The position numbers and the translations under genes are program-made. From IMG/VR virus record IMGVR_UViG_3300025466_000001: a stretch of 64,000 bases of DNA, one strand, 5' to 3'. Under the pieces are notes generated by a model. The model saw nothing but the letters and a program-made list of their open reading frames with translations, had not been told where the DNA came from and ran no database searches. Numbering within the stretch: position 1 is the first letter of the stretch; each line of letters opens with the position of its first letter. Shown in pieces: positions 1-64,000 of the stretch. Origin of the DNA: an uncultured virus (IMG/VR IMGVR_UViG_3300025466_000001). Taxonomy: Duplodnaviria; Heunggongvirae; Uroviricota; Caudoviricetes.

Positions 1-1248
1 AGAACTTACGCTGGAGTTGGTTGCGGATATTTAGCTACTTCAACAAATACTGTTTTAACTTTAACTTCTACTACTGGTTATTCTGCTTTTGTAGTAAATT
101 CAGCTACTGGAACTACGTCATATTATACATTTCAAACAAATGGAACTGACACTGCTAGGATTCAAGCAGACCCTTCATCCAATTTAATTTTTTGCAATGG
201 TTCTTCTGACACAGAACGTATGCGCATTAGCTCTTCTGGTAACGTAGGTATTGGTAACAGTAACCCCCTGTACAAGTTAGATGTTTCAAATACAGGTGGT
301 AGCGGCTACAGCCCAACTACAGCAAGAATTAATGACACAGGTAACGAAGCTGGTTTAACAATTAATAACACTGGCACAAGTGGTAAAGCGTATAGTTTGC
401 TATCAACTAGCAACACTTCTGGGCTTGGCGCTGGTAATTTCTTTATTGCTGATGCAACAGCTGGTGCAACTAGGTTAACTATTTTGTCTTCTGGTCTTGT
501 AGGTATTGCTACAAATAGCCCAGTTGGAACATTAGACGTTTACACTCAAGGTGGAGGTTGGTCTGGAAATAACTTTGGTAAAGGTTTTTTAGTTCATACA
601 ACAGCTAATACTAATCCATGTATTGGTATTTTTGACTCAACTAATAGTAACCCAATAGCTTTAGTTAATAGCGCTGGTATATTTAGTGTATGCGCTATGC
701 CAGCTATTACTGACGGCTCAACAGGGCCTACCTATAGATTTGCATTTAATACTAGTGGTAACATGTCACTTCAAGGTGGTAATGGTAATGCTAATGGTGT
801 AGGTATTACTTTCCCGGCGTCTCAGTCTGCGTCAACAGATGTAAACTGTTTAGACGATTATAAAGAAGGTACTTGGACCCCAACTTGGACGGCTTCGGGT
901 TCTAACCCAACAGTTACATATACAGCTCAAGGTGGAACATATACAAAAATTGGAGCCGTTGTATATTTTACTTGCAGGATTACTGTTAATACAGTATCTG
1001 GTGGTAGCGGAGTTCTTAGATTATCAGGTCTCCCATATAGTGCAAACGCAGGAGCCGTTGGTTTTTATCCAGCAGCTCAAGTAGGGTATAAGAATGGGTG
1101 GTCAACAAACGGGCCAGATTACGGGCGTGTTGTTGGTAATTTTATTGAGATATATAAATCAAACAACACTTCTGAAACAACAATTACCCCAGCAAATTTA
1201 ACCGCCGGAACAGATTTTATTATGTCTGGCGTTTATAACGTCGTTTAA
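1..1248 (+). CDS. Tail fibre protein, C-terminal part (5'-truncated; probably continues the ORF starting at 63227)
   Basis: Frame 1 is open from base 1; ERMRISSSGNVGIG-type fibre repeats; C-terminal DDYKEGTWTP domain. Confidence 0.85.
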   Translation, partial: RTYAGVGCGYLATSTNTVLTLTSTTGYSAFVVNSATGTTSYYTFQTNGTDTARIQADPSSNLIFCNGSSDTERMRISSSGNVGIGNSNPLYKLDVSNTGGSGYSPTTARINDTGNEAGLTINNTGTSGKAYSLLSTSNTSGLGAGNFFIADATAGATRLTILSSGLVGIATNSPVGTLDVYTQGGGWSGNNFGKGFLVHTTANTNPCIGIFDSTNSNPIALVNSAGIFSVCAMPAITDGSTGPTYRFAFNTSGNMSLQGGNGNANGVGITFPASQSASTDVNCLDDYKEGTWTPTWTASGSNPTVTYTAQGGTYTKIGAVVYFTCRITVNTVSGGSGVLRLSGLPYSANAGAVGFYPAAQVGYKNGWSTNGPDYGRVVGNFIEIYKSNNTSETTITPANLTAGTDFIMSGVYNVV

Positions 1249-1261
1249 AAAGGAATCTGAA

Positions 1262-1618
1262 ATGGCAACAACAATCGCATGGACAATCGACTGGATGCAA
1301 GTATCCACACAGCCTATCGCTGGTGAACAGGAAGTAGTTTTAACTGCTGGATGGCGCTGCACTGGTACTGATACTGCAACCCCTCCCAATACATCATCTG
1401 TATATGGTTCTTGCTCATTTCCTGAGCCAACCTCAGGTGGTTCATTTACACCATATGCAGATTTAACTCAAGAGCAGGTAGTTGGTTGGTGTTGGGAAAA
1501 TGGCGTAAATCAAATGGCTACGGAAACTACTGTGGAAAATCAAGTTGCACTATTAGAAAACCCACCAGTAACACAGCCCCCATTACCTTGGGTAGAGCCA
1601 ATACCTCCATTAGAATAA
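1262..1618 (+). CDS. Putative tail-fibre assembly/chaperone-like protein
   Basis: AAGGA RBS; follows the fibre gene; FTPYADLTQEQVVGW...LPW motif typical of fibre-associated proteins. Confidence 0.6.
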   Translation: MATTIAWTIDWMQVSTQPIAGEQEVVLTAGWRCTGTDTATPPNTSSVYGSCSFPEPTSGGSFTPYADLTQEQVVGWCWENGVNQMATETTVENQVALLENPPVTQPPLPWVEPIPPLE

Positions 1619-1671
1619 GTTTAGGGCAAGCCACCAGCCCTTTTTGGTGGCAATTTAATTAGGAGAAAGAC

Positions 1672-1905
1672 ATGGGACAAGATAAAAAGACCCCCATTAC
1701 TATCGACGATGTAGAGTATTTTTTTGAAGATATGTCACAAGAACAACAACTTCTTGTTAATCACATTGCGGACCTAGACCGCAAAATAGCTTCATCTCAA
1801 TTCAATTTGGACCAACTTAGTGTCGGTAAGCAAGCGTTTGTTCAGCTTTTAAAAGACAAACTAAATGCGCCAGTTGAGAAGGCTGATGTAGAAGTAGTTC
1901 AGTAA
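1672..1905 (+). CDS. Small coiled-coil phage protein
   Basis: AGGAG RBS; 77-aa ORF. Confidence 0.7.
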   Translation: MGQDKKTPITIDDVEYFFEDMSQEQQLLVNHIADLDRKIASSQFNLDQLSVGKQAFVQLLKDKLNAPVEKADVEVVQ

Positions 1906-1906
1906 T

Positions 1907-2974
1907 ATGTTTGCTGGCGAGGCGTTTTCACAACTAACCTTTGCCGGACTTGGCGGCGCTTTCTTTATAGACAGCGTCGCTGAAACAACCACTTTAACAG
2001 ACACTCAGTCAGCGCAAGTTGCTTTTGGAGGTAACTACGCTGAGTCTTTTGCATTTTCAGATCAAGATGTAGGGCAGTTTAACTTTGTTGGTACAGATGC
2101 CGACAACTACTCTTTAGCTGATTTATATTCCGCACAGGTAAACTTTGTAGGGGCTCAAGCTGAGTCAATGACTCTAACTACAACACAAAGCGCCCAAGTA
2201 AACTTTGTAGGTGCCTACGCAGAAACAACAACCCTAACAGACGCACAAACAGTTCAAGCTGCCTTTGTAGGGGTTAATTCTGAGACCGCCACATTTACGG
2301 ATTCTCAATCAGCGCAGGCTGCTTTTGCTCCTAGTTTAACCGAATCAATGACGTTAACTACTACCCAAGCCGGTACATGGGGAACAAACGCCACTCAAGC
2401 TGAAACCGCCACATTTACGACAACCCAAGCAGGGGCATGGGGAACTAACGCTTCTGTAGCTGAAACAACCACTATTACAGATCAAGTTACTGTAAACGTA
2501 GCTTTTGTTGGGTCTTTGGCCGACGTAATGACTATAGCCGAGACAATGACTTCTGGCTTTACGTTTTACACCACCGTTAATGAAGCGCTGACCCTTACCC
2601 AAACTCAGACTGGCCCAGCGTCATTTAACCCGTTTGTGGCAGAAGCTGTAACCATAGCAGAAACCCTAGCTGCCAACGCCATATTTAGACCTACAGTATC
2701 GGAAGTTATTGTATATACTGATAGCCAATGTGCTATTGGATGGTTTAAAATTAATGATGACCAAAGTGCAAACTGGGGTACAACCGCAATTACTGTTGTG
2801 GAAGTCGCTGACTTTGGTGGGTTTACTTTTGGTGGCGTACCTATGGCTGGAAGCATTACCGTTCAAGAATTAAGTAGCTACCCATTAGGGTATTCCCCTA
2901 CTGTGGTTTGGACAGAAGTAGATACAACAGAAGGCGCGGGTTGGACACCGATTAACTCTGACCAACAATGTTAA
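1907..2974 (+). CDS. Virion/tail protein with about 12-13 tandem 20-aa repeats
   Basis: Repeats of the form xAETTTLTDxQSAQVxFVG. Confidence 0.7.
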   Translation: MFAGEAFSQLTFAGLGGAFFIDSVAETTTLTDTQSAQVAFGGNYAESFAFSDQDVGQFNFVGTDADNYSLADLYSAQVNFVGAQAESMTLTTTQSAQVNFVGAYAETTTLTDAQTVQAAFVGVNSETATFTDSQSAQAAFAPSLTESMTLTTTQAGTWGTNATQAETATFTTTQAGAWGTNASVAETTTITDQVTVNVAFVGSLADVMTIAETMTSGFTFYTTVNEALTLTQTQTGPASFNPFVAEAVTIAETLAANAIFRPTVSEVIVYTDSQCAIGWFKINDDQSANWGTTAITVVEVADFGGFTFGGVPMAGSITVQELSSYPLGYSPTVVWTEVDTTEGAGWTPINSDQQC

Positions 2975-2996
2975 GAAATAAAGACTAAGGAATACC

Positions 2997-4292
2997 ATGG
3001 CTTCTACATATTCATCATTATTGCGTACCGAGTTAATTGGTTCTGGAGACCAAGCAGGTACGTGGGGTAATACTACTAACGGCAACTTTCAATACGTATT
3101 TGAAAACGCTATTGCCGGCTATCAAGCAGTAACAATAACCCCGACTTCAAATAACCAAGTCCTTACATACGTAAACGGACCTTCTAGCAACGCAGCATTA
3201 AATCAATCTATTTTTGGTATGTTAAAGCTAAATGCTGGTACTGTGTCTGCTGCATTTAACCTTTTTGCTCCTCCTGCTAGTAAAACTTATATAGTTTGGA
3301 ATAACACTTCTTACGCAGCCACTTTTTATAACAGCACAATTATTGGCAACACAGTACAAGCCGGTACAGGTGCGACTATTCCTGCCGGCGCTAAAGCATA
3401 TATTTGGTCTGATGGAATTAACTTTTACGCTAATACCGATACAGCTATTGGCAACTTTACTGTTGTTGGTAACGCAACTGTAGGCGGCAACCTTTCTGTA
3501 ACAGGTACTTCTTCATTTACTGGTACTGCAACTTTTGCAAGTACAGCATCATTTGGTGTAGGCCCAACAGCTCCAACAGCTGCAGTAGGAACTAATACAA
3601 CCCAACTAGCTACAACAGCGTTTGTGCAAGCAGCTACAGGTGCTTTGGGTCTTGGCACAATGTCAACCCAAAATGCTAACAACGTCAACATTACTGGCGG
3701 CACAATTAGCGGATTAACAAGTCTTTCCTCAGGCTCAGGTAGCTTTAGTGGTAACTTAGCTGCTGTTGGAAGCGTATCAGGATCAAGCGGTATTTTTGGT
3801 GGCGCGGTATCTGGAACAACAGGTACGTTTACAGGCGCAGTATCTGGCACAACTGGAACATTTAGCAGCTCTGTTTCTGGAACAACTATATCAGGCACAA
3901 CCATTACTGCATCAACCCAGTTTAGTGGCGCTGGTACTGGCTTAACTGGCACTGCCGCAAGTCTTACTGCAGGTAATGCTTCTCTTGTTCAAGGCTTTAC
4001 TCCTGTCCAGCAAGGCGGCGGTACAGGAATGACAGGAAATAAGATTTATATTGGATGGAATGGTTCTAATACTCTTTTACAAGTTGATAGTACATCGCTT
4101 GGGTATATTTTAACTTCTTTGAATTTTAACAATGTTGCTCCTACATTAACAGGTACAGGTGCTTCTGGCACTTGGAGTATTAATATTAGCGGAGTTACTA
4201 CAAATACCGGTTCTAATGGCTACGGCTCTCGCACAGTTTCTTCTTCAGCCCCATCTGGCGGTTCTAATGGTGACATCTGGTATCAGGTATAA
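2997..4292 (+). CDS. Tail fibre/spike protein
   Basis: Gly/Thr/Ser-rich; PTAPTAAVGTNTTQLATTAFV fibre motif; C-terminal PSGGSNGDIWYQ. Confidence 0.8.
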   Translation: MASTYSSLLRTELIGSGDQAGTWGNTTNGNFQYVFENAIAGYQAVTITPTSNNQVLTYVNGPSSNAALNQSIFGMLKLNAGTVSAAFNLFAPPASKTYIVWNNTSYAATFYNSTIIGNTVQAGTGATIPAGAKAYIWSDGINFYANTDTAIGNFTVVGNATVGGNLSVTGTSSFTGTATFASTASFGVGPTAPTAAVGTNTTQLATTAFVQAATGALGLGTMSTQNANNVNITGGTISGLTSLSSGSGSFSGNLAAVGSVSGSSGIFGGAVSGTTGTFTGAVSGTTGTFSSSVSGTTISGTTITASTQFSGAGTGLTGTAASLTAGNASLVQGFTPVQQGGGTGMTGNKIYIGWNGSNTLLQVDSTSLGYILTSLNFNNVAPTLTGTGASGTWSINISGVTTNTGSNGYGSRTVSSSAPSGGSNGDIWYQV

Positions 4293-4295
4293 ACC

Positions 4296-5171
4296 ATGCC
4301 AAATACCTACGTAAAATCTGGTGGTGTATGGGTTCCAGTAGCCCAACCATACGTTAATCAATCAGGCACAAACACGCCTGTAAAAGCTATCTATGTAAAA
4401 GACTCCGGCTCTTGGAAACTTGCTTGGCCTGCTTATACCTTTTCAGCTCTTGTAGTAGCTGGCGGTGGTGGTGGTTCAAGTACTCAACCAAACGTTTCTG
4501 ATTGTGCTGGTGGTGGTGCTGGCGGCTTACTGACATCCTCTGGAACATTAACTCGTGGTCAAGTCTATACCGCTGTAGTAGGAGCTGGAGGTGGAGGCGG
4601 TGGAGGCGGTGGAGGCGGTGCAAATGGAGGCGATTCTTCTTTAACAGGTTCTGGTATTTCTACTGTTTACTGTTATGGCGGTGGCGGTGCTGGCTCTGGT
4701 GGTAATGGCGGCGCTAATGGTGGTTCTGGTGGTGGCGCTTCTGGTTACCGTTTTGCGTATTTAAGTGGCGGAGCTGGGACACCCGGACAAGGATATGATG
4801 GCGGCGCAAACGGTGGGGCAGGCGGTCCATTAGGATTTGGTGGTGGCGGTGGTGGAGCTGGCGGCCCCGGAGAAGCTTCATACTATGGACATTTTGGTAA
4901 CGGTGGCCCCGGAGTTTATAGTTCAATTACAGGTTCTTCTGTTTATTATGCTTACGGAGCTAATGGGTACGGTACAGTTCCTAGTGCAAATACAGGCGGA
5001 GGTGGTGGTGGTTTTAACCCCGGACCCGGAGCAAATGGTGCTGATGGTATTGTTATTTTACGCATCCCAACTCCTTATTACACAGGCAACGTAACAGGTT
5101 CGCCAACAGTAACAACTGACGGCAATTTTACAGTAATTAAATTTACTGGTAACGGTACATACACAGCATGA
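4296..5171 (+). CDS. Glycine-rich tail/adhesin protein
   Basis: LVVAGGGGG...GGGAGG...GADGIVILR glycine-rich domain. Confidence 0.75.
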   Translation: MPNTYVKSGGVWVPVAQPYVNQSGTNTPVKAIYVKDSGSWKLAWPAYTFSALVVAGGGGGSSTQPNVSDCAGGGAGGLLTSSGTLTRGQVYTAVVGAGGGGGGGGGGGANGGDSSLTGSGISTVYCYGGGGAGSGGNGGANGGSGGGASGYRFAYLSGGAGTPGQGYDGGANGGAGGPLGFGGGGGGAGGPGEASYYGHFGNGGPGVYSSITGSSVYYAYGANGYGTVPSANTGGGGGGFNPGPGANGADGIVILRIPTPYYTGNVTGSPTVTTDGNFTVIKFTGNGTYTA

Positions 5172-5404
5172 TGAAGATTCTCAACGACCTTCTTACTGGA
5201 AAAGATAACAAGACACACGATATTGCTCGTTGGTCTTGGATGGTCACGACGCTTACAGTAATGGCAGGTGCTGCTTGGGATGCCGTACACGCAGGCACTA
5301 TACAACTTAAAGACTTTGCAGAATCGGTTGGAATCATAGCGGGTGCTCATGGCGCTACTATTATGATGAAGAAAGACGCAGAGCCAAACGAGGAACAAAA
5401 ATGA
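5168..5404 (+). CDS. Putative holin (2 hydrophobic segments)
   Basis: Small membrane protein at the head of the lysis cassette; Met-Met-Lys start; charged C-terminus. Confidence 0.55.
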   Translation: MMKILNDLLTGKDNKTHDIARWSWMVTTLTVMAGAAWDAVHAGTIQLKDFAESVGIIAGAHGATIMMKKDAEPNEEQK

Positions 5405-5949
5405 TTTACTTAATCTACATTTTGCTGGTACCGATTTCTTTATTGGTAACTTTGATAGCCGTTATTCTTGCGCCTTTCTTACCATTACTTCGTTCCAACA
5501 TTTACGGTTGGTGCGATAACCACAGCTATCAAGATTTTGGTCCACGGCTTAGCGGATTATTTTCAGTATTCCAAACACCTGATAATGACTTGTATGGCGA
5601 CGCCACATTTCAAAAGATTAACGGCAAAAGCTATTGGTCTATGGTTAAATGGCTCTGGCGTAATCCAGCGTATTCTTTTGGTTTGCGCTATTTAACTTCA
5701 CCATATTTCACCAGTTTTTCTGGGGATAAAACAATTAAGGATAATGACAATGCGAAAGCTGGGTGGTGTTTGGTTCACGCCAATGGACTGTTTCAATTCA
5801 CTTCTGTTACCCCTATTGGTTTTAGCCGCTGTATTTATGTTAATTTGGGTTGGAATATTAGGGCTCTTGTCGATGACAATGTTTCGCCCAAGCCGGACCC
5901 GTACCAATCTACCTTTGTTTTTTCACCAAGAATAAGCGGGTTTAGATAA
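5401..5949 (+). CDS. Membrane-anchored conserved phage protein in the lysis region
   Basis: N-terminal TM segment; TPDN..GD and WLWRNPAY motifs. Confidence 0.65.
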   Translation: MIYLIYILLVPISLLVTLIAVILAPFLPLLRSNIYGWCDNHSYQDFGPRLSGLFSVFQTPDNDLYGDATFQKINGKSYWSMVKWLWRNPAYSFGLRYLTSPYFTSFSGDKTIKDNDNAKAGWCLVHANGLFQFTSVTPIGFSRCIYVNLGWNIRALVDDNVSPKPDPYQSTFVFSPRISGFR

Positions 5950-6368
5950 TGTGGGGCTTTGTAAATGAGTACCTTAATTACATCAAAGCTATCGGTATTG
6001 GCATTGCTGTTTGCTGCATTTTTTATGCTGGGTTTCATTTGGGTAATAATAGATATTTGGAATACAAAGCAAGCGTTGAAGCTACCGCCAAAGCGCAAGA
6101 GGAAAAAAACAAATCAGTAGAAGCGCAGCATGCGCTAGTTAATAAAGGAATACAAGATGCTTATGAAGCTAAGCTTGCTGCTCTGCGTAATTATTATGGC
6201 AGGATGCAGCTCAACCCCAGTGGCAGTTCAGTGTCCGGCATTTCCCCAACCCCCAAAGGAACTGATGCAGAAACCGCCTACCCAACACTTGCTGGACAAT
6301 GCGCTGCAACAACAGCCCAACTAACGTCACTCCAAGACTGGGTTAATCAGCAGATAGGTATTAAATGA
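5949..6368 (+). CDS. Rz: i-spanin (Rz-like)
   Basis: N-terminal TM, coiled coil, embedded lipoprotein ORF, adjacent endolysin. Confidence 0.8.
   Translation: MWGFVNEYLNYIKAIGIGIAVCCIFYAGFHLGNNRYLEYKASVEATAKAQEEKNKSVEAQHALVNKGIQDAYEAKLAALRNYYGRMQLNPSGSSVSGISPTPKGTDAETAYPTLAGQCAATTAQLTSLQDWVNQQIGIK
6157..6324 (+). CDS. Rz1: o-spanin lipoprotein embedded in Rz (55 aa; not in the ORF track)
   Basis: MLMKLSLLLCVIIMAG-CSSTPVAVQCPAFPQPPKELMQKPP; lipobox, Pro-rich, AAAGGA RBS at 6144-6149. Confidence 0.85.
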   Translation: MLMKLSLLLCVIIMAGCSSTPVAVQCPAFPQPPKELMQKPPTQHLLDNALQQQPN

Positions 6369-6808
6369 GTCCTAACTTAAAAGCTTTCCTAGATATGATT
6401 GCGGTGTCAGAAGGCACTAAAGGAAAAGGCAATGACGGGTATAACGTGATTGTTGGCGGGGATTTGTTTACCCTTTATAATGATCATCCAAGAAAGCTTG
6501 TTTGGCTAAAACCCGGTCTTGCCTCTACAGCAGCTGGACGCTATCAACTTCTTGCACGGTATTGGGACGTATATAAAAAGCAGTTAGGGCTACAAGACTT
6601 TTCTCCTGCTTCACAAGATGCGGTTGCGATTCAACAAATTAAAGAACGCAAAGCACTAGATGATATTGAGAAAGGTTACATTAATGTGGCTATCGACAAA
6701 TGCAAAAACATTTGGGCATCACTCCCCGGAGCTGGTTACGGGCAACACGAAAACAGCGTAGATAAACTAATAGCAGCCTACAAAGCTGCTGGTGGCGTAG
6801 TTGCTTAA
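6365..6808 (+). CDS. Endolysin, lambda R-like lytic transglycosylase
   Basis: AFLDMIAVSEGT, STAAGRYQLL, DFSPASQD, WASLPGAGYGQ motifs. Confidence 0.92.
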   Translation: MSPNLKAFLDMIAVSEGTKGKGNDGYNVIVGGDLFTLYNDHPRKLVWLKPGLASTAAGRYQLLARYWDVYKKQLGLQDFSPASQDAVAIQQIKERKALDDIEKGYINVAIDKCKNIWASLPGAGYGQHENSVDKLIAAYKAAGGVVA

Positions 6809-6817
6809 GGATAAAAA

Positions 6818-8803
6818 ATGCCATTACAGAAATTACAATTTAGACCCGGTATTAACCGTGAAGGTACAACGCTAGCTAACGAAGGCGGTTGGTACGCAGG
6901 TGATAAGATTCGTTTCCGTTCTGGTCAAGTAGAAAAAATTGGCGGCTGGGTATTGGATACTGGCACGGTTTCTACCGGCGGTAATATGTGGGGTGTTGCG
7001 CGTTCTTTATGGAACTGGATTGGTCTTAATGGCTACAACTACATGGGTATCGGAACAAACCAAAAGTTCTATATCCAGAACGGTACCGGAGGCTTTGAAT
7101 ACGATGTTACCCCTATACGCTACACTGCACCTGCTGGGAATACTACTTTTGCTGCTACTAACGGCTCGTCTGTAATTACCGTAACAGATATTGGACACGG
7201 TGCTCAGAACGGTGACTGGGTTACTTTTAGTGGTGCTGTAAGTCTTGGCGGTAATGTTACTGCAGCTGTTTTAAATGCAGTTACCGGCTATCAGATTACA
7301 TACATATCTTCTTCTCAGTTTTCTATTACTGTTCCTGTAGTTGCTAATTCAAGCGATTCAGGTAATGGTGGAGCATCTGTTGTAGCTACTTACCAAATTA
7401 CAACAGGTAGTGATATTTACACAACCAACGTTGGTTGGGGTGCAGGCGGTTGGTCTGGTGTAACTACTGGCTATTCAAATACAGGTTGGGGTCAAGCAGC
7501 ATCCGCCGGTCTCGGTATTGGTGTTCAGTTGCGTTTGTGGAGCCAATCTAACTTTGGCCAAAACTTATTGTTTAACCCCCGCGGTGGTCCTATCTATTAC
7601 TGGGTTGTTGATGCCGCAAACTCTAACGTATATAACGTAGCGCAGGTTATTTCTAGTACAAATACAAATACTCAGAATGGTACACAGTGGTGGTACGGAG
7701 ATATTGATACCCCGCTGATGGCTAACTTTATTTTGGTATCTGATGCTAGCCGCTTTACTATGGCGTTTGGTACTAATGATTACGGTTCTACTGTGCAGAA
7801 TCCGATGTTGATTCGCTGGTCAGATCAAGAAAGCGTTTTGACTTGGACCCCATCTGTAACAAACCAAGCCGGTAGTTATTTATTAAGTCACGGTTCTTCT
7901 ATTATTACTGCGTTGCAGTCTCGTCAGGAAATTCTAATTTGGACTGATGCAGCGTTGTATTCTATGCAGTATTTGGGCGCTCCTTATGTTTGGGGTTTCC
8001 AGTTACTTGCTGACAATATTTCTATTATTTCTCCTAACTCAGCTTGCACAGTAAACAACGTAACATACTGGATGGGGCAGGATAAATTCTATATGTACTC
8101 TGGTCGGGTTGAAACCTTACCATGTACTTTGCGTGAGTATGTATTCCAAGACATTAACATGACTCAGTCATACCAGTTCTTTGCCGGTACAAACGAAGGT
8201 TTTAACGAAGTTTGGTTTTATTACTGCTCCGCTAGTTCAAGCATTATTGATAGGTATGTAATCTACAACCATCTCGAAAGAATTTGGTACTACGGAACAT
8301 TAACTCGTACTGCTTGGTTAGATAGCGCTTTGCGCGCCACACCTACAGCGGCAAACTATGTGTATGGAAGCACTAAACAATCTACCTTAATCTATCACGA
8401 AAACGGTGTTGATAACGGCGAAACAAATCCTCCGTCGGCTATTGATTCCTACATTCAGTCTTCTGATTTTGATATTGGCGACGGGCACAACTTTGGGTTT
8501 GTGTGGCGTATTATTCCTGACGTTTCTTTTAACGGTTCTTATAATGCGAACCCAACGCTAAACTTTACTGTGCTACCACGGCAAAACCCGGGCGCTCCGT
8601 ACGGACAGGATGATAACCCAGCAGTTGTAAGTACACAAAGTTACCAGAACCAACGTACGTACGAGGTGCAGCAGTTTAGTCAGTATGCGTACGTGCGTAT
8701 GCGTGGTCGTCAAATGGCGTTCAAGATAGAGTCAAACCAAAAGGGAACTAATTGGCAGCTGGGTGTTCCACGTCTTGATGTTCGCCCAGACGGAAGAAGA
8801 TAA
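6818..8803 (+). CDS. Tail nozzle / DNA-stabilisation protein (P22 gp10-like)
   Basis: 661 aa, beta-propeller-like; IRWSDQE and RMRGRQMAFKIES motifs; position. Confidence 0.7.
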   Translation: MPLQKLQFRPGINREGTTLANEGGWYAGDKIRFRSGQVEKIGGWVLDTGTVSTGGNMWGVARSLWNWIGLNGYNYMGIGTNQKFYIQNGTGGFEYDVTPIRYTAPAGNTTFAATNGSSVITVTDIGHGAQNGDWVTFSGAVSLGGNVTAAVLNAVTGYQITYISSSQFSITVPVVANSSDSGNGGASVVATYQITTGSDIYTTNVGWGAGGWSGVTTGYSNTGWGQAASAGLGIGVQLRLWSQSNFGQNLLFNPRGGPIYYWVVDAANSNVYNVAQVISSTNTNTQNGTQWWYGDIDTPLMANFILVSDASRFTMAFGTNDYGSTVQNPMLIRWSDQESVLTWTPSVTNQAGSYLLSHGSSIITALQSRQEILIWTDAALYSMQYLGAPYVWGFQLLADNISIISPNSACTVNNVTYWMGQDKFYMYSGRVETLPCTLREYVFQDINMTQSYQFFAGTNEGFNEVWFYYCSASSSIIDRYVIYNHLERIWYYGTLTRTAWLDSALRATPTAANYVYGSTKQSTLIYHENGVDNGETNPPSAIDSYIQSSDFDIGDGHNFGFVWRIIPDVSFNGSYNANPTLNFTVLPRQNPGAPYGQDDNPAVVSTQSYQNQRTYEVQQFSQYAYVRMRGRQMAFKIESNQKGTNWQLGVPRLDVRPDGRR

Positions 8804-9462
8804 TGGCTACTCCAAAGCAAGTCACCTCAATCCAACAACCGATAGCTCCACGGCTACCTGTTGCGCCTATTGAGTATGACCAACGCTTTATGGAAGAGTT
8901 TCTTCGTATATTGCGGCTTTATTTTAACCAGCTAGATAACGTCAACCAAGGTGTTTTAGGTCAGACTGGCGGAGCATACCTACATACTATTTACGGCGCA
9001 TATCAAAGCAACGTAGATCAACATATTGCAGCAGCCAATACACCACAAGTAGTTACTTTTAACACCACGCAATACTCTAATGGCGCCACTTTATCTAGCG
9101 GAACGCAGACTGGCGTTCAACAAAACGGGTTGTATCTTTACAACTATGCCCTTCAGTTAGCTAATACTGATACAAGCATTCACAACGTACAAATTTGGTT
9201 GCGTCAAAATGGGGTAGACATTCCAAATACAGGAAGCAAGGTAGACGTACAAGAACATCATGGTTCGGTAGATGGGTATTTAAATGCTACTGGGGCTTTC
9301 TTTGTAAAAATGCAAGCTGGAGATTATTTGGAGCTTGTTGTGGCAGCAGATTCAACCTCAGTGTACATGGAGAATTATGCCGCTCAAGTATCTCCATATG
9401 TGCGTCCAGCTATACCTTCTGTGGCAATTACGTTATCATTTGTTTCTTCAACCCAAGGCTAA
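8803..9462 (+). CDS. Tail protein with beta-sandwich C-terminus
   Basis: Coupled to the nozzle gene; LRLYFNQLD helix followed by a C1q/TNF-like strand pattern. Confidence 0.55.
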   Translation: MATPKQVTSIQQPIAPRLPVAPIEYDQRFMEEFLRILRLYFNQLDNVNQGVLGQTGGAYLHTIYGAYQSNVDQHIAAANTPQVVTFNTTQYSNGATLSSGTQTGVQQNGLYLYNYALQLANTDTSIHNVQIWLRQNGVDIPNTGSKVDVQEHHGSVDGYLNATGAFFVKMQAGDYLELVVAADSTSVYMENYAAQVSPYVRPAIPSVAITLSFVSSTQG

Positions 9463-9465
9463 TCC

Positions 9466-9948
9466 ATGACCGCAGCGTTATTAGACCCCAAATTTAAAAG
9501 CAACGTAAAGACCGTAACGGTCGGGCTAAAAGACCTTATTGCTGCAGGCGCCTTAAAATCAGCTGAAGATACACTAAAACTAACCCACCATTTCACCAGC
9601 ATTAATGAAAAATATGGCTGCGGACTGTATGCTAGGGAGCTTTTTATCCCCAAAGGCTCTGTAATTATTGGTAAAATACACAAACAACATCACTTGAATA
9701 TTGTGTTAAAAGGAAAGATTTCGGTCGTAACTGAAACCGGCAAAAAGTACTTTGAAGCCCCTTGTATATTTGATGCTCCTCCCGGGGGTCAAAAAGTGGG
9801 TTATGCCGAAGAAGATACGATATGGGTAAATGTGCATTTAACAGAGCATTTAGGCGAAGATAAACTAGACGCGATTGAGGCTGAAGTTATTGCCCCTTCG
9901 TATGAAGCGTTAGAAGACCAAGCGCAGATGACGCTGGAACTGGAATAG
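9466..9948 (+). CDS. Cupin-like protein
   Basis: HHF..GLYARELFIPKG..GKIHKQHHLNIVLKG. Confidence 0.6.
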   Translation: MTAALLDPKFKSNVKTVTVGLKDLIAAGALKSAEDTLKLTHHFTSINEKYGCGLYARELFIPKGSVIIGKIHKQHHLNIVLKGKISVVTETGKKYFEAPCIFDAPPGGQKVGYAEEDTIWVNVHLTEHLGEDKLDAIEAEVIAPSYEALEDQAQMTLELE

Positions 9949-9958
9949 GGAGCAAAAT

Positions 9959-12142
9959 ATGGCATGGGTAGACGTAGGCATAGCGGCGGTTGAATTAGCG
10001 CCTGAAGTCGTAGGTGGGGCTGAAGCAGCTACAGCTGGTGCTGGCGCTATGGGCGCTTTTGATTTAGGCGCCTATGGTCTTGGCGCTGATGCAGGCATGG
10101 GCTTTACTGGAGATTTGTTCTCTTTAACCGGCGCAGGCGATACTTTAGGCGGCATGCTAGGTTTAGGCGGAGACGGCACTCTTGGAAGTATGGGTGGGTC
10201 TTTTGCAGGCCAGTCAGCATTTACCCTACCTCAAATGGGAGCCGATGTTGTTGCTGGCGGAGCTGGTGCTGGCGGAGCCGGTGTTAATGCAGCACAAGTA
10301 GCTGCAGCTGAAAACGTAGCTACAGGTGCAGGAGCAGGTGGTTCTTCAGTAGCTTCTGCAGCACCAGCGGTTTCAGCGGCCCCATCAACAGGCGGATTAA
10401 CAGCAGAACAAATGGCTGCGGGTTCGGGTAATCCCTATACTAGCGGTCTAGCTACAAATCAAATTGGTTCAGCCGAAGCAGCTGATGCTGCAGGCTATGG
10501 CGGTTCTACAAACGGCGCGGCTAATCAAGTAGCAGGCACAGCCCCATATACAGCAACTCCTACAGGCGGCGGTATTGGTGATACTGTTTCTAGCATTGGT
10601 AAATGGATTGGGGATAACCCCGGTAAGACCGCTGCTGGCTTAATGTTACTAAGCTCCATGATGCCACAAAACAGAGGTGTGCAACCTTCTGTTCAAACGC
10701 AAGGCTCTAACCCACTAGGCTTAAAGTCTTTGCCATCTAATTTCCACGGACAGTTCCCAGCGCAACCTACTCCATATCAAGCTCAATACACTAACTACTA
10801 CAAACCACGCGGTTACGCTGGTGGTGGTCAGATAACTTTGAATGATGGTACGCAGTTTGGTTTACCCCCCGGCGGTCCAGTAGAACAGATGTCTAGAGAT
10901 AATGCGTTAGGACAAAACCAAATGTTCCCGCAATCTCAGTTACAGACAAACGCTTTTTCAGCACCTACAAACACACCTATGGGCAGCAACATGATTGCGG
11001 CTGCTGGTGATACAAACGTTGATCCTTATACTGGGTCAGAGAAATTTGCGGGTGGCGGTTTAGCGGAACTACAAGCACAGACAGCACAAAATAACGCAGC
11101 GTTACAATCCCAAGCAGCTCAACAAAATCAGTTGCTCCAAGACGCTTTTAGTAGCTTGCAACAAAGCAGCCCTAACTACAACAACCAAAATCAGGCTTTA
11201 GGACCCGGAAGTACTGGCGGACAACCTGCTTACACTATTCCATTAACTCCACAAGCAGTTCTTCCATTTATTGCTGCTCCTGCAGCTCCTGCTGCTGCAC
11301 CCGGTACTCCTGCTGCTGTTGTAAGTAGTGGTGGTGACGGCGGAGGTGGTGGCGATGGTGGTGGCGGTATGGGCGCGGCTGGTGGTGTTGGTGAAGGCTC
11401 TGGCCCCGGCGCTGGCTTTGGTGGTGTTGGCTCTGCTTCAGCTTCTGCTGATGGTGCCGCAGACGGTGAAGGCGATGGTTCTGGAGACGGTTCTGGAGAT
11501 GGCTCTGGCGGTGCTGGTGATGGTGGAGGTTCAGGTGGCGGCGGTGGAGGCTCCGGTGATGGTGGCGGAGGTGGTGACGGTGGCGGTGACGGTGGAAGTT
11601 CTGGCGGCTACATATACGGCGACCATATTACACACGCTCCAAACTTTGAACCAAAACGTATGGCACCCGGCGGTATTGCTAGGTTAGTTAAACCAAAGCA
11701 CACTAATGCGGCAGCTATGGCAGCAATGCCAGACAATCAAGCGGCTGTTGCTGGTTTTGATAACGCTCGTTATAACGCTCAAATGCCTACAGGTGCTTCA
11801 GCTGGTTTATCTCCAACAATGCAGTTAGGGCAGTTAAATATGGCCGCTGGCGGTATTGCTTCTTTAGGCGGTTACGCTGCTGGTGGAAACCCTCATTTGC
11901 TAAAAGGCCCCGGTGATGGAATGTCCGATAATATCCCGGCTACGATTGCTGGTAAGCAACCTGCCCGTTTGGCTGATGGCGAGTTTGTGGTACCTGCTGA
12001 TGTTGTTTCTCATTTGGGTAATGGTTCTACTGATGCAGGCGCTAAAGTTCTTTACGATATGATGGCTAAGATTCGCAAAGCCCGTACAGGAAGACAGGCT
12101 CAAGGTAAACAAATTAATCCTAAGAAGTTTTTGCCAAAATGA
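9959..12142 (+). CDS. Internal virion/ejection protein, Gly/Ala-rich
   Basis: Repeated [MFY]AxGG motifs; C-terminal GPGDGMSDNIPA..LADGEFVV domain; poly-Gly/Asp tract. Confidence 0.65.
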   Translation: MAWVDVGIAAVELAPEVVGGAEAATAGAGAMGAFDLGAYGLGADAGMGFTGDLFSLTGAGDTLGGMLGLGGDGTLGSMGGSFAGQSAFTLPQMGADVVAGGAGAGGAGVNAAQVAAAENVATGAGAGGSSVASAAPAVSAAPSTGGLTAEQMAAGSGNPYTSGLATNQIGSAEAADAAGYGGSTNGAANQVAGTAPYTATPTGGGIGDTVSSIGKWIGDNPGKTAAGLMLLSSMMPQNRGVQPSVQTQGSNPLGLKSLPSNFHGQFPAQPTPYQAQYTNYYKPRGYAGGGQITLNDGTQFGLPPGGPVEQMSRDNALGQNQMFPQSQLQTNAFSAPTNTPMGSNMIAAAGDTNVDPYTGSEKFAGGGLAELQAQTAQNNAALQSQAAQQNQLLQDAFSSLQQSSPNYNNQNQALGPGSTGGQPAYTIPLTPQAVLPFIAAPAAPAAAPGTPAAVVSSGGDGGGGGDGGGGMGAAGGVGEGSGPGAGFGGVGSASASADGAADGEGDGSGDGSGDGSGGAGDGGGSGGGGGGSGDGGGGGDGGGDGGSSGGYIYGDHITHAPNFEPKRMAPGGIARLVKPKHTNAAAMAAMPDNQAAVAGFDNARYNAQMPTGASAGLSPTMQLGQLNMAAGGIASLGGYAAGGNPHLLKGPGDGMSDNIPATIAGKQPARLADGEFVVPADVVSHLGNGSTDAGAKVLYDMMAKIRKARTGRQAQGKQINPKKFLPK

Positions 12143-12552
12143 TTGAAGTTTCTATTGTTCCTGTAGAGCATCTCGACGCTTATTGGGGCAAGCTACTTCC
12201 TTTTATTGAGAAAGCCGCTGAGTACACCTATGGTAGATATTCAGTAGATAACTTGTACGATATGGTTAAAGAAGGCGACCATCAGTTATGGGTTGCTTTT
12301 GAAGGCGCTGAATTTAAGGGAACTGTATTAACCAACATAATGACTTATCCAAAGCGCAGGGTATTATGTATGGGTTTTTGTGGTGGCGAAGAACTTAGCG
12401 TTTGGAAAGAACCAATGCTAGCTTTGTTACGGCGCTTTGCTAAAGATATGGGTTGTGATGCCATTGAGGCATTTGGTCGCCCGGGCTGGGCTAAAATATT
12501 TAAAAACGATGGTTATCAAGCTAAGTGGGTAACTTTCGAGTTACCAATTTAA
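12139..12552 (+). CDS. Conserved protein among the internal-virion genes (possible acyltransferase-like fold)
   Basis: FAKDMGCDAIEAFGRPGWAK motif; position. Confidence 0.5.
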   Translation: MIEVSIVPVEHLDAYWGKLLPFIEKAAEYTYGRYSVDNLYDMVKEGDHQLWVAFEGAEFKGTVLTNIMTYPKRRVLCMGFCGGEELSVWKEPMLALLRRFAKDMGCDAIEAFGRPGWAKIFKNDGYQAKWVTFELPI

Positions 12553-12563
12553 AGGAGTAGGTT

Positions 12564-14174
12564 ATGGGTGGATTATTCGGCGGTGGAGGCGGAGGCGGTG
12601 GAGGTTCTCAGCCAACCTCAACAACAGTAAATAATGGTACGCTGCCAGCGTATCTACAGCCGTATGTTCAGAACATGCTCAATGCCACTCAGGCACAAAT
12701 CTATGGTACTGATGCTAACGGCAATTTAAATTCCACATTTCAACCATACACACCATACAGTAACAATCCACAAGACTATGTAGCTGGTGCGTCGCCTATG
12801 ATGCAGCAGTCGTATAACACGGCGGCTAATTTACAAACCCCTCAACAGTACGGCGCTGCTTCTGATCTAGCTACTACGTCTGGTTTAGGTGCGCTTAATA
12901 CAACGCAAACTGCTGGTATCTACGGCAACATGGGTTCTCAATACGGTGGTGCTGCTGCTAGTTTAGCCCCACAAGCACAACAATACGGTCAAAACGCTGC
13001 TGATATTGGTGCTGGTGGTATGGGTTATGGCGCAATGGGTGCTCAAGCTGGTCAAAATGCTGCTGCTATCGGAACTATGGGCGGCATGCGTTACGGTCAA
13101 CAAGGTGCACAAGCAGGTCAACAAGCAGCTAATATTGGTATGGCTGGTGGTTTAGGCTATGGAGCACAAGGTGCGCAAGCAGGACAAGCTGGCGCCGGTT
13201 ACGGTGCTATTGGCGCAGAACAAGGTTTAAGCTACGGACAGAATGCTCAAAATGCTGGAGCTGTTCAGTCTTATATGAACCCATACTTGCAGTCTACTTT
13301 AGCTCCAGCTCTACAATTACAAGCGCAACAGTTTGGCATGCAAAATGCACAGAACCAATCTCAGGCTACTCAACAAGGTGCCTTTGGTGGTGGACGTTCT
13401 GCTGTTATGCAGGGTTTAAATCAACAGAACCAAGCGCTTGCGCAGAATCAATTAGTTAGCAACGCTTACAACCAAGCATACAACACAGCCAATCAAAACA
13501 TGCAACAAGCTGCACAGCTTGGTATGCAAGGCGCACAAACAGGTATTCAAGGTCAACAAGCCGCTATGCAAGGCGCTGGTGTAGGTTTACAAGGTGTTGG
13601 TCAAGCATTAGCCGGACAGCAGGCTAATATTCAAGGAGCTCAAGCAGGGCTTCAAGGTGTTAACGCTGGTATCTCTGGACAAAATGCCGCTATGCAAGGT
13701 GCGCAAACAGGTTTGTCAGGACTTAACACAGCTATGCAAGGTCAACAAGCTGGTCTGGCTGGTTTAAACCAAGCCGGCAATTTGTTAGGTCAAGGCATGC
13801 AAGGCGCACAAGTTGGGCTGCAAGGTGTTGGCGCTCAGCAAGCAGGTTTTAGTCAAGCCGGTCAAGCAGGTACAAACTTGGCAAACATTGGCGGTCAACA
13901 ACTTGGTGCTACAGAAAACATTGCGCAGTTGCAGAACACATTGGGTTCACAACAACAGCAGCAACAACAGAACATCATTAACCAAGCTGTTCAAAACTAT
14001 GCTACTGCACAACAATATCCATACATGCAGTTGGGTATGTTGTCTAATATGATTCATGGTTTGCCTATGCAAGCTTCTACAACTCAACAGTACCAAGCAT
14101 TGCCTACAACAGCGCAGCAGATGATGGGCGCAGGTCTTGGCGCATTGGGCGCATACAAAGCATTTGGCTCTTAA
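12564..14174 (+). CDS. DNA transfer/ejection protein, G/Q/A repeats
   Basis: YMNPY and GAFGGGRS motifs; GxQGAQA heptads. Confidence 0.65.
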   Translation: MGGLFGGGGGGGGGSQPTSTTVNNGTLPAYLQPYVQNMLNATQAQIYGTDANGNLNSTFQPYTPYSNNPQDYVAGASPMMQQSYNTAANLQTPQQYGAASDLATTSGLGALNTTQTAGIYGNMGSQYGGAAASLAPQAQQYGQNAADIGAGGMGYGAMGAQAGQNAAAIGTMGGMRYGQQGAQAGQQAANIGMAGGLGYGAQGAQAGQAGAGYGAIGAEQGLSYGQNAQNAGAVQSYMNPYLQSTLAPALQLQAQQFGMQNAQNQSQATQQGAFGGGRSAVMQGLNQQNQALAQNQLVSNAYNQAYNTANQNMQQAAQLGMQGAQTGIQGQQAAMQGAGVGLQGVGQALAGQQANIQGAQAGLQGVNAGISGQNAAMQGAQTGLSGLNTAMQGQQAGLAGLNQAGNLLGQGMQGAQVGLQGVGAQQAGFSQAGQAGTNLANIGGQQLGATENIAQLQNTLGSQQQQQQQNIINQAVQNYATAQQYPYMQLGMLSNMIHGLPMQASTTQQYQALPTTAQQMMGAGLGALGAYKAFGS

Positions 14175-14183
14175 GGATTTAAA

Positions 14184-15656
14184 ATGATACCTTCATTGAC
14201 GCAGCAACAACCACAATCAAACGCTACTGGCGCAGGTATGTCTACGGACAACATGAAAGCCATGATGGAAAAAGCTAAGATGTTTAGCGATGGCGAACTT
14301 GCCGACATCTTGATGGGTAAGAGCATGGCTATTCCTCAGTTTGTGGCTATGACTGAAGCTATGGGTCGTAAGCAATTACGCACTGCCGTAGAAGGCCAAA
14401 TGGCTGGACAACAAACACAGCAGCCCACAGTAAAAGATCAGTTGATGACTGACGAAGAACGTGCCGCACACCAAGAAGCTATGGCTGCTATGCCACAAGG
14501 CGAAGCAGCTCCATCACCAGCAGAAGCACAAGGATTAGCGTCGTTACCAGCCCCTAACATGCAAGAGAAAGCTATGGCAGCCGGCGGTATTATTGCGTTT
14601 AGTGGTGAAGATGAAAGCCTTGTTAAAGAGCCATTAACTGCTGAACAGATGCAACAAATTATGAGCTATGGCAGTTTGCGTAAGTCTCCGGAAGATGTAG
14701 CAAAAGCGCAGGCAGAACAAAGCAGCTTCTTTATGAGCCCACGTACTCGTGCGGCTATGGCTGCGCCAGCTCCAGCAGCGCAACCTATTCCAACTGACCA
14801 AGCGCAACAGCAAGATATGCAAGGCAGCTCGCAACCCCCAGCAGCACCAGCAGCACCAGCAGCTCCTGTAACTAAACCTACAGGCATTCAACAAGTAGCA
14901 AACCCAGCAGACGTAGCGGCTATTCAAAAACGTATAGACCCATCATTAGCTAAGAAGGTTGCTGAAGAAAATCCTACTACGCCTCCTAAAGCCCCACGTC
15001 CTGACCCATTTGCAGGTATGGAACAAAGCCAAGAAGCGCTTGATAAGAAAGTCCAAAGTGAAAGAGACTTTGGTATTGGACAGTACATTATGCAACTTGG
15101 CGCTTCTATGATGAGCGTACCAAACGTAGGTAGAGCTTTTGCTGATGCTAATGAAAAGGGCATGCCCGGACTTGTTGCTAGTCGTAAAGCAATTAATGAA
15201 CTTGAAAAGAATCAACGTGACTACAACTTCCAGCTTGGTAAAGCTAAAGAAGCTCGTGAACAAGGCAACGAAGAACTGGCGCTCAAACACGAAGAATTGG
15301 CTCAGAAAGTTATCTACCAGTCTGGTGTATTGGCTGTTGAAAACCGTAAGGCTGGGGCTGAAGAACTTCGTGCTGGCGCTTATGCAAATCAGATTGGTTC
15401 TAAGGCTGACATTAAGAAAGAGAAGCTAGACGAAGCTATTGGTCGTGGCGCAGTTGAAATGCACAATAAGAACATGGCTGACTTCACCTTCGCTAGAAAC
15501 TTTGGTAAAATGAGTCCAGACCAGAAACAAGCGTATTTTTCTGATTTACGTCAACAAGCCGCCGGTTTGTATGGCAAGCAAGAAAACGTTGGTGGTACTG
15601 GATACTCGATGTCAGACATAGATGCTGCCATCGCCCGCAAGGAAAAGAAGTCTTAA
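14184..15656 (+). CDS. Internal virion/ejection protein
   Basis: MAAGGIIAF motif; helical; position. Confidence 0.6.
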   Translation: MIPSLTQQQPQSNATGAGMSTDNMKAMMEKAKMFSDGELADILMGKSMAIPQFVAMTEAMGRKQLRTAVEGQMAGQQTQQPTVKDQLMTDEERAAHQEAMAAMPQGEAAPSPAEAQGLASLPAPNMQEKAMAAGGIIAFSGEDESLVKEPLTAEQMQQIMSYGSLRKSPEDVAKAQAEQSSFFMSPRTRAAMAAPAPAAQPIPTDQAQQQDMQGSSQPPAAPAAPAAPVTKPTGIQQVANPADVAAIQKRIDPSLAKKVAEENPTTPPKAPRPDPFAGMEQSQEALDKKVQSERDFGIGQYIMQLGASMMSVPNVGRAFADANEKGMPGLVASRKAINELEKNQRDYNFQLGKAKEAREQGNEELALKHEELAQKVIYQSGVLAVENRKAGAEELRAGAYANQIGSKADIKKEKLDEAIGRGAVEMHNKNMADFTFARNFGKMSPDQKQAYFSDLRQQAAGLYGKQENVGGTGYSMSDIDAAIARKEKKS

Positions 15657-15682
15657 ACAATACAATTTAGAAAGCTTTACTG

Positions 15683-18600
15683 ATGGACTTAGATAGACTG
15701 TCGCTTGACGACCTAAAGGCGCTTCGCAGCAACAACCTAGACGGTATGTCTCTTGAAGGGTTGAACTATCTAAAAACACAGCAAAAGGCTTCTGTTCCTG
15801 CAAGAGAAGAACCCAAAGAAGACACAGGCGCTACAGGCGCCTTTAAGTCTAGCCTAGAAAGTATCAAGGGCGAACTCGGAGCATTGGCTGGCAAAACTGG
15901 TTTAATGGACCAAGCCGAAGCTGAGAAATACTATAAAGAACAAAAAGAAAAAGCTGCTGCATTAGCGCCTACAGAAAAAAGCTGGACTGAATCTCCTTTC
16001 CAAAAGCTTAAAGAAACAGCTGCTGGGTCTGTTCCTTATATGGCTGCCCCTCTTATTGCCGGTGGTGCTGCTGCATTGGGTGGTGCTCCTGCTTTGGTTG
16101 GCGCAGGTGCTGCTGGTATTGCTTCAGGTTTACAGTTTACTGGTTCTAACCTTGGTCGTCAGATGGAGGAAGGCAAGTCTTTAGAAGAAGCTAGTTTAGG
16201 CAAAGCTGCTGCAGCCGCAATTCCACAAGCTGCATTAGACGTAGTAGGGTTTAAATACATTCCGGGTGTACAAAAGATTTTTTCTTCTATAGGCAGAGAG
16301 CTTACAGAACAAGAAGCTTTAAACATTATTAAGGCTGGTACGCTAAAGACAGCAGGACAGTATATTGCTGGCGGTGCAAAGATCGGTGGTATTGAAGGCG
16401 CTACAGAAGCAGGTCAACAGTTCTTCGAGCGTTTACAGGCTGGTTTAAATTTAAATGATGAACAAGCACGTAAAGAATACTTAGACAACTTTATTGGTGG
16501 CGCTGCATTAGGTGTAGTGGCTTCTCCATTTGGTGTTCATGGTACTCGTGCAGATGCACAAAAAGTTGTTCAAGAGGCGCAAGCAAAACGAGATGTAGAA
16601 GCTCAAAAAGTAGCGCAAGAACAAGAAGCACAACAAGAATTTCAAAAACAACAGGCTGAAACAGGACAGGTTACAGGTGAAGCTGTACCCGCCGCTGAAC
16701 AAGTATCTCCACTCCCTAATGCCCCAAGCACACTAACTGCAGCTGAGCGTTTACAGCAAGAAGAAGATGCGGCTAAACAACAGCAAGAGCAAACTGCTTC
16801 TGCTTTGCGTCAACATCAAGTACTAAAGAACGAAGTAGATACACTGCAAGAGCAAGTTGCTAAAGCCGCTGAGCAAGGCAACGTAGATGCTATCACCACA
16901 TTAAGCCCACGCTTGCAGCAAATGCAGGCTGCCTACAAGACAAGCCAAGAAGCCATTAAGAAGATTAGCCCAGTTGAGCAATCGCCTGACGTACAGATGG
17001 CTGAGCTTCGTGGCAAGCTAAAACAAAAGATTGGCCAGCTACAAAAAGCTGGTGGTGTTACAGGCGACTTTGAAAAGATTAACAAAGTAGCTACAGAGAT
17101 TAAAGGTATTCAGACAAAGATTGATGACTTGTCTAAAGCTGGCACGCAGTTTGAGTTGTTTGAACCAGCCAAGATGGAGGCAGAGGCCAATCAGGCTAAG
17201 CAGCAACAAGCCGCCCAACGTCAGCAAGAACAACAAGATTTGTTTGCACAACTACCTCAAAAAGAAGCCCCCGGCCCATTAGATAAATACCAAGAAGGTT
17301 TGCGTGAGCTAGAAGAAGCCCATGCAGCCGGTGCTGATGAGCGTGCAGTTAACGACATTGTTGAGAAGATTCGCCACGCACAGATTGAAAAAGGCTTAAA
17401 GAGCGCTGCCCCAGCCGAAGAAGCTAACGCTCGAGTAGAAAGAGTTAAGCGTGCTATTGCTGAAGAACAACGCAACTATGCTAATGCTACAACTGAAGAA
17501 GAAAAAGCTACAGCTATTGCTAGTATGGGCGCATTACAAAAGCGTTTGGCAGAAGCTCAAACAGATAAAGCTAAACCACAACCCGAACGTGAGCAAGCAA
17601 CTGCTAAGGCAGACCAAGCCACTGCCCATGATACTTTGCTAGATGCTGTTGATGATCTAAAAGCAGGTCGTTATTTAGCCGGTGCCGACCCAAGAACCGC
17701 ATCATCGTTACGTTCCGGTATTGAAGCTAAGGCTAGAGATGCTACGGCTGGCTATATTGAAGCAGCAACACGTGAAGTTAATGCAGTTCGTGCTGCCAAT
17801 AAACAATCAGAACTAAGCACAGACGAAGCGCTTAAACTTGCCTTTGATTTAAAAGATACGCTTGATAAAGTTGTTGCCAATAAAAATGTTGGTGTACTAA
17901 GGGTTGCCCCTAACCAAGAAGTTAGCTATCTAGAAAAACAAATTGATGGCATTAAAAACAAATATACACAAGGTGCTGCTAGAAACTTAACTAGAGTACA
18001 GCCTTTCTTTACATCACAAGAACGTGATGCAACGCAGATGCTCAAAGCAGAGAAAGCTAAGAAGAACCCTAACCTACAAAAGATTCGCCAGCTTGAAAAA
18101 GAAGTTGCGGCTGGTAAACGTGAAGATGAGCGTATTGCCGCTGAGAAAGAAAAAGCAGAACTTAAAGAACCTGAAGGCGTAAACCCAGACCAATATAGTT
18201 TGTTTGGCGAAAAACAATTAGAGCCTATCGCTGCTGTTCGTGCTACCCATAAGAACTTCATGCGTTTTGTGGATACTCAGGCAGCTAAGTTTAAAGAAGC
18301 TCAAGGTAAAGCGGAAGAAAAACTAGCGCAGATTAAAGAGAAAGCTGATGCAGCTTTTGAAAAGCAACGTGCTATTGAGGCACGTAGCCCAGTACTAGAC
18401 AAAGAGTTTATGAGTCAGGTGCAAGCGCAGCGTCAGTTTGTTTTCGATGTTATTAACGCTGACAAATTAGTTACAGAGCTTCGTGGTATGGCTGAACGTA
18501 TTTGGCAGGATAAAGCTCACCCAGAACGCTTAGCTCAAATTGACGCGCTACACGCAGAAGCTAACAAAATTGTAGAAGCTAATATCCAAACAGAGAAAGC

Positions 18601-21600
18601 TATCCTACAAAGCATGGAACGTAGACTCGCTAAGATGGAAGCCCCATCTAAAGCTGCCCTACAAAACAAAGCCTATGCCGATAAAGCTAGAGCTATCGTA
18701 GCGCAAATGGAAGGCGACCTAAAGAAATTAAGTGAGCGCCAAACTGCTGAGAAACGTAAAGCCGAGACATTAGCTGCTGAGCGTTTAGCCGCATTACCAA
18801 GTAAGCGCCTTAAGACTGTTGTTACTGAGCGTGCCAAGTTTGGCAGAGAAGCTCCGACTGTTGCTAGGGTTATTACTGAGAAGCCAGCTAAGACAGCCGC
18901 ACAAAAAGCGGAAGAAGGCAGAGCCAAAGCTCGTGAAGCTGCAGAAGAACAAGCATCCCTTAAACGTGCACAGAAAGAACGTGCTGGTACAAGTCTTACA
19001 CAAGATAAAGATATTAGAGACGTTGTTCAACGTCAAGCTATGCGTACAGCCGAAGTATTGGGCAATCGCCCAGCAAAACTGGCCCCTAAAGCTAAGCCAA
19101 GCGCAGCGGAAAAAGCTACCGCTAAAGCTAATGAAAAGACGGCTAAGCAGATTGCAGATGCAAGGCGTTCTGAAAAAGAATACGCTGGTGAGGCTAATGT
19201 AGGTTTTGAAGACTACATGGAAATATCCGAAGGTTTAAAACATGGCTTTAGTGCACGTGAAGAATCCGCTCATGGCGGTGAAGGTCTAAGCCACGCAGAA
19301 GTTCAGAAAGTTGTTGACGGTGTTAAGTTACCGGAAGGCTTGAAGCTTACTGTGATGGAGAAGTTGCCTGAGCCAATTAAAGCCTACATTCGTGAGCGTG
19401 GCTATAACCCTGATACTATTCGTGGTTTCGTTACTGCTAATGGCAAAGTTGTAGTTGTAGCCAATAACCACGCAGACCTTAAAGATGTTGAAAAGACCAT
19501 TGCCCACGAAGTTACAGGTCACTTAGGGGTTGAGGGTATTCTAGGCAAAGAAGGCATGGCTGCATTTACCGCTAAAGTAATTAAGCAAGAAGGCGGTGTA
19601 ATGGAGTTGGCACGCAAGTTAGGTGTTCAAGACGATGCCTATGGCGCTTACTTAGCTGCCTTACGTTCCGGCAAGACTAAAGAAGAAGCTCAAGCTGCAG
19701 CAGTATCAGAAATGATTGCGCACACAGCAGAAGCTCGCCCAACTAAAGAGTTTATTGGTAAGGCTAAAGAGTTTATTGAAGCCCTGATGGGTGCGTTGCG
19801 TGCAGGTTTACGCAAGATGGGTATTGATTTACGCATTAACACCAACGACGTTTACAAGCTATTGCGTGATGCTCGTGAAGACTTTAAGGTTTCTCCCGGC
19901 GCTAGCGTAGAGGCTAATGGTGAAGTTAAGTTCCGTAGCCAGCCTAAGTACAACAGTAAGTTTGCTGATTTGGGGGCTGACGTTTCTAAAGTTGTTGCTA
20001 AGAATCAAACCACTAAGGACAAGATTAAAGCAGCCGCTAGTGGCATGAAAGTACCTAGCGATATTATGAAGCCTACAGGTATATTGTCCGAGAAAAACCG
20101 CCTAGCTTTCCGTACACGTTACATTGACCGCTTTGCTCCTGTAGAGAAGGTAGCTAACAAATTAGCGGAGAAGTTTAAAGATTCGCTAGTTGGCACACAG
20201 TTAATGTACTACCTCCGTATGCACGACCAAAACCTTAACTGGACTGCTCAGATTGCTTCGGGTGGCCCTATTGATTTAGTGGAAAGAAAACGTGCTGATG
20301 GTAAGAAAGAAACCATCCTAGAATCCCAAGACGGCGCTAGTTTGTTAAAGGTTTCCCAAGCACTTAAGAAAGCTGACGTTGGTGATGCCGATGCTGCCAA
20401 TCAATTGTTTACATTCTACTTAGCGGCTAAACGTGCTCAGCGTGTTGGTTTGGATACATTGAACTTTGACAAATCAGTTACACAGCCAATGCTGGATAGA
20501 GTCGTAAACCGCATTAACTCTGACCCACAAACCAAAGCAGCTTTTGAAGAAGCCGCTAAAATCTACAACGATTACAACAAAGGTTTGGTTGACTTTGCCG
20601 TTAAGACAGGTCGCCTCTCTAAAGAAGTTGGCGCTAAGTTACTAGAAGCTAAAGACTATGTGCCGTTCTATCGTGTGCGCCCTGATGGTTCAGTGATGCT
20701 AGATATTGGCGGAGCTACAACAGTTAACATAGGTAATATTACAGATCAGCCTTACCTACATGAGTTAGTCGGCGGCGATACCGCTATCCTTGATGTCTTT
20801 ACTAGCTCTTTGCAAAACACACGCATGCTAACAGATATGGCATTGCGTAACCTAGCTACTCGTAACGTAGCGTTTAGTTTGAGAGAACTAGGCTTGTTAC
20901 AGAAGAAGAAAGGCAGAGATGGAAAAGAATTTGGCTCCGGTATCTATGAAGGCAAAGGTCCTGCTAACGATTCTACTATTCGCTTTATGTTGGATGGCAA
21001 AGATCACTATGCAGTGGTGGATACTGACAGTATTGGTATTCCCGCAGACTTACTTGTAAAAGGTATGGATGGCGTACAGGTTTCAGTTCCTAATCTAGTT
21101 AAGATGGCTGGTATCCCAGCACGTATGCTCCGCAGCTTTATTACAAGGAACCCAGCTTACGCTGTCCGTCAAATCTCTCGTGACTCTTTATCAAACGCAT
21201 TTACTACTGGCGCTGATTCGATTCCTATTATTGATAACATGAAGCAGTTAGGCTCTATGCTACGTGGGGTTAATGAGGGTGAGTTGTTATTGAAGAAGCG
21301 TGGTATTTTGGGCGGTCAAGTTATTGGTGGCGCTTCAGATTCTATGCAAAAAGCTATGCTGCAAGTTATAGACGGCAAACCCGGCTGGAGCAAAGCGATG
21401 GCTTATCTAGACCACGTAGCTATGATGGGCGATGCTTCTTCTCGTGTAACTTCTTACAACAGCTTTATCAAACAAGGTTTGTCCGATATGGAAGCTACCT
21501 TGGCCTCTTTGGAAGCTATGAACTTTAGTAAGCGTGGTACATCCCCAAGCTTCTACTTGCTCAATCAAATGGTGCCGTTCTTGAACGCACAGATTCAAGG

Positions 21601-22594
21601 TCTTGATGTTCTTTATAAAGCTTTTGCTGGCAAGATGCCGTTTAGCGACAAGCTAAAGATTAAAGAGAAGTTGCTCAAACGTGGCGCTATGATGGCTGGT
21701 ATGACAATGGCTTACACAGCGTTGATGTATGACGACGACTTGTACAAGAACGCTACCCCACAAGAAAGAATTGGTAATTGGTTTGTTAAGTTACCCGGTA
21801 TGGATGAGGCTGTTCGTGTCCCTATTCCATTTGAAATCGGCGGTATCTTTAAGATGCTTCCTGAGATGGTTTACTCTACCGCTTTCAAAGATAAGAAACT
21901 TGGTGACGCTGCTAAAGAAATTGCCGAGTATTCAGTTAATCAGTTTGTTCCATCTGTAATGCCAACGGTTGCTAAACCATTTATAGAATTGCCTGCTAAT
22001 TACTCATTCTTTACTGGCAAGCCAATAGAAGGCGCACGTTTACAGAAACTAGAACCCGGCATGCGTGCAAATGCTAACACCCCAGAAGTACTAAAAGCAC
22101 TTGGTGAAGCTACTAACATTTCCCCAGTTAAGATGGAGTATTTGCTACGTACATTCACAGGTTCGCTACCGCTGGCTATGTTGACTTTGGCTAATCCTGT
22201 AACTGCTGCTGGTGAAGCTCCTGAGGGTCGTGGTTTATTAAGTAGCACAACTCCTGTTGTTGGCGCTTTCTTCCAGCCTAAAGATGCTACCGGTCTAATT
22301 GAGAAAGCTTATGAGCAAATGGGTGACGTTCAAAAAGCTCAAGCTACTTATAGAGATTTGGTTGATAACGACAGAGAAAAAGAAGCCGATGCGTTCTTGG
22401 ATAAAGAAGCTGACTTGATTGGTATGGCACGATTTGCTGGACAGTTCAACAAAAAGATGGGAGAGTTGGCTAAGCAAGAACGTGAGATACGTTCCATGAC
22501 TGGCATTAGCGGAGCTGAGAAGCGCCAATTACTAGATGAAATACGTCAAACCCGTATCGAGATGTCTAAAGAGTTCCTTAGCGCACGCGAGTAA
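15683..22594 (+). CDS. Large polyvalent/ejection protein (2303 aa) with zincin-like HExxGH and LPD38-like C-terminus
   Basis: IAHEVTGH; PFLNAQIQG, RVPIPFEIG, ANYSFFTGKPIE motifs; long coiled coils. Confidence 0.7.
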   Translation: MDLDRLSLDDLKALRSNNLDGMSLEGLNYLKTQQKASVPAREEPKEDTGATGAFKSSLESIKGELGALAGKTGLMDQAEAEKYYKEQKEKAAALAPTEKSWTESPFQKLKETAAGSVPYMAAPLIAGGAAALGGAPALVGAGAAGIASGLQFTGSNLGRQMEEGKSLEEASLGKAAAAAIPQAALDVVGFKYIPGVQKIFSSIGRELTEQEALNIIKAGTLKTAGQYIAGGAKIGGIEGATEAGQQFFERLQAGLNLNDEQARKEYLDNFIGGAALGVVASPFGVHGTRADAQKVVQEAQAKRDVEAQKVAQEQEAQQEFQKQQAETGQVTGEAVPAAEQVSPLPNAPSTLTAAERLQQEEDAAKQQQEQTASALRQHQVLKNEVDTLQEQVAKAAEQGNVDAITTLSPRLQQMQAAYKTSQEAIKKISPVEQSPDVQMAELRGKLKQKIGQLQKAGGVTGDFEKINKVATEIKGIQTKIDDLSKAGTQFELFEPAKMEAEANQAKQQQAAQRQQEQQDLFAQLPQKEAPGPLDKYQEGLRELEEAHAAGADERAVNDIVEKIRHAQIEKGLKSAAPAEEANARVERVKRAIAEEQRNYANATTEEEKATAIASMGALQKRLAEAQTDKAKPQPEREQATAKADQATAHDTLLDAVDDLKAGRYLAGADPRTASSLRSGIEAKARDATAGYIEAATREVNAVRAANKQSELSTDEALKLAFDLKDTLDKVVANKNVGVLRVAPNQEVSYLEKQIDGIKNKYTQGAARNLTRVQPFFTSQERDATQMLKAEKAKKNPNLQKIRQLEKEVAAGKREDERIAAEKEKAELKEPEGVNPDQYSLFGEKQLEPIAAVRATHKNFMRFVDTQAAKFKEAQGKAEEKLAQIKEKADAAFEKQRAIEARSPVLDKEFMSQVQAQRQFVFDVINADKLVTELRGMAERIWQDKAHPERLAQIDALHAEANKIVEANIQTEKAILQSMERRLAKMEAPSKAALQNKAYADKARAIVAQMEGDLKKLSERQTAEKRKAETLAAERLAALPSKRLKTVVTERAKFGREAPTVARVITEKPAKTAAQKAEEGRAKAREAAEEQASLKRAQKERAGTSLTQDKDIRDVVQRQAMRTAEVLGNRPAKLAPKAKPSAAEKATAKANEKTAKQIADARRSEKEYAGEANVGFEDYMEISEGLKHGFSAREESAHGGEGLSHAEVQKVVDGVKLPEGLKLTVMEKLPEPIKAYIRERGYNPDTIRGFVTANGKVVVVANNHADLKDVEKTIAHEVTGHLGVEGILGKEGMAAFTAKVIKQEGGVMELARKLGVQDDAYGAYLAALRSGKTKEEAQAAAVSEMIAHTAEARPTKEFIGKAKEFIEALMGALRAGLRKMGIDLRINTNDVYKLLRDAREDFKVSPGASVEANGEVKFRSQPKYNSKFADLGADVSKVVAKNQTTKDKIKAAASGMKVPSDIMKPTGILSEKNRLAFRTRYIDRFAPVEKVANKLAEKFKDSLVGTQLMYYLRMHDQNLNWTAQIASGGPIDLVERKRADGKKETILESQDGASLLKVSQALKKADVGDADAANQLFTFYLAAKRAQRVGLDTLNFDKSVTQPMLDRVVNRINSDPQTKAAFEEAAKIYNDYNKGLVDFAVKTGRLSKEVGAKLLEAKDYVPFYRVRPDGSVMLDIGGATTVNIGNITDQPYLHELVGGDTAILDVFTSSLQNTRMLTDMALRNLATRNVAFSLRELGLLQKKKGRDGKEFGSGIYEGKGPANDSTIRFMLDGKDHYAVVDTDSIGIPADLLVKGMDGVQVSVPNLVKMAGIPARMLRSFITRNPAYAVRQISRDSLSNAFTTGADSIPIIDNMKQLGSMLRGVNEGELLLKKRGILGGQVIGGASDSMQKAMLQVIDGKPGWSKAMAYLDHVAMMGDASSRVTSYNSFIKQGLSDMEATLASLEAMNFSKRGTSPSFYLLNQMVPFLNAQIQGLDVLYKAFAGKMPFSDKLKIKEKLLKRGAMMAGMTMAYTALMYDDDLYKNATPQERIGNWFVKLPGMDEAVRVPIPFEIGGIFKMLPEMVYSTAFKDKKLGDAAKEIAEYSVNQFVPSVMPTVAKPFIELPANYSFFTGKPIEGARLQKLEPGMRANANTPEVLKALGEATNISPVKMEYLLRTFTGSLPLAMLTLANPVTAAGEAPEGRGLLSSTTPVVGAFFQPKDATGLIEKAYEQMGDVQKAQATYRDLVDNDREKEADAFLDKEADLIGMARFAGQFNKKMGELAKQEREIRSMTGISGAEKRQLLDEIRQTRIEMSKEFLSARE

Positions 22595-22772
22595 AAAGCA
22601 CGCCGATCTTACCTTGAACTACTCCGAACTCTGCTCGGGCTTGAACTTGGTGATATACGGCGGCTTTTAATCCTGCTTCTCTAGTTTCTTTTAGCTTTAA
22701 CGAAGGAATAAAGAACGACCCCCGAGCAGGGGTCGTAAGCCAAGGGTAGTGCACTCTAATCTTCCTGCTCAT
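22578..22772 (-). CDS. Small conserved phage protein
   Basis: YPW...GSFFIPSL motif; terminal gene of the - operon. Confidence 0.6.
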   Translation of the reverse strand: MSRKIRVHYPWLTTPARGSFFIPSLKLKETREAGLKAAVYHQVQARAEFGVVQGKIGVLFTRVR

Positions 22773-25623
22773 CTTCTTCGTCTATACGGCGGCTAATCTG
22801 CATCACGTTGACTCGCATGCTTGGACCTTTGGTCTTAGATAGCATGTTTTTCTTTTCTATGTAGCTAACCTTAAAGCCTTTTAGCATCTCCATTTGCTTC
22901 TTAAATGTGGAGTAACCAAAGCTCATAGATACGCAATGCGAACGCAAAAGTTGTTCTTCAATATAGTAGTCAATCCATCCGGGGTTTACATTCCGGTCAA
23001 CCCGCCCTGCAACTTGTGAGCGTGTAATAGATTGGTCAACAATACCGCCTTCTCCAAGCGTAGCCTCTAGCACACCATTGAAGTTTTTGACCACAATGAA
23101 CTTGCCGTAGTTCTCACGTGTGTAGGCATTAAGCACATCTTCCGCAGATTTCCTAGCGCCGAATACTACCAAACGAGCTCTATCAACCATTCCACGAAGG
23201 ACTTCAATGACAGGCTTAACAGGTATATCAATAAGATTGGAATACTTACTGCCAAGAAGAATGGTAACACTAACAACAGCAGCGTTTCCAGCACTCCAGT
23301 AGCGCTCATCATTCGTTGTACTGAACTCTTTCTTGAGCATCTCGTGTGTCTTCTTAAATACATCTTTAACAATCTCCTGATTCTGAACCATCCAAGATAT
23401 GAGCATATCGCCCACAACTCCGTAGTTGGTTTTGAGTTGGTCTAGGATTATAGATTCTGTGTCATTCCATTCCAGCTTAACAGTTGGGCACTCCTCCAAA
23501 ACACGAAGCATTTCAGCCTGAGAAGCGTGCTTACGCATACCGCCCAAGAAGTCAAACACGTGTGTATTAGAAGTTAGTAAGGCGGTGGATTTCCAGTTCA
23601 GTACGTTAAGGCGCTCTTTATTAGCGTTGCTTTCCATACGCTCCTTGCCTTTACCTTGTGATTGGTCTAGGAGGAATGTAGGAAGCCACTCAAAGTCGCC
23701 TCGGTTCTTAGCGGTAATCTCATCAGTTACTAATGGCAAGCTACCTAAGATGCCCTGACGTTGTTGCAAAGCTACCGCAGATGTTGCCTGACCCACACGA
23801 TACATACCGGGTTGACCAAAGAAACTCTCAGCAATAGATAGCGCCAATGATTTACCTGTGCCTGAATCGCTAGAACCCAAGTGGTAAGTCATGCCGTTAA
23901 AACCTGAGAACTCCATAAGCAACGATGCAGGCCCAACTAAACCCATTGTCAGGATGTTCCAGATTTCCCGCTTAATAAAAAGGTTAACAACGTCTTTCCA
24001 ACCATCAAGCGTTCCTGAGGGTTGTGTGTGCTGATTGACGTTTTCAAGTCCGGGTGTAGGAACAAATATTTTCTTTCCGGTTGGTGTATAGATATGACTG
24101 TTGTATACAAAGGTTTTATCCTCCTGCCATCCGCAGTTGTTTGGGACTTTAATTGCTTTCTTATTAGCACTAGCCTGTTCAACGCAAGCTCGCACATAAT
24201 CAGATAGGTTCTTATCATTGCCAGCGCCAAACGCTGCAATGATGTTTTGGTTTGCCAAAGCTTTAACTGTTTCATCTTTACTCACTACCGCACGTTGTGG
24301 AAGCAGAATATCAATCGCTCCTTCGGGGCGGCAAGCAACCATGTGTACAATGTGGTCGCCGTTGCGGTTCAATATATCTACCACGAACATGTCGTATGGC
24401 AGTAGCATGATCTGCTTCCGCGTTTTGTTTCCTTGAGAATCTTCCTCGGTCTTATCAACATAGATACCGCCATTCTGACCATAGCTATACCCTCTAGGTG
24501 GTACTGGCTTAGTAACAGTCGGCGCTTGAACTTCCTCAGCTTCTTCCATCGCCATACGTTCCATGACGATTTCTTTTTCTGTGTTGTCAGTCTTAAGTTC
24601 TCTGCCCCATACTAACGGATTAGTAATCTTGCCAAAGTGCGGACAGCTTGTGCAAACTCCGGGGTTTACTTCATCTAGCTTCAAGCATGGGCTTGGGCCC
24701 TTAGTACTGTTCCACTTAGTTTGAATCCGGTCTGCGTCATACGGGTGCATAGCGCCGAGCTTGTTAGCCCACTCAAAACCATCATCACATTTCTTAGCCC
24801 AAGAGACTATGTTGAAGAACAAAGGCTCCATGCCATCATCAGCCGCATGCTTTTTGTAGTGCTCGAGCTGGGCGCACTGTTTTGTTTCGTCTATGTTTTT
24901 GAAGAAAGTGCTTGAATTTTCAAGAAGCTTGACACTGGTTGCCCCTGTTTCTTTAGGACGAGAGCCGGGGATTTGTAAAGTAAGCGCAGAAGTTTCTTCA
25001 TACGTTACAGTCAAAAGGTCTTTAAGGATAGCATTGATTTTATCTAACTCAAATACGTTACCCTCGACTTTGATAGATACTGAACGTGGCTTGTCTTTCT
25101 TGTAGTTGTTGGTATCCGGCACACGCAATACTCTTGACGCATCGCCAGTTACACCGAAGTCTATATTGAAGCCCTTCTGCTTGCAGAGTCGTTTAAGATT
25201 CTCAGCAACAGGTTTCCAAACGGCAATGTCTACTTCTTCAGTAAGAGGCCAGTAAACGTGTAGCCCCCCACCGCTAGATAGAACGTATGGGGTTCCAAGG
25301 CTATCCAACGATGTTTCGGACAAAAAGCTACCCAATGCCGCCGCAGCCGCCTGTTTACTATCATAGTCTTTTCCATCACCACAATCAATATCTAAAAACA
25401 ACGAGCGCATCTTGACAGCGTTCTTAGAAAGTCTACTAGATTCTCCAAATGACGCTAATGCAAAGTACGCATCTAAGCCTCGCTGACTAAAATCAACGGC
25501 GACTTTATATAGGCTGTCAATGTCATCGACAAAGACATGTTCTTTCTTGTCTGTGCTTAGTTCGCAGGCGCAATATTTACCCGAAGACGGAAGCACAGTC
25601 GCTAGGAATTCCTGCGACTTCAT
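22756..25623 (-). CDS. Primase-helicase (AEP-like N-terminus, Zn finger, DUF927-like domain, P-loop)
   Basis: LFLDIDCG, SGGGLHVYW, RVLRVP; CxxC; Walker A GSSDSGTGKS; LVTDE. Confidence 0.85.
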   Translation of the reverse strand: MKSQEFLATVLPSSGKYCACELSTDKKEHVFVDDIDSLYKVAVDFSQRGLDAYFALASFGESSRLSKNAVKMRSLFLDIDCGDGKDYDSKQAAAAALGSFLSETSLDSLGTPYVLSSGGGLHVYWPLTEEVDIAVWKPVAENLKRLCKQKGFNIDFGVTGDASRVLRVPDTNNYKKDKPRSVSIKVEGNVFELDKINAILKDLLTVTYEETSALTLQIPGSRPKETGATSVKLLENSSTFFKNIDETKQCAQLEHYKKHAADDGMEPLFFNIVSWAKKCDDGFEWANKLGAMHPYDADRIQTKWNSTKGPSPCLKLDEVNPGVCTSCPHFGKITNPLVWGRELKTDNTEKEIVMERMAMEEAEEVQAPTVTKPVPPRGYSYGQNGGIYVDKTEEDSQGNKTRKQIMLLPYDMFVVDILNRNGDHIVHMVACRPEGAIDILLPQRAVVSKDETVKALANQNIIAAFGAGNDKNLSDYVRACVEQASANKKAIKVPNNCGWQEDKTFVYNSHIYTPTGKKIFVPTPGLENVNQHTQPSGTLDGWKDVVNLFIKREIWNILTMGLVGPASLLMEFSGFNGMTYHLGSSDSGTGKSLALSIAESFFGQPGMYRVGQATSAVALQQRQGILGSLPLVTDEITAKNRGDFEWLPTFLLDQSQGKGKERMESNANKERLNVLNWKSTALLTSNTHVFDFLGGMRKHASQAEMLRVLEECPTVKLEWNDTESIILDQLKTNYGVVGDMLISWMVQNQEIVKDVFKKTHEMLKKEFSTTNDERYWSAGNAAVVSVTILLGSKYSNLIDIPVKPVIEVLRGMVDRARLVVFGARKSAEDVLNAYTRENYGKFIVVKNFNGVLEATLGEGGIVDQSITRSQVAGRVDRNVNPGWIDYYIEEQLLRSHCVSMSFGYSTFKKQMEMLKGFKVSYIEKKNMLSKTKGPSMRVNVMQISRRIDEEDEQED

Positions 25624-25637
25624 AGTAACCCCTTAAA

Positions 25638-25793
25638 TTAGTTAACTCGTTTGTATAATCTATCTACAATCTCTTGCTGAAACGACTCCGGCATGCTAGT
25701 ACCTAGCAATAAAAAGCGCTCAGCAAAGTTAACTAATTCCTTGTCGGTTAGTATGCGTGGGTTAATTGATGATGTTACTTGTTCTTGTTGCAT
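25638..25793 (-). CDS. Small hypothetical protein (51 aa; not in the ORF track)
   Basis: MQQEQVTSSINPRILTDKELVNFAE...; fills the operon gap; GGAGG upstream. Confidence 0.6.
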   Translation of the reverse strand: MQQEQVTSSINPRILTDKELVNFAERFLLLGTSMPESFQQEIVDRLYKRVN

Positions 25794-26041
25794 TTTCTCA
25801 TTGCCTCCTCTGCGGTACTGCTTGATTGTAGGATGGCCAGTAAATTCTCTACACTTCTGCGGTATGCTGGCGATACTTCTGAACCACCAAACCAGTTATA
25901 AATAGACTGACGTGTTGCTCCGGTGTACTCGGATATTTTTATTACTGGGAAGTCTAGCTTAACAGCCCATCTTCCTAATAGGTTTCCCAAACTCTTGGGA
26001 GCCTTTGATGTTTCTGCGATTATCTTGTCTGAATACGGCAT
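25775..26041 (-). CDS. Cro-like HTH regulator
   Basis: ISEYTGATRQSIYNWFGG helix-turn-helix. Confidence 0.75.
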   Translation of the reverse strand: MPYSDKIIAETSKAPKSLGNLLGRWAVKLDFPVIKISEYTGATRQSIYNWFGGSEVSPAYRRSVENLLAILQSSSTAEEAMRKCNKNK

Positions 26042-26135
26042 TTATTATTCTCGTTAGTTGAAGGTGGGGGGCAGTCTTTTTAGTCTGAAATCTCTGCGAG
26101 CCATAGAGCTGAATAGTGTCAGCCCCCCAAAACTA

Positions 26136-27026
26136 TTACTCGTCGTCTGTTTCCCACTCGCCAATAACTTCAGCTAGTTTGCCAGCTTTCTTAGCTGGAA
26201 CAGCGTTTGGTTTAGCGGCTGGTTTACGGACTTCGGGTTCATCAACTTCGTCGCTAGCCGCTTCTACTTTAGCGGTTGGCTTCTTACCTTCGAGAGCTAA
26301 TGGCTCGTCTTTCTTCTTAGCAACACTCATGGTGATGGCTTGCTTAGCTTCGGCAGACTGACCTTTTTTAGCGCAGATTGCATACTCTTCATCGGACAAC
26401 CAACGCATAGGTTGGAAGAACAACTTGGGTACTGCGGCTTTAGTATCGAAACGCATACGAGTAACAAGGGTCTCAGGGTTAATGCTTTGAGCCGCCAAGT
26501 AACGGGCATACGCTTGGAGTGGGCGCTTGTCACCATCCTCTTTACCGAAGATAGAAGTAGCCGCTAGGGTTAATTGCATAACGTCGCCTTCCATATCGTT
26601 AGCCAAAACAACTGCTAAGCGCTGGCTAAAGCGGCAAGCACGTGAATCACCAAGACCTGAGCCTTTGGCATTTTGTGGGCAGTTAGCGCATGATGGTGCT
26701 TGAGGTGTATCAATGCTTGCATCAGGTGTATCGCCGTCAGCAGACCAGCAAGTAGGTGCTGAGTTAGCGCCTTCCTCGTAAGTGCCAGCATAGTATGTAC
26801 GGCTAATCTTTGGGGCAGCTTGAACAATAACTACGTCAAGGTGGCGGTCATCAATAGCCGCAACTTCTTTACCACCAGCGATCAAGCGGAACACACCGCC
26901 CTTAGTTGAGATACGTTTTTGTGAAACTCCTACACCACCAGCCAAACTCTTGGCTAATGAAGATAGTTCTGCGCTCTTAGCAAACGCTGGTAGTTTCGAT
27001 GGGTTAAATGTTGTGAGTTCAGACAT
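26136..27026 (-). CDS. Putative ssDNA-binding/annealing protein
   Basis: CWS..G, CxxC, RAC motifs; acidic tail; replication module. Confidence 0.55.
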   Translation of the reverse strand: MSELTTFNPSKLPAFAKSAELSSLAKSLAGGVGVSQKRISTKGGVFRLIAGGKEVAAIDDRHLDVVIVQAAPKISRTYYAGTYEEGANSAPTCWSADGDTPDASIDTPQAPSCANCPQNAKGSGLGDSRACRFSQRLAVVLANDMEGDVMQLTLAATSIFGKEDGDKRPLQAYARYLAAQSINPETLVTRMRFDTKAAVPKLFFQPMRWLSDEEYAICAKKGQSAEAKQAITMSVAKKKDEPLALEGKKPTAKVEAASDEVDEPEVRKPAAKPNAVPAKKAGKLAEVIGEWETDDE

Positions 27027-27267
27027 TTGTTACTTCTCCTTTTTTAAGAAATTCTAAGAATACTTTTGCTGTTTCTGCGATTGCTATTGGCGCTGTGTCA
27101 GGATTGCTTGCGTTAACTGCCGCACCCAAAGCTTGTACTCGCATTTGGATTTCAATCTGCACGTTGTTCTGCGCATCTTGATAGGCTTGTTGTTGTGCTT
27201 GTTTTAAAGCCGCATTTAAAACTGCTTGCGCTTCTTGTTCGGGTGTTGCTGGCTGAGCTTCGCTCAT
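27019..27267 (-). CDS. Hypothetical protein
   Basis: AGGAG RBS; 82-aa ORF. Confidence 0.65.
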   Translation of the reverse strand: MSEAQPATPEQEAQAVLNAALKQAQQQAYQDAQNNVQIEIQMRVQALGAAVNASNPDTAPIAIAETAKVFLEFLKKGEVTNV

Positions 27268-27275
27268 AGTTTCTC

Positions 27276-27686
27276 CTACTTAGTTGGTTTACGTACTGTT
27301 ACTGCAAAATCTTGTAAAGAGTTTAACCCTGCTGGAACTAACCCCGGGTTTTCCTCTAGGAACAAGGCCATGTTCTTTTGCGATATACGCTTCTCGAACA
27401 AATCTAAGGCATCGTTATCTACAACAAATGTCTTGAAGGAATCCCAGTCATCTGTATAGTAGCGAGTCTTTTGCGACAAGATAATTGTGCCTTCATCAGT
27501 CTTAACTGAGTTCGTGCCGAGCGCTACCATTTGGTCTTTCATAGCGTTCTTCAATTCGTCTTGTTGCGCTTTGAGCTTTTCTACTTCACTTTCATATTCA
27601 CGAGTTAGCTCTTGAACTCTTGAGTATATCTTGCGGTAAATCCTAGCTAGCTTATCTAGCGGTACTACTTCATTTTCATCAGACAT
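27276..27686 (-). CDS. Conserved coiled-coil replication-region protein (likely start MSDENE)
   Basis: AAGGAG RBS at the revised start; DWDSF..F...DLFEKRI motif. Confidence 0.65.
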   Translation of the reverse strand: MSDENEVVPLDKLARIYRKIYSRVQELTREYESEVEKLKAQQDELKNAMKDQMVALGTNSVKTDEGTIILSQKTRYYTDDWDSFKTFVVDNDALDLFEKRISQKNMALFLEENPGLVPAGLNSLQDFAVTVRKPTK

Positions 27687-27709
27687 TTGATTTCTCCTTT
27701 CAACGTCTA

Positions 27710-27746
27710 TGTCAAATACTTTACACCAATAGGGGTGACAAATCAA
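27710..27746 (-). promoter_or_regulatory. Sigma70-like promoter with overlapping TGTCAAA-type operator
   Basis: TTGATT-17-TAAAGT on -; TGTCAAATACTTTACA at 27710-27725. Confidence 0.5.
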
Positions 27747-27764
27747 CCCAAACTAGGGTTTTCC

Positions 27765-29324
27765 TTACTGGTTTATTTCTTCTTTATACAAGCTTAACAG
27801 AATATCGTGTCCTCGTACCCGCTTTTCTAATTGGGCAAACATCTTCTTTTCTATCTCGCTACCTTGCAAGTGTATCACAGTCACTTTAGTGGAATCTTGT
27901 CCGATTCGGTCGGCTCGTGCAATACATTGTAGATACGTTTCTACTGACATAACAGGCCCATAGAACACCACAGTATCAGCCGCAGTAAGCGTTACACCAT
28001 GAGATGCAGACTGAGGTTGGACTACTAGGATACGTGGCTCAGGGAGCGTTTGGAAGCGTTTAAAAATGTCAGTTCTTTTGGACACCGACACATCCCCATG
28101 AATCACTTCGGATGCCACATTGTGTTTCAGTAAGTGGTTATGGATAGTATCAATGCTATGCCTGAATGGGGCAAACACAATCACTTTCCTATTTGTTTCT
28201 TCTAGTACTTCCAGTAGTACCGACAAGCGTGGGGCACAATCAAACTCAACAACTTCATGCTCATCTGTGTATGCCGCACCAGCCGATACTTGTAGCAACT
28301 TTGATACACCAGCCGCCGCATTAACTGCGGTAATAGTTTCACCAGCCGCTTGCATAACCATCTTGTCTTTCAGTAAGCGGTAGTATTTGGTCTGCTGTGG
28401 GGTAAGGGGTATCTCACGTGTTTCTGTAAGTACTGGCGGTAAGTCGGTACATTCTTCTTTGGTGAACCTAATCGCAGGTTGTAATGCGTCAAACACCGCT
28501 TCAGCCGCCCCTTGTTTTGGAACCCATTTGAACTGGGTCAGCTTATTCATAACCTTATCTCGCCATGCAGTAGCAAACTTAGGTACTCCGCTAGGGTTCA
28601 CCAGCTTAGCCAAACCATAGGCATCCACAGGCGATTGAGAAGCTGGTGTGCCTGTCATCATCCATAGAAGGGTATGTGGGGTTAGGATTTTATTTAAGGA
28701 CTTCCAGCGCCTTGTAGATGGGTTCTTGTAGGCATTGGCTTCATCCACAATAACTAGGTCAAACTTGCCATTAGCTACCACCTCATCAGCTACTAGGTTT
28801 AGTCCATCATAGTTAACTACTACAAACTCATAGTTACCTTGTACCATCTCAATACGTCGGGTGGCTTGGCTATGGTGGGCTACGATAACTGAGCGGTGAA
28901 TAATACTCTTGCCTATGCCGTTCATCCAAGCGTCGTGCATGATTGATAGAGGGCATAGGATTAAACAACGACGAACTTTCCCTAACTTCATAAGGTAGTC
29001 AGCCGCCCATAATGCACTAAGGGTTTTCCCTGTACCGGGGTCGTTAAACACAAAGGCTCTTGGATGTAGCGTTAAGAACTCTGCGGTTTCAACTTGATGC
29101 TCGAACGGCTTATACATACCCGGCCAGCTATACTTAGCGCGGATGGGTGAAGGCACATTCTTAACACCTAGATTGCGGAGCACACGCACTTCGTCTAAGC
29201 CCCATTTCACAGCGACTTTAGATACTCCGTTCTGCTCACCTACGATAGCGTGTTTAGGAATGACTGCGTACTTCTCGGGGTTGCGGGTGGTAAACACCAG
29301 CGCTTTATTATCTACGATTTGCAT
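27765..29324 (-). CDS. SNF2-like SF2 helicase
   Basis: DPGTGKT, VIVDEAN, MTGTP, QCIARADRIGQ. Confidence 0.9.
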   Translation of the reverse strand: MQIVDNKALVFTTRNPEKYAVIPKHAIVGEQNGVSKVAVKWGLDEVRVLRNLGVKNVPSPIRAKYSWPGMYKPFEHQVETAEFLTLHPRAFVFNDPGTGKTLSALWAADYLMKLGKVRRCLILCPLSIMHDAWMNGIGKSIIHRSVIVAHHSQATRRIEMVQGNYEFVVVNYDGLNLVADEVVANGKFDLVIVDEANAYKNPSTRRWKSLNKILTPHTLLWMMTGTPASQSPVDAYGLAKLVNPSGVPKFATAWRDKVMNKLTQFKWVPKQGAAEAVFDALQPAIRFTKEECTDLPPVLTETREIPLTPQQTKYYRLLKDKMVMQAAGETITAVNAAAGVSKLLQVSAGAAYTDEHEVVEFDCAPRLSVLLEVLEETNRKVIVFAPFRHSIDTIHNHLLKHNVASEVIHGDVSVSKRTDIFKRFQTLPEPRILVVQPQSASHGVTLTAADTVVFYGPVMSVETYLQCIARADRIGQDSTKVTVIHLQGSEIEKKMFAQLEKRVRGHDILLSLYKEEINQ

Positions 29325-29662
29325 TTGTATTGATCCATTTGTTTATCGTGTTCCACTAAGCCAGCCCAAAATAATCTGTTACCTATTTCCCAAGTTAGAC
29401 TGTCTTGCTCCACTAGTTCGCTTGCGTTTATCCATCCATCACCGTACTTCATAATCCATAGATTTCTACAAGTCTCTATCGGCAAGTCTTTAGCTTCAGT
29501 TACGTATTCGTGCGCATCTACTTTTTTCTTAGGCATTAGCGGTGACCCCCACTTTCTATCTGTCCTATATTCAGAGCCATACTTTTTATTTTCTTCTTCA
29601 ATAGCGTGACCAAAAATACTACGGGCATCAGTCCACCCTTCAGCGTAACGTTCATGCCGCAT
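29312..29662 (-). CDS. Hypothetical protein (paralogue of 29652-29924)
   Basis: W..KYG..W...RL...LVEH motif. Confidence 0.6.
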   Translation of the reverse strand: MRHERYAEGWTDARSIFGHAIEEENKKYGSEYRTDRKWGSPLMPKKKVDAHEYVTEAKDLPIETCRNLWIMKYGDGWINASELVEQDSLTWEIGNRLFWAGLVEHDKQMDQYKCKS

Positions 29663-29924
29663 GATTTTTTAGTCTATATACCAGACCGCTATTCCCATCT
29701 GGGGCGGTGACAATTCTATGATGTTCGACTAACTCTTGATTAGATAAGCGTAGTAGTGCTGCTTTCCAAAAGTCGTCAGTAAACTCCTCGGCTGGAACCC
29801 ATTCGTTACCATACTTAACTTGCCACATAGCCTCAACTACATGGAGTGGGGTATCAAAGGTGTTGTCATAGGGAGCAGTCAGCACCCTACCAAAGTCTTC
29901 GAATAAACTTTTTAGTAGTTCCAT
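29652..29924 (-). CDS. Hypothetical protein (paralogue of 29312-29662)
   Basis: Strong RBS; same motif. Confidence 0.7.
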   Translation of the reverse strand: MELLKSLFEDFGRVLTAPYDNTFDTPLHVVEAMWQVKYGNEWVPAEEFTDDFWKAALLRLSNQELVEHHRIVTAPDGNSGLVYRLKNHAA

Positions 29925-29948
29925 ATTTTCCTTTCGTTGTTGCCAGTA

Positions 29949-30188
29949 TTATTTTTTGTTGTCTGACATATTAGCTTTGGGAGATCGCAGTCTTAAGTTG
30001 CCGCTTGTTGATTTCCCACCTGACTTTAGGGGCTTCACGTGGTCTATGTGTTTGCCCTTGCGGTCGATACCTTCTTTGTCATACTTACGTCTTGCACGCT
30101 GGCGCTCGAGTTGGTCTTCGGTTTCACCAGTTGCTTTCTGTAACTTGTATGCGTGTTTGTAATCACGCTTGCCGTTTTTCTGTGTCAT
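29949..30188 (-). CDS. Small HNH protein
   Basis: HIDHVKPLKSGG...NLRLRSPKAN. Confidence 0.8.
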   Translation of the reverse strand: MTQKNGKRDYKHAYKLQKATGETEDQLERQRARRKYDKEGIDRKGKHIDHVKPLKSGGKSTSGNLRLRSPKANMSDNKK

Positions 30189-30735
30189 CTTTCTTTCCTT
30201 TTGACGAATTGCATGAGCGACATAAAATCTGATAAGTGGCTCTCTCTGCGTGGAAATGTTGCCATGCTTTTAAAACACTCGGGTCTTTAATGACCCACCC
30301 AATCCCACTATTATCGTTGGTTATTTCGATGTTGGGTTCGGTATCTATAAAACTTTTTGCAATCATTACAAATGGCACATAGCGGTGGTCGACTGTCAGG
30401 TCTTTAGTAGCCCCACAATGTACGCAAATCGGGGCCCATTGACGTATAAAATCGTTTAACTGATACTGAATAGCCGCCCGTAATGCTGGGGTTCTGTTAT
30501 CTGTTTCCGCTACTGCCTTGCGCCATGACCAAACTTCGTAGTTAATCCCATCGTTTGATACCCCCAAGCAACGTGTTTCTTTGGGTGTGCGTGGGTTAAT
30601 TACTTTTTTGTAATATGGGAAACTCCAGCCAGTAAGTAAGTTCATACTAACTACATCATCTTGCGCAAAGTCTACACCGATAGCATAACTATCTAGGATA
30701 GTACGGATTCTTTCTAGTCTTTTTACTTTACTCAT
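30163..30735 (-). CDS. HNH endonuclease (likely start MSKVKR)
   Basis: CVHCG..DLTVDH...LCRSCNSSKG. Confidence 0.75.
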   Translation of the reverse strand: MSKVKRLERIRTILDSYAIGVDFAQDDVVSMNLLTGWSFPYYKKVINPRTPKETRCLGVSNDGINYEVWSWRKAVAETDNRTPALRAAIQYQLNDFIRQWAPICVHCGATKDLTVDHRYVPFVMIAKSFIDTEPNIEITNDNSGIGWVIKDPSVLKAWQHFHAERATYQILCRSCNSSKGKKDDTEKRQA

Positions 30736-30736
30736 A

Positions 30737-31408
30737 TTAGTGATTAGGGTGAAATTCACAGGACTTAACCTGACACCATCCACATAGCGGAGTGCTTGTT
30801 GGATTCCATACATTGTTATGGTGGCTGGCTACCAGTTTTGCTACACGTTCTCTGTATAACTGCCAATGGAAATCTTTTTGGTCGGCTTCCATTTTGCTCT
30901 TAACCATGCTCCCCTTAACTACAAACAGTAGAGAAGAATTAACTTGGCGAATGTGTGGGAAGTGTGCGAACACCATGAGGGACATTAAGATTAGCTGATC
31001 TCGGTCAGGGTATTTATCGTTGCCAGTTTTGTAGTCAACTACCCAAGCTTTTAAACCATCGTCATCTATGATTACTAAGTCAGCGATTCCTCTAGCCCAC
31101 ACATCATCGTCACCGAAACCGCAAGGTGTTAAGTCTTCCCTTACACCCATCTCCAACTCAGGAAACTTTCTGCCCTTTATCTTCATCAGGCTTTCCATAA
31201 TGGGTTCCATAAACGCATACTCAGGCGGTATAGGCTTGCCTTCTTTAACATAAAGCTCAGCCGCTTCATGTACTTGCTTACCATACTTGGTGTGAACTGT
31301 TTCTTGGAAAGGGTAGTTCTTTAAAACCTTAACCTCGTGGAACCGCCTAGCGCATCCCTCGTAGTCTTTAAGCCCTGAGTGGCTCCACTTGATTGGTTTA
31401 ACTTCCAT
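30737..31408 (-). CDS. PD-(D/E)XK (RecB/Cas4-like) exonuclease
   Basis: SHS..DY..C, RGIADL, VVDYKTG, CGWC..C. Confidence 0.88.
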   Translation of the reverse strand: MEVKPIKWSHSGLKDYEGCARRFHEVKVLKNYPFQETVHTKYGKQVHEAAELYVKEGKPIPPEYAFMEPIMESLMKIKGRKFPELEMGVREDLTPCGFGDDDVWARGIADLVIIDDDGLKAWVVDYKTGNDKYPDRDQLILMSLMVFAHFPHIRQVNSSLLFVVKGSMVKSKMEADQKDFHWQLYRERVAKLVASHHNNVWNPTSTPLCGWCQVKSCEFHPNH

Positions 31409-33375
31409 TACTTAGCATCTCCGTATCGTTTAGCATAGCTTGATTCTGCGTCAAGTGGGATGCCTTTCATATACTGCGGTTCCATGACCATCTGTGCGTG
31501 TACCCATTTCTCTGCTTCTTCTACTTCTTCATCAGGTACTAGCACTACAACTTCGTCATGCACAGTCAATACACAAGGGTATCTCTCTTGTATCCGTAAC
31601 ATCCCATCAGTCATCACGCAACGAGCAACGGCCTGAACAATGTTTTCTACCAGCTTACCGCCGTATAGTTTTTTATTGTCAGACCCGTAAGACCATTGTG
31701 TTCTGCCTTTCTCGTCTTCTGTACCCTTTAAATCAGGGTAACGCAAAGCCAAACCACTAGGCAATATTATACGCTCTTTTTCAAAAGTTAGACATTTATA
31801 TTCGTAGGTTTTTCCCTTACTTAAACTATGCCCTATCAACGAACTACATAAGTCCCAAAAGGTTACTACTGGGTGCGACTTCTCACGATAGATTTCAATA
31901 ATCTTTTTAGCGGCTAGGCTATGAACTAGAAGCTCTTTGTCTGTGCAAGTGTGTGGTATCTTGTGGAGTAATTCCATGTTGCGTTCCCAACCTAAGAAGT
32001 CAGCTACATCTTGCTCAGTTACACCAAGTTGTTTAGCAAATGCTTTGTCATACATTGTGGGCGGTGCGCCTAGGAATCCAGTAAGAAGTTGCGCAGAGAA
32101 GCTAGCCCAACCCATGCCATAGCCACAACCTAACAACGCTGATTTTGCTGACTGCCTGAGAGTCGGATGTGTTTCTTTAGAGAGGTCGGGTATGCCAAAC
32201 ATCTGCGCCCCAAACGCTGAGTAGGCATCTTGACCCGATGCGAATATATCAAGGAGTGACGTGTAATCAGCGAGATAGGCAAGGACTCTCGGCTCAATTT
32301 GCGAGAGATCGCATACGACGAGCGAGTACCCGTTCGGCGCTTTGATAGATTTACGTAGGAATGACCCCCTCTTGAGGTTTTGTAGATTAAGCCCCGAGCC
32401 CTTGCTCGCCGACCAACGGCCTGTGTGCGCTCCGTAGTAGTTGAGTGGGACAGGAAGTTTACCTCGTTCCGATATATCTGCAAATCTCTGCGCCCTTGTG
32501 CGTTCAAGCGTTGATTTAACTTTGAGCCTTGCTTCGCAAATAAGGGCAACATCGTCGTTACTACTGTTAAGCAACGCTTGGAAGAGGGCATCGTTCTTAG
32601 CGAACGCATAAGCTTCTTTGCCAGTCGTCTTGCTGATCTTACGTGGTGGATTAACTCCAAGTCCTTTAAGTACTTCAGCAAATTTATCGTTACTAGCAAG
32701 CGCCGTTTCATCAACGTCAACTTTTTTAAGAAGCGCTTCCCTCTTTGTCCTCTCATCTTCGATTGCTTCATTAAGCATCTCCTTATCTAACTCAAGTGTG
32801 GGGAACACAAACATCTTGAGCGTCATGTCAATTAAATCTAGTTCACTCTGTGGGAACCCACCTTCTACTTCACCCAGCAAGTTTCTAAATATCTGAGCGC
32901 ACAGTTCTACATCGTGCTCACAGTAGATGGCTAATTCTTTCTCCATCTCATAAGTAATTTCAGACAAGCCGTTAGTGCTATGCACCGCTTGTCCTTTAGG
33001 TGGTAGCCCGTAGTGTTCTGCTAATGTAGCTAGGCTGTTGCCTACTTCTACACCACGAAGGGCACGACCCATACTTAGAGAATCCAGTATATAAGCAGGC
33101 CTAGCGCCGTAGACCCAAGCAAGAATAGAAACATCAAACTGAGCATTATGAGCAAGTACATTTACATTCTCCCAATCAATAGAACTAACCCACGCTGGAA
33201 TATCATCGTGAGTTACCCAAGTTGTTGTATCTTCATTGAGCCACTTATACCCTACACCGAAAGCCTTGAACATCGGACTACGAACATATTCTTCCGTAGT
33301 CATCTTGCTTAGCGTGTAGTCTTTACTGTCCCATCTAGTTTCAAAGTCAACTACCAGCGTTTTTCTTCCGAACAT
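31408..33375 (-). CDS. polA: Family A DNA polymerase with 3'-5' exonuclease
   Basis: DFET, HNAQFD, YCEHD; TGRWS, DLSQIEPR, AKSALLGCGYG, TVHDE. Confidence 0.95.
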   Translation of the reverse strand: MFGRKTLVVDFETRWDSKDYTLSKMTTEEYVRSPMFKAFGVGYKWLNEDTTTWVTHDDIPAWVSSIDWENVNVLAHNAQFDVSILAWVYGARPAYILDSLSMGRALRGVEVGNSLATLAEHYGLPPKGQAVHSTNGLSEITYEMEKELAIYCEHDVELCAQIFRNLLGEVEGGFPQSELDLIDMTLKMFVFPTLELDKEMLNEAIEDERTKREALLKKVDVDETALASNDKFAEVLKGLGVNPPRKISKTTGKEAYAFAKNDALFQALLNSSNDDVALICEARLKVKSTLERTRAQRFADISERGKLPVPLNYYGAHTGRWSASKGSGLNLQNLKRGSFLRKSIKAPNGYSLVVCDLSQIEPRVLAYLADYTSLLDIFASGQDAYSAFGAQMFGIPDLSKETHPTLRQSAKSALLGCGYGMGWASFSAQLLTGFLGAPPTMYDKAFAKQLGVTEQDVADFLGWERNMELLHKIPHTCTDKELLVHSLAAKKIIEIYREKSHPVVTFWDLCSSLIGHSLSKGKTYEYKCLTFEKERIILPSGLALRYPDLKGTEDEKGRTQWSYGSDNKKLYGGKLVENIVQAVARCVMTDGMLRIQERYPCVLTVHDEVVVLVPDEEVEEAEKWVHAQMVMEPQYMKGIPLDAESSYAKRYGDAK

Positions 33376-33544
33376 TTTTTACTTTCTTTTGTTTAGCGTC
33401 AGCTTTGCACTGCTCTATGTATTGCTTGAGAATTGCAAGCACACCTTCTTGAACTAAAAAACCCAAACCTTCTTTATCAAAATGAACCATAGCATCAGCA
33501 GAACCATCTTCGTTTTCTCGTACTACTTCTACTCTGATTTCCAT
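33347..33544 (-). CDS. Hypothetical protein
   Basis: ENEDGSAD motif; coupled ORF. Confidence 0.65.
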   Translation of the reverse strand: MEIRVEVVRENEDGSADAMVHFDKEGLGFLVQEGVLAILKQYIEQCKADAKQKKVKNVRKKNAGS

Positions 33545-33780
33545 TAGTTAATTGTCCTGTCGTTAAGCTGGTCAAGAACTCTATGCCCAATCTCAGCCGC
33601 AGTTTCAGTAAGAAGAATAGGAACTTCCATCTCATCAATGTTAAGACCGCATACCTTGACGCTACTTGTTTCACTATTAGCCACTACCAAAACAATGGAT
33701 ACATTCGGGTCATCAGCGCCCTGTTCAATCAGATCATAGATTGCTTCTAGAGCGCTATCGGGTGTTGTGTGTTCAGTCAT
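33544..33780 (-). CDS. Hypothetical protein
   Basis: Coupled ORF. Confidence 0.65.
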   Translation of the reverse strand: MTEHTTPDSALEAIYDLIEQGADDPNVSIVLVVANSETSSVKVCGLNIDEMEVPILLTETAAEIGHRVLDQLNDRTIN

Positions 33781-34100
33781 TCATCTCTTTCGTTGTGTTG
33801 TTCAATCCATTGAAGTGTGTCTAGTGAATCTTCTACGGACTGAATGTTTTCTTCGTTAACCACCATCACATACCCTCTAGCATCCTCAATCTTCTTGAGT
33901 TCAGCTTCTTGTAGTGCGGTTGTTTTATTTTTACCAGCCTTACATTCTATCGCAATGAAGCGCCCTTTGTAACAAGCTATGATGTCGGGAATACCCGAAC
34001 GACCAAACCCACCCATCACAGGATAGAAATAATAAGCGCCAAACTTTTTAAGGATTTTTGTTACGGCTTCTTTTACCTTTTTCTCGGGTGTTTGTGCCAT
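33777..34100 (-). CDS. VRR-NUC / Holliday-junction resolvase-like nuclease
   Basis: PEKKVK, GIPDII..YKGRFIAIECKAG..TALQ. Confidence 0.85.
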   Translation of the reverse strand: MAQTPEKKVKEAVTKILKKFGAYYFYPVMGGFGRSGIPDIIACYKGRFIAIECKAGKNKTTALQEAELKKIEDARGYVMVVNEENIQSVEDSLDTLQWIEQHNERDE

Positions 34101-34494
34101 TTGTTAACTCCTTTGCTTTTTCCAAGTGTAGTGCTACGTGTTTACCATGATCTGCATACGTTTCTTCAAAGACTTTGTTAAGTATGTTTGCCGCTATTAC
34201 ATCTTTGGTATGTTGCATTGATTCTGCAAGTCGTTTTGCAATACCACCAAAGTCAGGCAAGTTGCTAAAGAACTCATCAAACTCTTCCTCTTTCAAGTAA
34301 CGCATACCATCAGGGGTTTCTACTAAAATGCCATGCTCTTTAAGCCAGCGTAGCTTTCGTCTTTCTTCTACCGCTTCTTGCAGTTCCATTCTTACTCTTG
34401 CATCTCGTTGTTGCATTACCGCCAACTCAGCTCTCAGCTTCTCAATCTCAGCCCCCTTCGGGTCAATCGCTTTCAGTATCTCTTTCGAGTCCAT
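34048..34494 (-). CDS. Coiled-coil protein containing a major-capsid-like segment
   Basis: AAGGAG RBS; residues 87-109 align with capsid residues 108-130. Confidence 0.7.
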   Translation of the reverse strand: MDSKEILKAIDPKGAEIEKLRAELAVMQQRDARVRMELQEAVEERRKLRWLKEHGILVETPDGMRYLKEEEFDEFFSNLPDFGGIAKRLAESMQHTKDVIAANILNKVFEETYADHGKHVALHLEKAKELTNGTNTREKGKRSRNKNP

Positions 34495-34669
34495 CTACTT
34501 CTCCTTGTTGTTCTAAAGTTAGGTCTGCCATTGGCAGTTCGATTGTTGTTATCCTAAAGCCACAGTCGTCTATGCAAACCCGTCGTCTACGCACCCAGTC
34601 AGGATGTTGTGTCGCCGTCCGAGTTTGCGTAGTCTTTAACTTGGCTCCGCACTTTGGGCAGTTTCTCAT
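34463..34669 (-). CDS. NrdR/Ogr-like zinc-ribbon protein (start MRNCPKCG)
   Basis: CPKCG...RRRRVC...CGFRITTIE. Confidence 0.75.
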   Translation of the reverse strand: MRNCPKCGAKLKTTQTRTATQHPDWVRRRRVCIDDCGFRITTIELPMADLTLEQQGEVDGLERDTESD

Positions 34670-34785
34670 GTGTTTCTCCAGTATGTATCGTTTGGATTGG
34701 CAAGCATGGAGCACAGTAACTCATCTACATTTTTAAACCATTGAATAACTTTTAAGCCGTTACTTTGTTTAATTGTGAAGCTCAT
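34666..34785 (-). CDS. Small hypothetical protein (39 aa; not in the ORF track)
   Basis: MSFTIKQSNGLKVIQWF...; GGGAG RBS; ATGA overlap. Confidence 0.55.
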   Translation of the reverse strand: MSFTIKQSNGLKVIQWFKNVDELLCSMLANPNDTYWRNT

Positions 34786-34977
34786 TTAGAACTCCCATGT
34801 CTTAGTTATCGTTACTTGTTGGTCATCTTTTGTAGCTTCGACTTCTATATTGAGGTTGGGTTGCTTCTTGTCTTTCTTCCCGAATATCAAATCAAAGTTC
34901 CTATCAAACTCTTCCATGCTTACACCTAGTGGGCGAGGTGCATCACCTTTGCCGCCATCATGCTTTGTCATTAACAT
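34786..34977 (-). CDS. Small conserved phage protein
   Basis: GGKGDAPRP...FDRNFDLIFGK. Confidence 0.65.
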   Translation of the reverse strand: MLMTKHDGGKGDAPRPLGVSMEEFDRNFDLIFGKKDKKQPNLNIEVEATKDDQQVTITKTWEF

Positions 34978-35135
34978 CTCCCATCCATATCAAAGTCATC
35001 TTCTTTCTCCTCAATGTGTTTCTGTAATAGCCGAGCAAGCCTTTCAAACTTAGTAACATCAGGCATAACTTGATGCCTACCAAAGCCAGCTTCAAAAGCA
35101 AGGGCTACAACTACTGCTCTATCTAGTTCTTCCAT
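34971..35135 (-). CDS. Hypothetical protein
   Basis: Likely start MEELDR; acidic tail. Confidence 0.5.
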   Translation of the reverse strand: MEELDRAVVVALAFEAGFGRHQVMPDVTKFERLARLLQKHIEEKEDDFDMDGRC

Positions 35136-35460
35136 ATCCAATCCTATCTCCGTTGTTGTCGAAGTAATTTCTAGCACCTTCTCGGTTCTCTGTTACATAA
35201 CCTACTCGGTTCCCCTCGTTATCATACACTCCGTTTGCTCTTGGATTCCAGTAGTTATACTGCGAGTTCTTGGGGTTGTATGGCGAGTTATTGTAGTTGG
35301 CTGACGAGTTCTGATAGTTATACTCCGAGTTCTTCCAGTTGTATGGGCTATCTCTCCAGCTATCTTGCGCTTTGGCTTGATGGCTAAACATCATAAACTC
35401 AATAACAAACCCTAGCAGAACGGCAAACACCGCTAGCCTAAACAGTTCATCTCTATTCAT
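35119..35460 (-). CDS. Exported protein with 7-aa NSxYNxx repeats
   Basis: Signal-peptide-like N-terminus ending AKA; five tandem heptapeptides. Confidence 0.7.
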   Translation of the reverse strand: MNRDELFRLAVFAVLLGFVIEFMMFSHQAKAQDSWRDSPYNWKNSEYNYQNSSANYNNSPYNPKNSQYNYWNPRANGVYDNEGNRVGYVTENREGARNYFDNNGDRIGYGRTR

Positions 35461-35469
35461 CTTTTCTCC

Positions 35470-36087
35470 TTAGTGTGATGGGCTATGTAAATTAAAGTCA
35501 TCAAGGGTGAACAGGCTAATGACTTGTATATCAGGGGGTAAATACATATCGGTGTTAAGTCGTTCCTCAGTATGCACACCAACATTACTCTTGTTGACTA
35601 TGGTGAACGCTACCCTTGCTACTGGTATGCCCTCGGTGTGTAACTTGTTTAAGCACTCAGCCAACGATGCGCTACTGTTGCATAAGTCATCAAACATAAT
35701 GGCTGGCTTGTCGTTTGGTATGCCCTCTACTATGTTCTCTAAGCCATACTTCTTGCGATCTTTCCTAACGATAAACGCATTTAGGTCTGACCCCATTAGC
35801 TTAGCCACCATCGGTATAGCTGTCAGCATAGGCGCAGATGCCGTTTCCAATCCTGTTATCTGAAAGTTAAACTCGGGGTCTAAGCGTTCAAGATAATAGT
35901 AAAACATTTGCCCTATATTGAAGTTGAACTGCGCATTGAACAGTCCTCTGCGCAGATAGAACATCCAGCTATATCGTTCGCCTTTTACTTTCGCTGGCAA
36001 ATCTACCCCACGCAATATGCAATGCTCATCTATGTAAGCGTGAACCCACCTAGCAAGCACCTCATATTGTGCGTCTGATACCTTCAT
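35470..36087 (-). CDS. Orotate phosphoribosyltransferase-like (type I PRTase)
   Basis: FIVRKDRKKYG flexible loop; IMFDDLCNSSAS PRPP-like loop; SLFTLDDF. Confidence 0.7.
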   Translation of the reverse strand: MKVSDAQYEVLARWVHAYIDEHCILRGVDLPAKVKGERYSWMFYLRRGLFNAQFNFNIGQMFYYYLERLDPEFNFQITGLETASAPMLTAIPMVAKLMGSDLNAFIVRKDRKKYGLENIVEGIPNDKPAIMFDDLCNSSASLAECLNKLHTEGIPVARVAFTIVNKSNVGVHTEERLNTDMYLPPDIQVISLFTLDDFNLHSPSH

Positions 36088-36470
36088 TAGAACCCTGTCC
36101 TTTCCTCAAGTTCTTCTTGTCGTTGTTTCTTACGCAAGGCAATCTCATCTCGCAGATACCACACCGCCTTCTCCAAGTCCTCGATAGCATCACGCTTTAA
36201 ATCACATCGCCACATATACTTCATGGCATTACCTAAGTTAAATCCCATATGCCTCGTGATGTCGATGCACTCTACACCTGATGGATGCGTGGTGTAATGC
36301 TTGGGGTGATTAACTGGGTCGTGATGTTCTTTGGTAAGTTGTTCTGCAAATTCTCGTTGCAGTTGCATAGCTTCTTCATGGTTGTATGCAATCGTTACTG
36401 TGTCATCACTATGCTGAACCCACCCATAGAAAGGCACAGGCTCACCACCGCAGTCGTCAATCTGTTTCAT
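36087..36470 (-). CDS. DUF3310 / SaV-like protein
   Basis: DPVNHPKHY..ECIDI...GNAMKYMWR...EDLEKAVWYL. Confidence 0.85.
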   Translation of the reverse strand: MKQIDDCGGEPVPFYGWVQHSDDTVTIAYNHEEAMQLQREFAEQLTKEHHDPVNHPKHYTTHPSGVECIDITRHMGFNLGNAMKYMWRCDLKRDAIEDLEKAVWYLRDEIALRKKQRQEELEERTGF

Positions 36471-36751
36471 TTCTTAGTTCCTTTCTTTTTAGTTTGCGGT
36501 TTGGGCGCTTCAAAGTCTTTTACTGCCCTGTGCCAGTTCATTATTTCTGCGCTAATCTTTTCCAGTTGTTGCTCCTGTAGCTCAATCATTTCAGCAACTG
36601 CCCATATAGCACCGCTCTCGGGGTCGGAGCATACACGCTCGGCAATAATCTCAGCCACATCTCGAATACTACTTAGCTTGTAGCTAACAACTTCTACCAT
36701 GTTACTCAATTCCCACAAATTTTCTAAATCAGTATAGTTCGGGTTTTCCAT
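36467..36751 (-). CDS. Hypothetical helical protein
   Basis: RBS and ORF. Confidence 0.65.
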   Translation of the reverse strand: MENPNYTDLENLWELSNMVEVVSYKLSSIRDVAEIIAERVCSDPESGAIWAVAEMIELQEQQLEKISAEIMNWHRAVKDFEAPKPQTKKKGTKK

Positions 36752-36884
36752 CTACTTTCCTTTCGAGTTTAGTGTAGGCAACGAGGGCTCTATCAAAGGC
36801 GGTGCGCCAATAGAATATCTCGTCTTTTAGTTTTAATACTTCTGCTTCTAGTTCCTTAACCTTTGCTTCTAGTTCATTCATCAT
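36729..36884 (-). CDS. Small coiled-coil protein (51 aa; not in the ORF track)
   Basis: MMNELEAKVKELEAEVLKLK; overlaps both neighbours. Confidence 0.55.
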   Translation of the reverse strand: MMNELEAKVKELEAEVLKLKDEIFYWRTAFDRALVAYTKLERKVDGKPELY

Positions 36885-37111
36885 TTCACCTTTTTACTTT
36901 CATATTTCCTTGCACTTATATTGGCTAAACATTTGGCACACTTCCATCTTGTGTGTCTACCGCTAGTAATTAAAACATCCTTACCACCTTCAGGCAACTG
37001 GTACGCATGACAAGACGAACAATACTTGCGCCCTGTTATTTTTTCAGATGCCTTCTTAATTTCTAATGCGGTCTTAGTTAGTTCACTCATTACTTCCTTT
37101 ACATTAAACAT
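36881..37111 (-). CDS. Zinc-finger protein
   Basis: CSSC...RWKCAKC. Confidence 0.7.
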   Translation of the reverse strand: MFNVKEVMSELTKTALEIKKASEKITGRKYCSSCHAYQLPEGGKDVLITSGRHTRWKCAKCLANISARKYESKKVK

Positions 37112-37257
37112 TCACCGAGCAACTCATACAAGTTTAGCTTAGGTTTCTTAGGTAGTCGTACAATCTTCCACCCTTCCTGTAAGAACTGCTCGGCTTCCTT
37201 AAGCGATTGAAACAAGCGTATTGCCATGCCTGTTTCATCTACCACTTTGTATTTCAA
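37099..37257 (-). CDS. Small hypothetical protein (52 aa, TTG start; not in the ORF track)
   Basis: MKYKVVDETGMAIRLFQSLKEAEQF; fills the operon gap. Confidence 0.55.
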   Translation of the reverse strand: MKYKVVDETGMAIRLFQSLKEAEQFLQEGWKIVRLPKKPKLNLYELLGECLM

Positions 37258-37466
37258 TTATCTCGCCTTGCAGAAGTCACATACAGGGACTCCATCTTTA
37301 CCCTTGCGCCAGCCATAGTAAGGTCGCTTTCTAAATACTTCTTTCCGCATGGGCCGATGTAGATTCCAGCTTCGTTGTAAGTGGGGACATAAAGAACTCC
37401 TTTCACTTCGTAGCATCGGAACATATCCTTCTCGTGTTTAGTTTGGTTGTTAGTATTGAAACTCAT
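37254..37466 (-). CDS. Hypothetical protein
   Basis: Coupled ORF. Confidence 0.6.
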   Translation of the reverse strand: MSFNTNNQTKHEKDMFRCYEVKGVLYVPTYNEAGIYIGPCGKKYLESDLTMAGARVKMESLYVTSARRDN

Positions 37467-37708
37467 TTGTAAACCTTTCCGTCTTTGCGTTTAATAAAAT
37501 TATCAGGATGGCATAGCCATTTACTGCCCAATTCGTCAATCATTTTTTTAGAGTTTAGTTTCCAGTTTGCTTCTAGTTTTTGAAGCACATCGTCGGTCAT
37601 CACCCCCCGCAGAACAGAAGATGACACTGGTTGCCCATGCCTATACTTAGGCGCAGACATTTTAACTAAGGCTCTAGAGTTGCTTACTACAATCGGTTGC
37701 TTTAACAT
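37463..37708 (-). CDS. Hypothetical protein (start MLKQP)
   Basis: AAGGAG RBS; LGSKWLCHPDN motif. Confidence 0.6.
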   Translation of the reverse strand: MLKQPIVVSNSRALVKMSAPKYRHGQPVSSSVLRGVMTDDVLQKLEANWKLNSKKMIDELGSKWLCHPDNFIKRKDGKVYK

Positions 37709-37718
37709 TTGGTTCTCC

Positions 37719-38591
37719 TTAGAAATCGAACTTGGATAGGATTGCGTCAACATCTTTCTTAACTGCTTGGCGAGTATCGAGGTCTTTGCGTAAGTCATCA
37801 ACCTCTAAGCCATTGACTGCTTCATGTAGTTTGATGCGTGCTTCTTCTAAGTCTTTGTCGCCTGTGATGTTGAGGTCTTTAGCTAGTGAGCATAACTCGT
37901 TGGCAGTATCTAACAGACTGGCATGGAACATACGGGGTTGTGCCTTGTGTCCTGTGTAGTCCACAGTTAAGCGGTCAGACATACGCTTGAGGTGATCTTT
38001 GAGTCTTGTCTTGATGTCACCCATAGCGTTCTCGATACGCTCATCTGCTAGCTTTGCTAACTTGTTTTGTAACTCTGCTTGTGCGTCATTACCCACATCA
38101 ACTCGGAAGTCACCCGAGGTAGGCACAGGCATATAGTTAACTCGGAAGTCAAAGCGATGCTTGATGTCATCAGGTGTTGGATACTCGTTGCGGTTAAACA
38201 TATCACCAAGAGCCATAGCCTGTGCAGTAATCAAGGTTGGGTAAGTCGTTACGAAATCATCTACCAACGCATTGAACTTATCCTCGAACTCTTGCATACG
38301 CTGGTTGAACTCCATGAACTTAGCGGTAGTCAGTAAGCGTAAGCCCGAGTCAGACCAAGGCAAGGTCACATCATAGAGATAGGTGCGGATAGCACCAACG
38401 CATTGGTTGATTGTTTCTAACTCAGGGCGACCAGCTAATAAGTTCTTATTAACTCGAGCCGCACCCTTACTGCCAGCTTGTTTAGTTGCCAACACCTCGT
38501 CGGTAGTTGACTTGTCTAGTTTGCGTGCTGTCCATTGGCGAACATTTACCTCTACCAACATAGCGCAAGTATCAATGTTAAAGCGTGTCAT
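37719..38591 (-). CDS. DUF3150-like helical protein accompanying the AAA/vWA pair
   Basis: TLPWSDSGLRLL, LGDMFNRNEYP, PTSGDFRVD; synteny. Confidence 0.6.
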   Translation of the reverse strand: MTRFNIDTCAMLVEVNVRQWTARKLDKSTTDEVLATKQAGSKGAARVNKNLLAGRPELETINQCVGAIRTYLYDVTLPWSDSGLRLLTTAKFMEFNQRMQEFEDKFNALVDDFVTTYPTLITAQAMALGDMFNRNEYPTPDDIKHRFDFRVNYMPVPTSGDFRVDVGNDAQAELQNKLAKLADERIENAMGDIKTRLKDHLKRMSDRLTVDYTGHKAQPRMFHASLLDTANELCSLAKDLNITGDKDLEEARIKLHEAVNGLEVDDLRKDLDTRQAVKKDVDAILSKFDF

Positions 38592-38610
38592 AGTAATTCT
38601 CCTTTGTTGT

Positions 38611-39816
38611 TTATGAATAAATACGAACTGTCTTACCTTTGTTGCTTGTGAATGAATCGTTATCTACTACACCGAACAAGATGGGCCCGTCAGGTAGTAT
38701 GTAATCCGATTCTATGTAGCCGTCGCTAAGCACGATGGTTGCCTTGGGTTTGACCTTATGCTCAACCATATACTCACGCACACAAGTCAAGCGTGTGCCA
38801 CCACCACCACAAGGGCGAATGAGGTTGGCTATGTTGTGATAGTCAGAGGGCTTGAAGATTTGCTCGCCGACAATCTCTGTTTCCCACCACAACACACGCA
38901 CAGAGTCAGGCTTAACATTCTCGCAGATACGAGATACCTCACCGAACACAGTAGGCAGTATGTGATACATAGAACCTGACGCATCACAAGCAATCACTAA
39001 CTCGCCTGTTGTTTCAGAGAAGTGTGATGGCATGAGTATGCCTTGGGGTAGTAAGCGTTTGTTAGGCGGTGCGAATCGTGAGTAGTCATCGCCCTCGCAT
39101 AACTGAGTAATGAAGTCACGCATATACTCTTTCCAGTTGGTGTCACGCTTCTGAGTAAGGCGATCTAATGCACTACCGCTACTGCCGTTGCCCCTATCCT
39201 TGATACGCTTGGCTAACATCTTGCCTTGATGCAACGCTTCTGAAACTTCTTGTGCAGTCTTGGCTTCGATAGCATCGGATAGCTTACCTAGTATGTGTCC
39301 GTCAAGCGTGCCGTCACCACCAACACCACTACCAGCAGTCGGGTCGCCACCTTGTTCCTCGCATTGTTTAATCAAATCCTGTAAGACTTCTACAAAACTC
39401 CAACCATAGTATTTTTTATCTAACAAAGGAGCTACTGCGGTTGGGTGCTCGATGAACGCATGGGTCGGGTCGGTTTCTTCTATCGTGCCATTGACTACAT
39501 AATCCATAGCTTGATTGCACAACATAGGATACTTCTCGCACAATGCTTTGTAGTTAGTGCAATGATGTAAAGCCTTATGCAAACTCTCGTGAAGAATCAA
39601 GAACCTCAACTGCTTGCGTGATAAAGGCTCGATGAATGATGGCGCATAGATAACATTACGACCATCAGTTGCCGCAGTCCTGATGTCCTCGTCTAGCTTG
39701 ACATCACCGACATACACAATACCTGACAGCGTAGCGAACAATGCGCTATTACTGATGTCCACATGACACGCTATGATGCGGTCGTTAAGCGACATTTTGT
39801 CCCATATTGAACTCAT
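38611..39816 (-). CDS. Metallopeptidase + vWA protein (DUF2201-like)
   Basis: TAATDG, HESLH (HExxH); MIDAS DASGS, GGGT, SDG. Confidence 0.85.
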   Translation of the reverse strand: MSSIWDKMSLNDRIIACHVDISNSALFATLSGIVYVGDVKLDEDIRTAATDGRNVIYAPSFIEPLSRKQLRFLILHESLHKALHHCTNYKALCEKYPMLCNQAMDYVVNGTIEETDPTHAFIEHPTAVAPLLDKKYYGWSFVEVLQDLIKQCEEQGGDPTAGSGVGGDGTLDGHILGKLSDAIEAKTAQEVSEALHQGKMLAKRIKDRGNGSSGSALDRLTQKRDTNWKEYMRDFITQLCEGDDYSRFAPPNKRLLPQGILMPSHFSETTGELVIACDASGSMYHILPTVFGEVSRICENVKPDSVRVLWWETEIVGEQIFKPSDYHNIANLIRPCGGGGTRLTCVREYMVEHKVKPKATIVLSDGYIESDYILPDGPILFGVVDNDSFTSNKGKTVRIYS

Positions 39817-39826
39817 AGTGATCTCC

Positions 39827-40948
39827 TTACTTGCCTGTGAAATAAATCTTGTTGTCTTGCAACATAGTTTGGAACGGCTTGACAGTCACGAAGTTAGATA
39901 CACGACTAGACTGCGCTAGGTTATGGCAGAACATAGACTGCATCTCACGACGCATACGCAAGATGTATTCGCATACTGCCTCGGCATCCTCACGACCATT
40001 GGTTTGTGTAATGCACTTGAGAACTGTAATGATCTGCGCCATAGGATTCTCAGGGACAGGGCAAGTCTTAGGTTCTTTCAAGATGCGTGGGAACGGAGGG
40101 GTTTGCTCACCGAACTGAATGAAAGCCTTGAGTGATTCAGCACCAGCCTCACCCATAGTGCCTGATAGTGCGGACAATAATGTTTCTGTGTCCATGCCGT
40201 CTTTGCTATACACAATGTCAGATGCCGCATGAAGTGAGCGTGGTGTGACATAGGACATCTGTGCGATAGATGGGTTGAAGATGTATGCGTTGTGCGCTTC
40301 TTGTCGTTGCCCGTCATACTTAGCACCTGACTGATAGTCAAGGAAGCTATCAAACAATGTCTGACCTAACTCGTCAGTCCATGCAATAACCTCGGGTGCA
40401 ATACCTCTGTCGATAGCCCACTCTCGCCACTCAGTTTGCGTAGGCTTACGCATCTTGACAAACACCAAACGATTACGCAAGTGCGCTTGAATGGAATCGC
40501 CTAGACCCTCGACTGATAAGTTAGTAGCACAAAACACTACGCTACCCTCGGGCATATGGTAGTTACCAACACGACGCTCGTAAACGATTGGGGCTAGCAC
40601 ATCTTTAATATACTGACGAGCCTTGGCAATCTCATCGAGGAATACTAACGCTGGTCGTGCGCCATTGATACCTTTCTGATTGTCCTTGTTAACACCGAAG
40701 CGCTCGTTAGGTAACTCACGACTAACACCTAACTCTCTGTCAATGTCAGGCATCCATACTGAACCATCGGATAACTGCGTGCAATCAATCGGGTCAACAT
40801 GGACATGGTTAGAAAAGAACGGGTCATCTTTGAGCATATGGAATAGACCAGTCTTACCGATACCATTCTCGCCCTCGACAATGATGGTGCGCTTGTGACC
40901 GATTGCCTTGATGAGTTGTGTAACTTGTTTAAATGAAAGCATCTGCAT
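39827..40948 (-). CDS. MoxR-like AAA+ ATPase (start MQMLSF)
   Basis: Walker A GENGIGKT, Walker B VFLDE, ATN, NR finger, TPRS. Confidence 0.85.
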   Translation of the reverse strand: MQMLSFKQVTQLIKAIGHKRTIIVEGENGIGKTGLFHMLKDDPFFSNHVHVDPIDCTQLSDGSVWMPDIDRELGVSRELPNERFGVNKDNQKGINGARPALVFLDEIAKARQYIKDVLAPIVYERRVGNYHMPEGSVVFCATNLSVEGLGDSIQAHLRNRLVFVKMRKPTQTEWREWAIDRGIAPEVIAWTDELGQTLFDSFLDYQSGAKYDGQRQEAHNAYIFNPSIAQMSYVTPRSLHAASDIVYSKDGMDTETLLSALSGTMGEAGAESLKAFIQFGEQTPPFPRILKEPKTCPVPENPMAQIITVLKCITQTNGREDAEAVCEYILRMRREMQSMFCHNLAQSSRVSNFVTVKPFQTMLQDNKIYFTGK

Positions 40949-41101
40949 AATGTTTACTGCCTTTCTATGTTGTTGTTGAACTGCGTGAGGTACTACATAT
41001 AGAGTCTTTGCTCTGTTTCCTACAATGATACTACCCTGTCCAAGGTTTGACATAAGAATAAACCCTGATACTACGGGTAGTGCTACTGATACTACATATA
41101 G

Positions 41102-42076
41102 TTAAACAAAATACTTGCGTGGGATAGATGACATGAACTGACCCCAAGGTGTTTTGACTGAGCCTGTCTTGAGTGATGCAACATTTAACAAGCGACTAGT
41201 CATAGCTTTCTTGAACTCCTCTGCTGTAACTTCTTCTGCTACCTCATGTTGCTTATCGAGCATGGCTTTGAGTTGGTCTGCTGACTTACCCCATGTGCGG
41301 AACAACTGTCCTTGCCAACGCTCACCCTCGGGGATGTAGTTGTAAACCTTGTGGCTAGCAGAGATGTCGAACACCGCCTGACCTAAGTTTAAGAACGCTT
41401 CGATGTATTGAGGATGCTCGGTCTGATCTGCGCCTAAGTCCCTGACTACATCCTCAAACCTACTGATCTCTCGTGGTGCATTGCGCCACGCTGTGCCGAA
41501 TGGCTGACCTAGGTTCTCGTCGATAGTTACATTGGCTCTGTATTCGGGCAAGCGGAATAAAGCGAGGGTCATGAGTGTATCTACCTTAGCCTTGAAGTCC
41601 TTGCGCTTCTGCTTATCCTCTGCGCTTGACTTGTATGTGTAGATGTCACGATGGCTTGATCGTTCTGTAATTAGTAGCCCGTCTTGGTTGAACCATAACT
41701 CTGCGCTTGGTTTGTGTGAACCGCTTGCTCTATCCCAGCTAGCTACATAGGGAACTCGGACTTGCTTGCCCTCGGTTGTTGTTAGGTCATGGTAGTTAAG
41801 TCCTTGCTCATACATAAAGATGTTAGTGGTTTGGCTAGCGTAGTAGTTCATTACTACCTTGCGTGCGCCGTCTGCTTCGGGTGGATAGAAGGTTGCGACA
41901 TTGGTGTTATACAAGCGGTAGTAGATAGCGCCATCGTTTGTCTTGTGAATACCCATATGGTCTGCTGATACATTGCGTAGGTATCTTGGGCTATCGGGCA
42001 TAGCTAACCACTTCTTACTACGGGTTGGTTTCTTACTGCGGTTGTATTGTGATAATGCGTCTTCGTATGTTCTCAT
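41102..42076 (-). CDS. Early hypothetical protein (start MRTYED; in-frame upstream ATG at 42157)
   Basis: AAAGGA RBS; long ORF. Confidence 0.7.
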   Translation of the reverse strand: MRTYEDALSQYNRSKKPTRSKKWLAMPDSPRYLRNVSADHMGIHKTNDGAIYYRLYNTNVATFYPPEADGARKVVMNYYASQTTNIFMYEQGLNYHDLTTTEGKQVRVPYVASWDRASGSHKPSAELWFNQDGLLITERSSHRDIYTYKSSAEDKQKRKDFKAKVDTLMTLALFRLPEYRANVTIDENLGQPFGTAWRNAPREISRFEDVVRDLGADQTEHPQYIEAFLNLGQAVFDISASHKVYNYIPEGERWQGQLFRTWGKSADQLKAMLDKQHEVAEEVTAEEFKKAMTSRLLNVASLKTGSVKTPWGQFMSSIPRKYFV

Positions 42077-42153
42077 GGTAATTCCTTTCGTTGTTTGATA
42101 TTTGTATTTAAGTTGTTGTAGATATACTGCGTTCTTTGCGTGAGTGTAGTAAC

Positions 42154-42846
42154 TCATGCCATATTGCCCTCCTCGTCAAACCTCCAGTCGTTGATGTCGC
42201 ACATCTCTATTAAATTTGCTTCGCTTGTTATATATTCGTATTCCTCCCTAAGTTGTTTGTATAGTTTGTCTGCGTAGCCCTTAGCACTTTCAAATGCCGC
42301 TTCCTCTATGTCGTTAGGGTCTTTGTATATGTAGTCGCTTGATGTGATTAGGTTGCGTACATCTTTGTAGTGCATACCTTGAAAGATGGATGGAAGTTTT
42401 AAATACAAGTAGTCATCCTCACCGCTCTCATCACACCAGTCCCAACCTACACAAGTCATACTTCCGCTATGTGAGTAGTGCCCTCTGAAGTGTATGCCCA
42501 TATGCTTATCGCAAAACTCCTCTTGTATCAAAGCGCACCACGCATCTCTAGCTATGCTGTCCTCGGTATGCGTCTTGAGCCATTGAGCCGTATCAACCTG
42601 ACCTGACCAACAAGCGCCATCACCTTGAGAGTAAAAACCTGAGAAGTTAATGTTATCAATTACAAACCCTAACTCGTAGCCTTCTCGTTTAAAGTCCTCG
42701 TAGGCGCAGTCCCACCACTCATGCTCAGCGCCATGCTCATACCACCATTGTTTGACTGACTCCTTTGCTTCATCTGATAGTTCTTGGTATGTGTATGCCC
42801 GTATATCTATCGTGGAGGAATCCTCCACCTCGCTTGCTAGCCTCAT
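42154..42846 (-). CDS. Acidic early protein resembling a family found in plasmid/ICE leading regions
   Basis: ELSDEAK, FSGFYSQGDGAC, EYEYITSE, FDEEG; family recalled, not searched. Confidence 0.55.
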   Translation of the reverse strand: MRLASEVEDSSTIDIRAYTYQELSDEAKESVKQWWYEHGAEHEWWDCAYEDFKREGYELGFVIDNINFSGFYSQGDGACWSGQVDTAQWLKTHTEDSIARDAWCALIQEEFCDKHMGIHFRGHYSHSGSMTCVGWDWCDESGEDDYLYLKLPSIFQGMHYKDVRNLITSSDYIYKDPNDIEEAAFESAKGYADKLYKQLREEYEYITSEANLIEMCDINDWRFDEEGNMA

Positions 42847-43067
42847 GGTTTCTCCCTTTGTGCCAATGCTTTTAAAACTTCCTCACGAATTAAGCTACGC
42901 AACGCACCCTCCAGCCCTGCAAAGAAAGACACTGGTTGCTCTCTTTGTATTTCCTCAAGAGGTTTGTAGAACTGCTTTAAATCTACGGGGGTATATTGCG
43001 CCCCACTTGCGCCTTGTATTGGTTCTTCGGGTTGTGGTGTTAAGTCTTGTAATGTGAATGTGGTCAT
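42843..43067 (-). CDS. Early hypothetical protein
   Basis: GGAGG RBS; ATGA overlaps. Confidence 0.65.
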   Translation of the reverse strand: MTTFTLQDLTPQPEEPIQGASGAQYTPVDLKQFYKPLEEIQREQPVSFFAGLEGALRSLIREEVLKALAQREKP

Positions 43068-43258
43068 TGTGTTACCTCCTTTACCCTCCAGCCTTCGTCT
43101 TGCTTAACGAACTTGGCTATCTCGATTGCGTTCATTGGGTCTTTGGCTACTACATTTAGCACATAGTTCACCCCGTCATCACCATCTGCATACACTTCGT
43201 GCATGACATACTCGTCAATGCTTTCCTTATCAATACATCTACCCATAAAGTTCTTCAT
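43064..43258 (-). CDS. Early hypothetical protein
   Basis: AAGGAG RBS. Confidence 0.65.
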   Translation of the reverse strand: MKNFMGRCIDKESIDEYVMHEVYADGDDGVNYVLNVVAKDPMNAIEIAKFVKQDEGWRVKEVTQ

Positions 43259-43668
43259 GCTAGTTCTCCTTCTTCAGTTAGGATTGGTTTAATTTGGTTT
43301 GTATCTACGCACACATCTATCCGTCTTTCTACACTTGTGTAATCCCATAGGTCGTCATAGTCCCCGTCTTCCTCGATCTCTAGGTCTTCAAGTTCTTCTC
43401 CGATTCTTACATAGCGATACCCTGCACCCTCGAATAACTCGACTGCTTGTAGGTAGATTTCGGTGTGCGCCTTGACATCAGGGTATGAGTCATACCATTT
43501 AACATCTGTGGCGTGGAAGAATAGTTTGTCATCTTCTAGTTTGCTAAGTTCTTTGAGAGCCTGAGTAGTGTGCTCATTCTTTGCGACTATCAACATATTG
43601 ATAAACGCTTCCCTGTCCTCGCCATCTTTGAACTTAACTACATACGCTACCTCTGATCTATACCCCAT
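43255..43668 (-). CDS. Acidic early protein (MGYRSEV type)
   Basis: VKWYDSYPDV, YVRIGEELED motifs. Confidence 0.7.
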   Translation of the reverse strand: MGYRSEVAYVVKFKDGEDREAFINMLIVAKNEHTTQALKELSKLEDDKLFFHATDVKWYDSYPDVKAHTEIYLQAVELFEGAGYRYVRIGEELEDLEIEEDGDYDDLWDYTSVERRIDVCVDTNQIKPILTEEGELA

Positions 43669-43891
43669 GCCACTCTCCCATATCTTCTACTGCATCATCT
43701 GTTTCGTATGCCCAATCACCACGCTTGACTACTGCATTGGCTACGAAATCTCCAAGGCTTTGCGCTGGTTTGAGTAGGTACTCTTGGTATTTAATAAAGG
43801 CTTCGGGTGTAGCACACTCGTCAAAGCTATCCATGTCTTCATCGTTTACTTCCCACTCAATAGTGGTGTTGAACTTAACCCTATACCCCAT
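43658..43891 (-). CDS. Early hypothetical protein
   Basis: GGGAG RBS. Confidence 0.65.
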   Translation of the reverse strand: MGYRVKFNTTIEWEVNDEDMDSFDECATPEAFIKYQEYLLKPAQSLGDFVANAVVKRGDWAYETDDAVEDMGEWHGV

Positions 43892-44102
43892 TTAGTTTCT
43901 CCCTTGTTGTTGCGTCTATCTGATATTGAAAGAAGGCATTGTTTAGATACCCTACGATCTCGTTCACTTCATCCACCTCGTCTACTACATCTAGCACCTT
44001 GTGAATATAGCTCTCTGTTGCGTGTATGCTTGGGTTTTGTAACACCTCTAACATCAACCCTGCTATCTTGAAGAACTGCACCCTGTTCGCAATCATGCTC
44101 AC
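43881..44102 (-). CDS. Early hypothetical protein
   Basis: GGGAGG RBS; ATG at 44096 may be the real start. Confidence 0.6.
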   Translation of the reverse strand: MSMIANRVQFFKIAGLMLEVLQNPSIHATESYIHKVLDVVDEVDEVNEIVGYLNNAFFQYQIDATTREKLNGV

Positions 44103-44194
44103 CTCCCTATATAAACAATCAAATGCACAAGAAAATAAAGGCTACCGATAACGATAGCCAAGCGGAATACCCAGTCTAAGTCGAACCATCTCAT
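44099..44194 (-). CDS. 31-aa single-TM peptide (not in the ORF track)
   Basis: MRWFDLDWVFRLAIVIGSLYFLVHLIVYIGR; ATGA overlap. Confidence 0.55.
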   Translation of the reverse strand: MRWFDLDWVFRLAIVIGSLYFLVHLIVYIGR

Positions 44195-44406
44195 AGCATC
44201 ACCTGTTTTAAACCTAGTCTGTGGAAGGTCTGCGTGGTGTAGAGATACCCGTCATCCCCAGTTAAATACCGCACCCTTGCCGTTTCGTCATCGTATAGTT
44301 CTAGTATCTCAAACCTACTGTAAAAGCCTTTGTAGTCCTTGCGTGTAACCCACTGATTCTCTTGTACTTCTCTGCCTGTCTGTTTATTTAGAATCATTGT
44401 CTTCAT
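44191..44406 (-). CDS. Early hypothetical protein
   Basis: GGAGGA RBS. Confidence 0.65.
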   Translation of the reverse strand: MKTMILNKQTGREVQENQWVTRKDYKGFYSRFEILELYDDETARVRYLTGDDGYLYTTQTFHRLGLKQVML

Positions 44407-44936
44407 GGTGTTCCTCCTGTTGTGTAAGTTGTTTGTGTAGTTTGCTTGAGTGATTCTCTTGTGCGTGGTGTTGGGAAGATAGTCTTTCGCTTTGCCTTTG
44501 TGTAATAGGGTAGGCTTTCGTACCTTGCCATCAGTTCCTCCTTCTCTGCTTTGTTCACATAGTCCACCCAGTTCCGCTTTGTTTTATCGTGGTTAATAGG
44601 TGTCGCTTCTCGGGTTAGCTTGTGCTTGGTTAGTAGCGCTCGGGTGTCGAGTAAGGTTTCAAGGTAGTCCTGATAAAAGGTGGCGGTCTGTGGGTTTGTC
44701 TTAGCGTGGTAGGTGATGTTCGCTTTGACTATGTTGATCTCTCGGGTGAGTGGTTTAATCATCTCAGCCCATCTTTTATAGCGTATGCGGTTTTCCACTC
44801 GGGTTTGGTTTATCTGTTTCTTGCGTAGTGCTACTTGTTCTTTGATTTGGTTGATGGTTGTATCAGGTAGTCCTCGCTTCGTGAGTAAGTTGTGTAACTT
44901 GTTTTTTGAAATCTTGGTGTAGGGTGTGTGTCGCAT
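44403..44936 (-). CDS. Basic early protein
   Basis: AAAGGA RBS; 177 aa. Confidence 0.7.
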   Translation of the reverse strand: MRHTPYTKISKNKLHNLLTKRGLPDTTINQIKEQVALRKKQINQTRVENRIRYKRWAEMIKPLTREINIVKANITYHAKTNPQTATFYQDYLETLLDTRALLTKHKLTREATPINHDKTKRNWVDYVNKAEKEELMARYESLPYYTKAKRKTIFPTPRTRESLKQTTQTTYTTGGTP

Positions 44937-44967
44937 ATTTATCCTTTCTTGTGGAGGTTTTCTCCAC

Positions 44968-45280
44968 TTTGTCCTACTTATTCCTAGTTTTGTCCACTTG
45001 TGTCCTTGGTTTTTTTAAAGTCGGTGTGCATGAGGGACGCCCGCTAACCCATATACTATAACGCTTTGCTCGTGTCGTGTCCCAATGTCCATTAAAAAAC
45101 AGGAAAAGATAAACACCAAGACAAAGGACAAGGTCAAAGAATGTCCACTTATATAAGCCTATATATATAAATATCTTTATCTTTAATTATATATATACAT
45201 AGTGGACTGAAGTGGACAGGACATATATAGCATAAGGGTTAGCGGTCGACCGCTTGTATTCCACAACTGCAAAACTAGGT
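44968..45280. other. Putative replication origin
   Basis: AT-rich (TA)n core at 45150-45200 flanked by TGTCC/GGACA iterons and a 20-bp inverted repeat. Confidence 0.55.
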
Positions 45281-45295
45281 GATTTTGTCGGACTA

Positions 45296-45311
45296 CTGTA
45301 TATAACAACAG
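45296..45311. promoter_or_regulatory. LexA-type SOS box
   Basis: CTGT-ATATAACA-ACAG, intergenic. Confidence 0.55.
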
Positions 45312-45326
45312 CCCGACCAATGACAT

Positions 45327-45569
45327 CTAAACACTCGCCGATTCCCATTCCTTTCTATGTATCTCTGCGAGTCTTATCGTGGTCATAGCGACCCATTCGC
45401 CACCTAGTTGATCCCCAGCCCTTAGCTTCTTAACGGCATTGATAGCGGGCTTCATATGGGCATAGGTTTGGACTTGATCTTTAGCGTTGCGTTTGAACTC
45501 CATGATGAAGCCGTCTTTTTTGTATGCAACTACGAAGCCTACGGGATTGCGTTTAGATTGGTTTAGCAT
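45327..45569 (-). CDS. Early hypothetical protein (start MLNQSK)
   Basis: AAGGAG RBS. Confidence 0.65.
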   Translation of the reverse strand: MLNQSKRNPVGFVVAYKKDGFIMEFKRNAKDQVQTYAHMKPAINAVKKLRAGDQLGGEWVAMTTIRLAEIHRKEWESASV

Positions 45570-45637
45570 GGTATTACTCCTTAGTGTGTTGTGAATTGAC
45601 AGAATACTTAACTGCGAAGAAGCCTCGCCCTTCCGCA

Positions 45638-46057
45638 TTACTTGGCGATCTTTGTCAAAAATGCTTTGCGTTGTGCAACTGTGAGAGCTTTGAATTGTGT
45701 AAGTAACTTAGCAACTGGGTCAGGCTTCTTGGCTGCCTTTGGTTTCGTGGAGGTTTTCTCCACTTGGCTTGGCATATAGTATTTGAGCATAGCCCTTGCA
45801 CATTCACTCGCATCTGTACCACCATTCTTTTTAGACTCAAAGCCTAGCGAGCCTGTGTAAGAACCTTTGGTAATCTCAATCGTGGCTACCTTCTTCTTGA
45901 TACTGATGAGCCTTGCTATGTTGCTCCGTACTTCTAGCTGTGCCTCGACCTTCATAGCGTTAAATACAGGTGCAAACTTCTGCATGGCATCACCGAGATT
46001 AAAACCTGATTCAATGTGTTGCTCTACTGCATTGAGATAGTTAGTAACTTGTTTCAT
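45638..46057 (-). CDS. First early gene, basic protein
   Basis: AAGGAG RBS; extended -10 TGGTATAAT at 46128-46120. Confidence 0.7.
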   Translation of the reverse strand: MKQVTNYLNAVEQHIESGFNLGDAMQKFAPVFNAMKVEAQLEVRSNIARLISIKKKVATIEITKGSYTGSLGFESKKNGGTDASECARAMLKYYMPSQVEKTSTKPKAAKKPDPVAKLLTQFKALTVAQRKAFLTKIAK

Positions 46058-46349
46058 GGTATTGCTCCTTCGTTTGTGTAGTTAATTAAGTATGTGCCGT
46101 TACTACCAAGCACAACTCTATTATACCATATGGCTACTATCCGTAGTAGCTTTGAGCCATTCCTTTGACCCCACCCATCCCCCATCCCCCCAAGTTTCGA
46201 CCATGCCCCGCTCGGCACTAGATCATTGTTTCGCAGGCGCAAACCAAAAAATGTCAAAATTTTGTAAAAAAATCCAAGGGTCTATGTCAAATCTTAGACA
46301 AAAACATTATAAAAATTCTTAGCAAATTTCGGACAAGACCTCCCAGAAA

Positions 46350-46800
46350 AAACGCTGTAACCTTATGATTACAAAAAATAAAGCCGTGCAAACATATGAC
46401 ATGAGGTAAAAGTTATGTAAAAAGGATAAACCTACATAAGATTGTTATAAAAAAGTTTCCCAGTAGTGCCTATAGGTATCAAAACAACAAAACAATTCCA
46501 ACCTATAGGTATAAAAAAGTTTCCCGAACGGGAAGAATTGATAAAAAAGTGTGCAAAAGTAAAAAAATATTCCCGAACGGGAAAGTTTGTAAGAAAAAGT
46601 AATGACTCATAAATGAGTCCATATAGGGGTTAAAGCTTTATTTATGAGTCAACCAAAGAGCGCATAAACTCAACGACGTATACAAAATGTCAACAAATCT
46701 GCGCATATCCCCCAAACATGTCTACAAAACTGCAATTACTATACATACCAAAAACTGTCTAGTAACAATGTTGCACTGCACCATAAAACAAATTAAAATG
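46350..46800. repeat. Non-coding array of paired operator-like palindromes
   Basis: CCTATAGGTAT x2, TTCCCGAACGGGAA x2, TGACTCATAAAT x2, GT(A/C)TACAAAA x2, others. Confidence 0.7.
46768..46799 (+). promoter_or_regulatory. Sigma70 promoter with PhaR-like operator over the -35
   Basis: TTGCAC-17-TAAAAT; ATGTTGCACTGCACCAT palindrome. Confidence 0.6.
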
Positions 46801-46847
46801 GACCCAAAGGCTCCATAAGGGAACCGCACTAACCTAAAGGAAATAAA

Positions 46848-46982
46848 ATGAACGAACTATTCAAAGAGTGGGACAAAGCGTATCAACAAGTACAGAACGT
46901 ACTAGAGGCGGTAAAGCAAGGGAATGAGTTTTGGTTAAACCACTACATCTCTTCTGTTAAAGAACTTTTCAAAACCAAATAA
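46848..46982 (+). CDS. 44-aa amphipathic helical protein, possibly phasin-like (not in the ORF track)
   Basis: AAAGGA RBS; MNELFKEWDKAYQQVQNVLEAVKQGNEFWLNHYISSVKELFKTK. Confidence 0.65.
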   Translation: MNELFKEWDKAYQQVQNVLEAVKQGNEFWLNHYISSVKELFKTK

Positions 46983-47014
46983 AAAAAAACCCCCGGGCGT
47001 TTTAAGTCCGGGGG
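46981..47014 (-). terminator. Intrinsic terminator (U-tract on - strand)
   Basis: CCCCCGG..CCGGGGG stem followed by T9 on -. Confidence 0.8.
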
Positions 47015-47066
47015 CACAACTCACGTAACCGATGGCACAACGAAAGGAGAAGTAAAACCACCGGTA
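46982..47066 (-). ncRNA. Candidate ~85-nt anti-RBS small RNA
   Basis: Promoter TTTACA-17-TACAAT, 5' hairpin with anti-SD loop, terminator. Confidence 0.65.
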
Positions 47067-47072
47067 AGAAGA

Positions 47073-47150
47073 ATTGTAAAGTTTTGGCTGCGGATTGTAA
47101 AGTTAAGCCCCGATAATTGTAAAAAAAGAAAATGTGTAATAAAATACACA
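47073..47150. promoter_or_regulatory. Divergent overlapping promoters built from 3x ATTGTAAA
   Basis: - strand TTTACA-17/18-TACAAT twice; + strand TTGTAA-17-TAAAAT; TGTGTA-N6-TACACA over the -10. Confidence 0.6.
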
Positions 47151-47188
47151 AAATCGCGGATTCCCCCGCGCAACAGAAAGGGTTTTAT

Positions 47189-47812
47189 TTGATCTTAGAT
47201 CATTTAGTTTCAGCTGCAGCCGCTGACTTCGCTCCGGAAACACTACCGGACGGGGATTTGTTCGTCCCTGTAAAAGACCTATCTGTAAAAGAAACCATAG
47301 ATGCGCAGGTAAACACTGCCGACTGGCTCAAATCTATTACCGAAGATGACGACGAGGTACTAGACCGCGCCCAAGAACAACGTGTAGGCGAAGCATTCGG
47401 TGCGCTAATCACGCAAAGCCCTGATACAAAAGAAAGATTCCTAGAGCTTGAGCTCCCAGAAGAAGTAAAGTCTGCCGTTTCCATGGTGACTGCCTATCAA
47501 TGGAAGTTTGTAGAGCAAGCACAAGAGCTACGAAGCATGAGCGTAGCCAAGATTGTTAAAGAAACCGACCACCCAGATGCAAGAATACGCTTAAAGGCGT
47601 TGGAATTGTTGGGAAAAGTCACAGAAGTTGCCCTGTTTACGGACAGAGTTGAAGTTAAGAAGACTGAACTAAGTGATGAAGAGTTGGAAAAACAAATTAA
47701 AAAGAAACTTGAGAAGTACATGGGCGTGGTTGAGGTAACTGAGATTAAAGAAGAAGACATTGAGGACGTGGGAATAGTGAAAGTCATCAAAGCTGAGCCC
47801 CGCGACGAATGA
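47189..47812 (+). CDS. terS: Putative terminase small subunit (TTG start)
   Basis: Directly upstream of terL; RLKALELLGK motif. Confidence 0.65.
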   Translation: MILDHLVSAAAADFAPETLPDGDLFVPVKDLSVKETIDAQVNTADWLKSITEDDDEVLDRAQEQRVGEAFGALITQSPDTKERFLELELPEEVKSAVSMVTAYQWKFVEQAQELRSMSVAKIVKETDHPDARIRLKALELLGKVTEVALFTDRVEVKKTELSDEELEKQIKKKLEKYMGVVEVTEIKEEDIEDVGIVKVIKAEPRDE

Positions 47813-49329
47813 AAACAGAAAGTCTAAGCCCAGAAGAAGCAATGGCTGCCAGAATGGCACTAAAAGATATGACGACTGTGGAAAAAGCGGCTTTCCTAGA
47901 AGAATTAAACGAAAAAGAACGCCGTGCCCAGCTAAAAAAAGCACAAGACGACCCAATTGAGTTTGCCAAGTACGTGTATCCGGGTTTCAAAGTGGGGCCC
48001 CACCACCGCAAGCTAGCTAAAATCTTCGAGGACGTCATTGCGGGGAAGAAAAAGCGCGTAATCATAAACATTGCACCACGTATGGGCAAATCAGAATTTT
48101 CGTCCTACCTCTTTCCGGCATACTTCCTAGGTAAATACCCTGACAAAAAGATTATTATGGCGACCCACACTGCTGGCTTGTCAGAAGACTTTGGTCGTAG
48201 GGTACGAAACCTAATTGATGGAGAAGATTACCATGAAGTATTTCCCGGAACCGTTGTTGCTGATGATCAAAAAGCCGCTGGTAAGTGGAGTACTGGTGCC
48301 GGCGGCCAGTATTATGCTGTGGGTGTCGGGGGTGCTCTTGCCGGACGAGGCGCTGACCTTTTTGTTATTGACGACCCTCACTCTGAGCAAGATATAAAAG
48401 CAAACAGCCGAGCCACGTTTGATAATGCGTGGTCTTGGTTTCAGACTGGCCCGTTGCAGCGTTTGATGCCGGGTGGTGCGATTATTGTCATTATGACAAG
48501 GTGGTCGCTTGTTGATTTGACTGGCCGGTTGGTGAACTTCACCATACAAAATCCCGAAGCAGAACCATGGGAGGTAGTAGAGCTGCCAGCCATCATGCCA
48601 AACGGGAAAAGTCTGTGGCCTGAGCAGTGGCCTCTAGAACAGTTAGAAGCTAAAAGACTTCAGATGGACCCACGGTACTGGAACGCCCAGTACATGCAGA
48701 ACCCCACCGGGGATACAAGCGCCCTGATAAAACGAAGCGACTGGAAAATCTGGGAACACGAAGACCCACCGACAGTCGAGTACGTCATCCAGTCTTGGGA
48801 TACGGCGTTTGAAACAAAAACCACATCTGACTATTCCGCATGCACAACATGGGGGGTTTGGTACAACGAAGAAGATAACAATTCACCCAATCTAATTTTG
48901 TTAGATGCGTTCAAAGACCGGATGGCGTTCCCAGAATTAAAGGCTGTTGCACTGAAGCATTATCAAGAATGGAAACCAGATGCGTGTATCATTGAGAAAA
49001 AAGCGTCGGGTGGCCCGTTAATACAAGAGCTGCGCAGAATGGGGATTCCGATTCAAGAGTTTACACCTAGCCGTGGCAACGATAAAATAGCTAGACTTAA
49101 TGCGGTTTCTGACTTATTTGCGTCCGGCCGTGTTTGGATACCGGATAGGCGTTGGGCTAAAGACGTTGTGGAAGAAGTAGCAGCATTCCCTGTAGGCGAG
49201 CACGATGACTATGTGGATACGACAACGCAAGCATTACTGCGCTATAGACAGGGCGGATTTGTTAATTTAAATACGGACGAGCAAGACGACTTGACGTACA
49301 AGTATAGAAGAAGAGCAGCATACTACTAA
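47809..49329 (+). CDS. terL: Terminase large subunit
   Basis: APRMGKS, IDDP, MTRW, WDTA, HDDYVD. Confidence 0.95.
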   Translation: MKTESLSPEEAMAARMALKDMTTVEKAAFLEELNEKERRAQLKKAQDDPIEFAKYVYPGFKVGPHHRKLAKIFEDVIAGKKKRVIINIAPRMGKSEFSSYLFPAYFLGKYPDKKIIMATHTAGLSEDFGRRVRNLIDGEDYHEVFPGTVVADDQKAAGKWSTGAGGQYYAVGVGGALAGRGADLFVIDDPHSEQDIKANSRATFDNAWSWFQTGPLQRLMPGGAIIVIMTRWSLVDLTGRLVNFTIQNPEAEPWEVVELPAIMPNGKSLWPEQWPLEQLEAKRLQMDPRYWNAQYMQNPTGDTSALIKRSDWKIWEHEDPPTVEYVIQSWDTAFETKTTSDYSACTTWGVWYNEEDNNSPNLILLDAFKDRMAFPELKAVALKHYQEWKPDACIIEKKASGGPLIQELRRMGIPIQEFTPSRGNDKIARLNAVSDLFASGRVWIPDRRWAKDVVEEVAAFPVGEHDDYVDTTTQALLRYRQGGFVNLNTDEQDDLTYKYRRRAAYY

Positions 49330-49338
49330 GGAATAAAG

Positions 49339-51846
49339 ATGGCAATTGATAAGGGTTTATACCAAGCACCAAAGGGTATTCAAGAACTGGCAGACAACAT
49401 GGAGCCAGATATTACTGTTGAAGTTGAAGACCCAGAAGCCGTGCATATCAATGCCGATGGCTTTGAGTTAGATATTGAAAAGATGGACGAAGAAGATGGT
49501 TCGCCAGAATTTAACGCCAACTTAGCTGAAGACATGGATGAAGGGGAACTGACTTCCCTAGCAGCAGAATTAGCACACGATATTGATAACGATTTAAACT
49601 CCCGCAAAGATTGGGAGAAGATGTATAAAGACGGTATTACTCTGCTTGGCTTGAAGTTTGAAGAAAGAGTAGAACCATGGGACGGCGCTTGTGGCGTGTT
49701 CCATCCGATGATTACCGAAGCCGTGGTGCGTTTTCAAGCTGAAGCAATCATGGAGACTTTTCCTGCAGCTGGTCCAGTACGTACCCAGATTATCGGTAAA
49801 GAGACTCGTGACAAAGTAGAAGCAGCGCAACGTGTTGAGCAAGATATGAACTATCAGCTCACAGAAAAAATGCCTGAGTTCCGTAACGAGCATGAAAGAA
49901 TGCTGTGGAATTTACCATCTGCCGGTTCCGCATTTAAGAAAGTCTACTACGATCCAAACTTAGGTCGTCAAGTTTCTATCTTTATTCCAGCAGAAGACAT
50001 CATGCTCCCATACGGAGCTAGTGAAATTGCGTCATGCCATCGTGTAACACATCGCATGCGCAAGACAAAGAATGACCTGATTAAACTTCAGAACGCTGGG
50101 TTCTACCGTGACATTGAGTTAGGTGAGCCAGAAAAGTTTCAAACAGAAATTCAGGAGAAGAAAGACAAAGAGACCGGGTTTACGGCAACGTATGATGACC
50201 GCTTTGAGTTATATGAAGCGCACGTTGACCTTGATTTACCCGGATATGAAGACTTAGGGGATGACGGCGAACCAACAGGTATTGCGCTCCCGTACGTCGT
50301 AACGATGATTCGAGGTACCAATGAAATTCTTGCAATTCGTAGAAACTGGAAAGAGGAAGATCCGCTCTGCCTTAAACGCCAGCATTTTGTTCATTATCAA
50401 TATATCCCCGGATATGGAGCTTATGGTTTTGGTCTTTTCCATCTTATTGGTGGTTTTGCTAAGTCCGCAACTTCTATCCTCAGACAGCTGGTTGATGCGG
50501 GTACTCTTTCCAATTTACCGGGTGGCTTAAAGTCACGTGGTCTTCGCATTAAAGGCGACGACACGCCAATCGCACCGGGTGAGTTTAGAGACGTTGATGT
50601 AGGCTCTGGCACCATTAGAGACAACATCCTCCCGTTGCCATACAAAGAACCATCAGCAGTTTTAGCTGGCTTGATGGATAAAATCATTGAAGAAGGTCGT
50701 CGTTTTGCGGCTACTTCCGATATGCAAATCTCTGATATGAGTGCTAACGCACCTGTTGGAACAACGCTTGCAATTCTGGAAAGAACCTTGAAGGTGATGT
50801 CTGCCGTTCAAGCTCGAGTACACTACGCCTTAAGACAAGAACTCAAGCTGCTTGCCGGTATTATTAGAGATTACACTGATGATGACTACAACTACCAGCC
50901 AGAAAGCGGCGACATCTACGTCAAAAAGTCCGACTACAGTCATGTGGACGTGTTACCTGTATCCGACCCTAATGCGGCCACCTTATCTCAGAGAGTGGTC
51001 CAGTACCAAGCTGTTATCCAGTTGGCGCAGAGTGCACCCCAGATTTATAACCTTCCCGAGTTGCACAGGCAGATGCTTGACGTTCTTGGAATTAAAAACG
51101 CCGACAAATTGGTGCCTTTGGAGGATGACCAAAAGCCAAAAGACCCAGTTACAGAAAATATGAACGTGCTAAAGGGCACTCCACTCAAGGCATTTATTTT
51201 CCAAGACCACGAAGCGCATATTGCTGTTCATCAATCTATGATGACAGACCCAATCGTTCAACAGCTTATCGGCCAAAACCCACAAGCAAACATGATTGTT
51301 CAAGCGCTTCAGTCTCACCTTGCTGAACACGTTGGCTTTGCATACCGTCAAAAAATCGAAGAGCGTTTGGGTATTGCCCTACCTTCTCCAGATGATGAGA
51401 TGCCAGAAGCAATGGAAAAAGAAGTTAGCCGTCTCATGGCTCAAGCTGCTCCACAAGTATTGGCACAAAGCAAAGCGCTCATGGCTCAACAACAAGCTCA
51501 GCAAAACGCACAAGACCCTGTACTACAGATGCAAATGCAAGAACTCCAGCTCAAGAAGCAGGATGTCGACGCTAAAGCACAGAAAGTTCAGAGCGATGCA
51601 CAAGCTAAAGCACAAGAGTTGCAGCTCAAACAAATGGAATACCAACTCAAGAAACTTGAAGTTGAAGCCAAGATTAAGCAAGATGGTATGAAAGCTGGCG
51701 CTGAAGTAGCGGTTAAGAAAGCTCAAATTACCGAAGGCTTGGCTCGCTCCAAGGAAGCAGGTATGCGTGTTAAACAAGACGGCTTAGCATTAGGTGCCGA
51801 CATAGCAATGAAACGATTACAGTCCAAAAAACCTAAAGGAGAATAA
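49339..51846 (+). CDS. Portal protein
   Basis: 835 aa after terL; GSAFKKVYYD; Q-rich coiled-coil barrel. Confidence 0.85.
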   Translation: MAIDKGLYQAPKGIQELADNMEPDITVEVEDPEAVHINADGFELDIEKMDEEDGSPEFNANLAEDMDEGELTSLAAELAHDIDNDLNSRKDWEKMYKDGITLLGLKFEERVEPWDGACGVFHPMITEAVVRFQAEAIMETFPAAGPVRTQIIGKETRDKVEAAQRVEQDMNYQLTEKMPEFRNEHERMLWNLPSAGSAFKKVYYDPNLGRQVSIFIPAEDIMLPYGASEIASCHRVTHRMRKTKNDLIKLQNAGFYRDIELGEPEKFQTEIQEKKDKETGFTATYDDRFELYEAHVDLDLPGYEDLGDDGEPTGIALPYVVTMIRGTNEILAIRRNWKEEDPLCLKRQHFVHYQYIPGYGAYGFGLFHLIGGFAKSATSILRQLVDAGTLSNLPGGLKSRGLRIKGDDTPIAPGEFRDVDVGSGTIRDNILPLPYKEPSAVLAGLMDKIIEEGRRFAATSDMQISDMSANAPVGTTLAILERTLKVMSAVQARVHYALRQELKLLAGIIRDYTDDDYNYQPESGDIYVKKSDYSHVDVLPVSDPNAATLSQRVVQYQAVIQLAQSAPQIYNLPELHRQMLDVLGIKNADKLVPLEDDQKPKDPVTENMNVLKGTPLKAFIFQDHEAHIAVHQSMMTDPIVQQLIGQNPQANMIVQALQSHLAEHVGFAYRQKIEERLGIALPSPDDEMPEAMEKEVSRLMAQAAPQVLAQSKALMAQQQAQQNAQDPVLQMQMQELQLKKQDVDAKAQKVQSDAQAKAQELQLKQMEYQLKKLEVEAKIKQDGMKAGAEVAVKKAQITEGLARSKEAGMRVKQDGLALGADIAMKRLQSKKPKGE

Positions 51847-51851
51847 TCCAA

Positions 51852-52064
51852 GTGATTGACCTACTAACGGCTGATTTCATAGCCGCCATGCGTGACAAGT
51901 TGCGCACAGATATGAATAACTACACTGACGATTTGGCAAATGGTCAGTGCACAAGTTTTGAGCAGTACAAAGAGCTCTGCGGCGTGATTCGAGGCCTAGC
52001 GTTTGCAGAGCGCCACTTACTTGACCTCGCTGAGTATTTACAGAAAGAAGATGACGATGAGTGA
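51852..52064 (+). CDS. Small head-region protein
   Basis: YKELCGVIRGL motif; position. Confidence 0.7.
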   Translation: MIDLLTADFIAAMRDKLRTDMNNYTDDLANGQCTSFEQYKELCGVIRGLAFAERHLLDLAEYLQKEDDDE

Positions 52065-52506
52065 TACCATCGCTTTACCCTCACAGGAGTTAATCCTCCC
52101 ACCGGGCGTAGTACCAACGAAAGCCAATGCACCGACTGAAGAAGAGTTGGAAAACATGGACGCTATCGAAAAAGCAACGCAAATGCCGCAGCCATCAGGA
52201 CATAAGATTCTTTGTGCCTTGGTAGATGCAACCGATAAGTTCGACAGTGGGATTCTTAAAGCGGATGAAACAAAAATGGTTGAGGAATTAACTTCCCCAG
52301 TCTTGTTTGTTATTCGCCTAGGTGTCTCAGCGTATAAAGATAAAGATCGTTTTCCTGACGGGCCTTGGTGCCAAGAAGGTGATTTTATTTTGACCCGCCC
52401 GTATACCGGCACTCGAATCAAGATTCACGGCAAGGAATTTCGCATTATCAACGACGACCAAGTCGACGGTACTGTGATGGACCCCCGTGGCATTTCCCGC
52501 GTTTAA
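52057..52506 (+). CDS. groES: GroES-like co-chaperonin
   Basis: PSGHKIL, GD..L..Y.GT..KIHGKEFRIINDD. Confidence 0.8.
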   Translation: MSDTIALPSQELILPPGVVPTKANAPTEEELENMDAIEKATQMPQPSGHKILCALVDATDKFDSGILKADETKMVEELTSPVLFVIRLGVSAYKDKDRFPDGPWCQEGDFILTRPYTGTRIKIHGKEFRIINDDQVDGTVMDPRGISRV

Positions 52507-52518
52507 TAAGGAGCTACC

Positions 52519-53481
52519 ATGGCTGAACAATTTCAATTTCCAGATGAAGCAGGCACCGACGGTGCTGAGTTTAAGGAAGAGTTACACGTAACAACAGAAG
52601 GCGATGAGGCCGAAATTGTTATCGAAGACGATACTCCTGAACGTGACCGTAGAGCGCAACCACTAGATCGTGAAGTCCAAGACCCTTCAGACGAAGAGAT
52701 TGAGGGCTACACTAAAGGTGTCCAATCAAGAATCAAAGAACTAACCCACGCACGTCACGATGAGCGTCGGGCTAAAGAAGCAGTGTTACGTGAGAAGCAA
52801 GAACTCGAGCGTTTAACAAAGCAGATTCTTGAAGAGAACCGCAGACTTAAAGAGCGTGTAAATACCGGCGAGTCTAATCATGCCGAAGTATTAAAAGCAA
52901 AAGCTGAAGCTGACATGGAGATGGCACGTCGCCGCTACAAAGAAGCTGAAGAATCCTATGATGCTGATGCAAAGTTGGAAGCCCAAGAAGCATTGACCGA
53001 AGCTAAGATGCGTTTAGAAGCGGTGAAAAATTTTAGGCCTACCCCTTTACAAACAACTGAAAAGGATGTAACAATACAACCAACAGCACAAGCTGTCCCA
53101 AAACCAGACGAAAGAACCCTGCGCTGGCAGGCAAAAAACCAGTGGTTTGGACAACCGGGATATGAAGAGTTGACAGCCTTCGCGCTTGGACTGCACCAAA
53201 AGCTTGTCTCTACGGGTATTGACCCGCGCAGTGATGATTACTTCGAGAGAATCGACTCTCGCTTAAAGACGGTATTCCCAGAAGTTTTTGAAGAAGCCGC
53301 TAGCCAAAAAACGGAACCTGCTAAAAAGCCTGCAACAGTTGTGGCTTCAGCTTCTCGTTCAACGGGAGCGAAGAAGTCCGTAACGCTCACAAAATCCCAA
53401 GCAGCTTTGGCTGACAAACTTGGAATCCCACGTGAATTGTATGCTAAGGAATTTTTAAAACAGGAGGCCCGCAATGGCTAA
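52519..53481 (+). CDS. Putative scaffolding protein
   Basis: Acidic coiled coil; C-terminal LADKLGI..ELYAK; upstream of capsid. Confidence 0.65.
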   Translation: MAEQFQFPDEAGTDGAEFKEELHVTTEGDEAEIVIEDDTPERDRRAQPLDREVQDPSDEEIEGYTKGVQSRIKELTHARHDERRAKEAVLREKQELERLTKQILEENRRLKERVNTGESNHAEVLKAKAEADMEMARRRYKEAEESYDADAKLEAQEALTEAKMRLEAVKNFRPTPLQTTEKDVTIQPTAQAVPKPDERTLRWQAKNQWFGQPGYEELTAFALGLHQKLVSTGIDPRSDDYFERIDSRLKTVFPEVFEEAASQKTEPAKKPATVVASASRSTGAKKSVTLTKSQAALADKLGIPRELYAKEFLKQEARNG

Positions 53482-53926
53482 TAGTCGTACACCCCGTGAA
53501 ATTGACACACGTGAAAAAAGTCAAGCTCGTGCAGTTTATCAACCTGCAGCAACTTTACCTACCCCAGCTCCCCAAGACGGATATATGTTCCACTGGGTAG
53601 CTACCCATGTGAATGGTCAAGCCGTTCCAACAAACGTGTCACAAAAGTTCCGTGACGGTTACGAGCCTTGCAAGGCGGCGGACCACCCAGAACTGATGTT
53701 ACCGGGGAATGCGGAAGGTAACATTGAAGTAGGCGGATTGATGCTCTGTAAGATTCTTGAAGAGCGTTACCATGCACGAAAAGAGTATTACGAGAAGCAA
53801 GCACAAGACCAAATGAATTCGGTGGATAACCATTTCATGCGGAATAACGATGCCCGTATGCCATTATTCTCAGAGCGTAAAAGCACTGTGAGCCGTGGTA
53901 GCGGGTTTGGAAACGGTTCAAAATAA
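53474..53926 (+). CDS. Conserved head-region protein
   Basis: IEVGGLMLCKI motif; position. Confidence 0.65.
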   Translation: MANSRTPREIDTREKSQARAVYQPAATLPTPAPQDGYMFHWVATHVNGQAVPTNVSQKFRDGYEPCKAADHPELMLPGNAEGNIEVGGLMLCKILEERYHARKEYYEKQAQDQMNSVDNHFMRNNDARMPLFSERKSTVSRGSGFGNGSK

Positions 53927-53939
53927 ATAGGAGCTTTTT

Positions 53940-54596
53940 ATGAGCACAGTATCGGCCCCGTACGGGCTTAAACCGATTAGTTTGATCGGCGGTCAATCCT
54001 TTACTGGCGGAACAATCCGTGAGTATTTGTTGACTACAAACAATACAGCGCCAATCTACACCGGCGACTTAGTGCAGTTAGGTGCATCCGTAGCAGGACA
54101 ACCTACTGTTGTTACAGCAACCCCAACTACTAGCACTGCTGGTATCGCTGGTGTTTGCGTTGGCGTTCGCTATCAGTTATCTGGTCAGCAACTTGGCTAT
54201 CCTTTGTATGCAGAGTATTTACCTGCAAACGCTGTGACTGCTGGTTACACCAACATTTTCATCCGCGTAGTAGAAGACCCAGATCAGTTGTACCAAGTAC
54301 AATCTTTGGGCTCTGTAGGTTACGGCTCTATCGGTAAGACAGTTGCTTTGGCAAACTTCACTGCTGGTACAGGCTCTACAACTGGTAACAGCACTTCTGG
54401 TAACTCAGTTGTTGCATTGTCAGCTACTATTGCTAACACAAACGCGCTTGCTGTTAAGATCGTTGACTTGGTTAACTCCAGCTCTACTTTCGGCGGCAAC
54501 TTCCCATCTAACCCCGGTGATGCTTATACCGACTGTATCGTTAAATTGAACTTTGGCGTACATCAGTATTATCAATCTGCTGGTACAGCTAACTAA
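53940..54596 (+). CDS. Putative capsid decoration/minor capsid protein
   Basis: APYGLKP, IYTGDLV; beta-rich; precedes MCP. Confidence 0.6.
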   Translation: MSTVSAPYGLKPISLIGGQSFTGGTIREYLLTTNNTAPIYTGDLVQLGASVAGQPTVVTATPTTSTAGIAGVCVGVRYQLSGQQLGYPLYAEYLPANAVTAGYTNIFIRVVEDPDQLYQVQSLGSVGYGSIGKTVALANFTAGTGSTTGNSTSGNSVVALSATIANTNALAVKIVDLVNSSSTFGGNFPSNPGDAYTDCIVKLNFGVHQYYQSAGTAN

Positions 54597-54609
54597 TAAG
54601 GAGCTATAA

Positions 54610-55521
54610 ATGGCTATTTCACGTTCACAACTCCTAAAAGAGTTACTCCCGGGTCTAAACGCTTTGTTTGGTTTAGAGTACAAGCGCTATGGCGAAGAGC
54701 ATAAAGAGCTCTACGAAACAGAAACTTCTGAGCGTTCATTCGAAGAAGAAACAAAACTGTCTGGTTTCTCGGCTGCTCCAGTCAAGAACGAAGGCGGTGC
54801 AATTTCTTACGATAATGCACAAGAAGCTTTCACAGCTCGCTACTCACACGAAACCATCGCTTTAGGTTTCTCAATCACTGAAGAAGCGATTGAAGATAAC
54901 TTGTATGACTCTTTGTCTGCTCGTTACACTAAAGCATTGGCTCGCGCTATGGCTTACACCAAGCAAGTTAAAGCAGCTTCTGTATTGAATAACGGTTTCT
55001 CTGGTAGCTACGTAGGTGGCGACGGTCAACCATTGTTCTCTGCTTCACACCCATTGGTTAACGGCGGTACAAACAGCAACGTTCCTCCTACATCAGTTGA
55101 CTTGAATGAGACTTCTTTGGAAGCCGCTACAATTCAAATCGCTGCTTGGACAGACGAGCGTGGTCTCTTGATCGCTGCTAAACCACGCAAGTTGGTAATC
55201 CCACCAGCATTGATGTTCGTTGCAACTCGTTTGCTTGAGACTAACCTCCGTGTTGGTACCAACAACAACGATATCAACGCCATCAAAAACAATGGTACCG
55301 TTCCAGAAGGTTACACAGTTAACCACTTCTTGACCGACACAAACGCTTGGTTCTTGTTGACCGACGTTCCAAACGGCTTGAAGCACTTTGAGCGTACACC
55401 ATTGCAAAACAGCATGGACGGCGACTTCGACACAGGTAACGTACGTTACAAGTCTCGTGAGCGTTACAGCTTCGGTTGGTCTGATCCACTCGGCGCTTGG
55501 GGCTCTGCAGGTTCATTCTAA
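54610..55521 (+). CDS. Major capsid protein (HK97 fold, Mu gpT-like)
   Basis: MAISRSQLLKELLPGL, DGQPLFSASHP, RYSFGWSD; strong codon bias; followed by terminator. Confidence 0.9.
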   Translation: MAISRSQLLKELLPGLNALFGLEYKRYGEEHKELYETETSERSFEEETKLSGFSAAPVKNEGGAISYDNAQEAFTARYSHETIALGFSITEEAIEDNLYDSLSARYTKALARAMAYTKQVKAASVLNNGFSGSYVGGDGQPLFSASHPLVNGGTNSNVPPTSVDLNETSLEAATIQIAAWTDERGLLIAAKPRKLVIPPALMFVATRLLETNLRVGTNNNDINAIKNNGTVPEGYTVNHFLTDTNAWFLLTDVPNGLKHFERTPLQNSMDGDFDTGNVRYKSRERYSFGWSDPLGAWGSAGSF

Positions 55522-55537
55522 TCTGAATGTTCCTAAT

Positions 55538-55569
55538 AAAAAACCCAGCTCACAAGGCTGGGTTTTTTT
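55538..55569. terminator. Bidirectional intrinsic terminator
   Basis: A6-CCCAGC-loop-GCTGGG-T7. Confidence 0.85.
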
Positions 55570-55900
55570 CATTGTAGTGGTGTATTCGGTGGCAGTTAGC
55601 GCATAGAACAATGCACTTTTTTATTTCTTCATAGGCTTTTTTAAACTGTCCATTACTAACTAAATTGCTTACTACGTTTTCTTTTTGGGTAGGGTCTTCG
55701 TGGTGAAAATCTAACGCCGCTGGGTGAGAAAAATCGCATTTTGCACATTTAAGTGTGCATTTAAATGTATCCCATTCTTTCTTTAATTCTTTCCTTCTAA
55801 TGTTTATTTGCTCTCGACGTTCGGCATATTTGCCTAAATACTGCTTACGGCTGTACTCCGCATGTTTGGCTTTTTTTACGTTCGCGTCTTTGTACGGCAT
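55550..55900 (-). CDS. HNH endonuclease, antisense to the late operon (start MPYKD)
   Basis: CAKC...ALDFHH...CIVLCANCHRIHH. Confidence 0.85.
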   Translation of the reverse strand: MPYKDANVKKAKHAEYSRKQYLGKYAERREQINIRRKELKKEWDTFKCTLKCAKCDFSHPAALDFHHEDPTQKENVVSNLVSNGQFKKAYEEIKKCIVLCANCHRIHHYNEKNPAL

Positions 55901-56333
55901 CTGGGTGGACCTTATATTTCCAATAGATTGCGTTGCGAAAGCCCCATGGTTGTCCGGGCTGATAAATTTTGAAACCCGCACTGATTAACGAGTTCGATGA
56001 CGCAGGATTTTTTGTTGTATCGGTGATTAACCAATTCCATCCTAACTTCCTAGCTTGTTTGATTCTTGCAGATATTAATCTCTTTTGTAAGCCGTGTCCA
56101 GTAAAGCCATCCATTACACCTGCTCTACATAAGTAACCTGTATCTGTCCATTTGATCGAGCGGACCATACCCGCAAAAGCGACAGGCTTTCCATCCTCCG
56201 CATACGCAATCCACCAATGACCCCTGTCCGGTTGGTACGGCGTATCCGCCGGAAGTATTTTCTTTTGTAGAAAAAGTAGTGTGGTTTGAACTGACGGGAC
56301 TCTGATGTCCACTTTTTTTATTGTAAATTTCAT
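55845..56333 (-). CDS. GNAT acetyltransferase, antisense to the late operon
   Basis: YLCRAGV...GHGLQKRLI, N.AS.NSL...GF. Confidence 0.8.
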   Translation of the reverse strand: MKFTIKKVDIRVPSVQTTLLFLQKKILPADTPYQPDRGHWWIAYAEDGKPVAFAGMVRSIKWTDTGYLCRAGVMDGFTGHGLQKRLISARIKQARKLGWNWLITDTTKNPASSNSLISAGFKIYQPGQPWGFRNAIYWKYKVHPDAVQRRERKKSQTCGVQP

Positions 56334-56421
56334 TACCCATAGTCCCCCAAAAAGTTACCTGTTTTCTCTCATTTTACTGAAAAATCCTTGCACAAAAATT
56401 AAAAAAGAGTAAACTAGCACT

Positions 56422-56500
56422 AACTGGGTGATTACCTGTACCGGACTGCCCCAGCAGACGATGCAACGATTGGTATGGGTGAACTTTTGCATAGGACAAT
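56422..56500 (+). ncRNA. Structured 5' leader RNA (pseudoknotted)
   Basis: Promoter TTGCAC-16-TAAACT; three crossing helices with G-U pairs. Confidence 0.5.
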
Positions 56501-56505
56501 TTATT

Positions 56506-57210
56506 ATGGCACGCTCCACCTTTGAAGGCCCGATTCTATCTGGCAATAACCGTTTTGGCCCACTACGTAACGTAGGCTACGCTCGTCTCTCACAGAACGC
56601 TATCGTCGACTATTCCGTAGCTACAGGCAATGGTACTCAGTACTACCCCGGTGCAGCGCAGCAATTCGTTAACGGCAACATCCTTTCTGCTGATGCTAAC
56701 GTAAACGCCCCTGTTTATAGCCCTTCAGCTACTACTTTCCCTCCTGTTTTGGCTTCTATTCCAGCTGATACAGCTACTGCTATTTATCGTGGCGCAGTAT
56801 TTTATCTGCCAACTGGCGCACAAATTGAGTCTATTATTGTTGATTATTTGACAGCAATCACTGTAGCTAACAGCACTTTAAGCGCAGTTAACATCTACAT
56901 TTCTAACGGTTTTGTTACTTCTGCCCCAACATATGCTACTGTAGCTTTGGGTACTACTACTGTCGGTACAGCTGGTCGTCAAACAACAACTTACACAGCC
57001 GCTAACTTGTCTAACATGGCTGCAACTACAGCAGACATCACCCAAGCACAACAGCCTGCAACTCTTTCACAAGTTGTTGCTACATTGGCTATTGTTGGTA
57101 CAGGCCTTGGCGCTTTGACTGCTGGTAAGTTCAACATTGACATCAACTACGTACAGCCTGATGGTACATTGGGTACTGCAACTGTATATCCATACGGCAA
57201 CGCTGACTAA
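56506..57210 (+). CDS. Virion structural protein (start MARSTFEGP)
   Basis: AGGA RBS; beta-rich; followed by terminator. Confidence 0.7.
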   Translation: MARSTFEGPILSGNNRFGPLRNVGYARLSQNAIVDYSVATGNGTQYYPGAAQQFVNGNILSADANVNAPVYSPSATTFPPVLASIPADTATAIYRGAVFYLPTGAQIESIIVDYLTAITVANSTLSAVNIYISNGFVTSAPTYATVALGTTTVGTAGRQTTTYTAANLSNMAATTADITQAQQPATLSQVVATLAIVGTGLGALTAGKFNIDINYVQPDGTLGTATVYPYGNAD

Positions 57211-57219
57211 TTAATCCCG

Positions 57220-57240
57220 GGGGTCTTCGGACCCCTTTTT
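57220..57240 (+). terminator. Intrinsic terminator
   Basis: GGGGTC-TTCG-GACCCC-T5. Confidence 0.85.
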
Positions 57241-57259
57241 AAAATTTAGGAGATTAGTT

Positions 57260-57769
57260 ATGACAATGCAATATGACGTCAAGTCGTCCCATAGTAGTGG
57301 GTCTGGTTACTTAGTAAAAGGCCGCACGCGCCTTAAAAACCTAGTGTATCTTGGTACAGGTACAGCTGGTGGTATTGATATTTTTGATGCCCCTTCTGCC
57401 CCTGTTTCAGCTACGTATGGTCGTTCTGGTACAACTGTTACTGTTACATTGACTGGACACGGTTTAAGCACAGGAAACTATGTAGGTATTTCTTATTCAG
57501 CTGTAGGCGGCGTTTCCCCTGTTGCTGGTAACTATCCAGTTACTGTTGTTGATGCAAACACATTTACTATTACTGACTTAAACTCTGGAACTATTGCTAC
57601 TAGTACTGCTTGTATAGTTGCAATTACAGGCCGTTGGATGTGTGGGTACAACACAGGTACAGCGGTTCAACCATTCCAAGTTTTGTATGCTGGTGAAGGT
57701 ATTTTGGCGTTAAATGGTATTTACGCTGCAGTTACTAATATTAGCTTTCAAACAATTTTGTATGGCTAA
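57260..57769 (+). CDS. Virion protein with inserted small beta-barrel
   Basis: AGGAG RBS; TVTVTLTGHGLSTG insertion. Confidence 0.65.
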   Translation: MTMQYDVKSSHSSGSGYLVKGRTRLKNLVYLGTGTAGGIDIFDAPSAPVSATYGRSGTTVTVTLTGHGLSTGNYVGISYSAVGGVSPVAGNYPVTVVDANTFTITDLNSGTIATSTACIVAITGRWMCGYNTGTAVQPFQVLYAGEGILALNGIYAAVTNISFQTILYG

Positions 57770-58028
57770 GAAAAAAGGCCCTTCTCTAGCTGTCGGTAGA
57801 GGTGAGAAGCTTCCGGTTTCTCAAGGGGCCGGTCTTACTGCAAAAGGCAGAGCTAAATATAATAAGGCTACTGGGTCTAATTTAAAAGCCCCACAACCTG
57901 AAGGTGGTCCTCGCAAAAAGTCATTCTGCGCAAGAATGTCTGGTATGCCGGGTCCGATGAAAGATGAAAAAGGCAGACCTACGCGTAAGGCAGCTAGTTT
58001 AAAACGTTGGAATTGTGGCTCAAAATGA
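57762..58028 (+). CDS. Small basic phage protein
   Basis: GLTAKGR...RKKSFCARM...SLKRWNC. Confidence 0.7.
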   Translation: MAKKKGPSLAVGRGEKLPVSQGAGLTAKGRAKYNKATGSNLKAPQPEGGPRKKSFCARMSGMPGPMKDEKGRPTRKAASLKRWNCGSK

Positions 58029-58273
58029 CAAACATGAACCCAATCGAAACAGCTAGAGAATTGGCTACCCACGCTAACGACATTGAACACTTGCAGGCTG
58101 ATATGGACAAACTCGTTAAAGACATGGAAGAAGTTAAAAAGTCCTTGGCTGATATTCAACGTTTACTGTCAGAAGATGCTGCTAGTAAGAAAACAATGCA
58201 CACTGTAGTTAATGTAGTAGCTGTTTTATTTGGTGGATTAATTGTCGCTCTTTTTGAGAAGTTTGTTAAATAA
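58025..58273 (+). CDS. Coiled-coil protein with C-terminal TM
   Basis: ARELATHANDIEHLQ; hydrophobic C-terminus. Confidence 0.6.
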   Translation: MTNMNPIETARELATHANDIEHLQADMDKLVKDMEEVKKSLADIQRLLSEDAASKKTMHTVVNVVAVLFGGLIVALFEKFVK

Positions 58274-58758
58274 TGCCAAGCACATCTAAAAAACAGCACA
58301 ACTTAATGATGGCTGTAGCGCACTCTCCTGCGTTTGCTAAAAAAGTTGGTATTAAGCAATCAGTTGGGCAAGATTTTGCTGCTGCTGACAAAGGTAAAAA
58401 GTTTGGTACAGGTGGAGATGTTAAATACACTCAAGGTGGTAACAAACAAGTAAACAAACAGCAGACTCGAGAAGGGTCTGTTTTTGGATACAAAAAAGAA
58501 GTACCAAATGTTAATATTAATAAATACGCAGGATTAAAGGGAGGCGGTATGGTTGAAAAAGAATCCAAAGCCGAAGAACGTAAAGAGATGTCTGAAGATA
58601 AAAAGCAAGACGTAGCTTTAATTAAAAAGGCTTTTAAGCAGCACGACAAGCAAGAGCATAAAGGCAGCAAAGGCACTACGCTCAAGCTTAAAAAAGGTGG
58701 CTCTGTAAAGGGCTGTGGTATTGCATCTAAAGGTTTAACAAAAGGAAAAATGGTATGA
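58273..58758 (+). CDS. Basic virion-associated protein
   Basis: MPSTSKKQHNLM; repeated hydrophobic-x-x-GG motifs. Confidence 0.7.
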   Translation: MPSTSKKQHNLMMAVAHSPAFAKKVGIKQSVGQDFAAADKGKKFGTGGDVKYTQGGNKQVNKQQTREGSVFGYKKEVPNVNINKYAGLKGGGMVEKESKAEERKEMSEDKKQDVALIKKAFKQHDKQEHKGSKGTTLKLKKGGSVKGCGIASKGLTKGKMV

Positions 58759-58952
58759 AAATGGATCACGCACCCCTCGAAGCTGGCGTAGAAAAAATTA
58801 AACACGAGACTTTAGCTAAGTCATTAAAAATGCACGCATCTGGTCACAAGCCACATGCAGAAGTTTTTGGTGAGCACGCTGCAGGTCATATGATTCACGA
58901 CGACCACGTAGAAAAAATGTGTGGCGGCGGCATGGCTAAGGCTAAGAAGTAA
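58755..58952 (+). CDS. His-rich small protein
   Basis: Many His; ends MCGGGMAKAKK. Confidence 0.6.
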   Translation: MKMDHAPLEAGVEKIKHETLAKSLKMHASGHKPHAEVFGEHAAGHMIHDDHVEKMCGGGMAKAKK

Positions 58953-59182
58953 TGAAAGCTTCCCGTGGAATGGGCGCAACTAACCCTGCAAAAATTCCTA
59001 AGAATGCAGGCTCTGCTGTCCTATTAAAAAAGGGTGGCAAAGTTGGGCTGTATGCAAACATTCACGCGAAGCAAGAACGTATTAAAGCTGGCTCTGGTGA
59101 AAAGATGCGTCCTGTTGTAGCTAAGGGCGCGCCTACTAAAGAGGCTTTTATTAAATCAGCTAAAACTGCAAAGAAGAAATAA
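58952..59182 (+). CDS. Small basic protein
   Basis: GLYANIHAKQERIKAGSGEKMR. Confidence 0.7.
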   Translation: MKASRGMGATNPAKIPKNAGSAVLLKKGGKVGLYANIHAKQERIKAGSGEKMRPVVAKGAPTKEAFIKSAKTAKKK

Positions 59183-59361
59183 TGGCTACTAAGAACTGGA
59201 TTCAAAAAGCAATTAAGAAACCCGGCGCATTAAAGGCTGAATTAGGCGTTGCTAAAGACAAAAAGATTCCGTCAAGCAAACTAGCCGCAGCTGCAAAGAA
59301 ACCGGGCAAGATCGGTAAGCGGGCTAGGCTTGCGGAAACCTTAAAGGGCTTGAAGAAATGA
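59182..59361 (+). CDS. Small basic protein (59 aa; not in the ORF track)
   Basis: MATKNWIQKAIKKPGAL...RARLAETLK; coupled on both sides. Confidence 0.75.
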   Translation: MATKNWIQKAIKKPGALKAELGVAKDKKIPSSKLAAAAKKPGKIGKRARLAETLKGLKK

Positions 59362-59579
59362 GATTAATCGACTGGATTCTAGGTTTGTTTGGTAAGAAGG
59401 AAGAAGAAGTTACTTTCGAAAAAGTTGAACTAGCTGTTGAGGCTTGGCCTTTCCCTGTACCGGCAAAAAAGAAACGCCCACAGGTAAAGAAAGCCACTAC
59501 CCGTAAGGTTAAACCAGCGGCAAAAAAACCGGCAGCTAAAAAACCTGCTGTTAAGAAAACAACTAAAAAGGCGAAGTAA
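59358..59579 (+). CDS. Histone H1-like KPAAK-repeat protein
   Basis: KPAAKKPAAKKPAVKK. Confidence 0.65.
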   Translation: MRLIDWILGLFGKKEEEVTFEKVELAVEAWPFPVPAKKKRPQVKKATTRKVKPAAKKPAAKKPAVKKTTKKAK

Positions 59580-60334
59580 TGACTACTGCCGGCGCATCAG
59601 CGTTTAATTTAGATTTATCAGACATTGTCGAAGAAGCGTTTGAGCGCTGCGGCAAAGAGCTGAGGTCTGGTTACGACTTGCGTACGGCGCGTCGTTCTTT
59701 AAATCTGTTGACTATTGAGTGGGCTAATCGTGGCATTAATATGTGGACGATTGAGCAGGGACAGATTACTTTGACCCAAGGCGTTAATACATACGACCTA
59801 CCAATCGACACTATCGACCTTTTAGAACACCAGATTCGTACCAACGCTGGCAATCAAGCAACACAGACTGACATAACAATTAGCCGCATCAGCGTTTCAA
59901 CATACGCCACAATCCCAAATAAACTGAGTCAGGGTCGTCCTATTCAAGTTTGGATTCAACGCATGTCTGGAGCAAAATACCCACCTCCCGGACCTAACGG
60001 TACCGACCCGGTTACAGGCATTGATGCGCCTAAGATTACAGTTTGGCCTACACCAGATGGTTCACAACAATATACGTTTGTTTACTGGCGTTTACGCCGC
60101 ATCCAAGATGCTGGCAATGGCGTTAATACACAAGATATTCCGTTCCGATTCTTAAATGCTATGGTCGCCGGTTTGGCTTACTACCTGTCTATTAAGTTAG
60201 ATGGCGTAGACCCAAATCGTAGTGTGATGCTTAAGGCGGATTACGAACAGCAGTTCCAGCTTGCTGCTGATGAAGATAGAGAAAAAGCCCCGGTTAGATT
60301 TGTTCCTCGCAGGATGTTCCTTGGAGGTGGCTGA
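59579..60334 (+). CDS. Putative head-tail adaptor / tail tubular protein
   Basis: EEAFERCG, ARRSLN..EWANRG, VWPTPD motifs. Confidence 0.65.
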   Translation: MTTAGASAFNLDLSDIVEEAFERCGKELRSGYDLRTARRSLNLLTIEWANRGINMWTIEQGQITLTQGVNTYDLPIDTIDLLEHQIRTNAGNQATQTDITISRISVSTYATIPNKLSQGRPIQVWIQRMSGAKYPPPGPNGTDPVTGIDAPKITVWPTPDGSQQYTFVYWRLRRIQDAGNGVNTQDIPFRFLNAMVAGLAYYLSIKLDGVDPNRSVMLKADYEQQFQLAADEDREKAPVRFVPRRMFLGGG

Positions 60335-60711
60335 TGCCTAATAAATTTGCCTCTGGTAAGTATGCGATTGCCCAGTGCGACCGCTGTGATTTTAGATATA
60401 AGTTAACTGAGTTGCGCACGGAGATTATTAAAACCAAGCCATATCAGTTAAAAGTTTGTAATACCTGTTGGGACCCAGACCAGCCTCAGTTACAATTAGG
60501 CATGTACCCAATTAACGACCCACAGGCCGTTAGGGAACCTAGAAGGGACAACAGTTATGTTGCATCAGGTTTAGACGCTAATGGGTATCCTAGTGGTGGT
60601 AGCCGTGATATTCAGTGGGGTTGGGCTCCTGTAGGAATGAAGTATGATTTTGGGGAGACGCCAAACTATTTGGTGGCTAATGGGCAAGTAGGAACAGTAA
60701 CAATTAATTAG
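60334..60711 (+). CDS. CxxC-containing morphogenesis protein
   Basis: CDRC...CNTCWDPDQPQL. Confidence 0.65.
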   Translation: MPNKFASGKYAIAQCDRCDFRYKLTELRTEIIKTKPYQLKVCNTCWDPDQPQLQLGMYPINDPQAVREPRRDNSYVASGLDANGYPSGGSRDIQWGWAPVGMKYDFGETPNYLVANGQVGTVTIN

Positions 60712-60720
60712 GAGTAGGAT

Positions 60721-60915
60721 ATGACATTCAAAAGCGCAGCCGATGGAATTACAAGCAAAGGCAAAACAAAAGGCAAGAATCTGGGTGACTCAGGTTCTAA
60801 CGTAGGTATTGAAGTAGGTAAAAAAGCTAGCAAAGGCACAGCAGGCGGTATTGACCAGAATAAAATGGAAGCCGTTGGACGTGGTTTAGCTAAAGTTTCA
60901 GCGAACGGAAAATAA
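60721..60915 (+). CDS. Small basic protein
   Basis: AGGA RBS; ADGITSKGKTKGK. Confidence 0.6.
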   Translation: MTFKSAADGITSKGKTKGKNLGDSGSNVGIEVGKKASKGTAGGIDQNKMEAVGRGLAKVSANGK

Positions 60916-60917
60916 TC

Positions 60918-61214
60918 ATGGTTGCTCAAGTTAAACCCACAAGCAAAAATAGCCCAGCTATTAAAGTCGGAAATAACAAAAACATTCTGCCTGCTGAAAA
61001 GTACGCTACTCCACATGATATGAGCGGAAACCCAGTTAAGGGTGGTTTGCCTACTGTGTCTGATCAAGACGGTACAAGCTGGTCTAATGAAATGAAAATT
61101 TCTGTAGGCAACGTTACCAAAGGTCCAGACCCTAAGACTAAAACTACCGGTATTGAGACTCGCGGTAATGGCGCTGCTACTAAAGGTCGCACTGCACGTG
61201 GCCCAATGGCCTAA
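60918..61214 (+). CDS. Small basic protein
   Basis: C-terminal RGNGAATKG..ARGPMA. Confidence 0.65.
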   Translation: MVAQVKPTSKNSPAIKVGNNKNILPAEKYATPHDMSGNPVKGGLPTVSDQDGTSWSNEMKISVGNVTKGPDPKTKTTGIETRGNGAATKGRTARGPMA

Positions 61215-61228
61215 TAGGGAAAACCCTA

Positions 61229-62158
61229 ATGAATTACACCCAACTGTACCAAGCAATAATTGACTACAGCGAGAACAGTGAACCGCTGTTTATAAACAAT
61301 ATCCCACGCTTTGTAATGGAAGCAGAAGATAGGGTTTATAACAGCGTTCAAATTCCTTCGCTTCGTAAAAACGTAATTGGTACTTTAACGGGTAGTAATA
61401 AGTATTTATCTTGCCCTAATGACTATTTGTCGACTTACTCTTTGGCTGTAATTGGTGCTGATGGCACATATACATACCTTTTAAACAAAGATGTTAACTT
61501 CATCCGTGAAGCATACCCAGACCAAACAGCTACTGGCTTGCCAAGATACTATGCTTTATTTGGTTCGCAGTACACCAATCCTAATGAACTAACTTTCATT
61601 CTCGGACCAACACCTGATATTAACTATCAGGCGGAACTGCACTATTTCTACTACCCTGTATCCATTGTTCAGGGCGCTATTTCGACTTTTGGTGTTTCTT
61701 CAACCCAAGGATTTAACGGTGGATCACAGTACACTAACGGCGTTTATTCTAACGTACCTTTAACTGGCGGAAGCGGTTCTGGGGCAACAGCAACTATCGT
61801 TGTTGCAGGTGGTTCTGTAACATCAGTGACTTTAACTAACCCCGGTAATTTTTATGCGGTTGGAAACTTACTTAGCGCAAGCACTTCATATCTTGGGGGC
61901 GGTACGGGCTTTGTGGTTCCTGTTACAACCGTTAATAACCCAACTGGTACAAGCTGGCTTGGCGATAATTATGACCCAATCTTGTTTTATGGCGCTATGC
62001 GTGAAGCCATTCTGTTTATGAAGGGCGAGCAAGATATGGTAAATTACTACGAAAAAATGTACCAAGAAGCCGTTGCCCAACTCAATCGTCTTGGAACTGG
62101 TCTGGAACGTGGCGACGCGTACCGTGATGGGCAAGCTAAAATTAAGGTTAATCCATGA
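61229..62158 (+). CDS. Putative adaptor/tail protein with inserted beta-rich domain
   Basis: GLPRYYA, GPTPD, SWLGDN; Gly/Thr-rich insertion. Confidence 0.6.
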   Translation: MNYTQLYQAIIDYSENSEPLFINNIPRFVMEAEDRVYNSVQIPSLRKNVIGTLTGSNKYLSCPNDYLSTYSLAVIGADGTYTYLLNKDVNFIREAYPDQTATGLPRYYALFGSQYTNPNELTFILGPTPDINYQAELHYFYYPVSIVQGAISTFGVSSTQGFNGGSQYTNGVYSNVPLTGGSGSGATATIVVAGGSVTSVTLTNPGNFYAVGNLLSASTSYLGGGTGFVVPVTTVNNPTGTSWLGDNYDPILFYGAMREAILFMKGEQDMVNYYEKMYQEAVAQLNRLGTGLERGDAYRDGQAKIKVNP

Positions 62159-62592
62159 GTATTGTTCAAGGGCAGTGCACAGTCTTCAAAACCAACCTGC
62201 TAAGCGGGTTGGAGAATTTTGCTGTCGGTTCTACATACACATACAAAATCGCCCTTTATACCGGCAGCGCCAATTTAAACAATTCAACAACGGCATACAC
62301 AACTTCTAATGAGGTTATTGGGACTGGATATACCGCTGGAGGCAAAACCCTTACTGTAACTGTGTACCCAACAGGTGATACAAACTCTAATACGGCATAT
62401 ATCTCATTTGCCAACGTTGTTTGGAGCCCTGCTAGCTTTACGGCTAGGTGTGCATTAATCTATAATAGCACTACTGGTGCGGCTGTTTGCGTATTAGATT
62501 TCGGTTCAGATAAGACCAATACGCAAGCAGGAACATTTACAGTAACTTTCCCAACACCAACGGCGTCCAACGCCATTATTAGACTTAGCTAG
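62155..62592 (+). CDS. Tail protein
   Basis: KIALYT, GYTAGG, LDFGSDK. Confidence 0.65.
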   Translation: MSIVQGQCTVFKTNLLSGLENFAVGSTYTYKIALYTGSANLNNSTTAYTTSNEVIGTGYTAGGKTLTVTVYPTGDTNSNTAYISFANVVWSPASFTARCALIYNSTTGAAVCVLDFGSDKTNTQAGTFTVTFPTPTASNAIIRLS

Positions 62593-62600
62593 GAGCAATT

Positions 62601-63179
62601 ATGAGTGACGAAAAAATGGGCATGGGCGACTTCGTTGACGCAACAGTAACCCGCAATGCAGGTAGCGCAGAACAAGTTAACGTAGACGGCGTATATACAG
62701 CCGAATGCTACGACGCAGCTGGCAATTTAAAATGGTCAGATGTTATTGAGAACCTTACAACTAACGTAGGTCGCGCTTCATTGAACGATGCTTACTTAGG
62801 TAACACTGCGGCTGGTGCCGTTGTTATGGGTTTAAAAGGTACTGGTACTGCAGCTTACACAGACACACAAGCATCACATGCAGGTTGGTTGGAAGTTGGT
62901 GGTACTAATGCTCCAACATATTCTGGCACACGTAAGACTCCAGCTTTCTCATCTTCTACTTCAGCTAACCCAGCAGTTAAAACAACTTCTGCTGCTGTTG
63001 TGTTTACGATGACTGGTTCTGGTACTGTTGCTGGTGCATTTATTAACGTTGGCGGTTCAGCTACTATTGATAACACTACTGGTGTATTGTTCTCTGCAGG
63101 TGACTTTACTGCTGGTTCTAAGACTGTAACTTCTGGCGATACAATTAACGTTACATACACTCTAAGCGCTGCTGGCTAA
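62601..63179 (+). CDS. Tail protein
   Basis: AGGAG RBS; LFSAGDF..KTVTSGDTINVTY. Confidence 0.65.
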   Translation: MSDEKMGMGDFVDATVTRNAGSAEQVNVDGVYTAECYDAAGNLKWSDVIENLTTNVGRASLNDAYLGNTAAGAVVMGLKGTGTAAYTDTQASHAGWLEVGGTNAPTYSGTRKTPAFSSSTSANPAVKTTSAAVVFTMTGSGTVAGAFINVGGSATIDNTTGVLFSAGDFTAGSKTVTSGDTINVTYTLSAAG

Positions 63180-63226
63180 TAGTTGTTGTTTGTTGTACCC
63201 GTTAAAAATTAGATAGAGAGTTATAT

Positions 63227-64000
63227 ATGAGTTTAGTCCTACAGGATAGAGTAAGAGAAACCACAGCCGTAACGGGTACAGGTTCGGCTACGCTATTGGG
63301 CGCTGTTACTGGATACCAGCCGTTTTCAGTTGTTGGTAACACAAACATTTGCTACTACACTATTGCAGATCAATCTGGCCCAAACTGGGAAGTAGGTATT
63401 GGTACATACTCAACTACTGGTCCTACCCTTGCTCGTACAACTGTTTTAGCTTCTTCTAATTCTGGCGCATTAGTTAACTTTACTACTGGTACTAAAGATG
63501 TATTTTTAACTTACCCATCTGAAAAAGCTGTTTATTATGATGCAAACAATTATGTAGGTATTGGTACTGGCGCGCCAGTTGCCCCTCTTACTGTATATAA
63601 CGCAACATCTGCAATCTTATCTGTTGATGGTGATGCTGGCGCAAACATGAGGGTAACAAGATACGGGAATGACGCAAATAATTCATTTGTATCAATCAGA
63701 AAAGCAAGAGGAACATTTGCATCTCCTACTGCTGTTGCATCTGGAGATGTTCTTGGAACTTTACAATTTGTAGGATATGGCGGTACAAACTACAGAGGAT
63801 TGGCTTATGTTTCTTCTACCGTAGGTACTTATACTTCTGATACAGATATTTCTGCATTTCTTGCTTTTTCAACTACGCCAACTGGAACAACAACAGCTGT
63901 AGAGCGTATGCGTATTGATACAACTGGTTTTGTTGGAATTAATACAACAACACCATCTGACCAATTAACAATTCAATCGCCAACTACAGCAGTTAGACCA
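63227..64000 (+). CDS. Tail fibre protein, N-terminal part (3'-truncated)
   Basis: MSLVLQDRVRETT..WEVGIGTY anchor; ERMRID repeat; open to the window end. Confidence 0.8.
   Translation, partial: MSLVLQDRVRETTAVTGTGSATLLGAVTGYQPFSVVGNTNICYYTIADQSGPNWEVGIGTYSTTGPTLARTTVLASSNSGALVNFTTGTKDVFLTYPSEKAVYYDANNYVGIGTGAPVAPLTVYNATSAILSVDGDAGANMRVTRYGNDANNSFVSIRKARGTFASPTAVASGDVLGTLQFVGYGGTNYRGLAYVSSTVGTYTSDTDISAFLAFSTTPTGTTTAVERMRIDTTGFVGINTTTPSDQLTIQSPTTAVRP

What the first reader, a model, noticed from the sequence alone, without database searches (positions are those of the whole stretch)
34168..34236. Early-arm protein carries a copy of a major-capsid helix (possible capsid mimic/decoy)
Seen: residues 87-109 of ORF 34048-34494 (KRLAESMQHTKDVIAANILNKVF) align without gaps to capsid residues 108-130 (KALARAMAYTKQVKAASVLNNGF, nt 54931-54999). 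12 of 23 residues are identical, and NLPD/NLYD lies just upstream. The rest of the protein is an unrelated coiled coil. By position, this segment is probably the HK97 spine helix (inference). Established: some defence systems are triggered by capsid protein (Lit by the T4 Gol peptide; CapRel). Inference: a capsid epitope expressed before the capsid could titrate a capsid sensor, interfere with a competitor's assembly, or bind scaffold/chaperonin.
Basis: partly seen in the sequence, partly recalled or inferred. Interest (0 to 1): 0.82.

Follow-up and report, generated by a model that had tools for sequence, protein, structure and literature searches.

The report
Small phage protein copying capsid pieces
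A small accessory protein of a freshwater phage ends in a genuine copy of a conserved helix of the phage's own capsid protein, and its relatives in other phages carry copies of other capsid pieces, which points to an undescribed way of interfering with or steering capsid assembly or capsid recognition.

Summary
In detail: ORF 34048-34494 (minus strand, 148 aa) residues 87-109 match capsid residues 108-130 at 12 of 23 positions. Alone this is marginal: it is the top pair in an all-vs-all of 78 window ORFs, but only 29.6 bits. Family evidence makes it solid. A profile of 13 diverse capsids hits the ORF at E 1e-6, while the best of 3000 shuffled decoys scores 0.012. hhalign gives 93% probability. 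The ORF-family profile finds only the capsid helix in 9 of 10 related phage genomes.

Unexpectedly, other family members share the N-terminal coiled-coil module but end in copies of other capsid segments: the N-arm, the E-loop and a GTxxNDxN loop. The helix copy keeps all six invariant or near-invariant capsid residues and evolves under purifying selection (dN/dS about 0.12-0.17).

The gene is accessory: 10 of 10 tested relatives lack it. It evolves fast, is sometimes tandemly duplicated, and overlaps a Holliday-junction-type nuclease gene.

Best reading: a capsid-derived interface mimic on a coiled-coil carrier that binds unassembled capsid protein or a capsid-binding partner. No function was shown.

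The parts
34048..34494 (-). The ORF (148 aa): an accessory small protein with an N-terminal coiled-coil/hairpin module and a capsid-derived tail
   Evidence: There are 14 homologues at E<=0.01, and whole-gene dN/dS is 0.29-0.36. No Pfam, PHROG-function or PADLOC family matches.
34264..34494 (-). N-module (residues 1-77): long helix 12-54, beta-hairpin 57-66 (GILVETPDGMRYL), acidic helix 69-77 (EEEFDEFF). This is the conserved core of the whole family.
   Evidence: AF2 model with pLDDT 77-92 over residues 11-80. Family alignments A1 and A3.
34129..34248 (-). Capsid-derived region (residues 83-122), homologous to capsid residues about 103-142. The finding's 23-mer (34168-34236) is its core.
   Evidence: hhalign aligns ORF 83-115 with capsid 103-135. 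The capsid HMM aligns ORF 85-122 with HMM 106-142 at E 9.9e-7. Consensus comparison.
34048..34100 (-). C-terminal 17 residues (NGTNTREKGKRSRNKNP), encoded in a 53-nt overlap with the start of the downstream nuclease gene
   Evidence: The two reading frames are printed. The same overlap is seen in L003 and L008; in other loci the distance between the two genes varies.
33777..34100 (-). Downstream gene: Hjc/VRR-NUC-type Holliday-junction-resolvase-like nuclease (107 aa), syntenic with the family
   Evidence: Pfam Hjc 5.4e-5 and phrog_93 2.5e-17. It follows the family ORF in 10 of 16 loci.
34463..34714 (-). Upstream gene: NrdR-type zinc-ribbon protein (83 aa). Its end overlaps the ORF start by 32 nt.
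   Evidence: Pfam Zn_ribbon_NrdR 1.2e-7. The same order is seen in L009.
54610..55521 (+). Major capsid protein (303 aa, Phage_capsid_4 / Mu gpT-like HK97 type), the source or model of the copied segment
   Evidence: Pfam 2.5e-15 and phrog_371 2.4e-24. It is 73% identical to the capsids of Planktothrix phage Pag-Yong1 and Synechococcus phage MinM2.
54916..55035 (+). Capsid residues 103-142, probably the spine helix plus what follows it. L110, T117, A123 and N127 are invariant; A111 and K118 are near-invariant.
   Evidence: Alignment A9 of 38 capsids. Positional mapping.

Best explanation
What it is (well supported): a fast-evolving accessory phage gene. Its product has a conserved N-terminal carrier (a long coiled-coil helix, a beta-hairpin and an acidic helix). 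The carrier is joined to a C-terminal module that is truly homologous to a piece of the phage's own HK97-type major capsid protein (MCP). In this window the piece is the helix at capsid residues about 103-135, probably the spine helix. In sister proteins it is the N-arm, the E-loop or a GTxxNDxN loop.

How it most likely works (inferred): the copied pieces are the elements that make subunit-to-subunit and N-arm-to-P-domain contacts in HK97-type procapsids. The tail would therefore occupy, on unassembled or procapsid-state MCP or on a protein that docks on those elements (scaffold, portal), the site normally filled by the corresponding MCP element. The coiled coil would make this multivalent. 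The effect would be to modulate or poison capsid assembly. Because the gene is dispensable in close relatives, this is more likely an accessory function (competition with co-infecting phages or satellites, or timing) than a core assembly step.

The homology and the conservation of capsid-invariant residues are shown. Binding, target and outcome are inferred.
For: Homology is not chance:
- Capsid HMM against the ORF gives E 9.9e-7; the best of 3000 decoys scores 0.012.
- hhalign probability is 93%.
- The reciprocal ORF-family profile hits only the capsid gene, at the tail columns, in 4 of 5 named relatives and 5 of 5 metagenomic relatives. In the window it hits only the ORF and the capsid.

The tails are modular capsid pieces. 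Five sequences match the N-arm at E 9e-8 to 7e-5, two match the E-loop at 1e-3 to 3e-3, and fourteen match the spine helix. The capsid profile alone picked out an N-arm-type ORF in record G009 at E 3.8e-9. Shuffle tests for the short E-loop tails and the loop-214-227 tail gave 0-1 of 1000 shuffles reaching the observed score.

The two proteins share the same constraint:
- The window ORF keeps all 6 invariant or near-invariant capsid residues of the segment: L110, A111, T117, K118, A123 and N127.
- The consensus of 18 spine-type tails equals the consensus of 38 capsids at 15 of 33 positions, including YAxxLAxSMxQTKE.
- Per-position conservation correlates between the two (Spearman 0.56, p 7e-4).
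- dN/dS of the 23-codon segment is about 0.12 and 0.17, against 0.29 and 0.36 for the whole gene.
- Third codon positions are random, so gene conversion is not maintaining the likeness.

The copied elements are contact elements. In the JBD30 Mu-gpT-type capsid the N-arm hook reaches above the neighbour's spine helix. The extended loop, peripheral domain and N-terminus also contact the portal (passages). [quoted passage not shown]

Accessory character:
- The N-module is absent from 10 of 10 tested relatives.
- All 5 relatives checked for the nuclease (those) have it. In the three of those loci where my script located the nuclease, it is preceded by unrelated small ORFs.
- ORFs are 57-68% identical where capsids are 95-98% identical.
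- Tandem paralogues with different tails occur in L009, L022-L024 and L026.
Against: - No binding or phenotype was shown.
- The spine helix is mainly an intramolecular element of the P-domain. It is unclear what a free copy would bind.
- The phage's own capsid carries the same segment, so an assembly poison would also hit the phage that encodes it.
- The capsid could not be modelled (pLDDT 35). I could not check whether the conserved face of the helix is exposed, buried or at an interface.
- In the ORF model the tail is one long helix of moderate confidence (pLDDT about 60-69). It may simply pack on the N-terminal helix.
- The gene sits among replication and nuclease genes, not head genes.
Confidence: 0.4

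Rival explanations
1. Decoy or antagonist for a host (or satellite) factor that recognises newly made capsid protein. The tail would present a capsid epitope on a multivalent carrier before or alongside capsid synthesis and titrate a capsid sensor or a capsid-hijacking protein.
For: The family looks like a counter-defence gene. It is small, lies in the replication or early block, and evolves fast while the capsid is nearly static. It is patchy, being absent from 10 of 10 tested relatives. It is sometimes tandemly duplicated, and the tails are swapped on nearly identical N-modules (P0010 against P0011). N-arm, E-loop and spine-helix faces are exposed only in unassembled subunits, which is where a sensor would bind (inference from passages). 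Direct sensing of a phage capsid protein by CapRel is established (search listing and abstract of PMC9712102).
Against: No sensor is known for this phage group, and the host is unknown. A faithful copy of a trigger would be expected to activate a sensor rather than block it, unless the N-module adds an inhibitory activity. No PADLOC or other family hit gives a lead. Expression timing is unknown.
Confidence: 0.2
2. Exapted remnant. An old fusion or capture of capsid coding sequence left pieces that now serve only as ordinary helices or linkers of a protein whose function has nothing to do with capsids (for example a partner of the neighbouring nuclease).
For: Some long tails look like collinear, heavily deleted capsid copies. 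By eye, L023b shows the spine-helix start, then GGT, then KLVIP..RLLE, then GxxND. Only L025o gave a weak HMM hit (E 0.039, capsid 168-215). The tail is predicted as one plain long helix. The gene context is replication and recombination.
Against: An unrelated role would not keep exactly the capsid's invariant residues, including polar T117, K118 and N127. Yet these are kept across subfamilies whose N-modules are only 20-30% identical. The segment is under stronger purifying selection than the rest of the gene. Several different capsid pieces are kept in different members.
Confidence: 0.2
3. Adaptor that tethers the co-translated Holliday-junction-type nuclease to the procapsid or portal. Branched DNA would then be resolved at the packaging site. 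The capsid-like tail would be the docking element.
For: The ORF end overlaps the nuclease start by 53 nt in the window. The nuclease follows the family ORF in 10 of 16 loci across divergent subfamilies. In JBD30 the extended loop, peripheral domain and N-terminus of MCP contact the portal (passage).
Against: All 5 relatives without the ORF that were checked keep the nuclease. In the three loci where my script found it, unrelated small ORFs lie upstream. L022-L025 have family members with no nuclease downstream. No interaction was tested.
Confidence: 0.1
4. Chance resemblance between two amphipathic helices.
For: Within the window alone the pair is only 2-3 bits above the next best random pairs. 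The ORF-family profile also gives a meaningless 16.6-bit hit to calcineurin B-like protein over the same region in the PDB (E 0.06).
Against: Decoy-calibrated HMM search, hhalign, reciprocal hits in 9 of 10 genomes, and better matches to distant capsids than to the phage's own: P0005 against a Caulobacter phage capsid and P0001 against MW202545. Independent tails match other capsid segments.
Confidence: 0.02

Closest known systems
SaPI1 CpmB (satellite protein that copies the C-terminal capsid-binding motif of the helper phage 80alpha scaffolding protein)
   Same: A small protein with an N-terminal helical dimerisation domain and a C-terminal short copy of another assembly protein's interaction motif. 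It acts by competing for a site at the N-arm/P-domain region of the capsid protein (abstract and passages of PMC5644958).
   Different: CpmB copies the scaffold, not the capsid, and it is encoded by a satellite that pirates the phage. Here the copy is of the MCP itself, the gene lies in the phage's own replication block, and the family carries several alternative MCP pieces. No sequence relation was found.
Tab (prophage-encoded tail assembly blocker) and other phage-encoded inhibitors of a competitor's virion assembly
   Same: A phage accessory protein that acts on virion assembly rather than on DNA or entry (abstract of PMC10884400).
   Different: Tab targets tail assembly through the tape measure protein and is not a copy of its target. 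It is expressed from a prophage and has a cognate anti-Tab. Nothing comparable was shown here.
Capsid-derived triggers of bacterial immunity (T4 Gol peptide/Lit; MCP sensed by CapRel)
   Same: A short part, or the whole, of a major capsid protein is the recognised entity.
   Different: Those are the capsid proteins themselves, sensed by host proteins. No phage-encoded capsid-piece decoy is described in what I searched.
Capsid-derived dominant-negative restriction factors of eukaryotes (mouse Fv1, sheep enJS56A1) - recalled, not checked here
   Same: A truncated or altered capsid-gene derivative, expressed apart from the virus's own capsid gene, that acts through capsid-capsid contacts.
   Different: Those are host-domesticated retroviral gag genes with whole capsid domains. 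Here there are short pieces (about 17-45 aa) on an unrelated carrier, encoded by the virus itself.
HK97 gp5 delta domain / scaffold-capsid fusion proteins
   Same: A coiled-coil region joined N-terminally to capsid sequence. The N-arm-type members (coiled coil, then capsid residues 3-47) have that order.
   Different: A profile search of 1.84 billion proteins found no member longer than 166 aa and no fusion to a whole capsid. The window's capsid has no such domain. The gene is 20 kb from the head module, on the other strand.

Membership tests
HK97-fold major capsid protein (Pfam Phage_capsid_4 / Mu gpT-like) | Full P- and A-domain fold of about 280-310 residues matching the family profile end to end | tested here: not met
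   The capsid HMM covers only positions 106-142 of 302 in the ORF. Pfam gives no capsid hit for the ORF. The ORF model is helices plus one hairpin.
HK97-fold major capsid protein (Pfam Phage_capsid_4 / Mu gpT-like) | Local homology to a conserved capsid segment with the family's invariant residues | tested here: met
   L110, A111, T117, K118, A123 and N127 are all matched.
Phage scaffolding protein | Elongated helical or coiled-coil protein | tested here: met
   The AF2 model has helices 12-54 and 85-132. The only Pfam matches are generic coiled-coil families.
Phage scaffolding protein | Encoded in the head module next to the capsid or protease genes | tested here: not met
   The ORF is at 34 kb on the minus strand among replication genes. 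The head module is at 47.8-55.5 kb on the plus strand.
Phage scaffolding protein | Present in all phages that share the capsid type (core gene) | tested here: not met
   The N-module was found in 0 of 10 tested relatives that have this capsid family.
CpmB-like assembly-motif mimic | Oligomerising N-terminal domain plus a C-terminal copy of an assembly protein's contact element | tested here: inconclusive
   The C-terminal copy is shown. Oligomerisation is only suggested by the long predicted helix.
CpmB-like assembly-motif mimic | Competes for a defined site on the capsid protein | not testable with these tools
   This needs binding or structural experiments.
Anti-defence decoy of a capsid sensor | Binds or neutralises a host protein that senses the capsid protein | not testable with these tools
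   The host and any sensor are unknown. A PADLOC scan of 36 members gave only coiled-coil noise.
Anti-defence decoy of a capsid sensor | Accessory, fast-evolving, patchily distributed small gene outside the structural module | tested here: met

The most novel reading that the evidence does not exclude
The family is a modular 'capsid-epitope display' system. A constant coiled-coil carrier is combined, by tail swapping between tandem paralogues, with whichever exposed element of the unassembled capsid protein (N-arm, E-loop or spine helix) is currently targeted by a host immune sensor or by a capsid-hijacking satellite. The copy acts as a multivalent antagonist. This would be the first phage counter-defence that works by copying pieces of the phage's own structural protein. 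The tail type would then report which capsid surface is under attack in a given host population.
Probability: 0.2. Interest if true: 0.88.

Novelty: new variant of a known kind. Interest (0 to 1): 0.72.

Why it matters
Mimicry of assembly proteins is known from satellites that copy a helper's scaffold motif, and capsid proteins are known triggers of bacterial immunity. Three literature searches found no description of a phage gene family that carries alternative short copies of the phage's own capsid contact elements on a common carrier.

If the tails bind capsid protein or its partners, the family offers natural, ready-made probes for the N-arm/E-loop/spine-helix contact network. That network controls HK97-type procapsid assembly in a very abundant group of aquatic phages (HTVC023P / Pag-Yong1 relatives). 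If they act on host sensors or satellites, the family would be a new class of counter-defence.

Either way the question can be tested directly with a few co-expression and binding experiments. The family also shows that short intra-genome protein similarities can flag real biology.

Tried and rejected
- Complex prediction of the capsid (alignment A9) with the ORF (alignment A1) gave no verdict: score 0.01 against a mark of 0.32, and the controls were not run. It says nothing for or against binding.
- AF2 on the capsid with a 34-row alignment of 79-95% identical sequences failed (pLDDT 35). No 3D mapping of the copied segments was possible, and both fold jobs were then spent.
- Foldseek of the ORF model against BFVD gave no match at E<=0.001.
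- The ESM Atlas gave no usable feature hit, and its structure rows had TM<=0.41. One of these was a viral S49 protease/scaffold-like protein, too weak to use.
- Pfam, PHROGs and PADLOC gave only coiled-coil noise or families of unknown function.
- The PDB sequence search with the ORF family gave only noise.
It was repeated with sub-alignments: A4 found nothing, A5 found 6 loci and A6 found 15. A7 was not searched.
- An own-capsid against other-capsid co-variation test was abandoned. The capsid segments are almost invariant among the phages that carry the ORF.
- The look-up of sequencing runs listed no RNA holder. All 24 rows are freshwater DNA metagenomes, and read laying was not used.
- The search of earlier findings returned nothing for this genome.
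- NLPD/NLYD and NGTNT/GGTNS were considered as extensions of the homology and rejected.

Full report
**1. The observation**

The ORF lies on the minus strand (34048-34494, 148 aa). The capsid gene is 54610-55521 on the plus strand (303 aa). It matches Pfam Phage_capsid_4 at 2.5e-15, Mu-like gpT at 5.5e-10 and PHROG 371 'major head protein' at 2.4e-24. Residues 87-109 of the ORF and 108-130 of the capsid align without gaps at 12 of 23 identities, at exactly the stated coordinates.

BLASTP gives 29.6 bits, E 2e-5 for the one comparison. This pair is the best non-self hit. It scores only E 0.001 per query, and the next pairs are at 27.3, 26.2 and 25.0 bits. Alone, the match is suggestive and not decisive. 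Nucleotide identity is 36 of 69, with third positions at 6 of 23, so this is not a recent duplication.

**2. Family evidence turns it into a solid result**

The ORF has 14 homologues at E<=0.01 among 5.8 billion proteins. In the ten that share its tail type the segment is conserved (LAxAMQxTKxxxAAxILNKxF).

I collected 13 capsids spanning 36-95% identity to the window's capsid, from named phages and metagenomes. Four tests followed.
- Profile against profile, hhalign aligns ORF 83-115 with capsid 103-135 at 93% probability, E 3.3e-7. That is stronger than the pairwise match.
- An HMM of these capsids was searched against 3138 sequences: 60 family entries, 3000 shuffled decoys and 78 window ORFs. 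It hits the window ORF at E 9.9e-7. The best decoy scores 0.012 and the best other window protein 0.072.
- Reciprocally, the ORF-family profile was searched in six frames over whole genomes. It finds only the capsid gene, at the tail columns, in 4 of 5 named relatives (MinM2, HTVC023P, DSL-LC04, CRP-901; none in Caulobacter phage GB2A). The same is true in 5 of 5 near-complete metagenomic relatives.
- In the window the profile finds only the ORF (E 9e-43) and the capsid (E 3.5e-4).

A tblastn of the ORF against 50,697 phage records returned a single hit, the same capsid segment of a distant capsid (MW202545; 35 bits, E 0.7). Several ORF homologues match distant capsids better than the window pair matches. 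For example, P0005 scores 80 against a Caulobacter phage capsid, with a shuffle null of 35.9 +/- 4.7 and 0 of 1000 shuffles reaching it. Chance is excluded.

**3. The unexpected part: other tails copy other capsid segments**

In the close family, P0011, P0013 and P0014 share the N-terminal 75 residues but end in ...GF.D.P.KAEGSAV.Y. This matches capsid residues 44-67 (1, 0 and 0 of 1000 shuffles). P0012 ends in ...RIGTLNNDVNPLK, matching capsid 214-227 (0 of 1000).

A profile search of 1.84 billion representative proteins found 30 members at E<=1e-3. All are 51-166 aa, and none is a full capsid or a fusion. More members were read from IMG/VR loci.

Against the capsid HMM, 21 distinct family sequences beat every one of the 3000 decoys:
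- 5 on capsid positions 3-47 (N-arm), at E 9e-8 to 7e-5;
- 2 on positions 48-80 (E-loop), at 1e-3 to 3e-3;
- 14 on positions 100-142 (the window's type).

The capsid profile by itself picked out an N-arm-type member in record G009 at E 3.8e-9. P0010 and P0011 have nearly identical N-modules but different tail types, so tails are exchanged as modules. Tandem paralogues with different tails occur in L009, L022-L024 and L026. P0142 looks like a mosaic, with a spine-helix start followed by an N-arm-like LLAGLNSIFDEEYSKY. HMMER placed that part on capsid positions 7-30, though weakly (E 0.075).

**4. Shared constraint**

In a 38-capsid alignment built from permitted sources (38-95% identity), L110, T117, A123 and N127 are invariant within the segment, and A111 and K118 are near-invariant. 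The window ORF matches all six.

The N-modules of the family are only about 20-30% identical between subfamilies. Across 18 spine-type tails from these subfamilies, the tail consensus equals the capsid consensus at 15 of 33 positions, including YAxxLAxSMxQTKE. Per-position conservation correlates between the two (Spearman 0.56, p 7e-4).

Pairwise dN/dS for the 23-codon segment is about 0.12 (window against L003) and 0.17 (against L008). The whole gene gives 0.29 and 0.36. These samples are small. In two very close pairs the tails, including their variable ends, gave noisy values of 0.66 and 1.1. The segment is not a decaying fragment. Synonymous sites are random, so gene conversion from the capsid gene is not what keeps it similar.

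**5. Anatomy and context**

The AF2 model of the ORF (pLDDT 70) has four elements:
- a long helix at 12-54;
- a hairpin at 57-66;
- a short acidic helix at 69-77;
- one long helix at 85-132 that contains the copied segment (pLDDT about 60-69).

No known family, fold or defence model matches.

The gene is packed between an NrdR-type zinc-ribbon gene (32-nt overlap) and an Hjc/VRR-NUC-type nuclease gene (53-nt overlap), upstream of the DNA polymerase. The last 17 residues (NGTNTREKGKRSRNKNP) are the other-frame reading of the nuclease's conserved start MAQTPEKKVKEA. This probably explains the 'GN(D/T)xGKES'-like endings across the family, and it removes the NGTNT/GGTNS part of the BLAST alignment from the homology. 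The nuclease follows the family ORF in 10 of 16 loci.

The phage belongs with Planktothrix phage Pag-Yong1, Synechococcus phage MinM2 and the HTVC023P-type pelagiphages (capsid 64-73% identical). All six complete or near-complete records that carry a family member have this capsid type (window). The family is nevertheless accessory. None of 10 tested relatives has the N-module. All 5 relatives checked for the nuclease have it. In the three of those loci where my script located the nuclease, it is preceded by unrelated small ORFs. Where capsids are 95-98% identical, the ORFs are 57-68% identical.

**6. Is the segment the spine helix?**

My capsid model failed (pLDDT 35), so this is not shown. 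Four things support it:
- The capsid profile is collinear over its first ~150 positions with the solved Mu-gpT-type capsids of JBD30 and Mu, though weakly.
- In JBD30 the N-arm is residues 6-25 and Lys66 lies in the extended loop (passages).
- The helix that follows the E-loop in the HK97 fold is the spine helix (passage of PMC5644958).
- The poor model has its longest post-E-loop helix at 104-128.

I rate the assignment as likely.

**7. Mechanism**

The copied pieces are the contact elements of HK97-type shells. In JBD30 the N-arm hook reaches above the neighbour's spine helix, N-arm hooks pair at twofold axes, and the extended loop, peripheral domain and N-terminus contact the portal. [quoted passage not shown] The satellite protein CpmB copies that scaffold motif and competes for the site.

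The most economical reading is interface mimicry. A tail occupies, on unassembled MCP or on an MCP-binding partner, the place of the corresponding MCP element, and the coiled coil gives multivalency. The accessory, fast-evolving, paralogue-forming character argues for a conflict or modulatory role rather than a core assembly role. I put this reading at 0.4.

The rivals are:
- an exapted remnant, which is disfavoured by retention of the capsid's own invariant polar residues (0.2);
- a nuclease-to-procapsid adaptor, which is suggested by the conserved overlap but weakened by relatives that keep the nuclease without the ORF (0.1);
- chance (0.02).

**8. Novelty**

Three full-text searches found no description of a phage gene family carrying copies of its own capsid's segments. 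Papers on the phage group were seen only as listings and abstracts, and their supplements were not read. The closest known kinds are CpmB-type motif mimicry, phage-encoded assembly blockers such as Tab (abstract), capsid-derived immune triggers, and, recalled from memory, capsid-derived dominant-negative factors of eukaryotes. I file this as a new variant of a known kind (mimicry of an assembly element). It would rank higher if the epitope-display or counter-defence reading proves true.

**9. Limits**

No experiment, no usable capsid structure, no expression data and no host are available. The family counts come from clustered databases and from loci I chose because they carried a member. The 10 relatives tested for absence were chosen for near-completeness and are not a random sample.

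Noticed in passing
window 52003-52506 (+): The head module encodes a GroES-like co-chaperonin (phrog_3188, E 1.1e-8), between the portal gene and the putative protease/scaffold genes. The capsid of this phage may therefore need chaperonin-assisted folding.
   Followed up: no
window 34048-34100 (-), and loci L003, L008, L027-L030, L035, L039, L041: The family ORF's 3' end overlaps the start of the Hjc-type nuclease gene. The conserved C-terminal motif of the family (NGTNTREKGK / GNDxGKES / NGSNS) is the other-frame reading of the nuclease's conserved MA(Q/A)TPE..VKK start. This suggests translational coupling.
   Followed up: partly
window capsid residues 16-24 and 126-134 (54655-54681, 54985-55011): The capsid has an internal look-alike: N-arm LNALFGLEY against the spine-helix end LNNGFSGSY (pattern LNxxFxxxY). 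This may be where N-arm-type and spine-type tails recombine, as in the apparent mosaic P0142. Seen by eye; not tested statistically.
   Followed up: no
L009 3229-3744; L022-L024 (two ORFs each); L026 1417-2024: Tandem paralogues of the family carry different tails. The 171-202 aa second copies have long tails that look like collinear, heavily deleted capsid copies. Only L025o gave a weak HMM hit, to capsid 168-215 at E 0.039.
   Followed up: partly
window 55550-55981 (-) and 55845-56333 (-): Two opposite-strand ORFs lie directly after the capsid gene. By eye, one has CxxC...HH / CANCHRIHH motifs typical of HNH endonucleases and the other looks acetyltransferase-like. This may be a mobile insertion next to the capsid gene. 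Seen; not scanned.
   Followed up: no
window 15683-22594 (+): A 2303-aa ORF lies in the structural arm. It was not examined.
   Followed up: no
window 35119-35460 (-) and L009 2136-2459: A conserved small protein has an N-terminal hydrophobic segment and repeated 'NSxYN(Y/P)xN' motifs followed by 'GNRVGY...G.RIGYGRT'. It lies a few genes upstream of the ORF in both the window and L009. It has no PHROG match.
   Followed up: no
window 33300-35200: The stretch is held almost word for word by 24 freshwater DNA metagenome runs from 24 coded studies of 2017. Seventeen of these are possible sources of the window.
   Followed up: no

What the first reader, a model, noticed from the sequence alone, without database searches (positions are those of the whole stretch)
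46350..46800. Non-coding array of different operator-like palindromes, mostly in pairs (possible transcription-factor decoy or sensor)
Seen in about 450 bp of A-rich DNA with no ORF: TGTAA-N8-TTACA (46356-46373); TTATGTA-N13-TACATAA (46413-46439); CCTATAGGTAT at 46469 and 46502 (33 bp apart); TTCCCGAACGGGAA at 46521 and 46570; GACTCAT-AA-ATGAGTC (46604-46619) with an inverted degenerate copy at 46635-46651; GTATACAAAA/GTCTACAAAA at 46678 and 46720 (42 bp apart); a PhaR-like box at 46768. The motifs are unrelated to each other and separated by A-tracts. Some loosely resemble known families (GntR-type TGTATACA, CsoR/FrmR-type ATAC..GTAT, TetR-type spacing). Inference: a cassette that titrates several host metabolic repressors as the genome amplifies, or reads host state near the genome end.
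Basis: partly seen in the sequence, partly recalled or inferred. Interest (0 to 1): 0.8.

Follow-up and report, generated by a model that had tools for sequence, protein, structure and literature searches.

The report
Host toxin-antitoxin operators on phage DNA
A gene-free stretch of a freshwater phage genome carries copies of the DNA sites that its probable host, Polynucleobacter, uses to control several toxin-antitoxin modules and a storage-granule gene, so the phage may be soaking up or listening to those host regulators.

Summary
Raw palindrome density is only modestly above chance, but the pairing is not, and comparison with other genomes settles the matter. The window is a ~64 kb lytic-type phage. 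The array sits in the gap between the leftward early operon and the terminase/late operon.

In 40 non-redundant relatives the same short modules recur. They are gained, lost, moved and inverted, and some relatives have none.

Five modules match operator regions in bacterial genomes, mostly in the genus of named Polynucleobacter strains, and three keep the native spacing:
- TTCCCGnnCGGGAA pair (49 bp): operator of canonical hipBA.
- GACTCAT-nn-ATGAGTC pair (31 bp): a second HTH+HipA operon in Polynucleobacter.
- CCTATAGGTAT pair (33 bp): an HTH_3+Fic operon.
- TTATGTA-N13-TACATAA: a toxin-antitoxin island.
- The "PhaR-like" box with its promoter: host phasin promoters.

A sixth module just outside the range, GTGTA-N6-TACAC, equals the published Shewanella HipB operator.

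The phage encodes no HipB, HipA, Fic or XRE protein, and the copies lack the host promoters, except the phasin one. So this is an array of orphan host operators.

My best reading is a DNA sponge or scaffold for antitoxin/toxin-antitoxin complexes (~0.45). A host-state sensor is the main rival. No protein binding has been shown.

The parts
46356..46373 (.). Module M5: imperfect palindrome TGTAACC-TTAT-GATTACA, single copy. Binder unknown.
   Evidence: Sequence. Shared with relative L004. The pattern with up to 2 mismatches was absent from 5 candidate host genomes. Only weak genus matches: 90% over 29 nt at E 1.1e-3 and 85% over 34 nt at E 3.6e-3. The two contexts were uninformative.
46413..46439 (.). 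Module M16: TTATGTA-N13-TACATAA. Counterpart lies in host toxin-antitoxin islands.
   Evidence: 7-nt arms. Window 46409-46451 matches G480 (91% over 34 nt, E 1.6e-6) and G436 (84% over 43 nt, E 5.7e-6). There it is the core of a longer palindrome beside an HTH_3 53-aa gene and a Gp49-like + dnstrm_HI1420 antidote pair, or an AAA_16 ATPase + antidote gene.
46466..46514 (.). Module M2: two sites (A)TACCTATAGGTAT, 33 bp apart. Operator type of an HTH_3 + Fic operon.
   Evidence: Host G452 (L413) has three sites at a 33-bp period directly before an HTH_3 152-aa + Fic 196-aa operon. The same pair lies right after hipA in a freshwater betaproteobacterial MAG, L384. Present in 15 of 40 phage gaps, with spacing 33 in 8 of 8 pairs.
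46521..46583 (.). Module M3: two perfect TTCCCGAACGGGAA palindromes, 49 bp centre to centre. Canonical hipBA (HipB) operator pair.
   Evidence: In the 80 loci with flanks, 116 of 125 site spacings are 49-50. An HTH_3 protein is adjacent in 71 of 80 loci and a HipA kinase in 64 of 80 (Pfam on 5+5 proteins). Genus examples are G471 (L419) and G421. Contig depth over 46502-46609 is 5-25 times that of the flanks.
46603..46651 (.). Module M4: GACTCATAAATGAGTC plus a second half-site ..TTTATGAGTC, 31 bp apart. Operator pair of a second HTH + HipA operon of Polynucleobacter.
   Evidence: I17. The pair pattern gave 13 loci in 185,579 species genomes. Four lie in 3 named Polynucleobacter strains; others are beta-proteobacterial MAGs, Methylopumilus and Paraburkholderia. 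It sits upstream of HTH_31 118 aa + HipA_C 435 aa. It matches 13 of 121 genus genomes at E<=1e-3. Host spacing is 31.
46648..46729 (.). Paired direct repeats GTCAAC..GCGCATA (46648-46666 / 46689-46707, 41 bp apart) and GTMTACAAAA (46678 / 46720, 42 bp apart). Binder unknown.
   Evidence: (D8). Related TTGAC-containing pairs occur in L004 and L013. No significant host match: the best was 87% over 30 nt at E 6e-3 and lay inside a coding region.
46769..46799 (+). BOX palindrome TGTTGCACTGCACCA, containing a -35 TTGCAC, then 17 nt, then -10 TAAAAT. A copy of the host phasin promoter with its presumed PhaR operator; it drives the 44-aa ORF.
   Evidence: 94% identity over 32 nt to G416 (L402), 50 nt upstream of a Phasin_2 gene. 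Similar boxes precede Phasin_2 genes in L417 and L418. The box is conserved upstream of the small ORF in relatives.
46848..46982 (+). Small ORF of 44 aa downstream of the phasin-like promoter. Outside the stated range.
   Evidence: The frame and RBS are kept in relatives whose DNA differs. No Pfam or PHROG hit.
47073..47151 (.). Further modules outside the stated range: ATTGTAAAGTT x3 at a 21-23 bp period (M1), and GTGTAATAAAATACAC at 47136-47151 (M9, the published Shewanella HipB operator type GTGTA-N6-TACAC).
   Evidence: In relatives M1 and M9 lie inside the array and in the other orientation. M9 is in 11 of 40 gaps. The operator motif is in PMC4150777 (passage). The host site L421 overlaps the promoter of an HTH_3 gene.

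Best explanation
SHOWN. The 450-bp stretch is a mosaic array of orphan host operators. It holds short cassettes copied from, or convergent on, promoter-operator regions of bacteria in the genus that includes named Polynucleobacter strains. Three cassettes are pairs that keep the native site spacing: canonical hipBA (49 bp), a second HTH-HipA operon (31 bp) and an HTH_3-Fic operon (33 bp). One is a palindrome from a toxin-antitoxin island. One is the phasin promoter with its palindromic box. The phage encodes none of the cognate proteins, and apart from the phasin copy the cassettes carry no promoter.

INFERRED (mechanism). After injection, and increasingly as the genome replicates, the sites bind the host's XRE-type antitoxins, either alone or as toxin-antitoxin complexes. 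For HipBA, adjacent operators at the native spacing are the scaffold on which HipB-bound HipA dimerises. On published evidence that dimerisation restrains the kinase. Extra scaffolds on many phage copies would keep HipA (and by analogy Fic) sequestered. They might also derepress the chromosomal operons so that labile antitoxin is replenished. Either effect would blunt toxin activation and abortive infection.

The cassettes turn over quickly because host strains differ in which toxin-antitoxin modules they carry. The phasin-promoter copy is a separate part: a host-regulated promoter for the 44-aa gene.
For: - Native identity of the TTCCCGnnCGGGAA pair (M3). Of 125 site spacings, 116 are 49-50. 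HTH_3 is adjacent in 71 of 80 loci and HipA in 64 of 80.
- GACTCAT pair (M4). 13 loci, with HTH_31+HipA_C operons in Polynucleobacter.
- CCTATAGGTAT pair (M2). HTH_3+Fic in G452, and next to hipBA in L384.
- TTATGTA-N13-TACATAA (M16) lies in toxin-antitoxin islands.
- GTGTA-N6-TACAC (M9) equals the published HipB operator (PMC4150777 passage) and a host HTH_3 promoter site.
- Specificity. The array matches 16 of 121 genus genomes at E<=1e-3. A coding control gives 1 of 121, and the other non-coding part of the same gap gives 0 of 121.
- Spacing is identical in phage and host: 33, 49-50 and 31 bp.
- Orphan status. No HTH_3, HipA or Fic hit in 86 window ORFs. No hit to HipB or HipA profiles in 566 ORFs of six genomes of the family.
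- No sigma-70-like promoter was found in 46350-46800.
- Independence of position and strand. Modules are inverted and moved between close relatives, such as M2 and M4 between the window and L004 (TerL 94% identical). The array ranges from absent to about 800 bp.
- It behaves as accessory, fast-turnover DNA. Only 19 of 40 non-redundant gaps hold one or more of these modules. Contigs of lake metagenomes break at module borders, and the hipB cassette has 5-25 times the flanking depth.
- Single host genomes carry two of the systems: G421 has M4+M3 and G452 has M4+M2.
- Literature. HipB2HipA2 binds operators, and Lon degrades HipB (PMC8262856 passages). The hipA7 change G22S is thought to raise HipA activity by disturbing HipA dimerisation within HipA/HipB/operator complexes (PMC7029023 passage).
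Against: - No binding, titration or phenotype has been measured. The mechanism is inference.
- The host is inferred largely from the same motif matches, plus G+C (44.6% against 42-47% in the loci from named Polynucleobacter strains) and a freshwater origin. TerL relatives binned in MAGs come from four unrelated phyla and give no host.
- Anti-phage activity of HipBA or HTH-Fic modules is only proposed in the paper I read (PMC8262856). I found no demonstration.
- Titrating a repressor or antitoxin could equally free the toxin or be neutral.
- Several modules in the range (M5, the 46648-46729 repeats) and M1 have no host counterpart.
- The single-site M4 count in 401 order-level genomes was 3, against 1 for the reversed control, which is not significant by itself.
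- In unrelated viral contigs the hipB-type pair often sits just upstream of an RBS and ATG. That fits regulation of phage genes rather than a sponge.
- The phasin-promoter part is clearly a promoter, not a decoy.
Confidence: 0.45

Rival explanations
1. Host-state sensor. The same host proteins (antitoxins, PhaR) bind the array in order to regulate the phage's own divergent early and late promoters. Phage transcription then depends on whether the host's toxin-antitoxin modules are quiescent and on its PHB status.
For: The array lies between the early promoter block (46250-46310, plus an extended -10 at 46120-46128) and the + strand promoter at 46771-46799. The BOX part is a near copy of a host phasin promoter. 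In unrelated viral contigs the hipB-type pair sits 10-30 nt before an RBS and ATG of varied genes. Phages that use a host repressor are known: GIL01 appears in the listing, and its use of LexA is recalled.
Against: Apart from BOX, the modules do not overlap any promoter-like site. Their distance to the early promoters varies from 0 to about 800 bp, and their order and orientation change between close relatives. Fixed operator-promoter geometry is therefore absent. Relatives without any array keep the same promoters (L014, L020).
Confidence: 0.25
2. Neutral recombination debris. The gap is a recombination hot spot that picks up fragments of host promoter regions, for example during illegitimate exchange with toxin-antitoxin islands. 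The fragments have no function in the phage.
For: High turnover, with presence and absence polymorphism (19 of 40 gaps). Contigs break at module borders. Modules are flanked by A-runs that could promote exchange. Some modules are degenerate, such as the second M4 site.
Against: Only the operator pairs are kept, with exact native spacing and perfect palindromes, while the adjacent host promoters and genes are never kept. The hipB cassette is the most abundant segment of the region in lake metagenomes. Orphan pairs with the same 49-50 spacing recur in unrelated viral contigs: 23 of 52 non-family loci have no long ORF across the pair.
Confidence: 0.12
3. Operators of phage-encoded regulators. Small early proteins of the phage bind the pairs, and the likeness to host sites reflects shared ancestry of XRE-type regulators.
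For: Many small early ORFs have no known function. Two small ORFs (27019-27267 and 29949-30188) and one 490-aa ORF (14184-15656) share the phyletic pattern of module M2 among six genomes.
Against: No HTH domain was found in 86 window ORFs. No HipB-like hit in 566 ORFs of six genomes. One of the two small co-occurring ORFs has only a weak HNH hit and the other has none above the noise. Six genomes are too few for that correlation, and G004 and G005 are close kin.
Confidence: 0.07
4. A structural DNA element for packaging, replication or stepwise injection: terminase recognition sites, origin iterons, or an injection-stop region made of repeats and bent A-tract DNA.
For: It lies just upstream of the small and large terminase genes. 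It is A-tract rich. The M1 repeats have a two-turn period. The T5 injection-stop region (recalled) is a repeat- and palindrome-rich non-coding stretch.
Against: The array is dispensable: relatives with 88-89% identical TerL have none. The modules differ between phages with near-identical terminase. The motifs are host operator sequences. No read-level ends could be obtained.
Confidence: 0.06
5. A tandem set of weak intrinsic terminators or RNA hairpins on the minus strand.
For: The scan lists three minus-strand hairpin+T sites at 46619-46604, 46583-46570 and 46534-46521. It found 5 in 45500-47800 against 2.4 +/- 1.6 in shuffles.
Against: The stems are 5-6 bp with 3 G-C pairs. The modules occur in both orientations in relatives. 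Direct-repeat modules cannot form hairpins. The same sequences are double-strand operator sites in bacteria.
Confidence: 0.03

Closest known systems
hipBA promoter-operator arrays. E. coli O1-O4, TATCC-N8-GGATA, is recalled. Shewanella GTGTA-N6-TACAC x4 is from PMC4150777 (passage).
   Same: Palindromic HipB sites in tandem at a fixed period. The window's TTCCCGAACGGGAA pair has the sequence and 49-bp spacing of native arrays next to hipBA in at least 64 of 80 bacterial loci. The window's GTGTAATAAAATACAC fits the Shewanella operator.
   Different: There is no hipB or hipA gene and no promoter between the sites. Operators of several different systems are strung together on a phage.
Pseudo-ToxI of phage PhiTE, a non-coding RNA mimic of a type III antitoxin (PMC3475682; start of the abstract seen).
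   Same: A non-coding, repeat-based phage element derived from or resembling part of a host toxin-antitoxin locus. It is used, or proposed here to be used, to neutralise that locus.
   Different: PhiTE makes an RNA that binds the toxin directly. Here the element is double-stranded DNA that would bind the antitoxin or the toxin-antitoxin complex, for several type II systems at once. Function here is untested.
Phage promoters controlled by host repressors. GIL01 appears in the listing; its use of LexA, and that of CTXphi, are recalled.
   Same: Host transcription-factor sites embedded in a phage control region. The BOX/phasin-promoter copy fits this kind.
   Different: Those sites overlap phage promoters and belong to one global regulator. 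Most modules here overlap no promoter and belong to strain-variable toxin-antitoxin modules.
Protein counter-measures against toxin-antitoxin defence: T4 Dmd antitoxin mimic, T7 Gp4.5 Lon inhibitor (both recalled), and a phage antitoxin mimic against DarTG (title in the listing).
   Same: The proposed aim is the same: keep the toxin silent during infection.
   Different: Those are proteins. Here no gene product is involved.
T5 injection-stop region (recalled; no paper read).
   Same: A non-coding stretch of assorted repeats and palindromes close to early promoters.
   Different: No link to host operators is known for T5. The array here is dispensable and variable.

Membership tests
HipB operator array (hipBA promoter region) | Palindromic site identical to sites found beside hipBA operons | tested here: met
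   TTCCCG-WW-CGGGAA pairs occur in at least 121 bacterial loci. HTH_3 is adjacent in 71 of 80 and HipA in 64 of 80. A genus example is L419.
HipB operator array (hipBA promoter region) | Two or more sites in tandem at the native period | tested here: met
   Window spacing is 49 bp. In bacteria 116 of 125 spacings are 49-50. Phage relatives show 49-50.
HipB operator array (hipBA promoter region) | Sites flank or overlap the hipBA promoter and precede hipB-hipA | tested here: not met
   No promoter-like site in 46350-46800. No HipB or HipA in 86 window ORFs or in 566 ORFs of six family genomes. The phage copy is an orphan.
HipB operator array (hipBA promoter region) | Bound by HipB or the HipB-HipA complex | not testable with these tools
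   Needs a gel shift or ChIP with host proteins.
Type II toxin-antitoxin locus | Encodes a toxin and an antitoxin | tested here: not met
   The region has no conserved ORF. No toxin-antitoxin domain was found anywhere in the window.
PhaR-regulated phasin promoter | Sequence likeness to promoters upstream of phasin genes in the host group | tested here: met
   94% over 32 nt to L402, before a Phasin_2 gene. Boxes also precede Phasin_2 genes in L417 and L418.
PhaR-regulated phasin promoter | Bound by PhaR and derepressed by PHB granules | not testable with these tools
   That phasin promoters are PhaR-controlled in Burkholderiaceae is recalled. No PhaR search was run.
Intrinsic terminators | G+C-rich stem followed by a U-run, in a fixed orientation relative to transcription | tested here: not met
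   Weak stems of 5-6 bp. The orientation flips among relatives.
Packaging (pac/cos) or origin repeats | Conserved together with the terminase or initiator and indispensable | tested here: not met
   Relatives with 88-89% identical TerL lack the array. Physical ends and the origin were not mapped.
   Where native contexts were found, the adjacent regulators are HTH_3/HTH_31 (XRE-type). No curated operator library was available.

The most novel reading that the evidence does not exclude
Phages carry exchangeable, gene-free 'operator sponges'. These are arrays of orphan operator pairs copied from several host type II toxin-antitoxin operons (two HipBA kinds, HTH-Fic and others). On the replicating phage DNA they sequester antitoxins or toxin-antitoxin complexes and so disarm kinase- and Fic-based abortive infection. 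This would be a DNA-level anti-defence mechanism whose cassette content tracks the strain-variable toxin-antitoxin repertoire of the host. Orphan hipB-type pairs in unrelated viral contigs suggest it is widespread.
Probability: 0.4. Interest if true: 0.9.

Novelty: new variant of a known kind. Interest (0 to 1): 0.8.

Why it matters
If the reading holds, it adds a third way for phages to deal with toxin-antitoxin defence. Protein mimics and RNA mimics are known. This would be bare DNA sites, which need no expression and grow in number as the genome replicates.

It would be indirect evidence that HipA-kinase and Fic modules act against phages in nature. In the literature I read this is so far only proposed.

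It also gives a practical handle. Operator cassettes in phage non-coding DNA point to the host: here Polynucleobacter, an abundant freshwater bacterium for which my one search listing showed no cultured phage. They may also point to the defence modules that matter in the field.

The finding shows that 'empty' intergenic DNA in metagenomic phages can be read by matching it to bacterial promoter regions.

The phasin-promoter copy suggests that expression of the 44-aa gene is tied to the host's carbon-storage state.

Tried and rejected
- blastn of 46000-47200 against 50,697 phage records: no match.
- Rfam, whole window: no family. tRNA scan: none.
- The window's own assembly is not held. The nearest record, G001, is a 27.7-kb fragment without the region.
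- Earlier findings: nothing by place or by sequence.
- Sequencing runs: 24 freshwater runs hold the stretch, but no RNA holder is listed. All were served as contigs, so no molecule ends or strand data could be read.
- TerL in bacterial genomes: 4 MAG contigs from four unrelated phyla, of no use for the host.
- Phage gene versus module co-occurrence in six genomes: three gene clusters share M2's pattern, but the sample is too small and confounded by kinship.
- Looking for a common gene next to the hipB-type pair in unrelated viral contigs found none. An HTH-like + metallophosphoesterase protein lies near the pair in 8 of 30 loci, but these belong to a few related lineages and it has no homologue in the window. 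I dropped it.
- M5 pattern in 5 candidate host genomes: none.
- Single-site M4 in 401 order-level genomes: 3 against 1 for the control, not significant alone.
- The terminator reading and the sigma-70 promoter reading of the modules were rejected.
- Virion-RNA-polymerase hairpin promoters (N4-like) were considered because of the 2303-aa protein. Pfam gave only LPD38, and the modules differ from each other.
- Schumacher 2015 (PMC7502270) is not held. Its model is cited only through passages of PMC7029023 and PMC6581861.
- No paper on phage-borne antitoxin-operator decoys appeared in the listings of two full-text searches. Only titles and abstract starts were read, so this is not proof of absence.
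- My BOX regular expression found nothing and was too strict. BOX conservation rests on reading.
Full report
**1. Setting.**
The window is most of a phage genome. The large terminase is at 47809-49329, followed by portal and capsid genes on the + strand. A DNA polymerase, helicase, primase-helicase and many small ORFs lie on the minus strand. Pfam found no phage RNA polymerase, integrase or repressor in 86 ORFs.

The nearest cultured phages share only 46-51% TerL identity: Pelagibacter phages HTVC027P/023P and the Synechococcus/Planktothrix phages MinM2 and Pag-Yong1. IMG/VR holds 384 stretches that encode TerL relatives, among them complete records of 64-67 kb.

The finding lies in a 1,074-bp gap (46058-47131). 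On one side is the first minus-strand gene (ATG at 46057, reading leftward). On the other is the presumed small terminase.

**2. The observation.**
Each paired motif occurs only here in the 64 kb window.

Against 500 dinucleotide shuffles, palindromes are only mildly enriched: 4 against 1.37 +/- 1.18, with 23 of 500 shuffles reaching 4. Short-range direct repeats are clearly enriched: 15 against 0.72, with 2 of 500 reaching that. On the sequence alone the case would therefore be weak.

**3. Relatives.**
I oriented 84 stretches (the window and 83 loci) and collapsed them to 40 non-redundant versions of the gap. All share a backbone:
- a strong minus-strand terminator (window 46990-47014 plus a T-run);
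- a small + strand ORF with a promoter whose -35 sits in the palindrome TGTTGCA..TGCAACA;
- a conserved TTGACA promoter block;
- a G-rich element;
- an extended -10 promoter.

Between the palindrome and the promoter block lies a variable insert. The distance from the terminator to the extended -10 box ranges from 200 to 1,002 bp. Some genotypes have no insert at all (L014/L017, L020, L085).

The insert is built from a limited vocabulary of short modules, mostly 14-18-bp palindromes in pairs. These are shuffled, and their orientation and position change even between close kin. M2 and M4 are inverted in L004 (TerL 94% identical) relative to the window. The ATTGTAAAGTT repeats lie inside the array in L045 and L105, but to the right of the terminator and inverted in the window.

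This independence of strand and position argues against terminators, transcripts or fixed promoter geometry. It points to double-strand protein-binding sites.

Contigs of four lake metagenomes break at module borders and carry different neighbours. The TTCCCGAACGGGAA cassette has 5-25 times the depth of its flanks. The cassettes are therefore shared by many co-occurring genotypes.

**4. What the modules are.**

*M3 (TTCCCGnnCGGGAA pair).* A scan of viral contigs for the pair found more than 120 stretches, nearly all with the same 49-50 bp period, many in unrelated viruses. In the 80 loci with flanks there are 2-5 sites per locus. Of 125 spacings, 116 are 49 or 50. The neighbouring genes are a ~80-aa HTH_3 protein (71 of 80 loci) and a ~420-aa HipA kinase (64 of 80) (Pfam on 5+5 proteins). 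This module is thus the operator array of canonical hipBA.

*M2 (CCTATAGGTAT pair).* The strict pattern gave six bacterial loci:
- One lies inside a 487-aa ORF and looks like chance.
- Three cyanobacterial loci and one Bacillus locus have the pair between divergent HTH_3 genes, next to an SMC-like ATPase or an HSDR_N protein.
- One is a freshwater betaproteobacterial MAG contig, L384. There a hipB-hipA operon with M3-type sites is followed at once by the phage-type M2 pair and the start of another gene.

*M4 (GACTCAT pair).* The pair pattern gave 13 loci. Four are from three named Polynucleobacter strains, and most of the rest are other Burkholderiales or Methylopumilus. In Polynucleobacter the pair precedes an HTH_31 118-aa + HipA_C 435-aa operon.

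**5. Genus-level test.**
I searched 121 genomes of the genus around one of those Polynucleobacter genomes with window 46330-46800. Sixteen genomes matched at E<=1e-3 per genome. A coding stretch of equal length gave 1 of 121. The other non-coding part of the same gap (46985-47200) gave 0 of 121, with one match at E 0.0025.

The matches fall on modules:
- M4 in 13 genomes.
- M16 (TTATGTA-N13-TACATAA) in G480 and G436.
- M3 in G421, and in G471 at E 1.2e-3.
- M2 in G452.
- BOX plus its promoter in G416 (94% over 32 nt). There are also 17-23-nt matches in many genomes, individually weak, at recurring chromosomal positions.

Contexts:
- M2 in G452: three sites at a 33-bp period before an HTH_3 152-aa + Fic 196-aa operon, whose first protein has the same N-terminus as the truncated gene in L384.
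- M3 in G471: precedes HipB + HipA.
- M16: lies in islands with an HTH_3 antitoxin-like gene, a Gp49-like toxin and 'addiction module antidote' genes.
- BOX: precedes Phasin_2 genes in three genomes.

The one match of the right-hand control, M9 (GTGTAATAAAATACAC), corresponds to a palindrome over the promoter of an HTH_3 gene. It fits GTGTA(N)6TACAC, the operator repeated four times upstream of Shewanella hipAB (PMC4150777, passage).

Pair spacing is the same in phage and host for all three paired modules: 33, 49-50 and 31 bp.

**6. Orphan status.**
No HTH_3, HipA or Fic domain appears in 86 window ORFs. Profiles built from 63 HipB and 56 HipA sequences hit none of 566 ORFs in six genomes of the family. 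They also hit none of 1,206 ORFs that comprise the flanks of 30 other viral loci carrying the pair plus the window's own ORFs.

The phage copies retain the sites and the spacer length but not the host promoter that lies between or beside the native sites. BOX is the exception: its -35, spacer and -10 are all kept.

**7. Mechanism.**
What is shown is identity, not function. For function I lean on what is published for HipBA:
- HipB2HipA2 binds the operators, and HipB is degraded by Lon (PMC8262856 passages; PMC3376134 passages).
- The HipA N-terminal subdomain mediates dimerisation during DNA binding and harbours high-persister mutations (PMC6581861 passage).
- G22S is thought to raise HipA activity by disturbing dimerisation within HipA/HipB/operator complexes (PMC7029023 passage).

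Operator pairs at the native spacing are therefore the very scaffold that keeps HipA quiet. A phage that supplies such pairs on every genome copy could hold the complexes inert, or could derepress the chromosomal operon so that antitoxin is replenished.

Several features fit an anti-defence accessory element best: promoters are dropped, spacing is kept, geometry relative to phage promoters is free, the array is dispensable, and cassette content turns over like the host's flexible toxin-antitoxin islands. I put this at about 0.45.

The main rival (0.25) is that the same proteins regulate phage transcription. That is clearly the natural reading for the phasin-promoter copy. It is also suggested by unrelated viral contigs in which the hipB-type pair abuts a gene start. 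Debris, phage-encoded binders, packaging/origin/injection roles and terminators are less likely, for the reasons given under the rivals.

**8. Caveats.**
- The host assignment rests mainly on the motif matches themselves, plus G+C and habitat.
- Anti-phage activity of HipBA or HTH-Fic is only hypothesised in the paper I read.
- M5, the 46648-46729 repeats and the ATTGTAAAGTT repeats remain unexplained.
- The position of the physical genome ends is unknown.
- Supplements were not consulted for any paper.

**9. Comparison and novelty.**
The elements are members of known operator types by sequence and spacing. They fail the membership features 'adjacent to the cognate genes' and 'overlapping the promoter'. 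They are orphan copies.

The closest functional analogy is the pseudo-ToxI RNA of phage PhiTE. The closest regulatory analogy is phages that use host repressors. The listings of two full-text searches showed no paper on phage-borne arrays of antitoxin operators.

I rate it a new variant of known kinds (host-factor sites on phages; mimicry of toxin-antitoxin components). If the sponge function were proven, it would be a new class of DNA-level counter-defence.

Noticed in passing
window 46980-47123, minus strand: Candidate small RNA. Three TTTACAAT repeats make two sigma-70-like promoters (10 of 12 matches each, minus strand). A ~90-nt stretch follows that folds into a hairpin presenting CUUCUCCUUUCG (anti-Shine-Dalgarno-like) in its loop, then a strong terminator with U9 (MFE -31.1 kcal/mol, z -2.96). 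The loop region (47036-47054) is 74% complementary over 19 nt to the RBS region of the first early gene (46060-46078). The anti-SD stretch and the terminator are conserved in relatives.
   Followed up: partly
window 46170-46192: A conserved G-run element on the minus strand (GGGGGGATGGGGGATGGGTGGGG, quadruplex-like) lies between the TTGACA promoter block and the extended -10 promoter. Relatives L043-L050 have a CCCCCCTAGTGGGG hairpin there instead. Function unknown; a cos/pac role was not tested.
   Followed up: no
window 46848-46982 (+): A 44-aa ORF with a good RBS is kept as an open frame in relatives whose DNA has diverged. It is driven by the phasin-like promoter. No family hit.
   Followed up: partly
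L045 3922-4194: One relative carries tRNA-Pro(tgg), tRNA-His(gtg) and tRNA-Leu(tag) inserted between the small ORF and the terminator.
   Followed up: yes
L143, L163, L172, L181, L186/L199 (printed with flanks and ORFs) and L237, L238, L252 (short stretches read by eye): Orphan hipB-type operator pairs with a 49-50 bp period occur in viral contigs unrelated to this phage, over a wide G+C range and often just upstream of an RBS and ATG. L252 has the pair followed by TTGACTCATGCATGAGTCAA (M4-like), next to what looks by eye like a tRNA 3' end. No scan was run on it. No HipA or HipB was found in the flanks searched.
   Followed up: partly
L384 700-2621: In a freshwater betaproteobacterial MAG, the hipBA operon and the M2-type operator pair of an HTH_3(+Fic) operon are immediate neighbours. 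Two of the systems whose operators the phage carries thus sit side by side in one island.
   Followed up: partly
window 15683-22594 (+): A 2,303-aa protein with an LPD38 'large polyvalent protein' domain near its C-terminus. It is possibly a virion-delivered multi-domain protein.
   Followed up: no
L142, L150, L190, L193, L195, L205, L207, L210: In another phage lineage, a 320-411-aa protein with an N-terminal HTH-like segment fused to a calcineurin-like phosphoesterase lies within 3 kb of a hipB-type pair.
   Followed up: partly
window 63733-63767: TGTTGCA (+) at 63733 and ATTGTAAAG (minus strand) at 63759 recur close together far from the gap. This may be a second small control region.
   Followed up: no
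window 46137-46152: The palindrome CTACTACGGATAGTAG overlaps the -35 position of the extended -10 early promoter (TGGTATAAT, 46128-46120 on the minus strand). Variants are conserved in relatives. It is a likely operator for early-gene control.
   Followed up: no

What the first reader, a model, noticed from the sequence alone, without database searches (positions are those of the whole stretch)
46982..47101. Candidate phage sRNA whose loop is antisense to the ribosome-binding sites of several of its own early/middle genes
Seen: a - strand promoter TTTACA(47101-47096)-17-TACAAT(47078-47073) would start an RNA at about 47066. It reads ACCGGUGG-[uuuuacuucuccuuucguugug]-CCAUCGGU, an 8-bp stem that is fully paired only on the - strand (G-U), then a GC-rich terminator with U9. 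The 22-nt loop is complementary to leaders of - strand genes: 13/13 at 27030-27042 (SSB-like), 12/12 at 29929-29940 and 42083-42094, 11/11 at the leader of 34494, 10/10 at the leader of 27686, and one-bulge matches at 33784-33797 and before 38591 and 36751. The matches extend beyond the SD into ACAACG and AAGTA. The + strand copy has no start codon after it, so it is not itself an RBS. Inference: a multi-target translational silencer, transcribed divergently from the late promoter, that shuts down the early/replication arm, a superinfecting relative, or host mRNAs.
Basis: partly seen in the sequence, partly recalled or inferred. Interest (0 to 1): 0.88.

Follow-up and report, generated by a model that had tools for sequence, protein, structure and literature searches.

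The report
Conserved phage small RNA with anti-ribosome-site loop
An uncultured freshwater phage and dozens of its relatives carry a short non-coding RNA gene whose exposed loop is the mirror image of the ribosome-landing sites of the phage's own early genes, so it probably switches those genes off, though its expression has not been seen.

Summary
On the minus strand at 47101-46981 lie a sigma-70-type promoter, an 8-9 bp hairpin with a 22-nt CU-rich loop, and a GC-rich terminator with nine U.

Related IMG/VR phage contigs show this is a real RNA gene. A covariance model built without the window finds one copy in 63 of 79 related loci (E<=1). In hairpin 1 all 10 pairs show compensatory changes. 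93.1% of cells pair on the minus strand against 72.2% on the plus strand (93 G.U cells against 2 A.C). A -10 box sits 5-8 nt before the stem in all 41 distinct variants. In one lineage the whole gene is inverted but keeps its own promoter and terminator.

The loop is complementary over 9-13 nt to seven early-arm ribosome-binding sites and to no late leader over 9 nt or more. This exceeds flank-shuffled controls (0 of 300) and real-leader controls (0 of 52), and holds less strongly in five complete relatives. The energy-based signal is more modest, because early genes also have stronger Shine-Dalgarno sites.

No expression data exist and the host is unknown. Best reading: a trans-acting, multi-target anti-Shine-Dalgarno sRNA that damps early-gene translation. 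It matches no Rfam family.

The parts
47094..47123 (-). Upstream tandem promoter-like site TTTACA-18-TACAAT. It belongs to three TTTACAAT repeats, each of which can serve as a -35 or a -10 box.
   Evidence: 10 of 12 consensus matches; repeat copies
47073..47101 (-). Promoter TTTACA-17-TACAAT. The -10 box ends 7 nt before the hairpin.
   Evidence: A -10-like hexamer (TATACT, TATAAT, TACAAT or TACTAT) stands at the same place in all 41 distinct relatives' variants.
46981..47066 (-). Predicted sRNA of about 85 nt. The 5' end is inferred from the -10 box and the 3' end lies in the U-run.
   Evidence: fold; covariance-model hit at window 46985-47065, 33.8 bits, E 7.7e-5, from a model built without the window
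47028..47065 (-). 5' hairpin: an 8-9 bp stem with one G.U pair enclosing a 22-nt loop.
   Evidence: covariation; strand asymmetry
47036..47057 (-). Loop UUUUACUUCUCCUUUCGUUGUG. It carries the anti-Shine-Dalgarno word CUCCUUU and flanks matching the phage's early leaders.
46981..47015 (-). Intrinsic terminator: 8-bp GC-rich stem, 11-nt loop, U9.
   Evidence: Helix 2 is kept with 7 of 9 pairs showing changes on both sides.
27030..27042 (-). Predicted target: RBS of the 296-aa gene 26136-27026, 13/13 match.
   Evidence: -17.8 kcal/mol
27692..27701 (-). Predicted target: RBS of the 136-aa gene starting at 27686 (Pam3 gp33-like DUF7307), 10/10 match.
   Evidence: -18.3
29929..29940 (-). Predicted target: RBS of the 90-aa gene 29652-29924, 12/12 match.
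   Evidence: -18.8
33787..33797 (-). Predicted target: leader of the 78-aa gene 33544-33780, 11/11 match.
   Evidence: -18.4
34496..34506 (-). Predicted target: RBS of the 148-aa gene 34048-34494, 11/11 match. It gives the best duplex, covering -18 to +1 relative to the start codon.
   Evidence: -22.5
38597..38605 (-). Predicted target: RBS of the 290-aa gene 37719-38591, 9/9 match, longer if one bulge is allowed.
   Evidence: -17.5
42083..42094 (-). Predicted target, 12/12 match, 6 nt before the ATG at 42076. It is a leader only if that ATG is the real start.
   Evidence: -18.8. The alternative start at 42157 overlaps the upstream gene's stop.
47117..47145 (+). Divergent plus-strand promoter-like site TTGTAA-17-TAAAAT ahead of the packaging and structural operon.
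   Evidence: Plus-strand -10 boxes stand at the matching place in relatives.
46848..46982 (+). Convergent 44-aa ORF whose stop codon lies in the A-run of the terminator. Similar C-terminal peptides are encoded in several relatives.
   Evidence: read by eye from the printed upstream sequences; not aligned formally

Best explanation
An independently transcribed sRNA of about 85 nt is made from the minus strand by host RNA polymerase. It starts about 7 nt after a sigma-70-type -10 box and ends at its own intrinsic terminator. Its 5' hairpin displays a CU-rich loop (CUCCUU plus flanks) that imitates the 3' end of 16S rRNA. The flanks extend this into the A/C-rich sequence that precedes the SD, and the A-rich spacer that follows it, in the phage's own early and middle genes. 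The RNA pairs in trans with the ribosome-binding sites of a subset of these mRNAs, covering roughly -20 to +1. This blocks 30S binding and possibly opens the mRNA to decay. As the stable RNA accumulates, it damps or shuts off the early/replication arm, while late leaders, which match poorly, escape. What is shown: the gene anatomy, its conservation, the strand, the accessible seed and the non-random complementarity. What is inferred: transcription, pairing in vivo, the sign of the effect and its timing.
For: (1) Gene anatomy: promoter, hairpin and terminator.
(2) Family: the same plan (-10 box, hairpin, terminator) appears upstream of the homologous gene in relatives down to about 55% protein identity. 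There are 41 distinct variants with 26 distinct arm pairs. A CM built from 18 sequences that exclude the window hits 63 of 79 related loci at E<=1 and 53 at E<=0.01. It finds one syntenic copy per phage and no second copy in the window.
(3) Covariation: 94.7% of 836 cells paired; score 0.693 against 0.199 for shuffles (0 of 500 as high) and 0.06-0.11 for slid partners; 10 of 10 pairs of helix 1 change on both sides.
(4) Strand: helix 1 pairs in 93.1% of cells on the minus strand and 72.2% on the plus strand, with 93 G.U cells against 2 A.C. The minus-strand hairpin is the more stable in 37 of 41 variants.
(5) In L042/L043 the gene is inverted relative to the neighbouring operon, yet keeps its -10 box, CUCCUU-loop hairpin, second CUCCUU and terminator.
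(6) A CU-rich anti-SD word is kept even where the architecture changes. Most B-type RNAs carry 2-3 such words. A 74%-TerL relative has two in a single-stranded linker.
(7) Targets in the window: seven early-arm RBS matches of 9-13 nt, and no late leader with 9 nt or more. None of 300 flank shuffles and none of 52 real-leader pseudo-loops reach the observed score.
(8) Replication in five complete relatives: flank shuffles reaching the observed value number 4, 0, 9, 0 and 0 of 300. In all six genomes the loop scores far higher on early than on late leaders (top-five sum 42-59 against 34-38), and only one late leader in all reaches 10 nt.
(9) Loop type and leader word change together between clades. 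CGAAAGGA occurs in early leaders of A-type genomes (3:0, 3:1, 2:0 against CGAAGGA), and CGAAGGA occurs 5:0 in B-type G002. A third clade with CAACUCAAGGAGA in its RNA has a 13/13 early leader. Own-type loops score higher than foreign loops on A-clade leaders (top-five sum 52-59 against 35-48).
(10) Of 56 exact IMG/VR matches to the B-type loop word, 44 are sRNA genes and 7 are RBS leaders followed by ORFs.
Against: No transcript has been seen, and no RNA data set holding this phage was available.
By energy the excess over composition-matched anti-SD controls is modest in the window: 11 early leaders at or below -15 kcal/mol against 6.0 +/- 2.7 in shuffles, with 13 of 200 shuffles as high. For the mean of the best five, 4 of 200 shuffles are as low.
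An 11-nt core alone already separates early from late leaders (p=3e-6). Part of the early bias is therefore simply stronger SDs.
In G002, G005 and G006, 3 real leaders used as pseudo-loops score as well as the true loop (3 of 54, 55 and 61). The loop is one member of a shared leader motif rather than unique.
G004 shows no preference for its own loop type.
Predicted best targets are not orthologous between clades. The first early gene carries the motif in the A clade but an unrelated leader in the B clade.
In the window itself that first gene's leader is of the other type (CACAAACGAAGGAG) and pairs only with bulges (-14.4 kcal/mol).
Loops with G-to-A (CUCCUUCAUUUGGG) gave no clear matching change in leaders.
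The alignment used for the pair counts was fitted to the model's structure, and many sequences are close relatives, so the counts are not independent events.
Confidence: 0.45

Rival explanations
1. Host-directed or general silencer. The same sRNA acts mainly on host mRNAs, through their SD sequences or through specific host leaders that match CGUUUGGG/CGUUGUG. This would help host takeover, in the manner of the CU-rich 'toxic small RNAs' of Betaproteobacteria.
For: The invariant part of the family is the anti-SD word itself. Its structural setting and flanks vary between clades. Most B-type members carry 2-3 anti-SD words. Cellular double-hairpin sRNAs with CU-rich loops complementary to RBSs attenuate growth when overexpressed (PMC5688073, passages read).
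Against: The flanks match phage early leaders beyond shuffled controls in six genomes, and the loop type changes together with the phage's own leader word. An unselective silencer would also hit the phage's late SDs. The host is unknown, so no host target could be tested: MAG titles for TerL relatives disagree.
Confidence: 0.2
2. Cis role only. The unit serves as a transcriptional insulator or roadblock between convergent and divergent operons, or as an antisense RNA to plus-strand read-through from the 44-aa ORF into the packaging operon. The loop sequence would then have no trans function.
For: The terminator abuts the stop codon of a convergent plus-strand ORF, and the sRNA promoter lies back-to-back with a plus-strand promoter. 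The plus strand has no U-run after the stem, so read-through is plausible.
Against: The loop is the most conserved part, while the stems change freely. A purely cis element has no need for an anti-SD word. In L042/L043 the unit is inverted and sits after a tRNA gene and upstream of the small ORF, so it is not antisense to that read-through, yet all its parts are kept. In L017-type phages the small ORF is absent.
Confidence: 0.1
3. Protein sponge or decoy. The pyrimidine-rich single-stranded words bind and titrate an RNA-binding protein, such as ribosomal protein S1, Hfq, or a factor that recognises the 16S 3' end, rather than pairing with mRNAs.
For: Most B-type members have multiple CU/U-rich unpaired words plus a terminator U-tail. 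The word resembles the 16S 3' end (my own knowledge; no call).
Against: A protein ligand does not explain the clade-specific agreement between loop flanks and early leaders.
Confidence: 0.1
4. The functional strand is the plus strand. The element would be a relic or decoy ribosome-binding site, a translational-operator hairpin, or a GGA-motif (CsrA-type) site inside a long plus-strand mRNA.
For: Read on the plus strand, the loop looks like a model early leader (AAAGGAGAAGUAAAA), and B-type members carry up to three GGA words.
Against: There are 93 G.U cells against 2 A.C, and pairing is 93.1% against 72.2%. The U-run and the -10 box are on the minus strand in all variants. No conserved start codon or ORF follows the element. 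The inverted copy in L042 carries the promoter and terminator for the CU sense.
Confidence: 0.03

Closest known systems
CU-rich anti-SD sRNAs of bacteria, such as Rfam RF02278 'Betaproteobacteria toxic small RNA' (ncS03/05/27/62 of Burkholderia cenocepacia); by recall also S. aureus RNAIII/RsaE and Listeria LhrC
   Same: Short terminator-ended RNAs with CU-rich words in hairpin loops or linkers that are the reverse complement of RBSs. Most predicted interactions fall on RBSs of many mRNAs (PMC5688073, passages).
   Different: Not a member: RF02278 scores 16.4 bits against a gathering score of 50. This RNA is phage-encoded, has one seed hairpin plus the terminator in the window, and its seed flanks match the phage's own early leaders. 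The RNAIII, RsaE and LhrC comparison is recalled, not tested.
Phage antisense RNAs that mask an RBS: P1/P7 c4 RNA (also P22 sar and lambda OOP, by recall)
   Same: A phage RNA whose loop sequences pair around a ribosome-binding site to block translation (PMC12197685, passage).
   Different: By recall, not read here: c4 acts within its own immunity operon on the mRNA leading to ant, and sar and OOP are cis-antisense. Here the RNA has its own promoter and terminator. Its candidate sites are many and spread over about 15 kb of the early arm.
T4 RegB endoribonuclease and RegA translational repressor
   Same: Phage functions that inactivate many early mRNAs at their translation-initiation regions. 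RegB cuts GGAG in early SDs and spares most middle and all late mRNAs, which eases the early-to-late transition (PMC3014915, passages).
   Different: Those are proteins. Here the proposed specificity comes from RNA-RNA pairing. There is no sequence relation and no experimental support yet.

Membership tests
Stand-alone bacterial-type sRNA gene | Own promoter at a fixed distance from the RNA's 5' structure | tested here: met
   (window); a -10-like hexamer 5-8 nt before the stem in 41 of 41 distinct variants
Stand-alone bacterial-type sRNA gene | Intrinsic terminator on the same strand | tested here: met
   helix 2 with 96.5% of cells paired and a U-run in the family alignment
Stand-alone bacterial-type sRNA gene | Secondary structure kept by compensatory changes, with strand-specific G.U pairs | tested here: met
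   Caveat: the alignment was fitted to the model.
Stand-alone bacterial-type sRNA gene | A transcript of the predicted size and strand | not testable with these tools
   No RNA data set holding the phage was available.
Trans-acting RBS-occluding sRNA | Conserved, unpaired seed | tested here: met
   The loop is unpaired in the MFE fold. CUCCUUCGUUUGG is nearly invariant in the B-type alignment.
Trans-acting RBS-occluding sRNA | Complementarity to target RBSs beyond chance and beyond a generic anti-SD word | tested here: met
   Exact-match tests: 0 of 300 shuffles in the window; 0-9 of 300 in five relatives. The energy test is weaker: 13 of 200 and 4 of 200.
Trans-acting RBS-occluding sRNA | Seed and targets change together | tested here: inconclusive
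   For: (three clade-specific words). Against or silent: G004, the window's first early gene, the G-to-A loops, and no orthologous targets. Few independent events.
Trans-acting RBS-occluding sRNA | Regulatory effect on target translation | not testable with these tools
   Needs reporters, toeprinting or infection experiments.
Rfam RF02278 (Betaproteobacteria toxic small RNA) and every other Rfam 15 family | Covariance-model score at or above the gathering threshold | tested here: not met
   0 hits at gathering in the whole window. The best sub-threshold sRNA hits are 16-19 bits against thresholds of 39-70.
Cis-antisense phage RNAs (sar/OOP type) | The target is the transcript of the opposite strand at the same locus | tested here: not met
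   No gene start lies opposite the element. The unit is inverted and relocated in L042/L043 with all parts kept.
CsrB/RsmZ-type protein-sponge RNAs | GGA motifs exposed on the transcribed strand | tested here: not met
   GGA is on the strand that lacks a promoter, a terminator and G.U support.

The most novel reading that the evidence does not exclude
A family of uncultured freshwater phages uses one small RNA as an RNA-based counterpart of T4 RegA/RegB. It would be a 'pan-early-leader' antisense RNA whose 16S-like loop, extended by clade-specific flanks, co-evolves with a leader word shared by many early genes. It would time the shut-off of the early/replication programme while sparing late mRNAs. 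Because the word is shared within a clade, the same RNA could also silence the early genes of a superinfecting relative.
Probability: 0.35. Interest if true: 0.8.

Novelty: new variant of a known kind. Interest (0 to 1): 0.7.

Why it matters
Few trans-acting regulatory RNAs are known from phages, and most of those described come from temperate phages or prophages (review PMC12197685, passages only). None of my three literature searches listed a phage sRNA that targets the RBSs of many of the phage's own early genes. If the reading is right, temporal control that T4 achieves with proteins is achieved here by a single 85-nt RNA. The family also offers a natural series of seed and leader variants for testing how an anti-SD seed gains selectivity. 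In addition it defines a candidate new RNA family, with more than 60 members found here, that current RNA-family libraries lack.

Tried and rejected
Searches that gave nothing:
- Near and distant DNA searches of the region against 50,697 phage records found no match.
- The window's own assembly is not held. The nearest record, G001, is a 27.7-kb fragment without the region.
- Rfam gave nothing at gathering and only far-sub-threshold hits at E<=10.
- Sequencing runs: no RNA holder listed. All 24 holders are DNA runs labelled freshwater metagenome.
- Earlier findings of this scan: none for this genome.

Checks that were inconclusive or negative:
- Three GenBank relatives by TerL (46-51% identity), namely Synechococcus phage MinM2, phage 023Pt_psg01 and phage DSL-LC04, have no CM hit better than E 0.4 within 4 kb of TerL. 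Only those 9.4-9.5-kb stretches were searched, not the whole genomes.
- Host inference from genome contigs gave four MAG contigs titled Elusimicrobia, Chitinophagales, Patulibacter and Lysinibacter. These disagree, so I treated them as binning noise.
- Looking for one conserved orthologous target failed.
- Looking for a leader change that matches the G-to-A loop variant was inconclusive, because too little early-arm sequence is held.
- MAFFT alone misaligned the right arm of the hairpin across loop-length classes. I therefore counted pairs on the CM-fitted alignment and did a separate arm-by-arm count.

Considered and rejected: a plus-strand RBS relic or CsrA-type decoy, a replication-primer or origin role, and a pac site. 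Nothing specific supports any of these, and none explains the RNA-type covariation and the conserved anti-SD word.

Full report
**Setting.** The window is a phage genome of about 64 kb.
- A minus-strand early/replication arm runs from about 46.1 kb down to 22.8 kb. It holds a DNA polymerase (31408-33375), a helicase (27765-29324) and a primase-like protein (22756-25623).
- A plus-strand packaging and structural arm starts at about 47.1 kb with an unnamed 207-226-aa gene, followed by TerL (47809-49329) and the portal gene (49339-51846).
- The finding lies in the gap between the two arms.
- No close relative is in GenBank phages. The best TerL identity is 50%.

- The minus strand carries TTTACA-17-TACAAT at 47101-47073 and a second, overlapping TTTACA-18-TACAAT at 47123-47094. 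These are made by three TTTACAAT repeats.
- Seven nucleotides after the -10 box comes ACCGGUGG, then a 22-nt loop, then CCAUCGGU (47065-47028). A 12-nt linker follows, then a GC-rich stem with U9 (47015-46981).
- The 85-nt RNA folds at -29.9 kcal/mol, z -2.59. On the plus strand the stem has an A.C mismatch.
- All listed matches of the loop to minus-strand leaders are exact.
- No ORF follows the plus-strand copy.

**It is a conserved RNA gene.** The neighbouring 226-aa ORF retrieved 79 related IMG/VR loci with 46-100% identity.
- In most of them the same plan is visible in the upstream sequence: an A-run and GC stem, a linker, arm / CC(C)AAACGAAGGAG.AAAA / arm, then the reverse complement of a -10 box.
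- There are 41 distinct variants. Every one has a hairpin around the CU-rich word, with 26 distinct arm pairs. Every one also has a TATACT, TATAAT, TACAAT or TACTAT box 5-8 nt before the stem, often with TGn.
- RNAalifold on 18 B-type sequences gives a 10-bp hairpin, a single-stranded linker and the terminator. Seven pairs carry compensatory changes.
- A covariance model from those 18, which do not include the window, finds the window's copy at 33.8 bits, E 7.7e-5.
- Across the model hits 63 of the 79 loci at E<=1 and 53 at E<=0.01. The hit is always at the syntenic place, and there is no second copy in the window or in five complete genomes. About ten of the 16 misses have little or no upstream sequence; the rest belong to the most distant clade.
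- On the model-fitted alignment, 94.7% of 836 cells pair. The covariation score is 0.693, against 0.199 for shuffles (0 of 500 as high) and 0.06-0.11 for slid partners. All 10 pairs of helix 1 change on both sides. Fitting to the model and relatedness of the sequences inflate such counts, but the arm-by-arm list shows the same thing without a model.

**The strand is the minus strand.**
- Helix 1 pairs in 93.1% of cells as given and in 72.2% as its complement, with 93 G.U cells against 2 A.C.
- The minus-sense hairpin is the more stable in 37 of 41 variants.
- The U-run and the -10 box lie on that strand throughout.
- In L042/L043 the whole unit is inverted relative to the packaging operon. It sits just after a tRNA-Pro gene and still has its own TATACT box, CUCCUU-loop hairpin, a second CUCCUUCG and a terminator. 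This argues against a plus-strand element and against a purely cis-antisense role.

**What is invariant is the anti-SD word.**
- A-type loops read UUUUACUUCUCCUUUCGUUGUG. B-type loops read UUUU.CUCCUUCGUUUGGG.
- Most B-type RNAs add UCCUUGU after the hairpin and CAUCCUCCUU before the terminator.
- Distant relatives place UCUCCUUG just 3' of a different hairpin.
- A contig with 74% TerL identity has UUCUCCUUUC and UUCUCCUCCUU in a single-stranded linker.
- An exact-word scan of IMG/VR for the B-type loop gave 56 places: 44 sRNA genes (including new stem variants), 7 ordinary RBS leaders and 5 others.

**Targets.** In the window the loop's plus sense matches early-arm leaders over 13, 12, 12, 11, 11, 10 and 9 nt. 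No late leader matches over 9 nt or more.
- Controls: 0 of 300 flank shuffles (GGAG held fixed) and 0 of 52 real leaders used as pseudo-loops reach the observed top-five sum of 56.
- I fetched five complete relatives and repeated the test with crude gene calls of my own. Flank shuffles reaching the observed value numbered 4, 0, 9, 0 and 0 of 300. Real-leader pseudo-loops reaching it numbered 3/54, 0/61, 0/49, 3/55 and 3/61. Late leaders scored far lower in every genome; only one late leader in all six reached 10 nt.
- By duplex energy, early leaders bind the loop better than late ones (mean -13.1 against -9.1 kcal/mol, Mann-Whitney p 6e-7).
- An 11-nt core alone also separates them (p 3e-6), and the shuffle control is only borderline: 13 of 200 for the count at or below -15 kcal/mol, 4 of 200 for the best five.
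- Part of the early bias is therefore stronger SDs. The extension into the flanks is real but moderate.

**Co-change of seed and leaders.** Evidence for:
- CGAAAGGA occurs in early leaders of three A-type genomes (3:0, 3:1, 2:0 against CGAAGGA). It never occurs on the plus strand of any of the six genomes.
- B-type G002 has CGAAGGA 5:0.
- A-type loops score 52-59 on A-clade leaders, where B-type loops score 35-48.
- The distant clade with CAACUCAAGGAGA in its RNA has a 13/13 early leader.

Evidence against, or silent:
- G004 shows no preference for its own loop type.
- In the window the two leader words are 1:1, and its first early gene has the B-type word.
- Orthologues of that gene in the B clade have an unrelated leader.
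- The best targets are not orthologous across clades.
- The G-to-A loop variant gave no clear answer.
- The independent events are few.

**Mechanism.** The most economical reading is a trans-acting sRNA that masks the RBSs of a subset of early and middle genes.
- It would spare late leaders, which pair poorly.
- The duplexes cover about -20 to +1, which is where 30S subunits bind.
- The promoter is of the host sigma-70 type, like the early promoter TGgTATAAT at 46128-46120. The RNA would therefore be made from the start of infection and could act as an accumulating timer.
- None of this is shown experimentally.
- Rivals are a host-directed general silencer, a cis-only insulator or antisense unit, a protein sponge, and a plus-strand element. 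Each is weighed in its own section.

**Comparison with what is known.**
- The closest in kind are bacterial CU-rich anti-SD sRNAs such as RF02278 (PMC5688073, passages). Membership fails at 16.4 bits against 50.
- P1/P7 c4 RNA also pairs around an RBS through loop sequences (PMC12197685, passage). By recall it acts within its own immunity operon.
- In function the nearest parallel is T4 RegB/RegA, which inactivate many early mRNAs at their initiation regions and spare late ones (PMC3014915, passages).
- Three full-text searches listed no phage sRNA of this kind. I read the listings and the passages named, not whole papers or supplements.

**Verdict.** It is best filed as a new variant of a known kind, with fairly high interest, pending evidence of expression and function.

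Noticed in passing
window 46521-46619 (- strand): Three terminator-like hairpins with T-runs lie within 100 nt. Two share the same stem, TTCCCGTTCGGGAA. Read on the plus strand, the word TATAAAAAAGTTTCCC recurs. These could be further small minus-strand units or repeated plus-strand promoter or operator words.
   Followed up: no
window 46285-46300: The palindrome TGTCTAAGATTTGACA lies in the early control region, against 0.23 expected at two mismatches or fewer. Near-identical TGTCAAAGATTTGACA words lie in the same region of many relatives. This looks like an operator.
   Followed up: partly
window 46120-46128 (- strand): The extended -10 box TGgTATAAT lies about 60 nt upstream of the first early gene (ATG at 46057). 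It is preceded by the hairpin GCTACTACGGATAGTAGC and a G-rich tract GGGGGGATGGGGGATGGGTGGGG at about 46167-46192. Related GGTGGGGG...CCCCCACC structured segments abut the sRNA terminator in L017-type relatives.
   Followed up: no
L006-L009, L014, L015, 50-130 nt left of the sRNA terminator: A conserved segment that looks structured: GGGCAGTTAAGCCGACGCAGAAGGATG...TTTTTTCGGCTTTCC...AAATTCTTGCCC. It may be a second non-coding element, and it is absent from the window.
   Followed up: no
L042 3168-3243: A tRNA-Pro(UGG) gene lies directly upstream of the inverted sRNA gene in this relative. The window itself has no tRNA.
   Followed up: partly
window 15683-22594 (+): A 2303-aa ORF ends the structural arm. 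Its only match is a PHROG family of unknown function, over residues 1625-2293.
   Followed up: no
window early against late leaders: Early-arm leaders are A/C-rich upstream of long SDs (ACAAC..AAGGAGAA). Late leaders are U/A-rich with TAAGGAGC/T. This is a clear two-class RBS style within one phage.
   Followed up: partly
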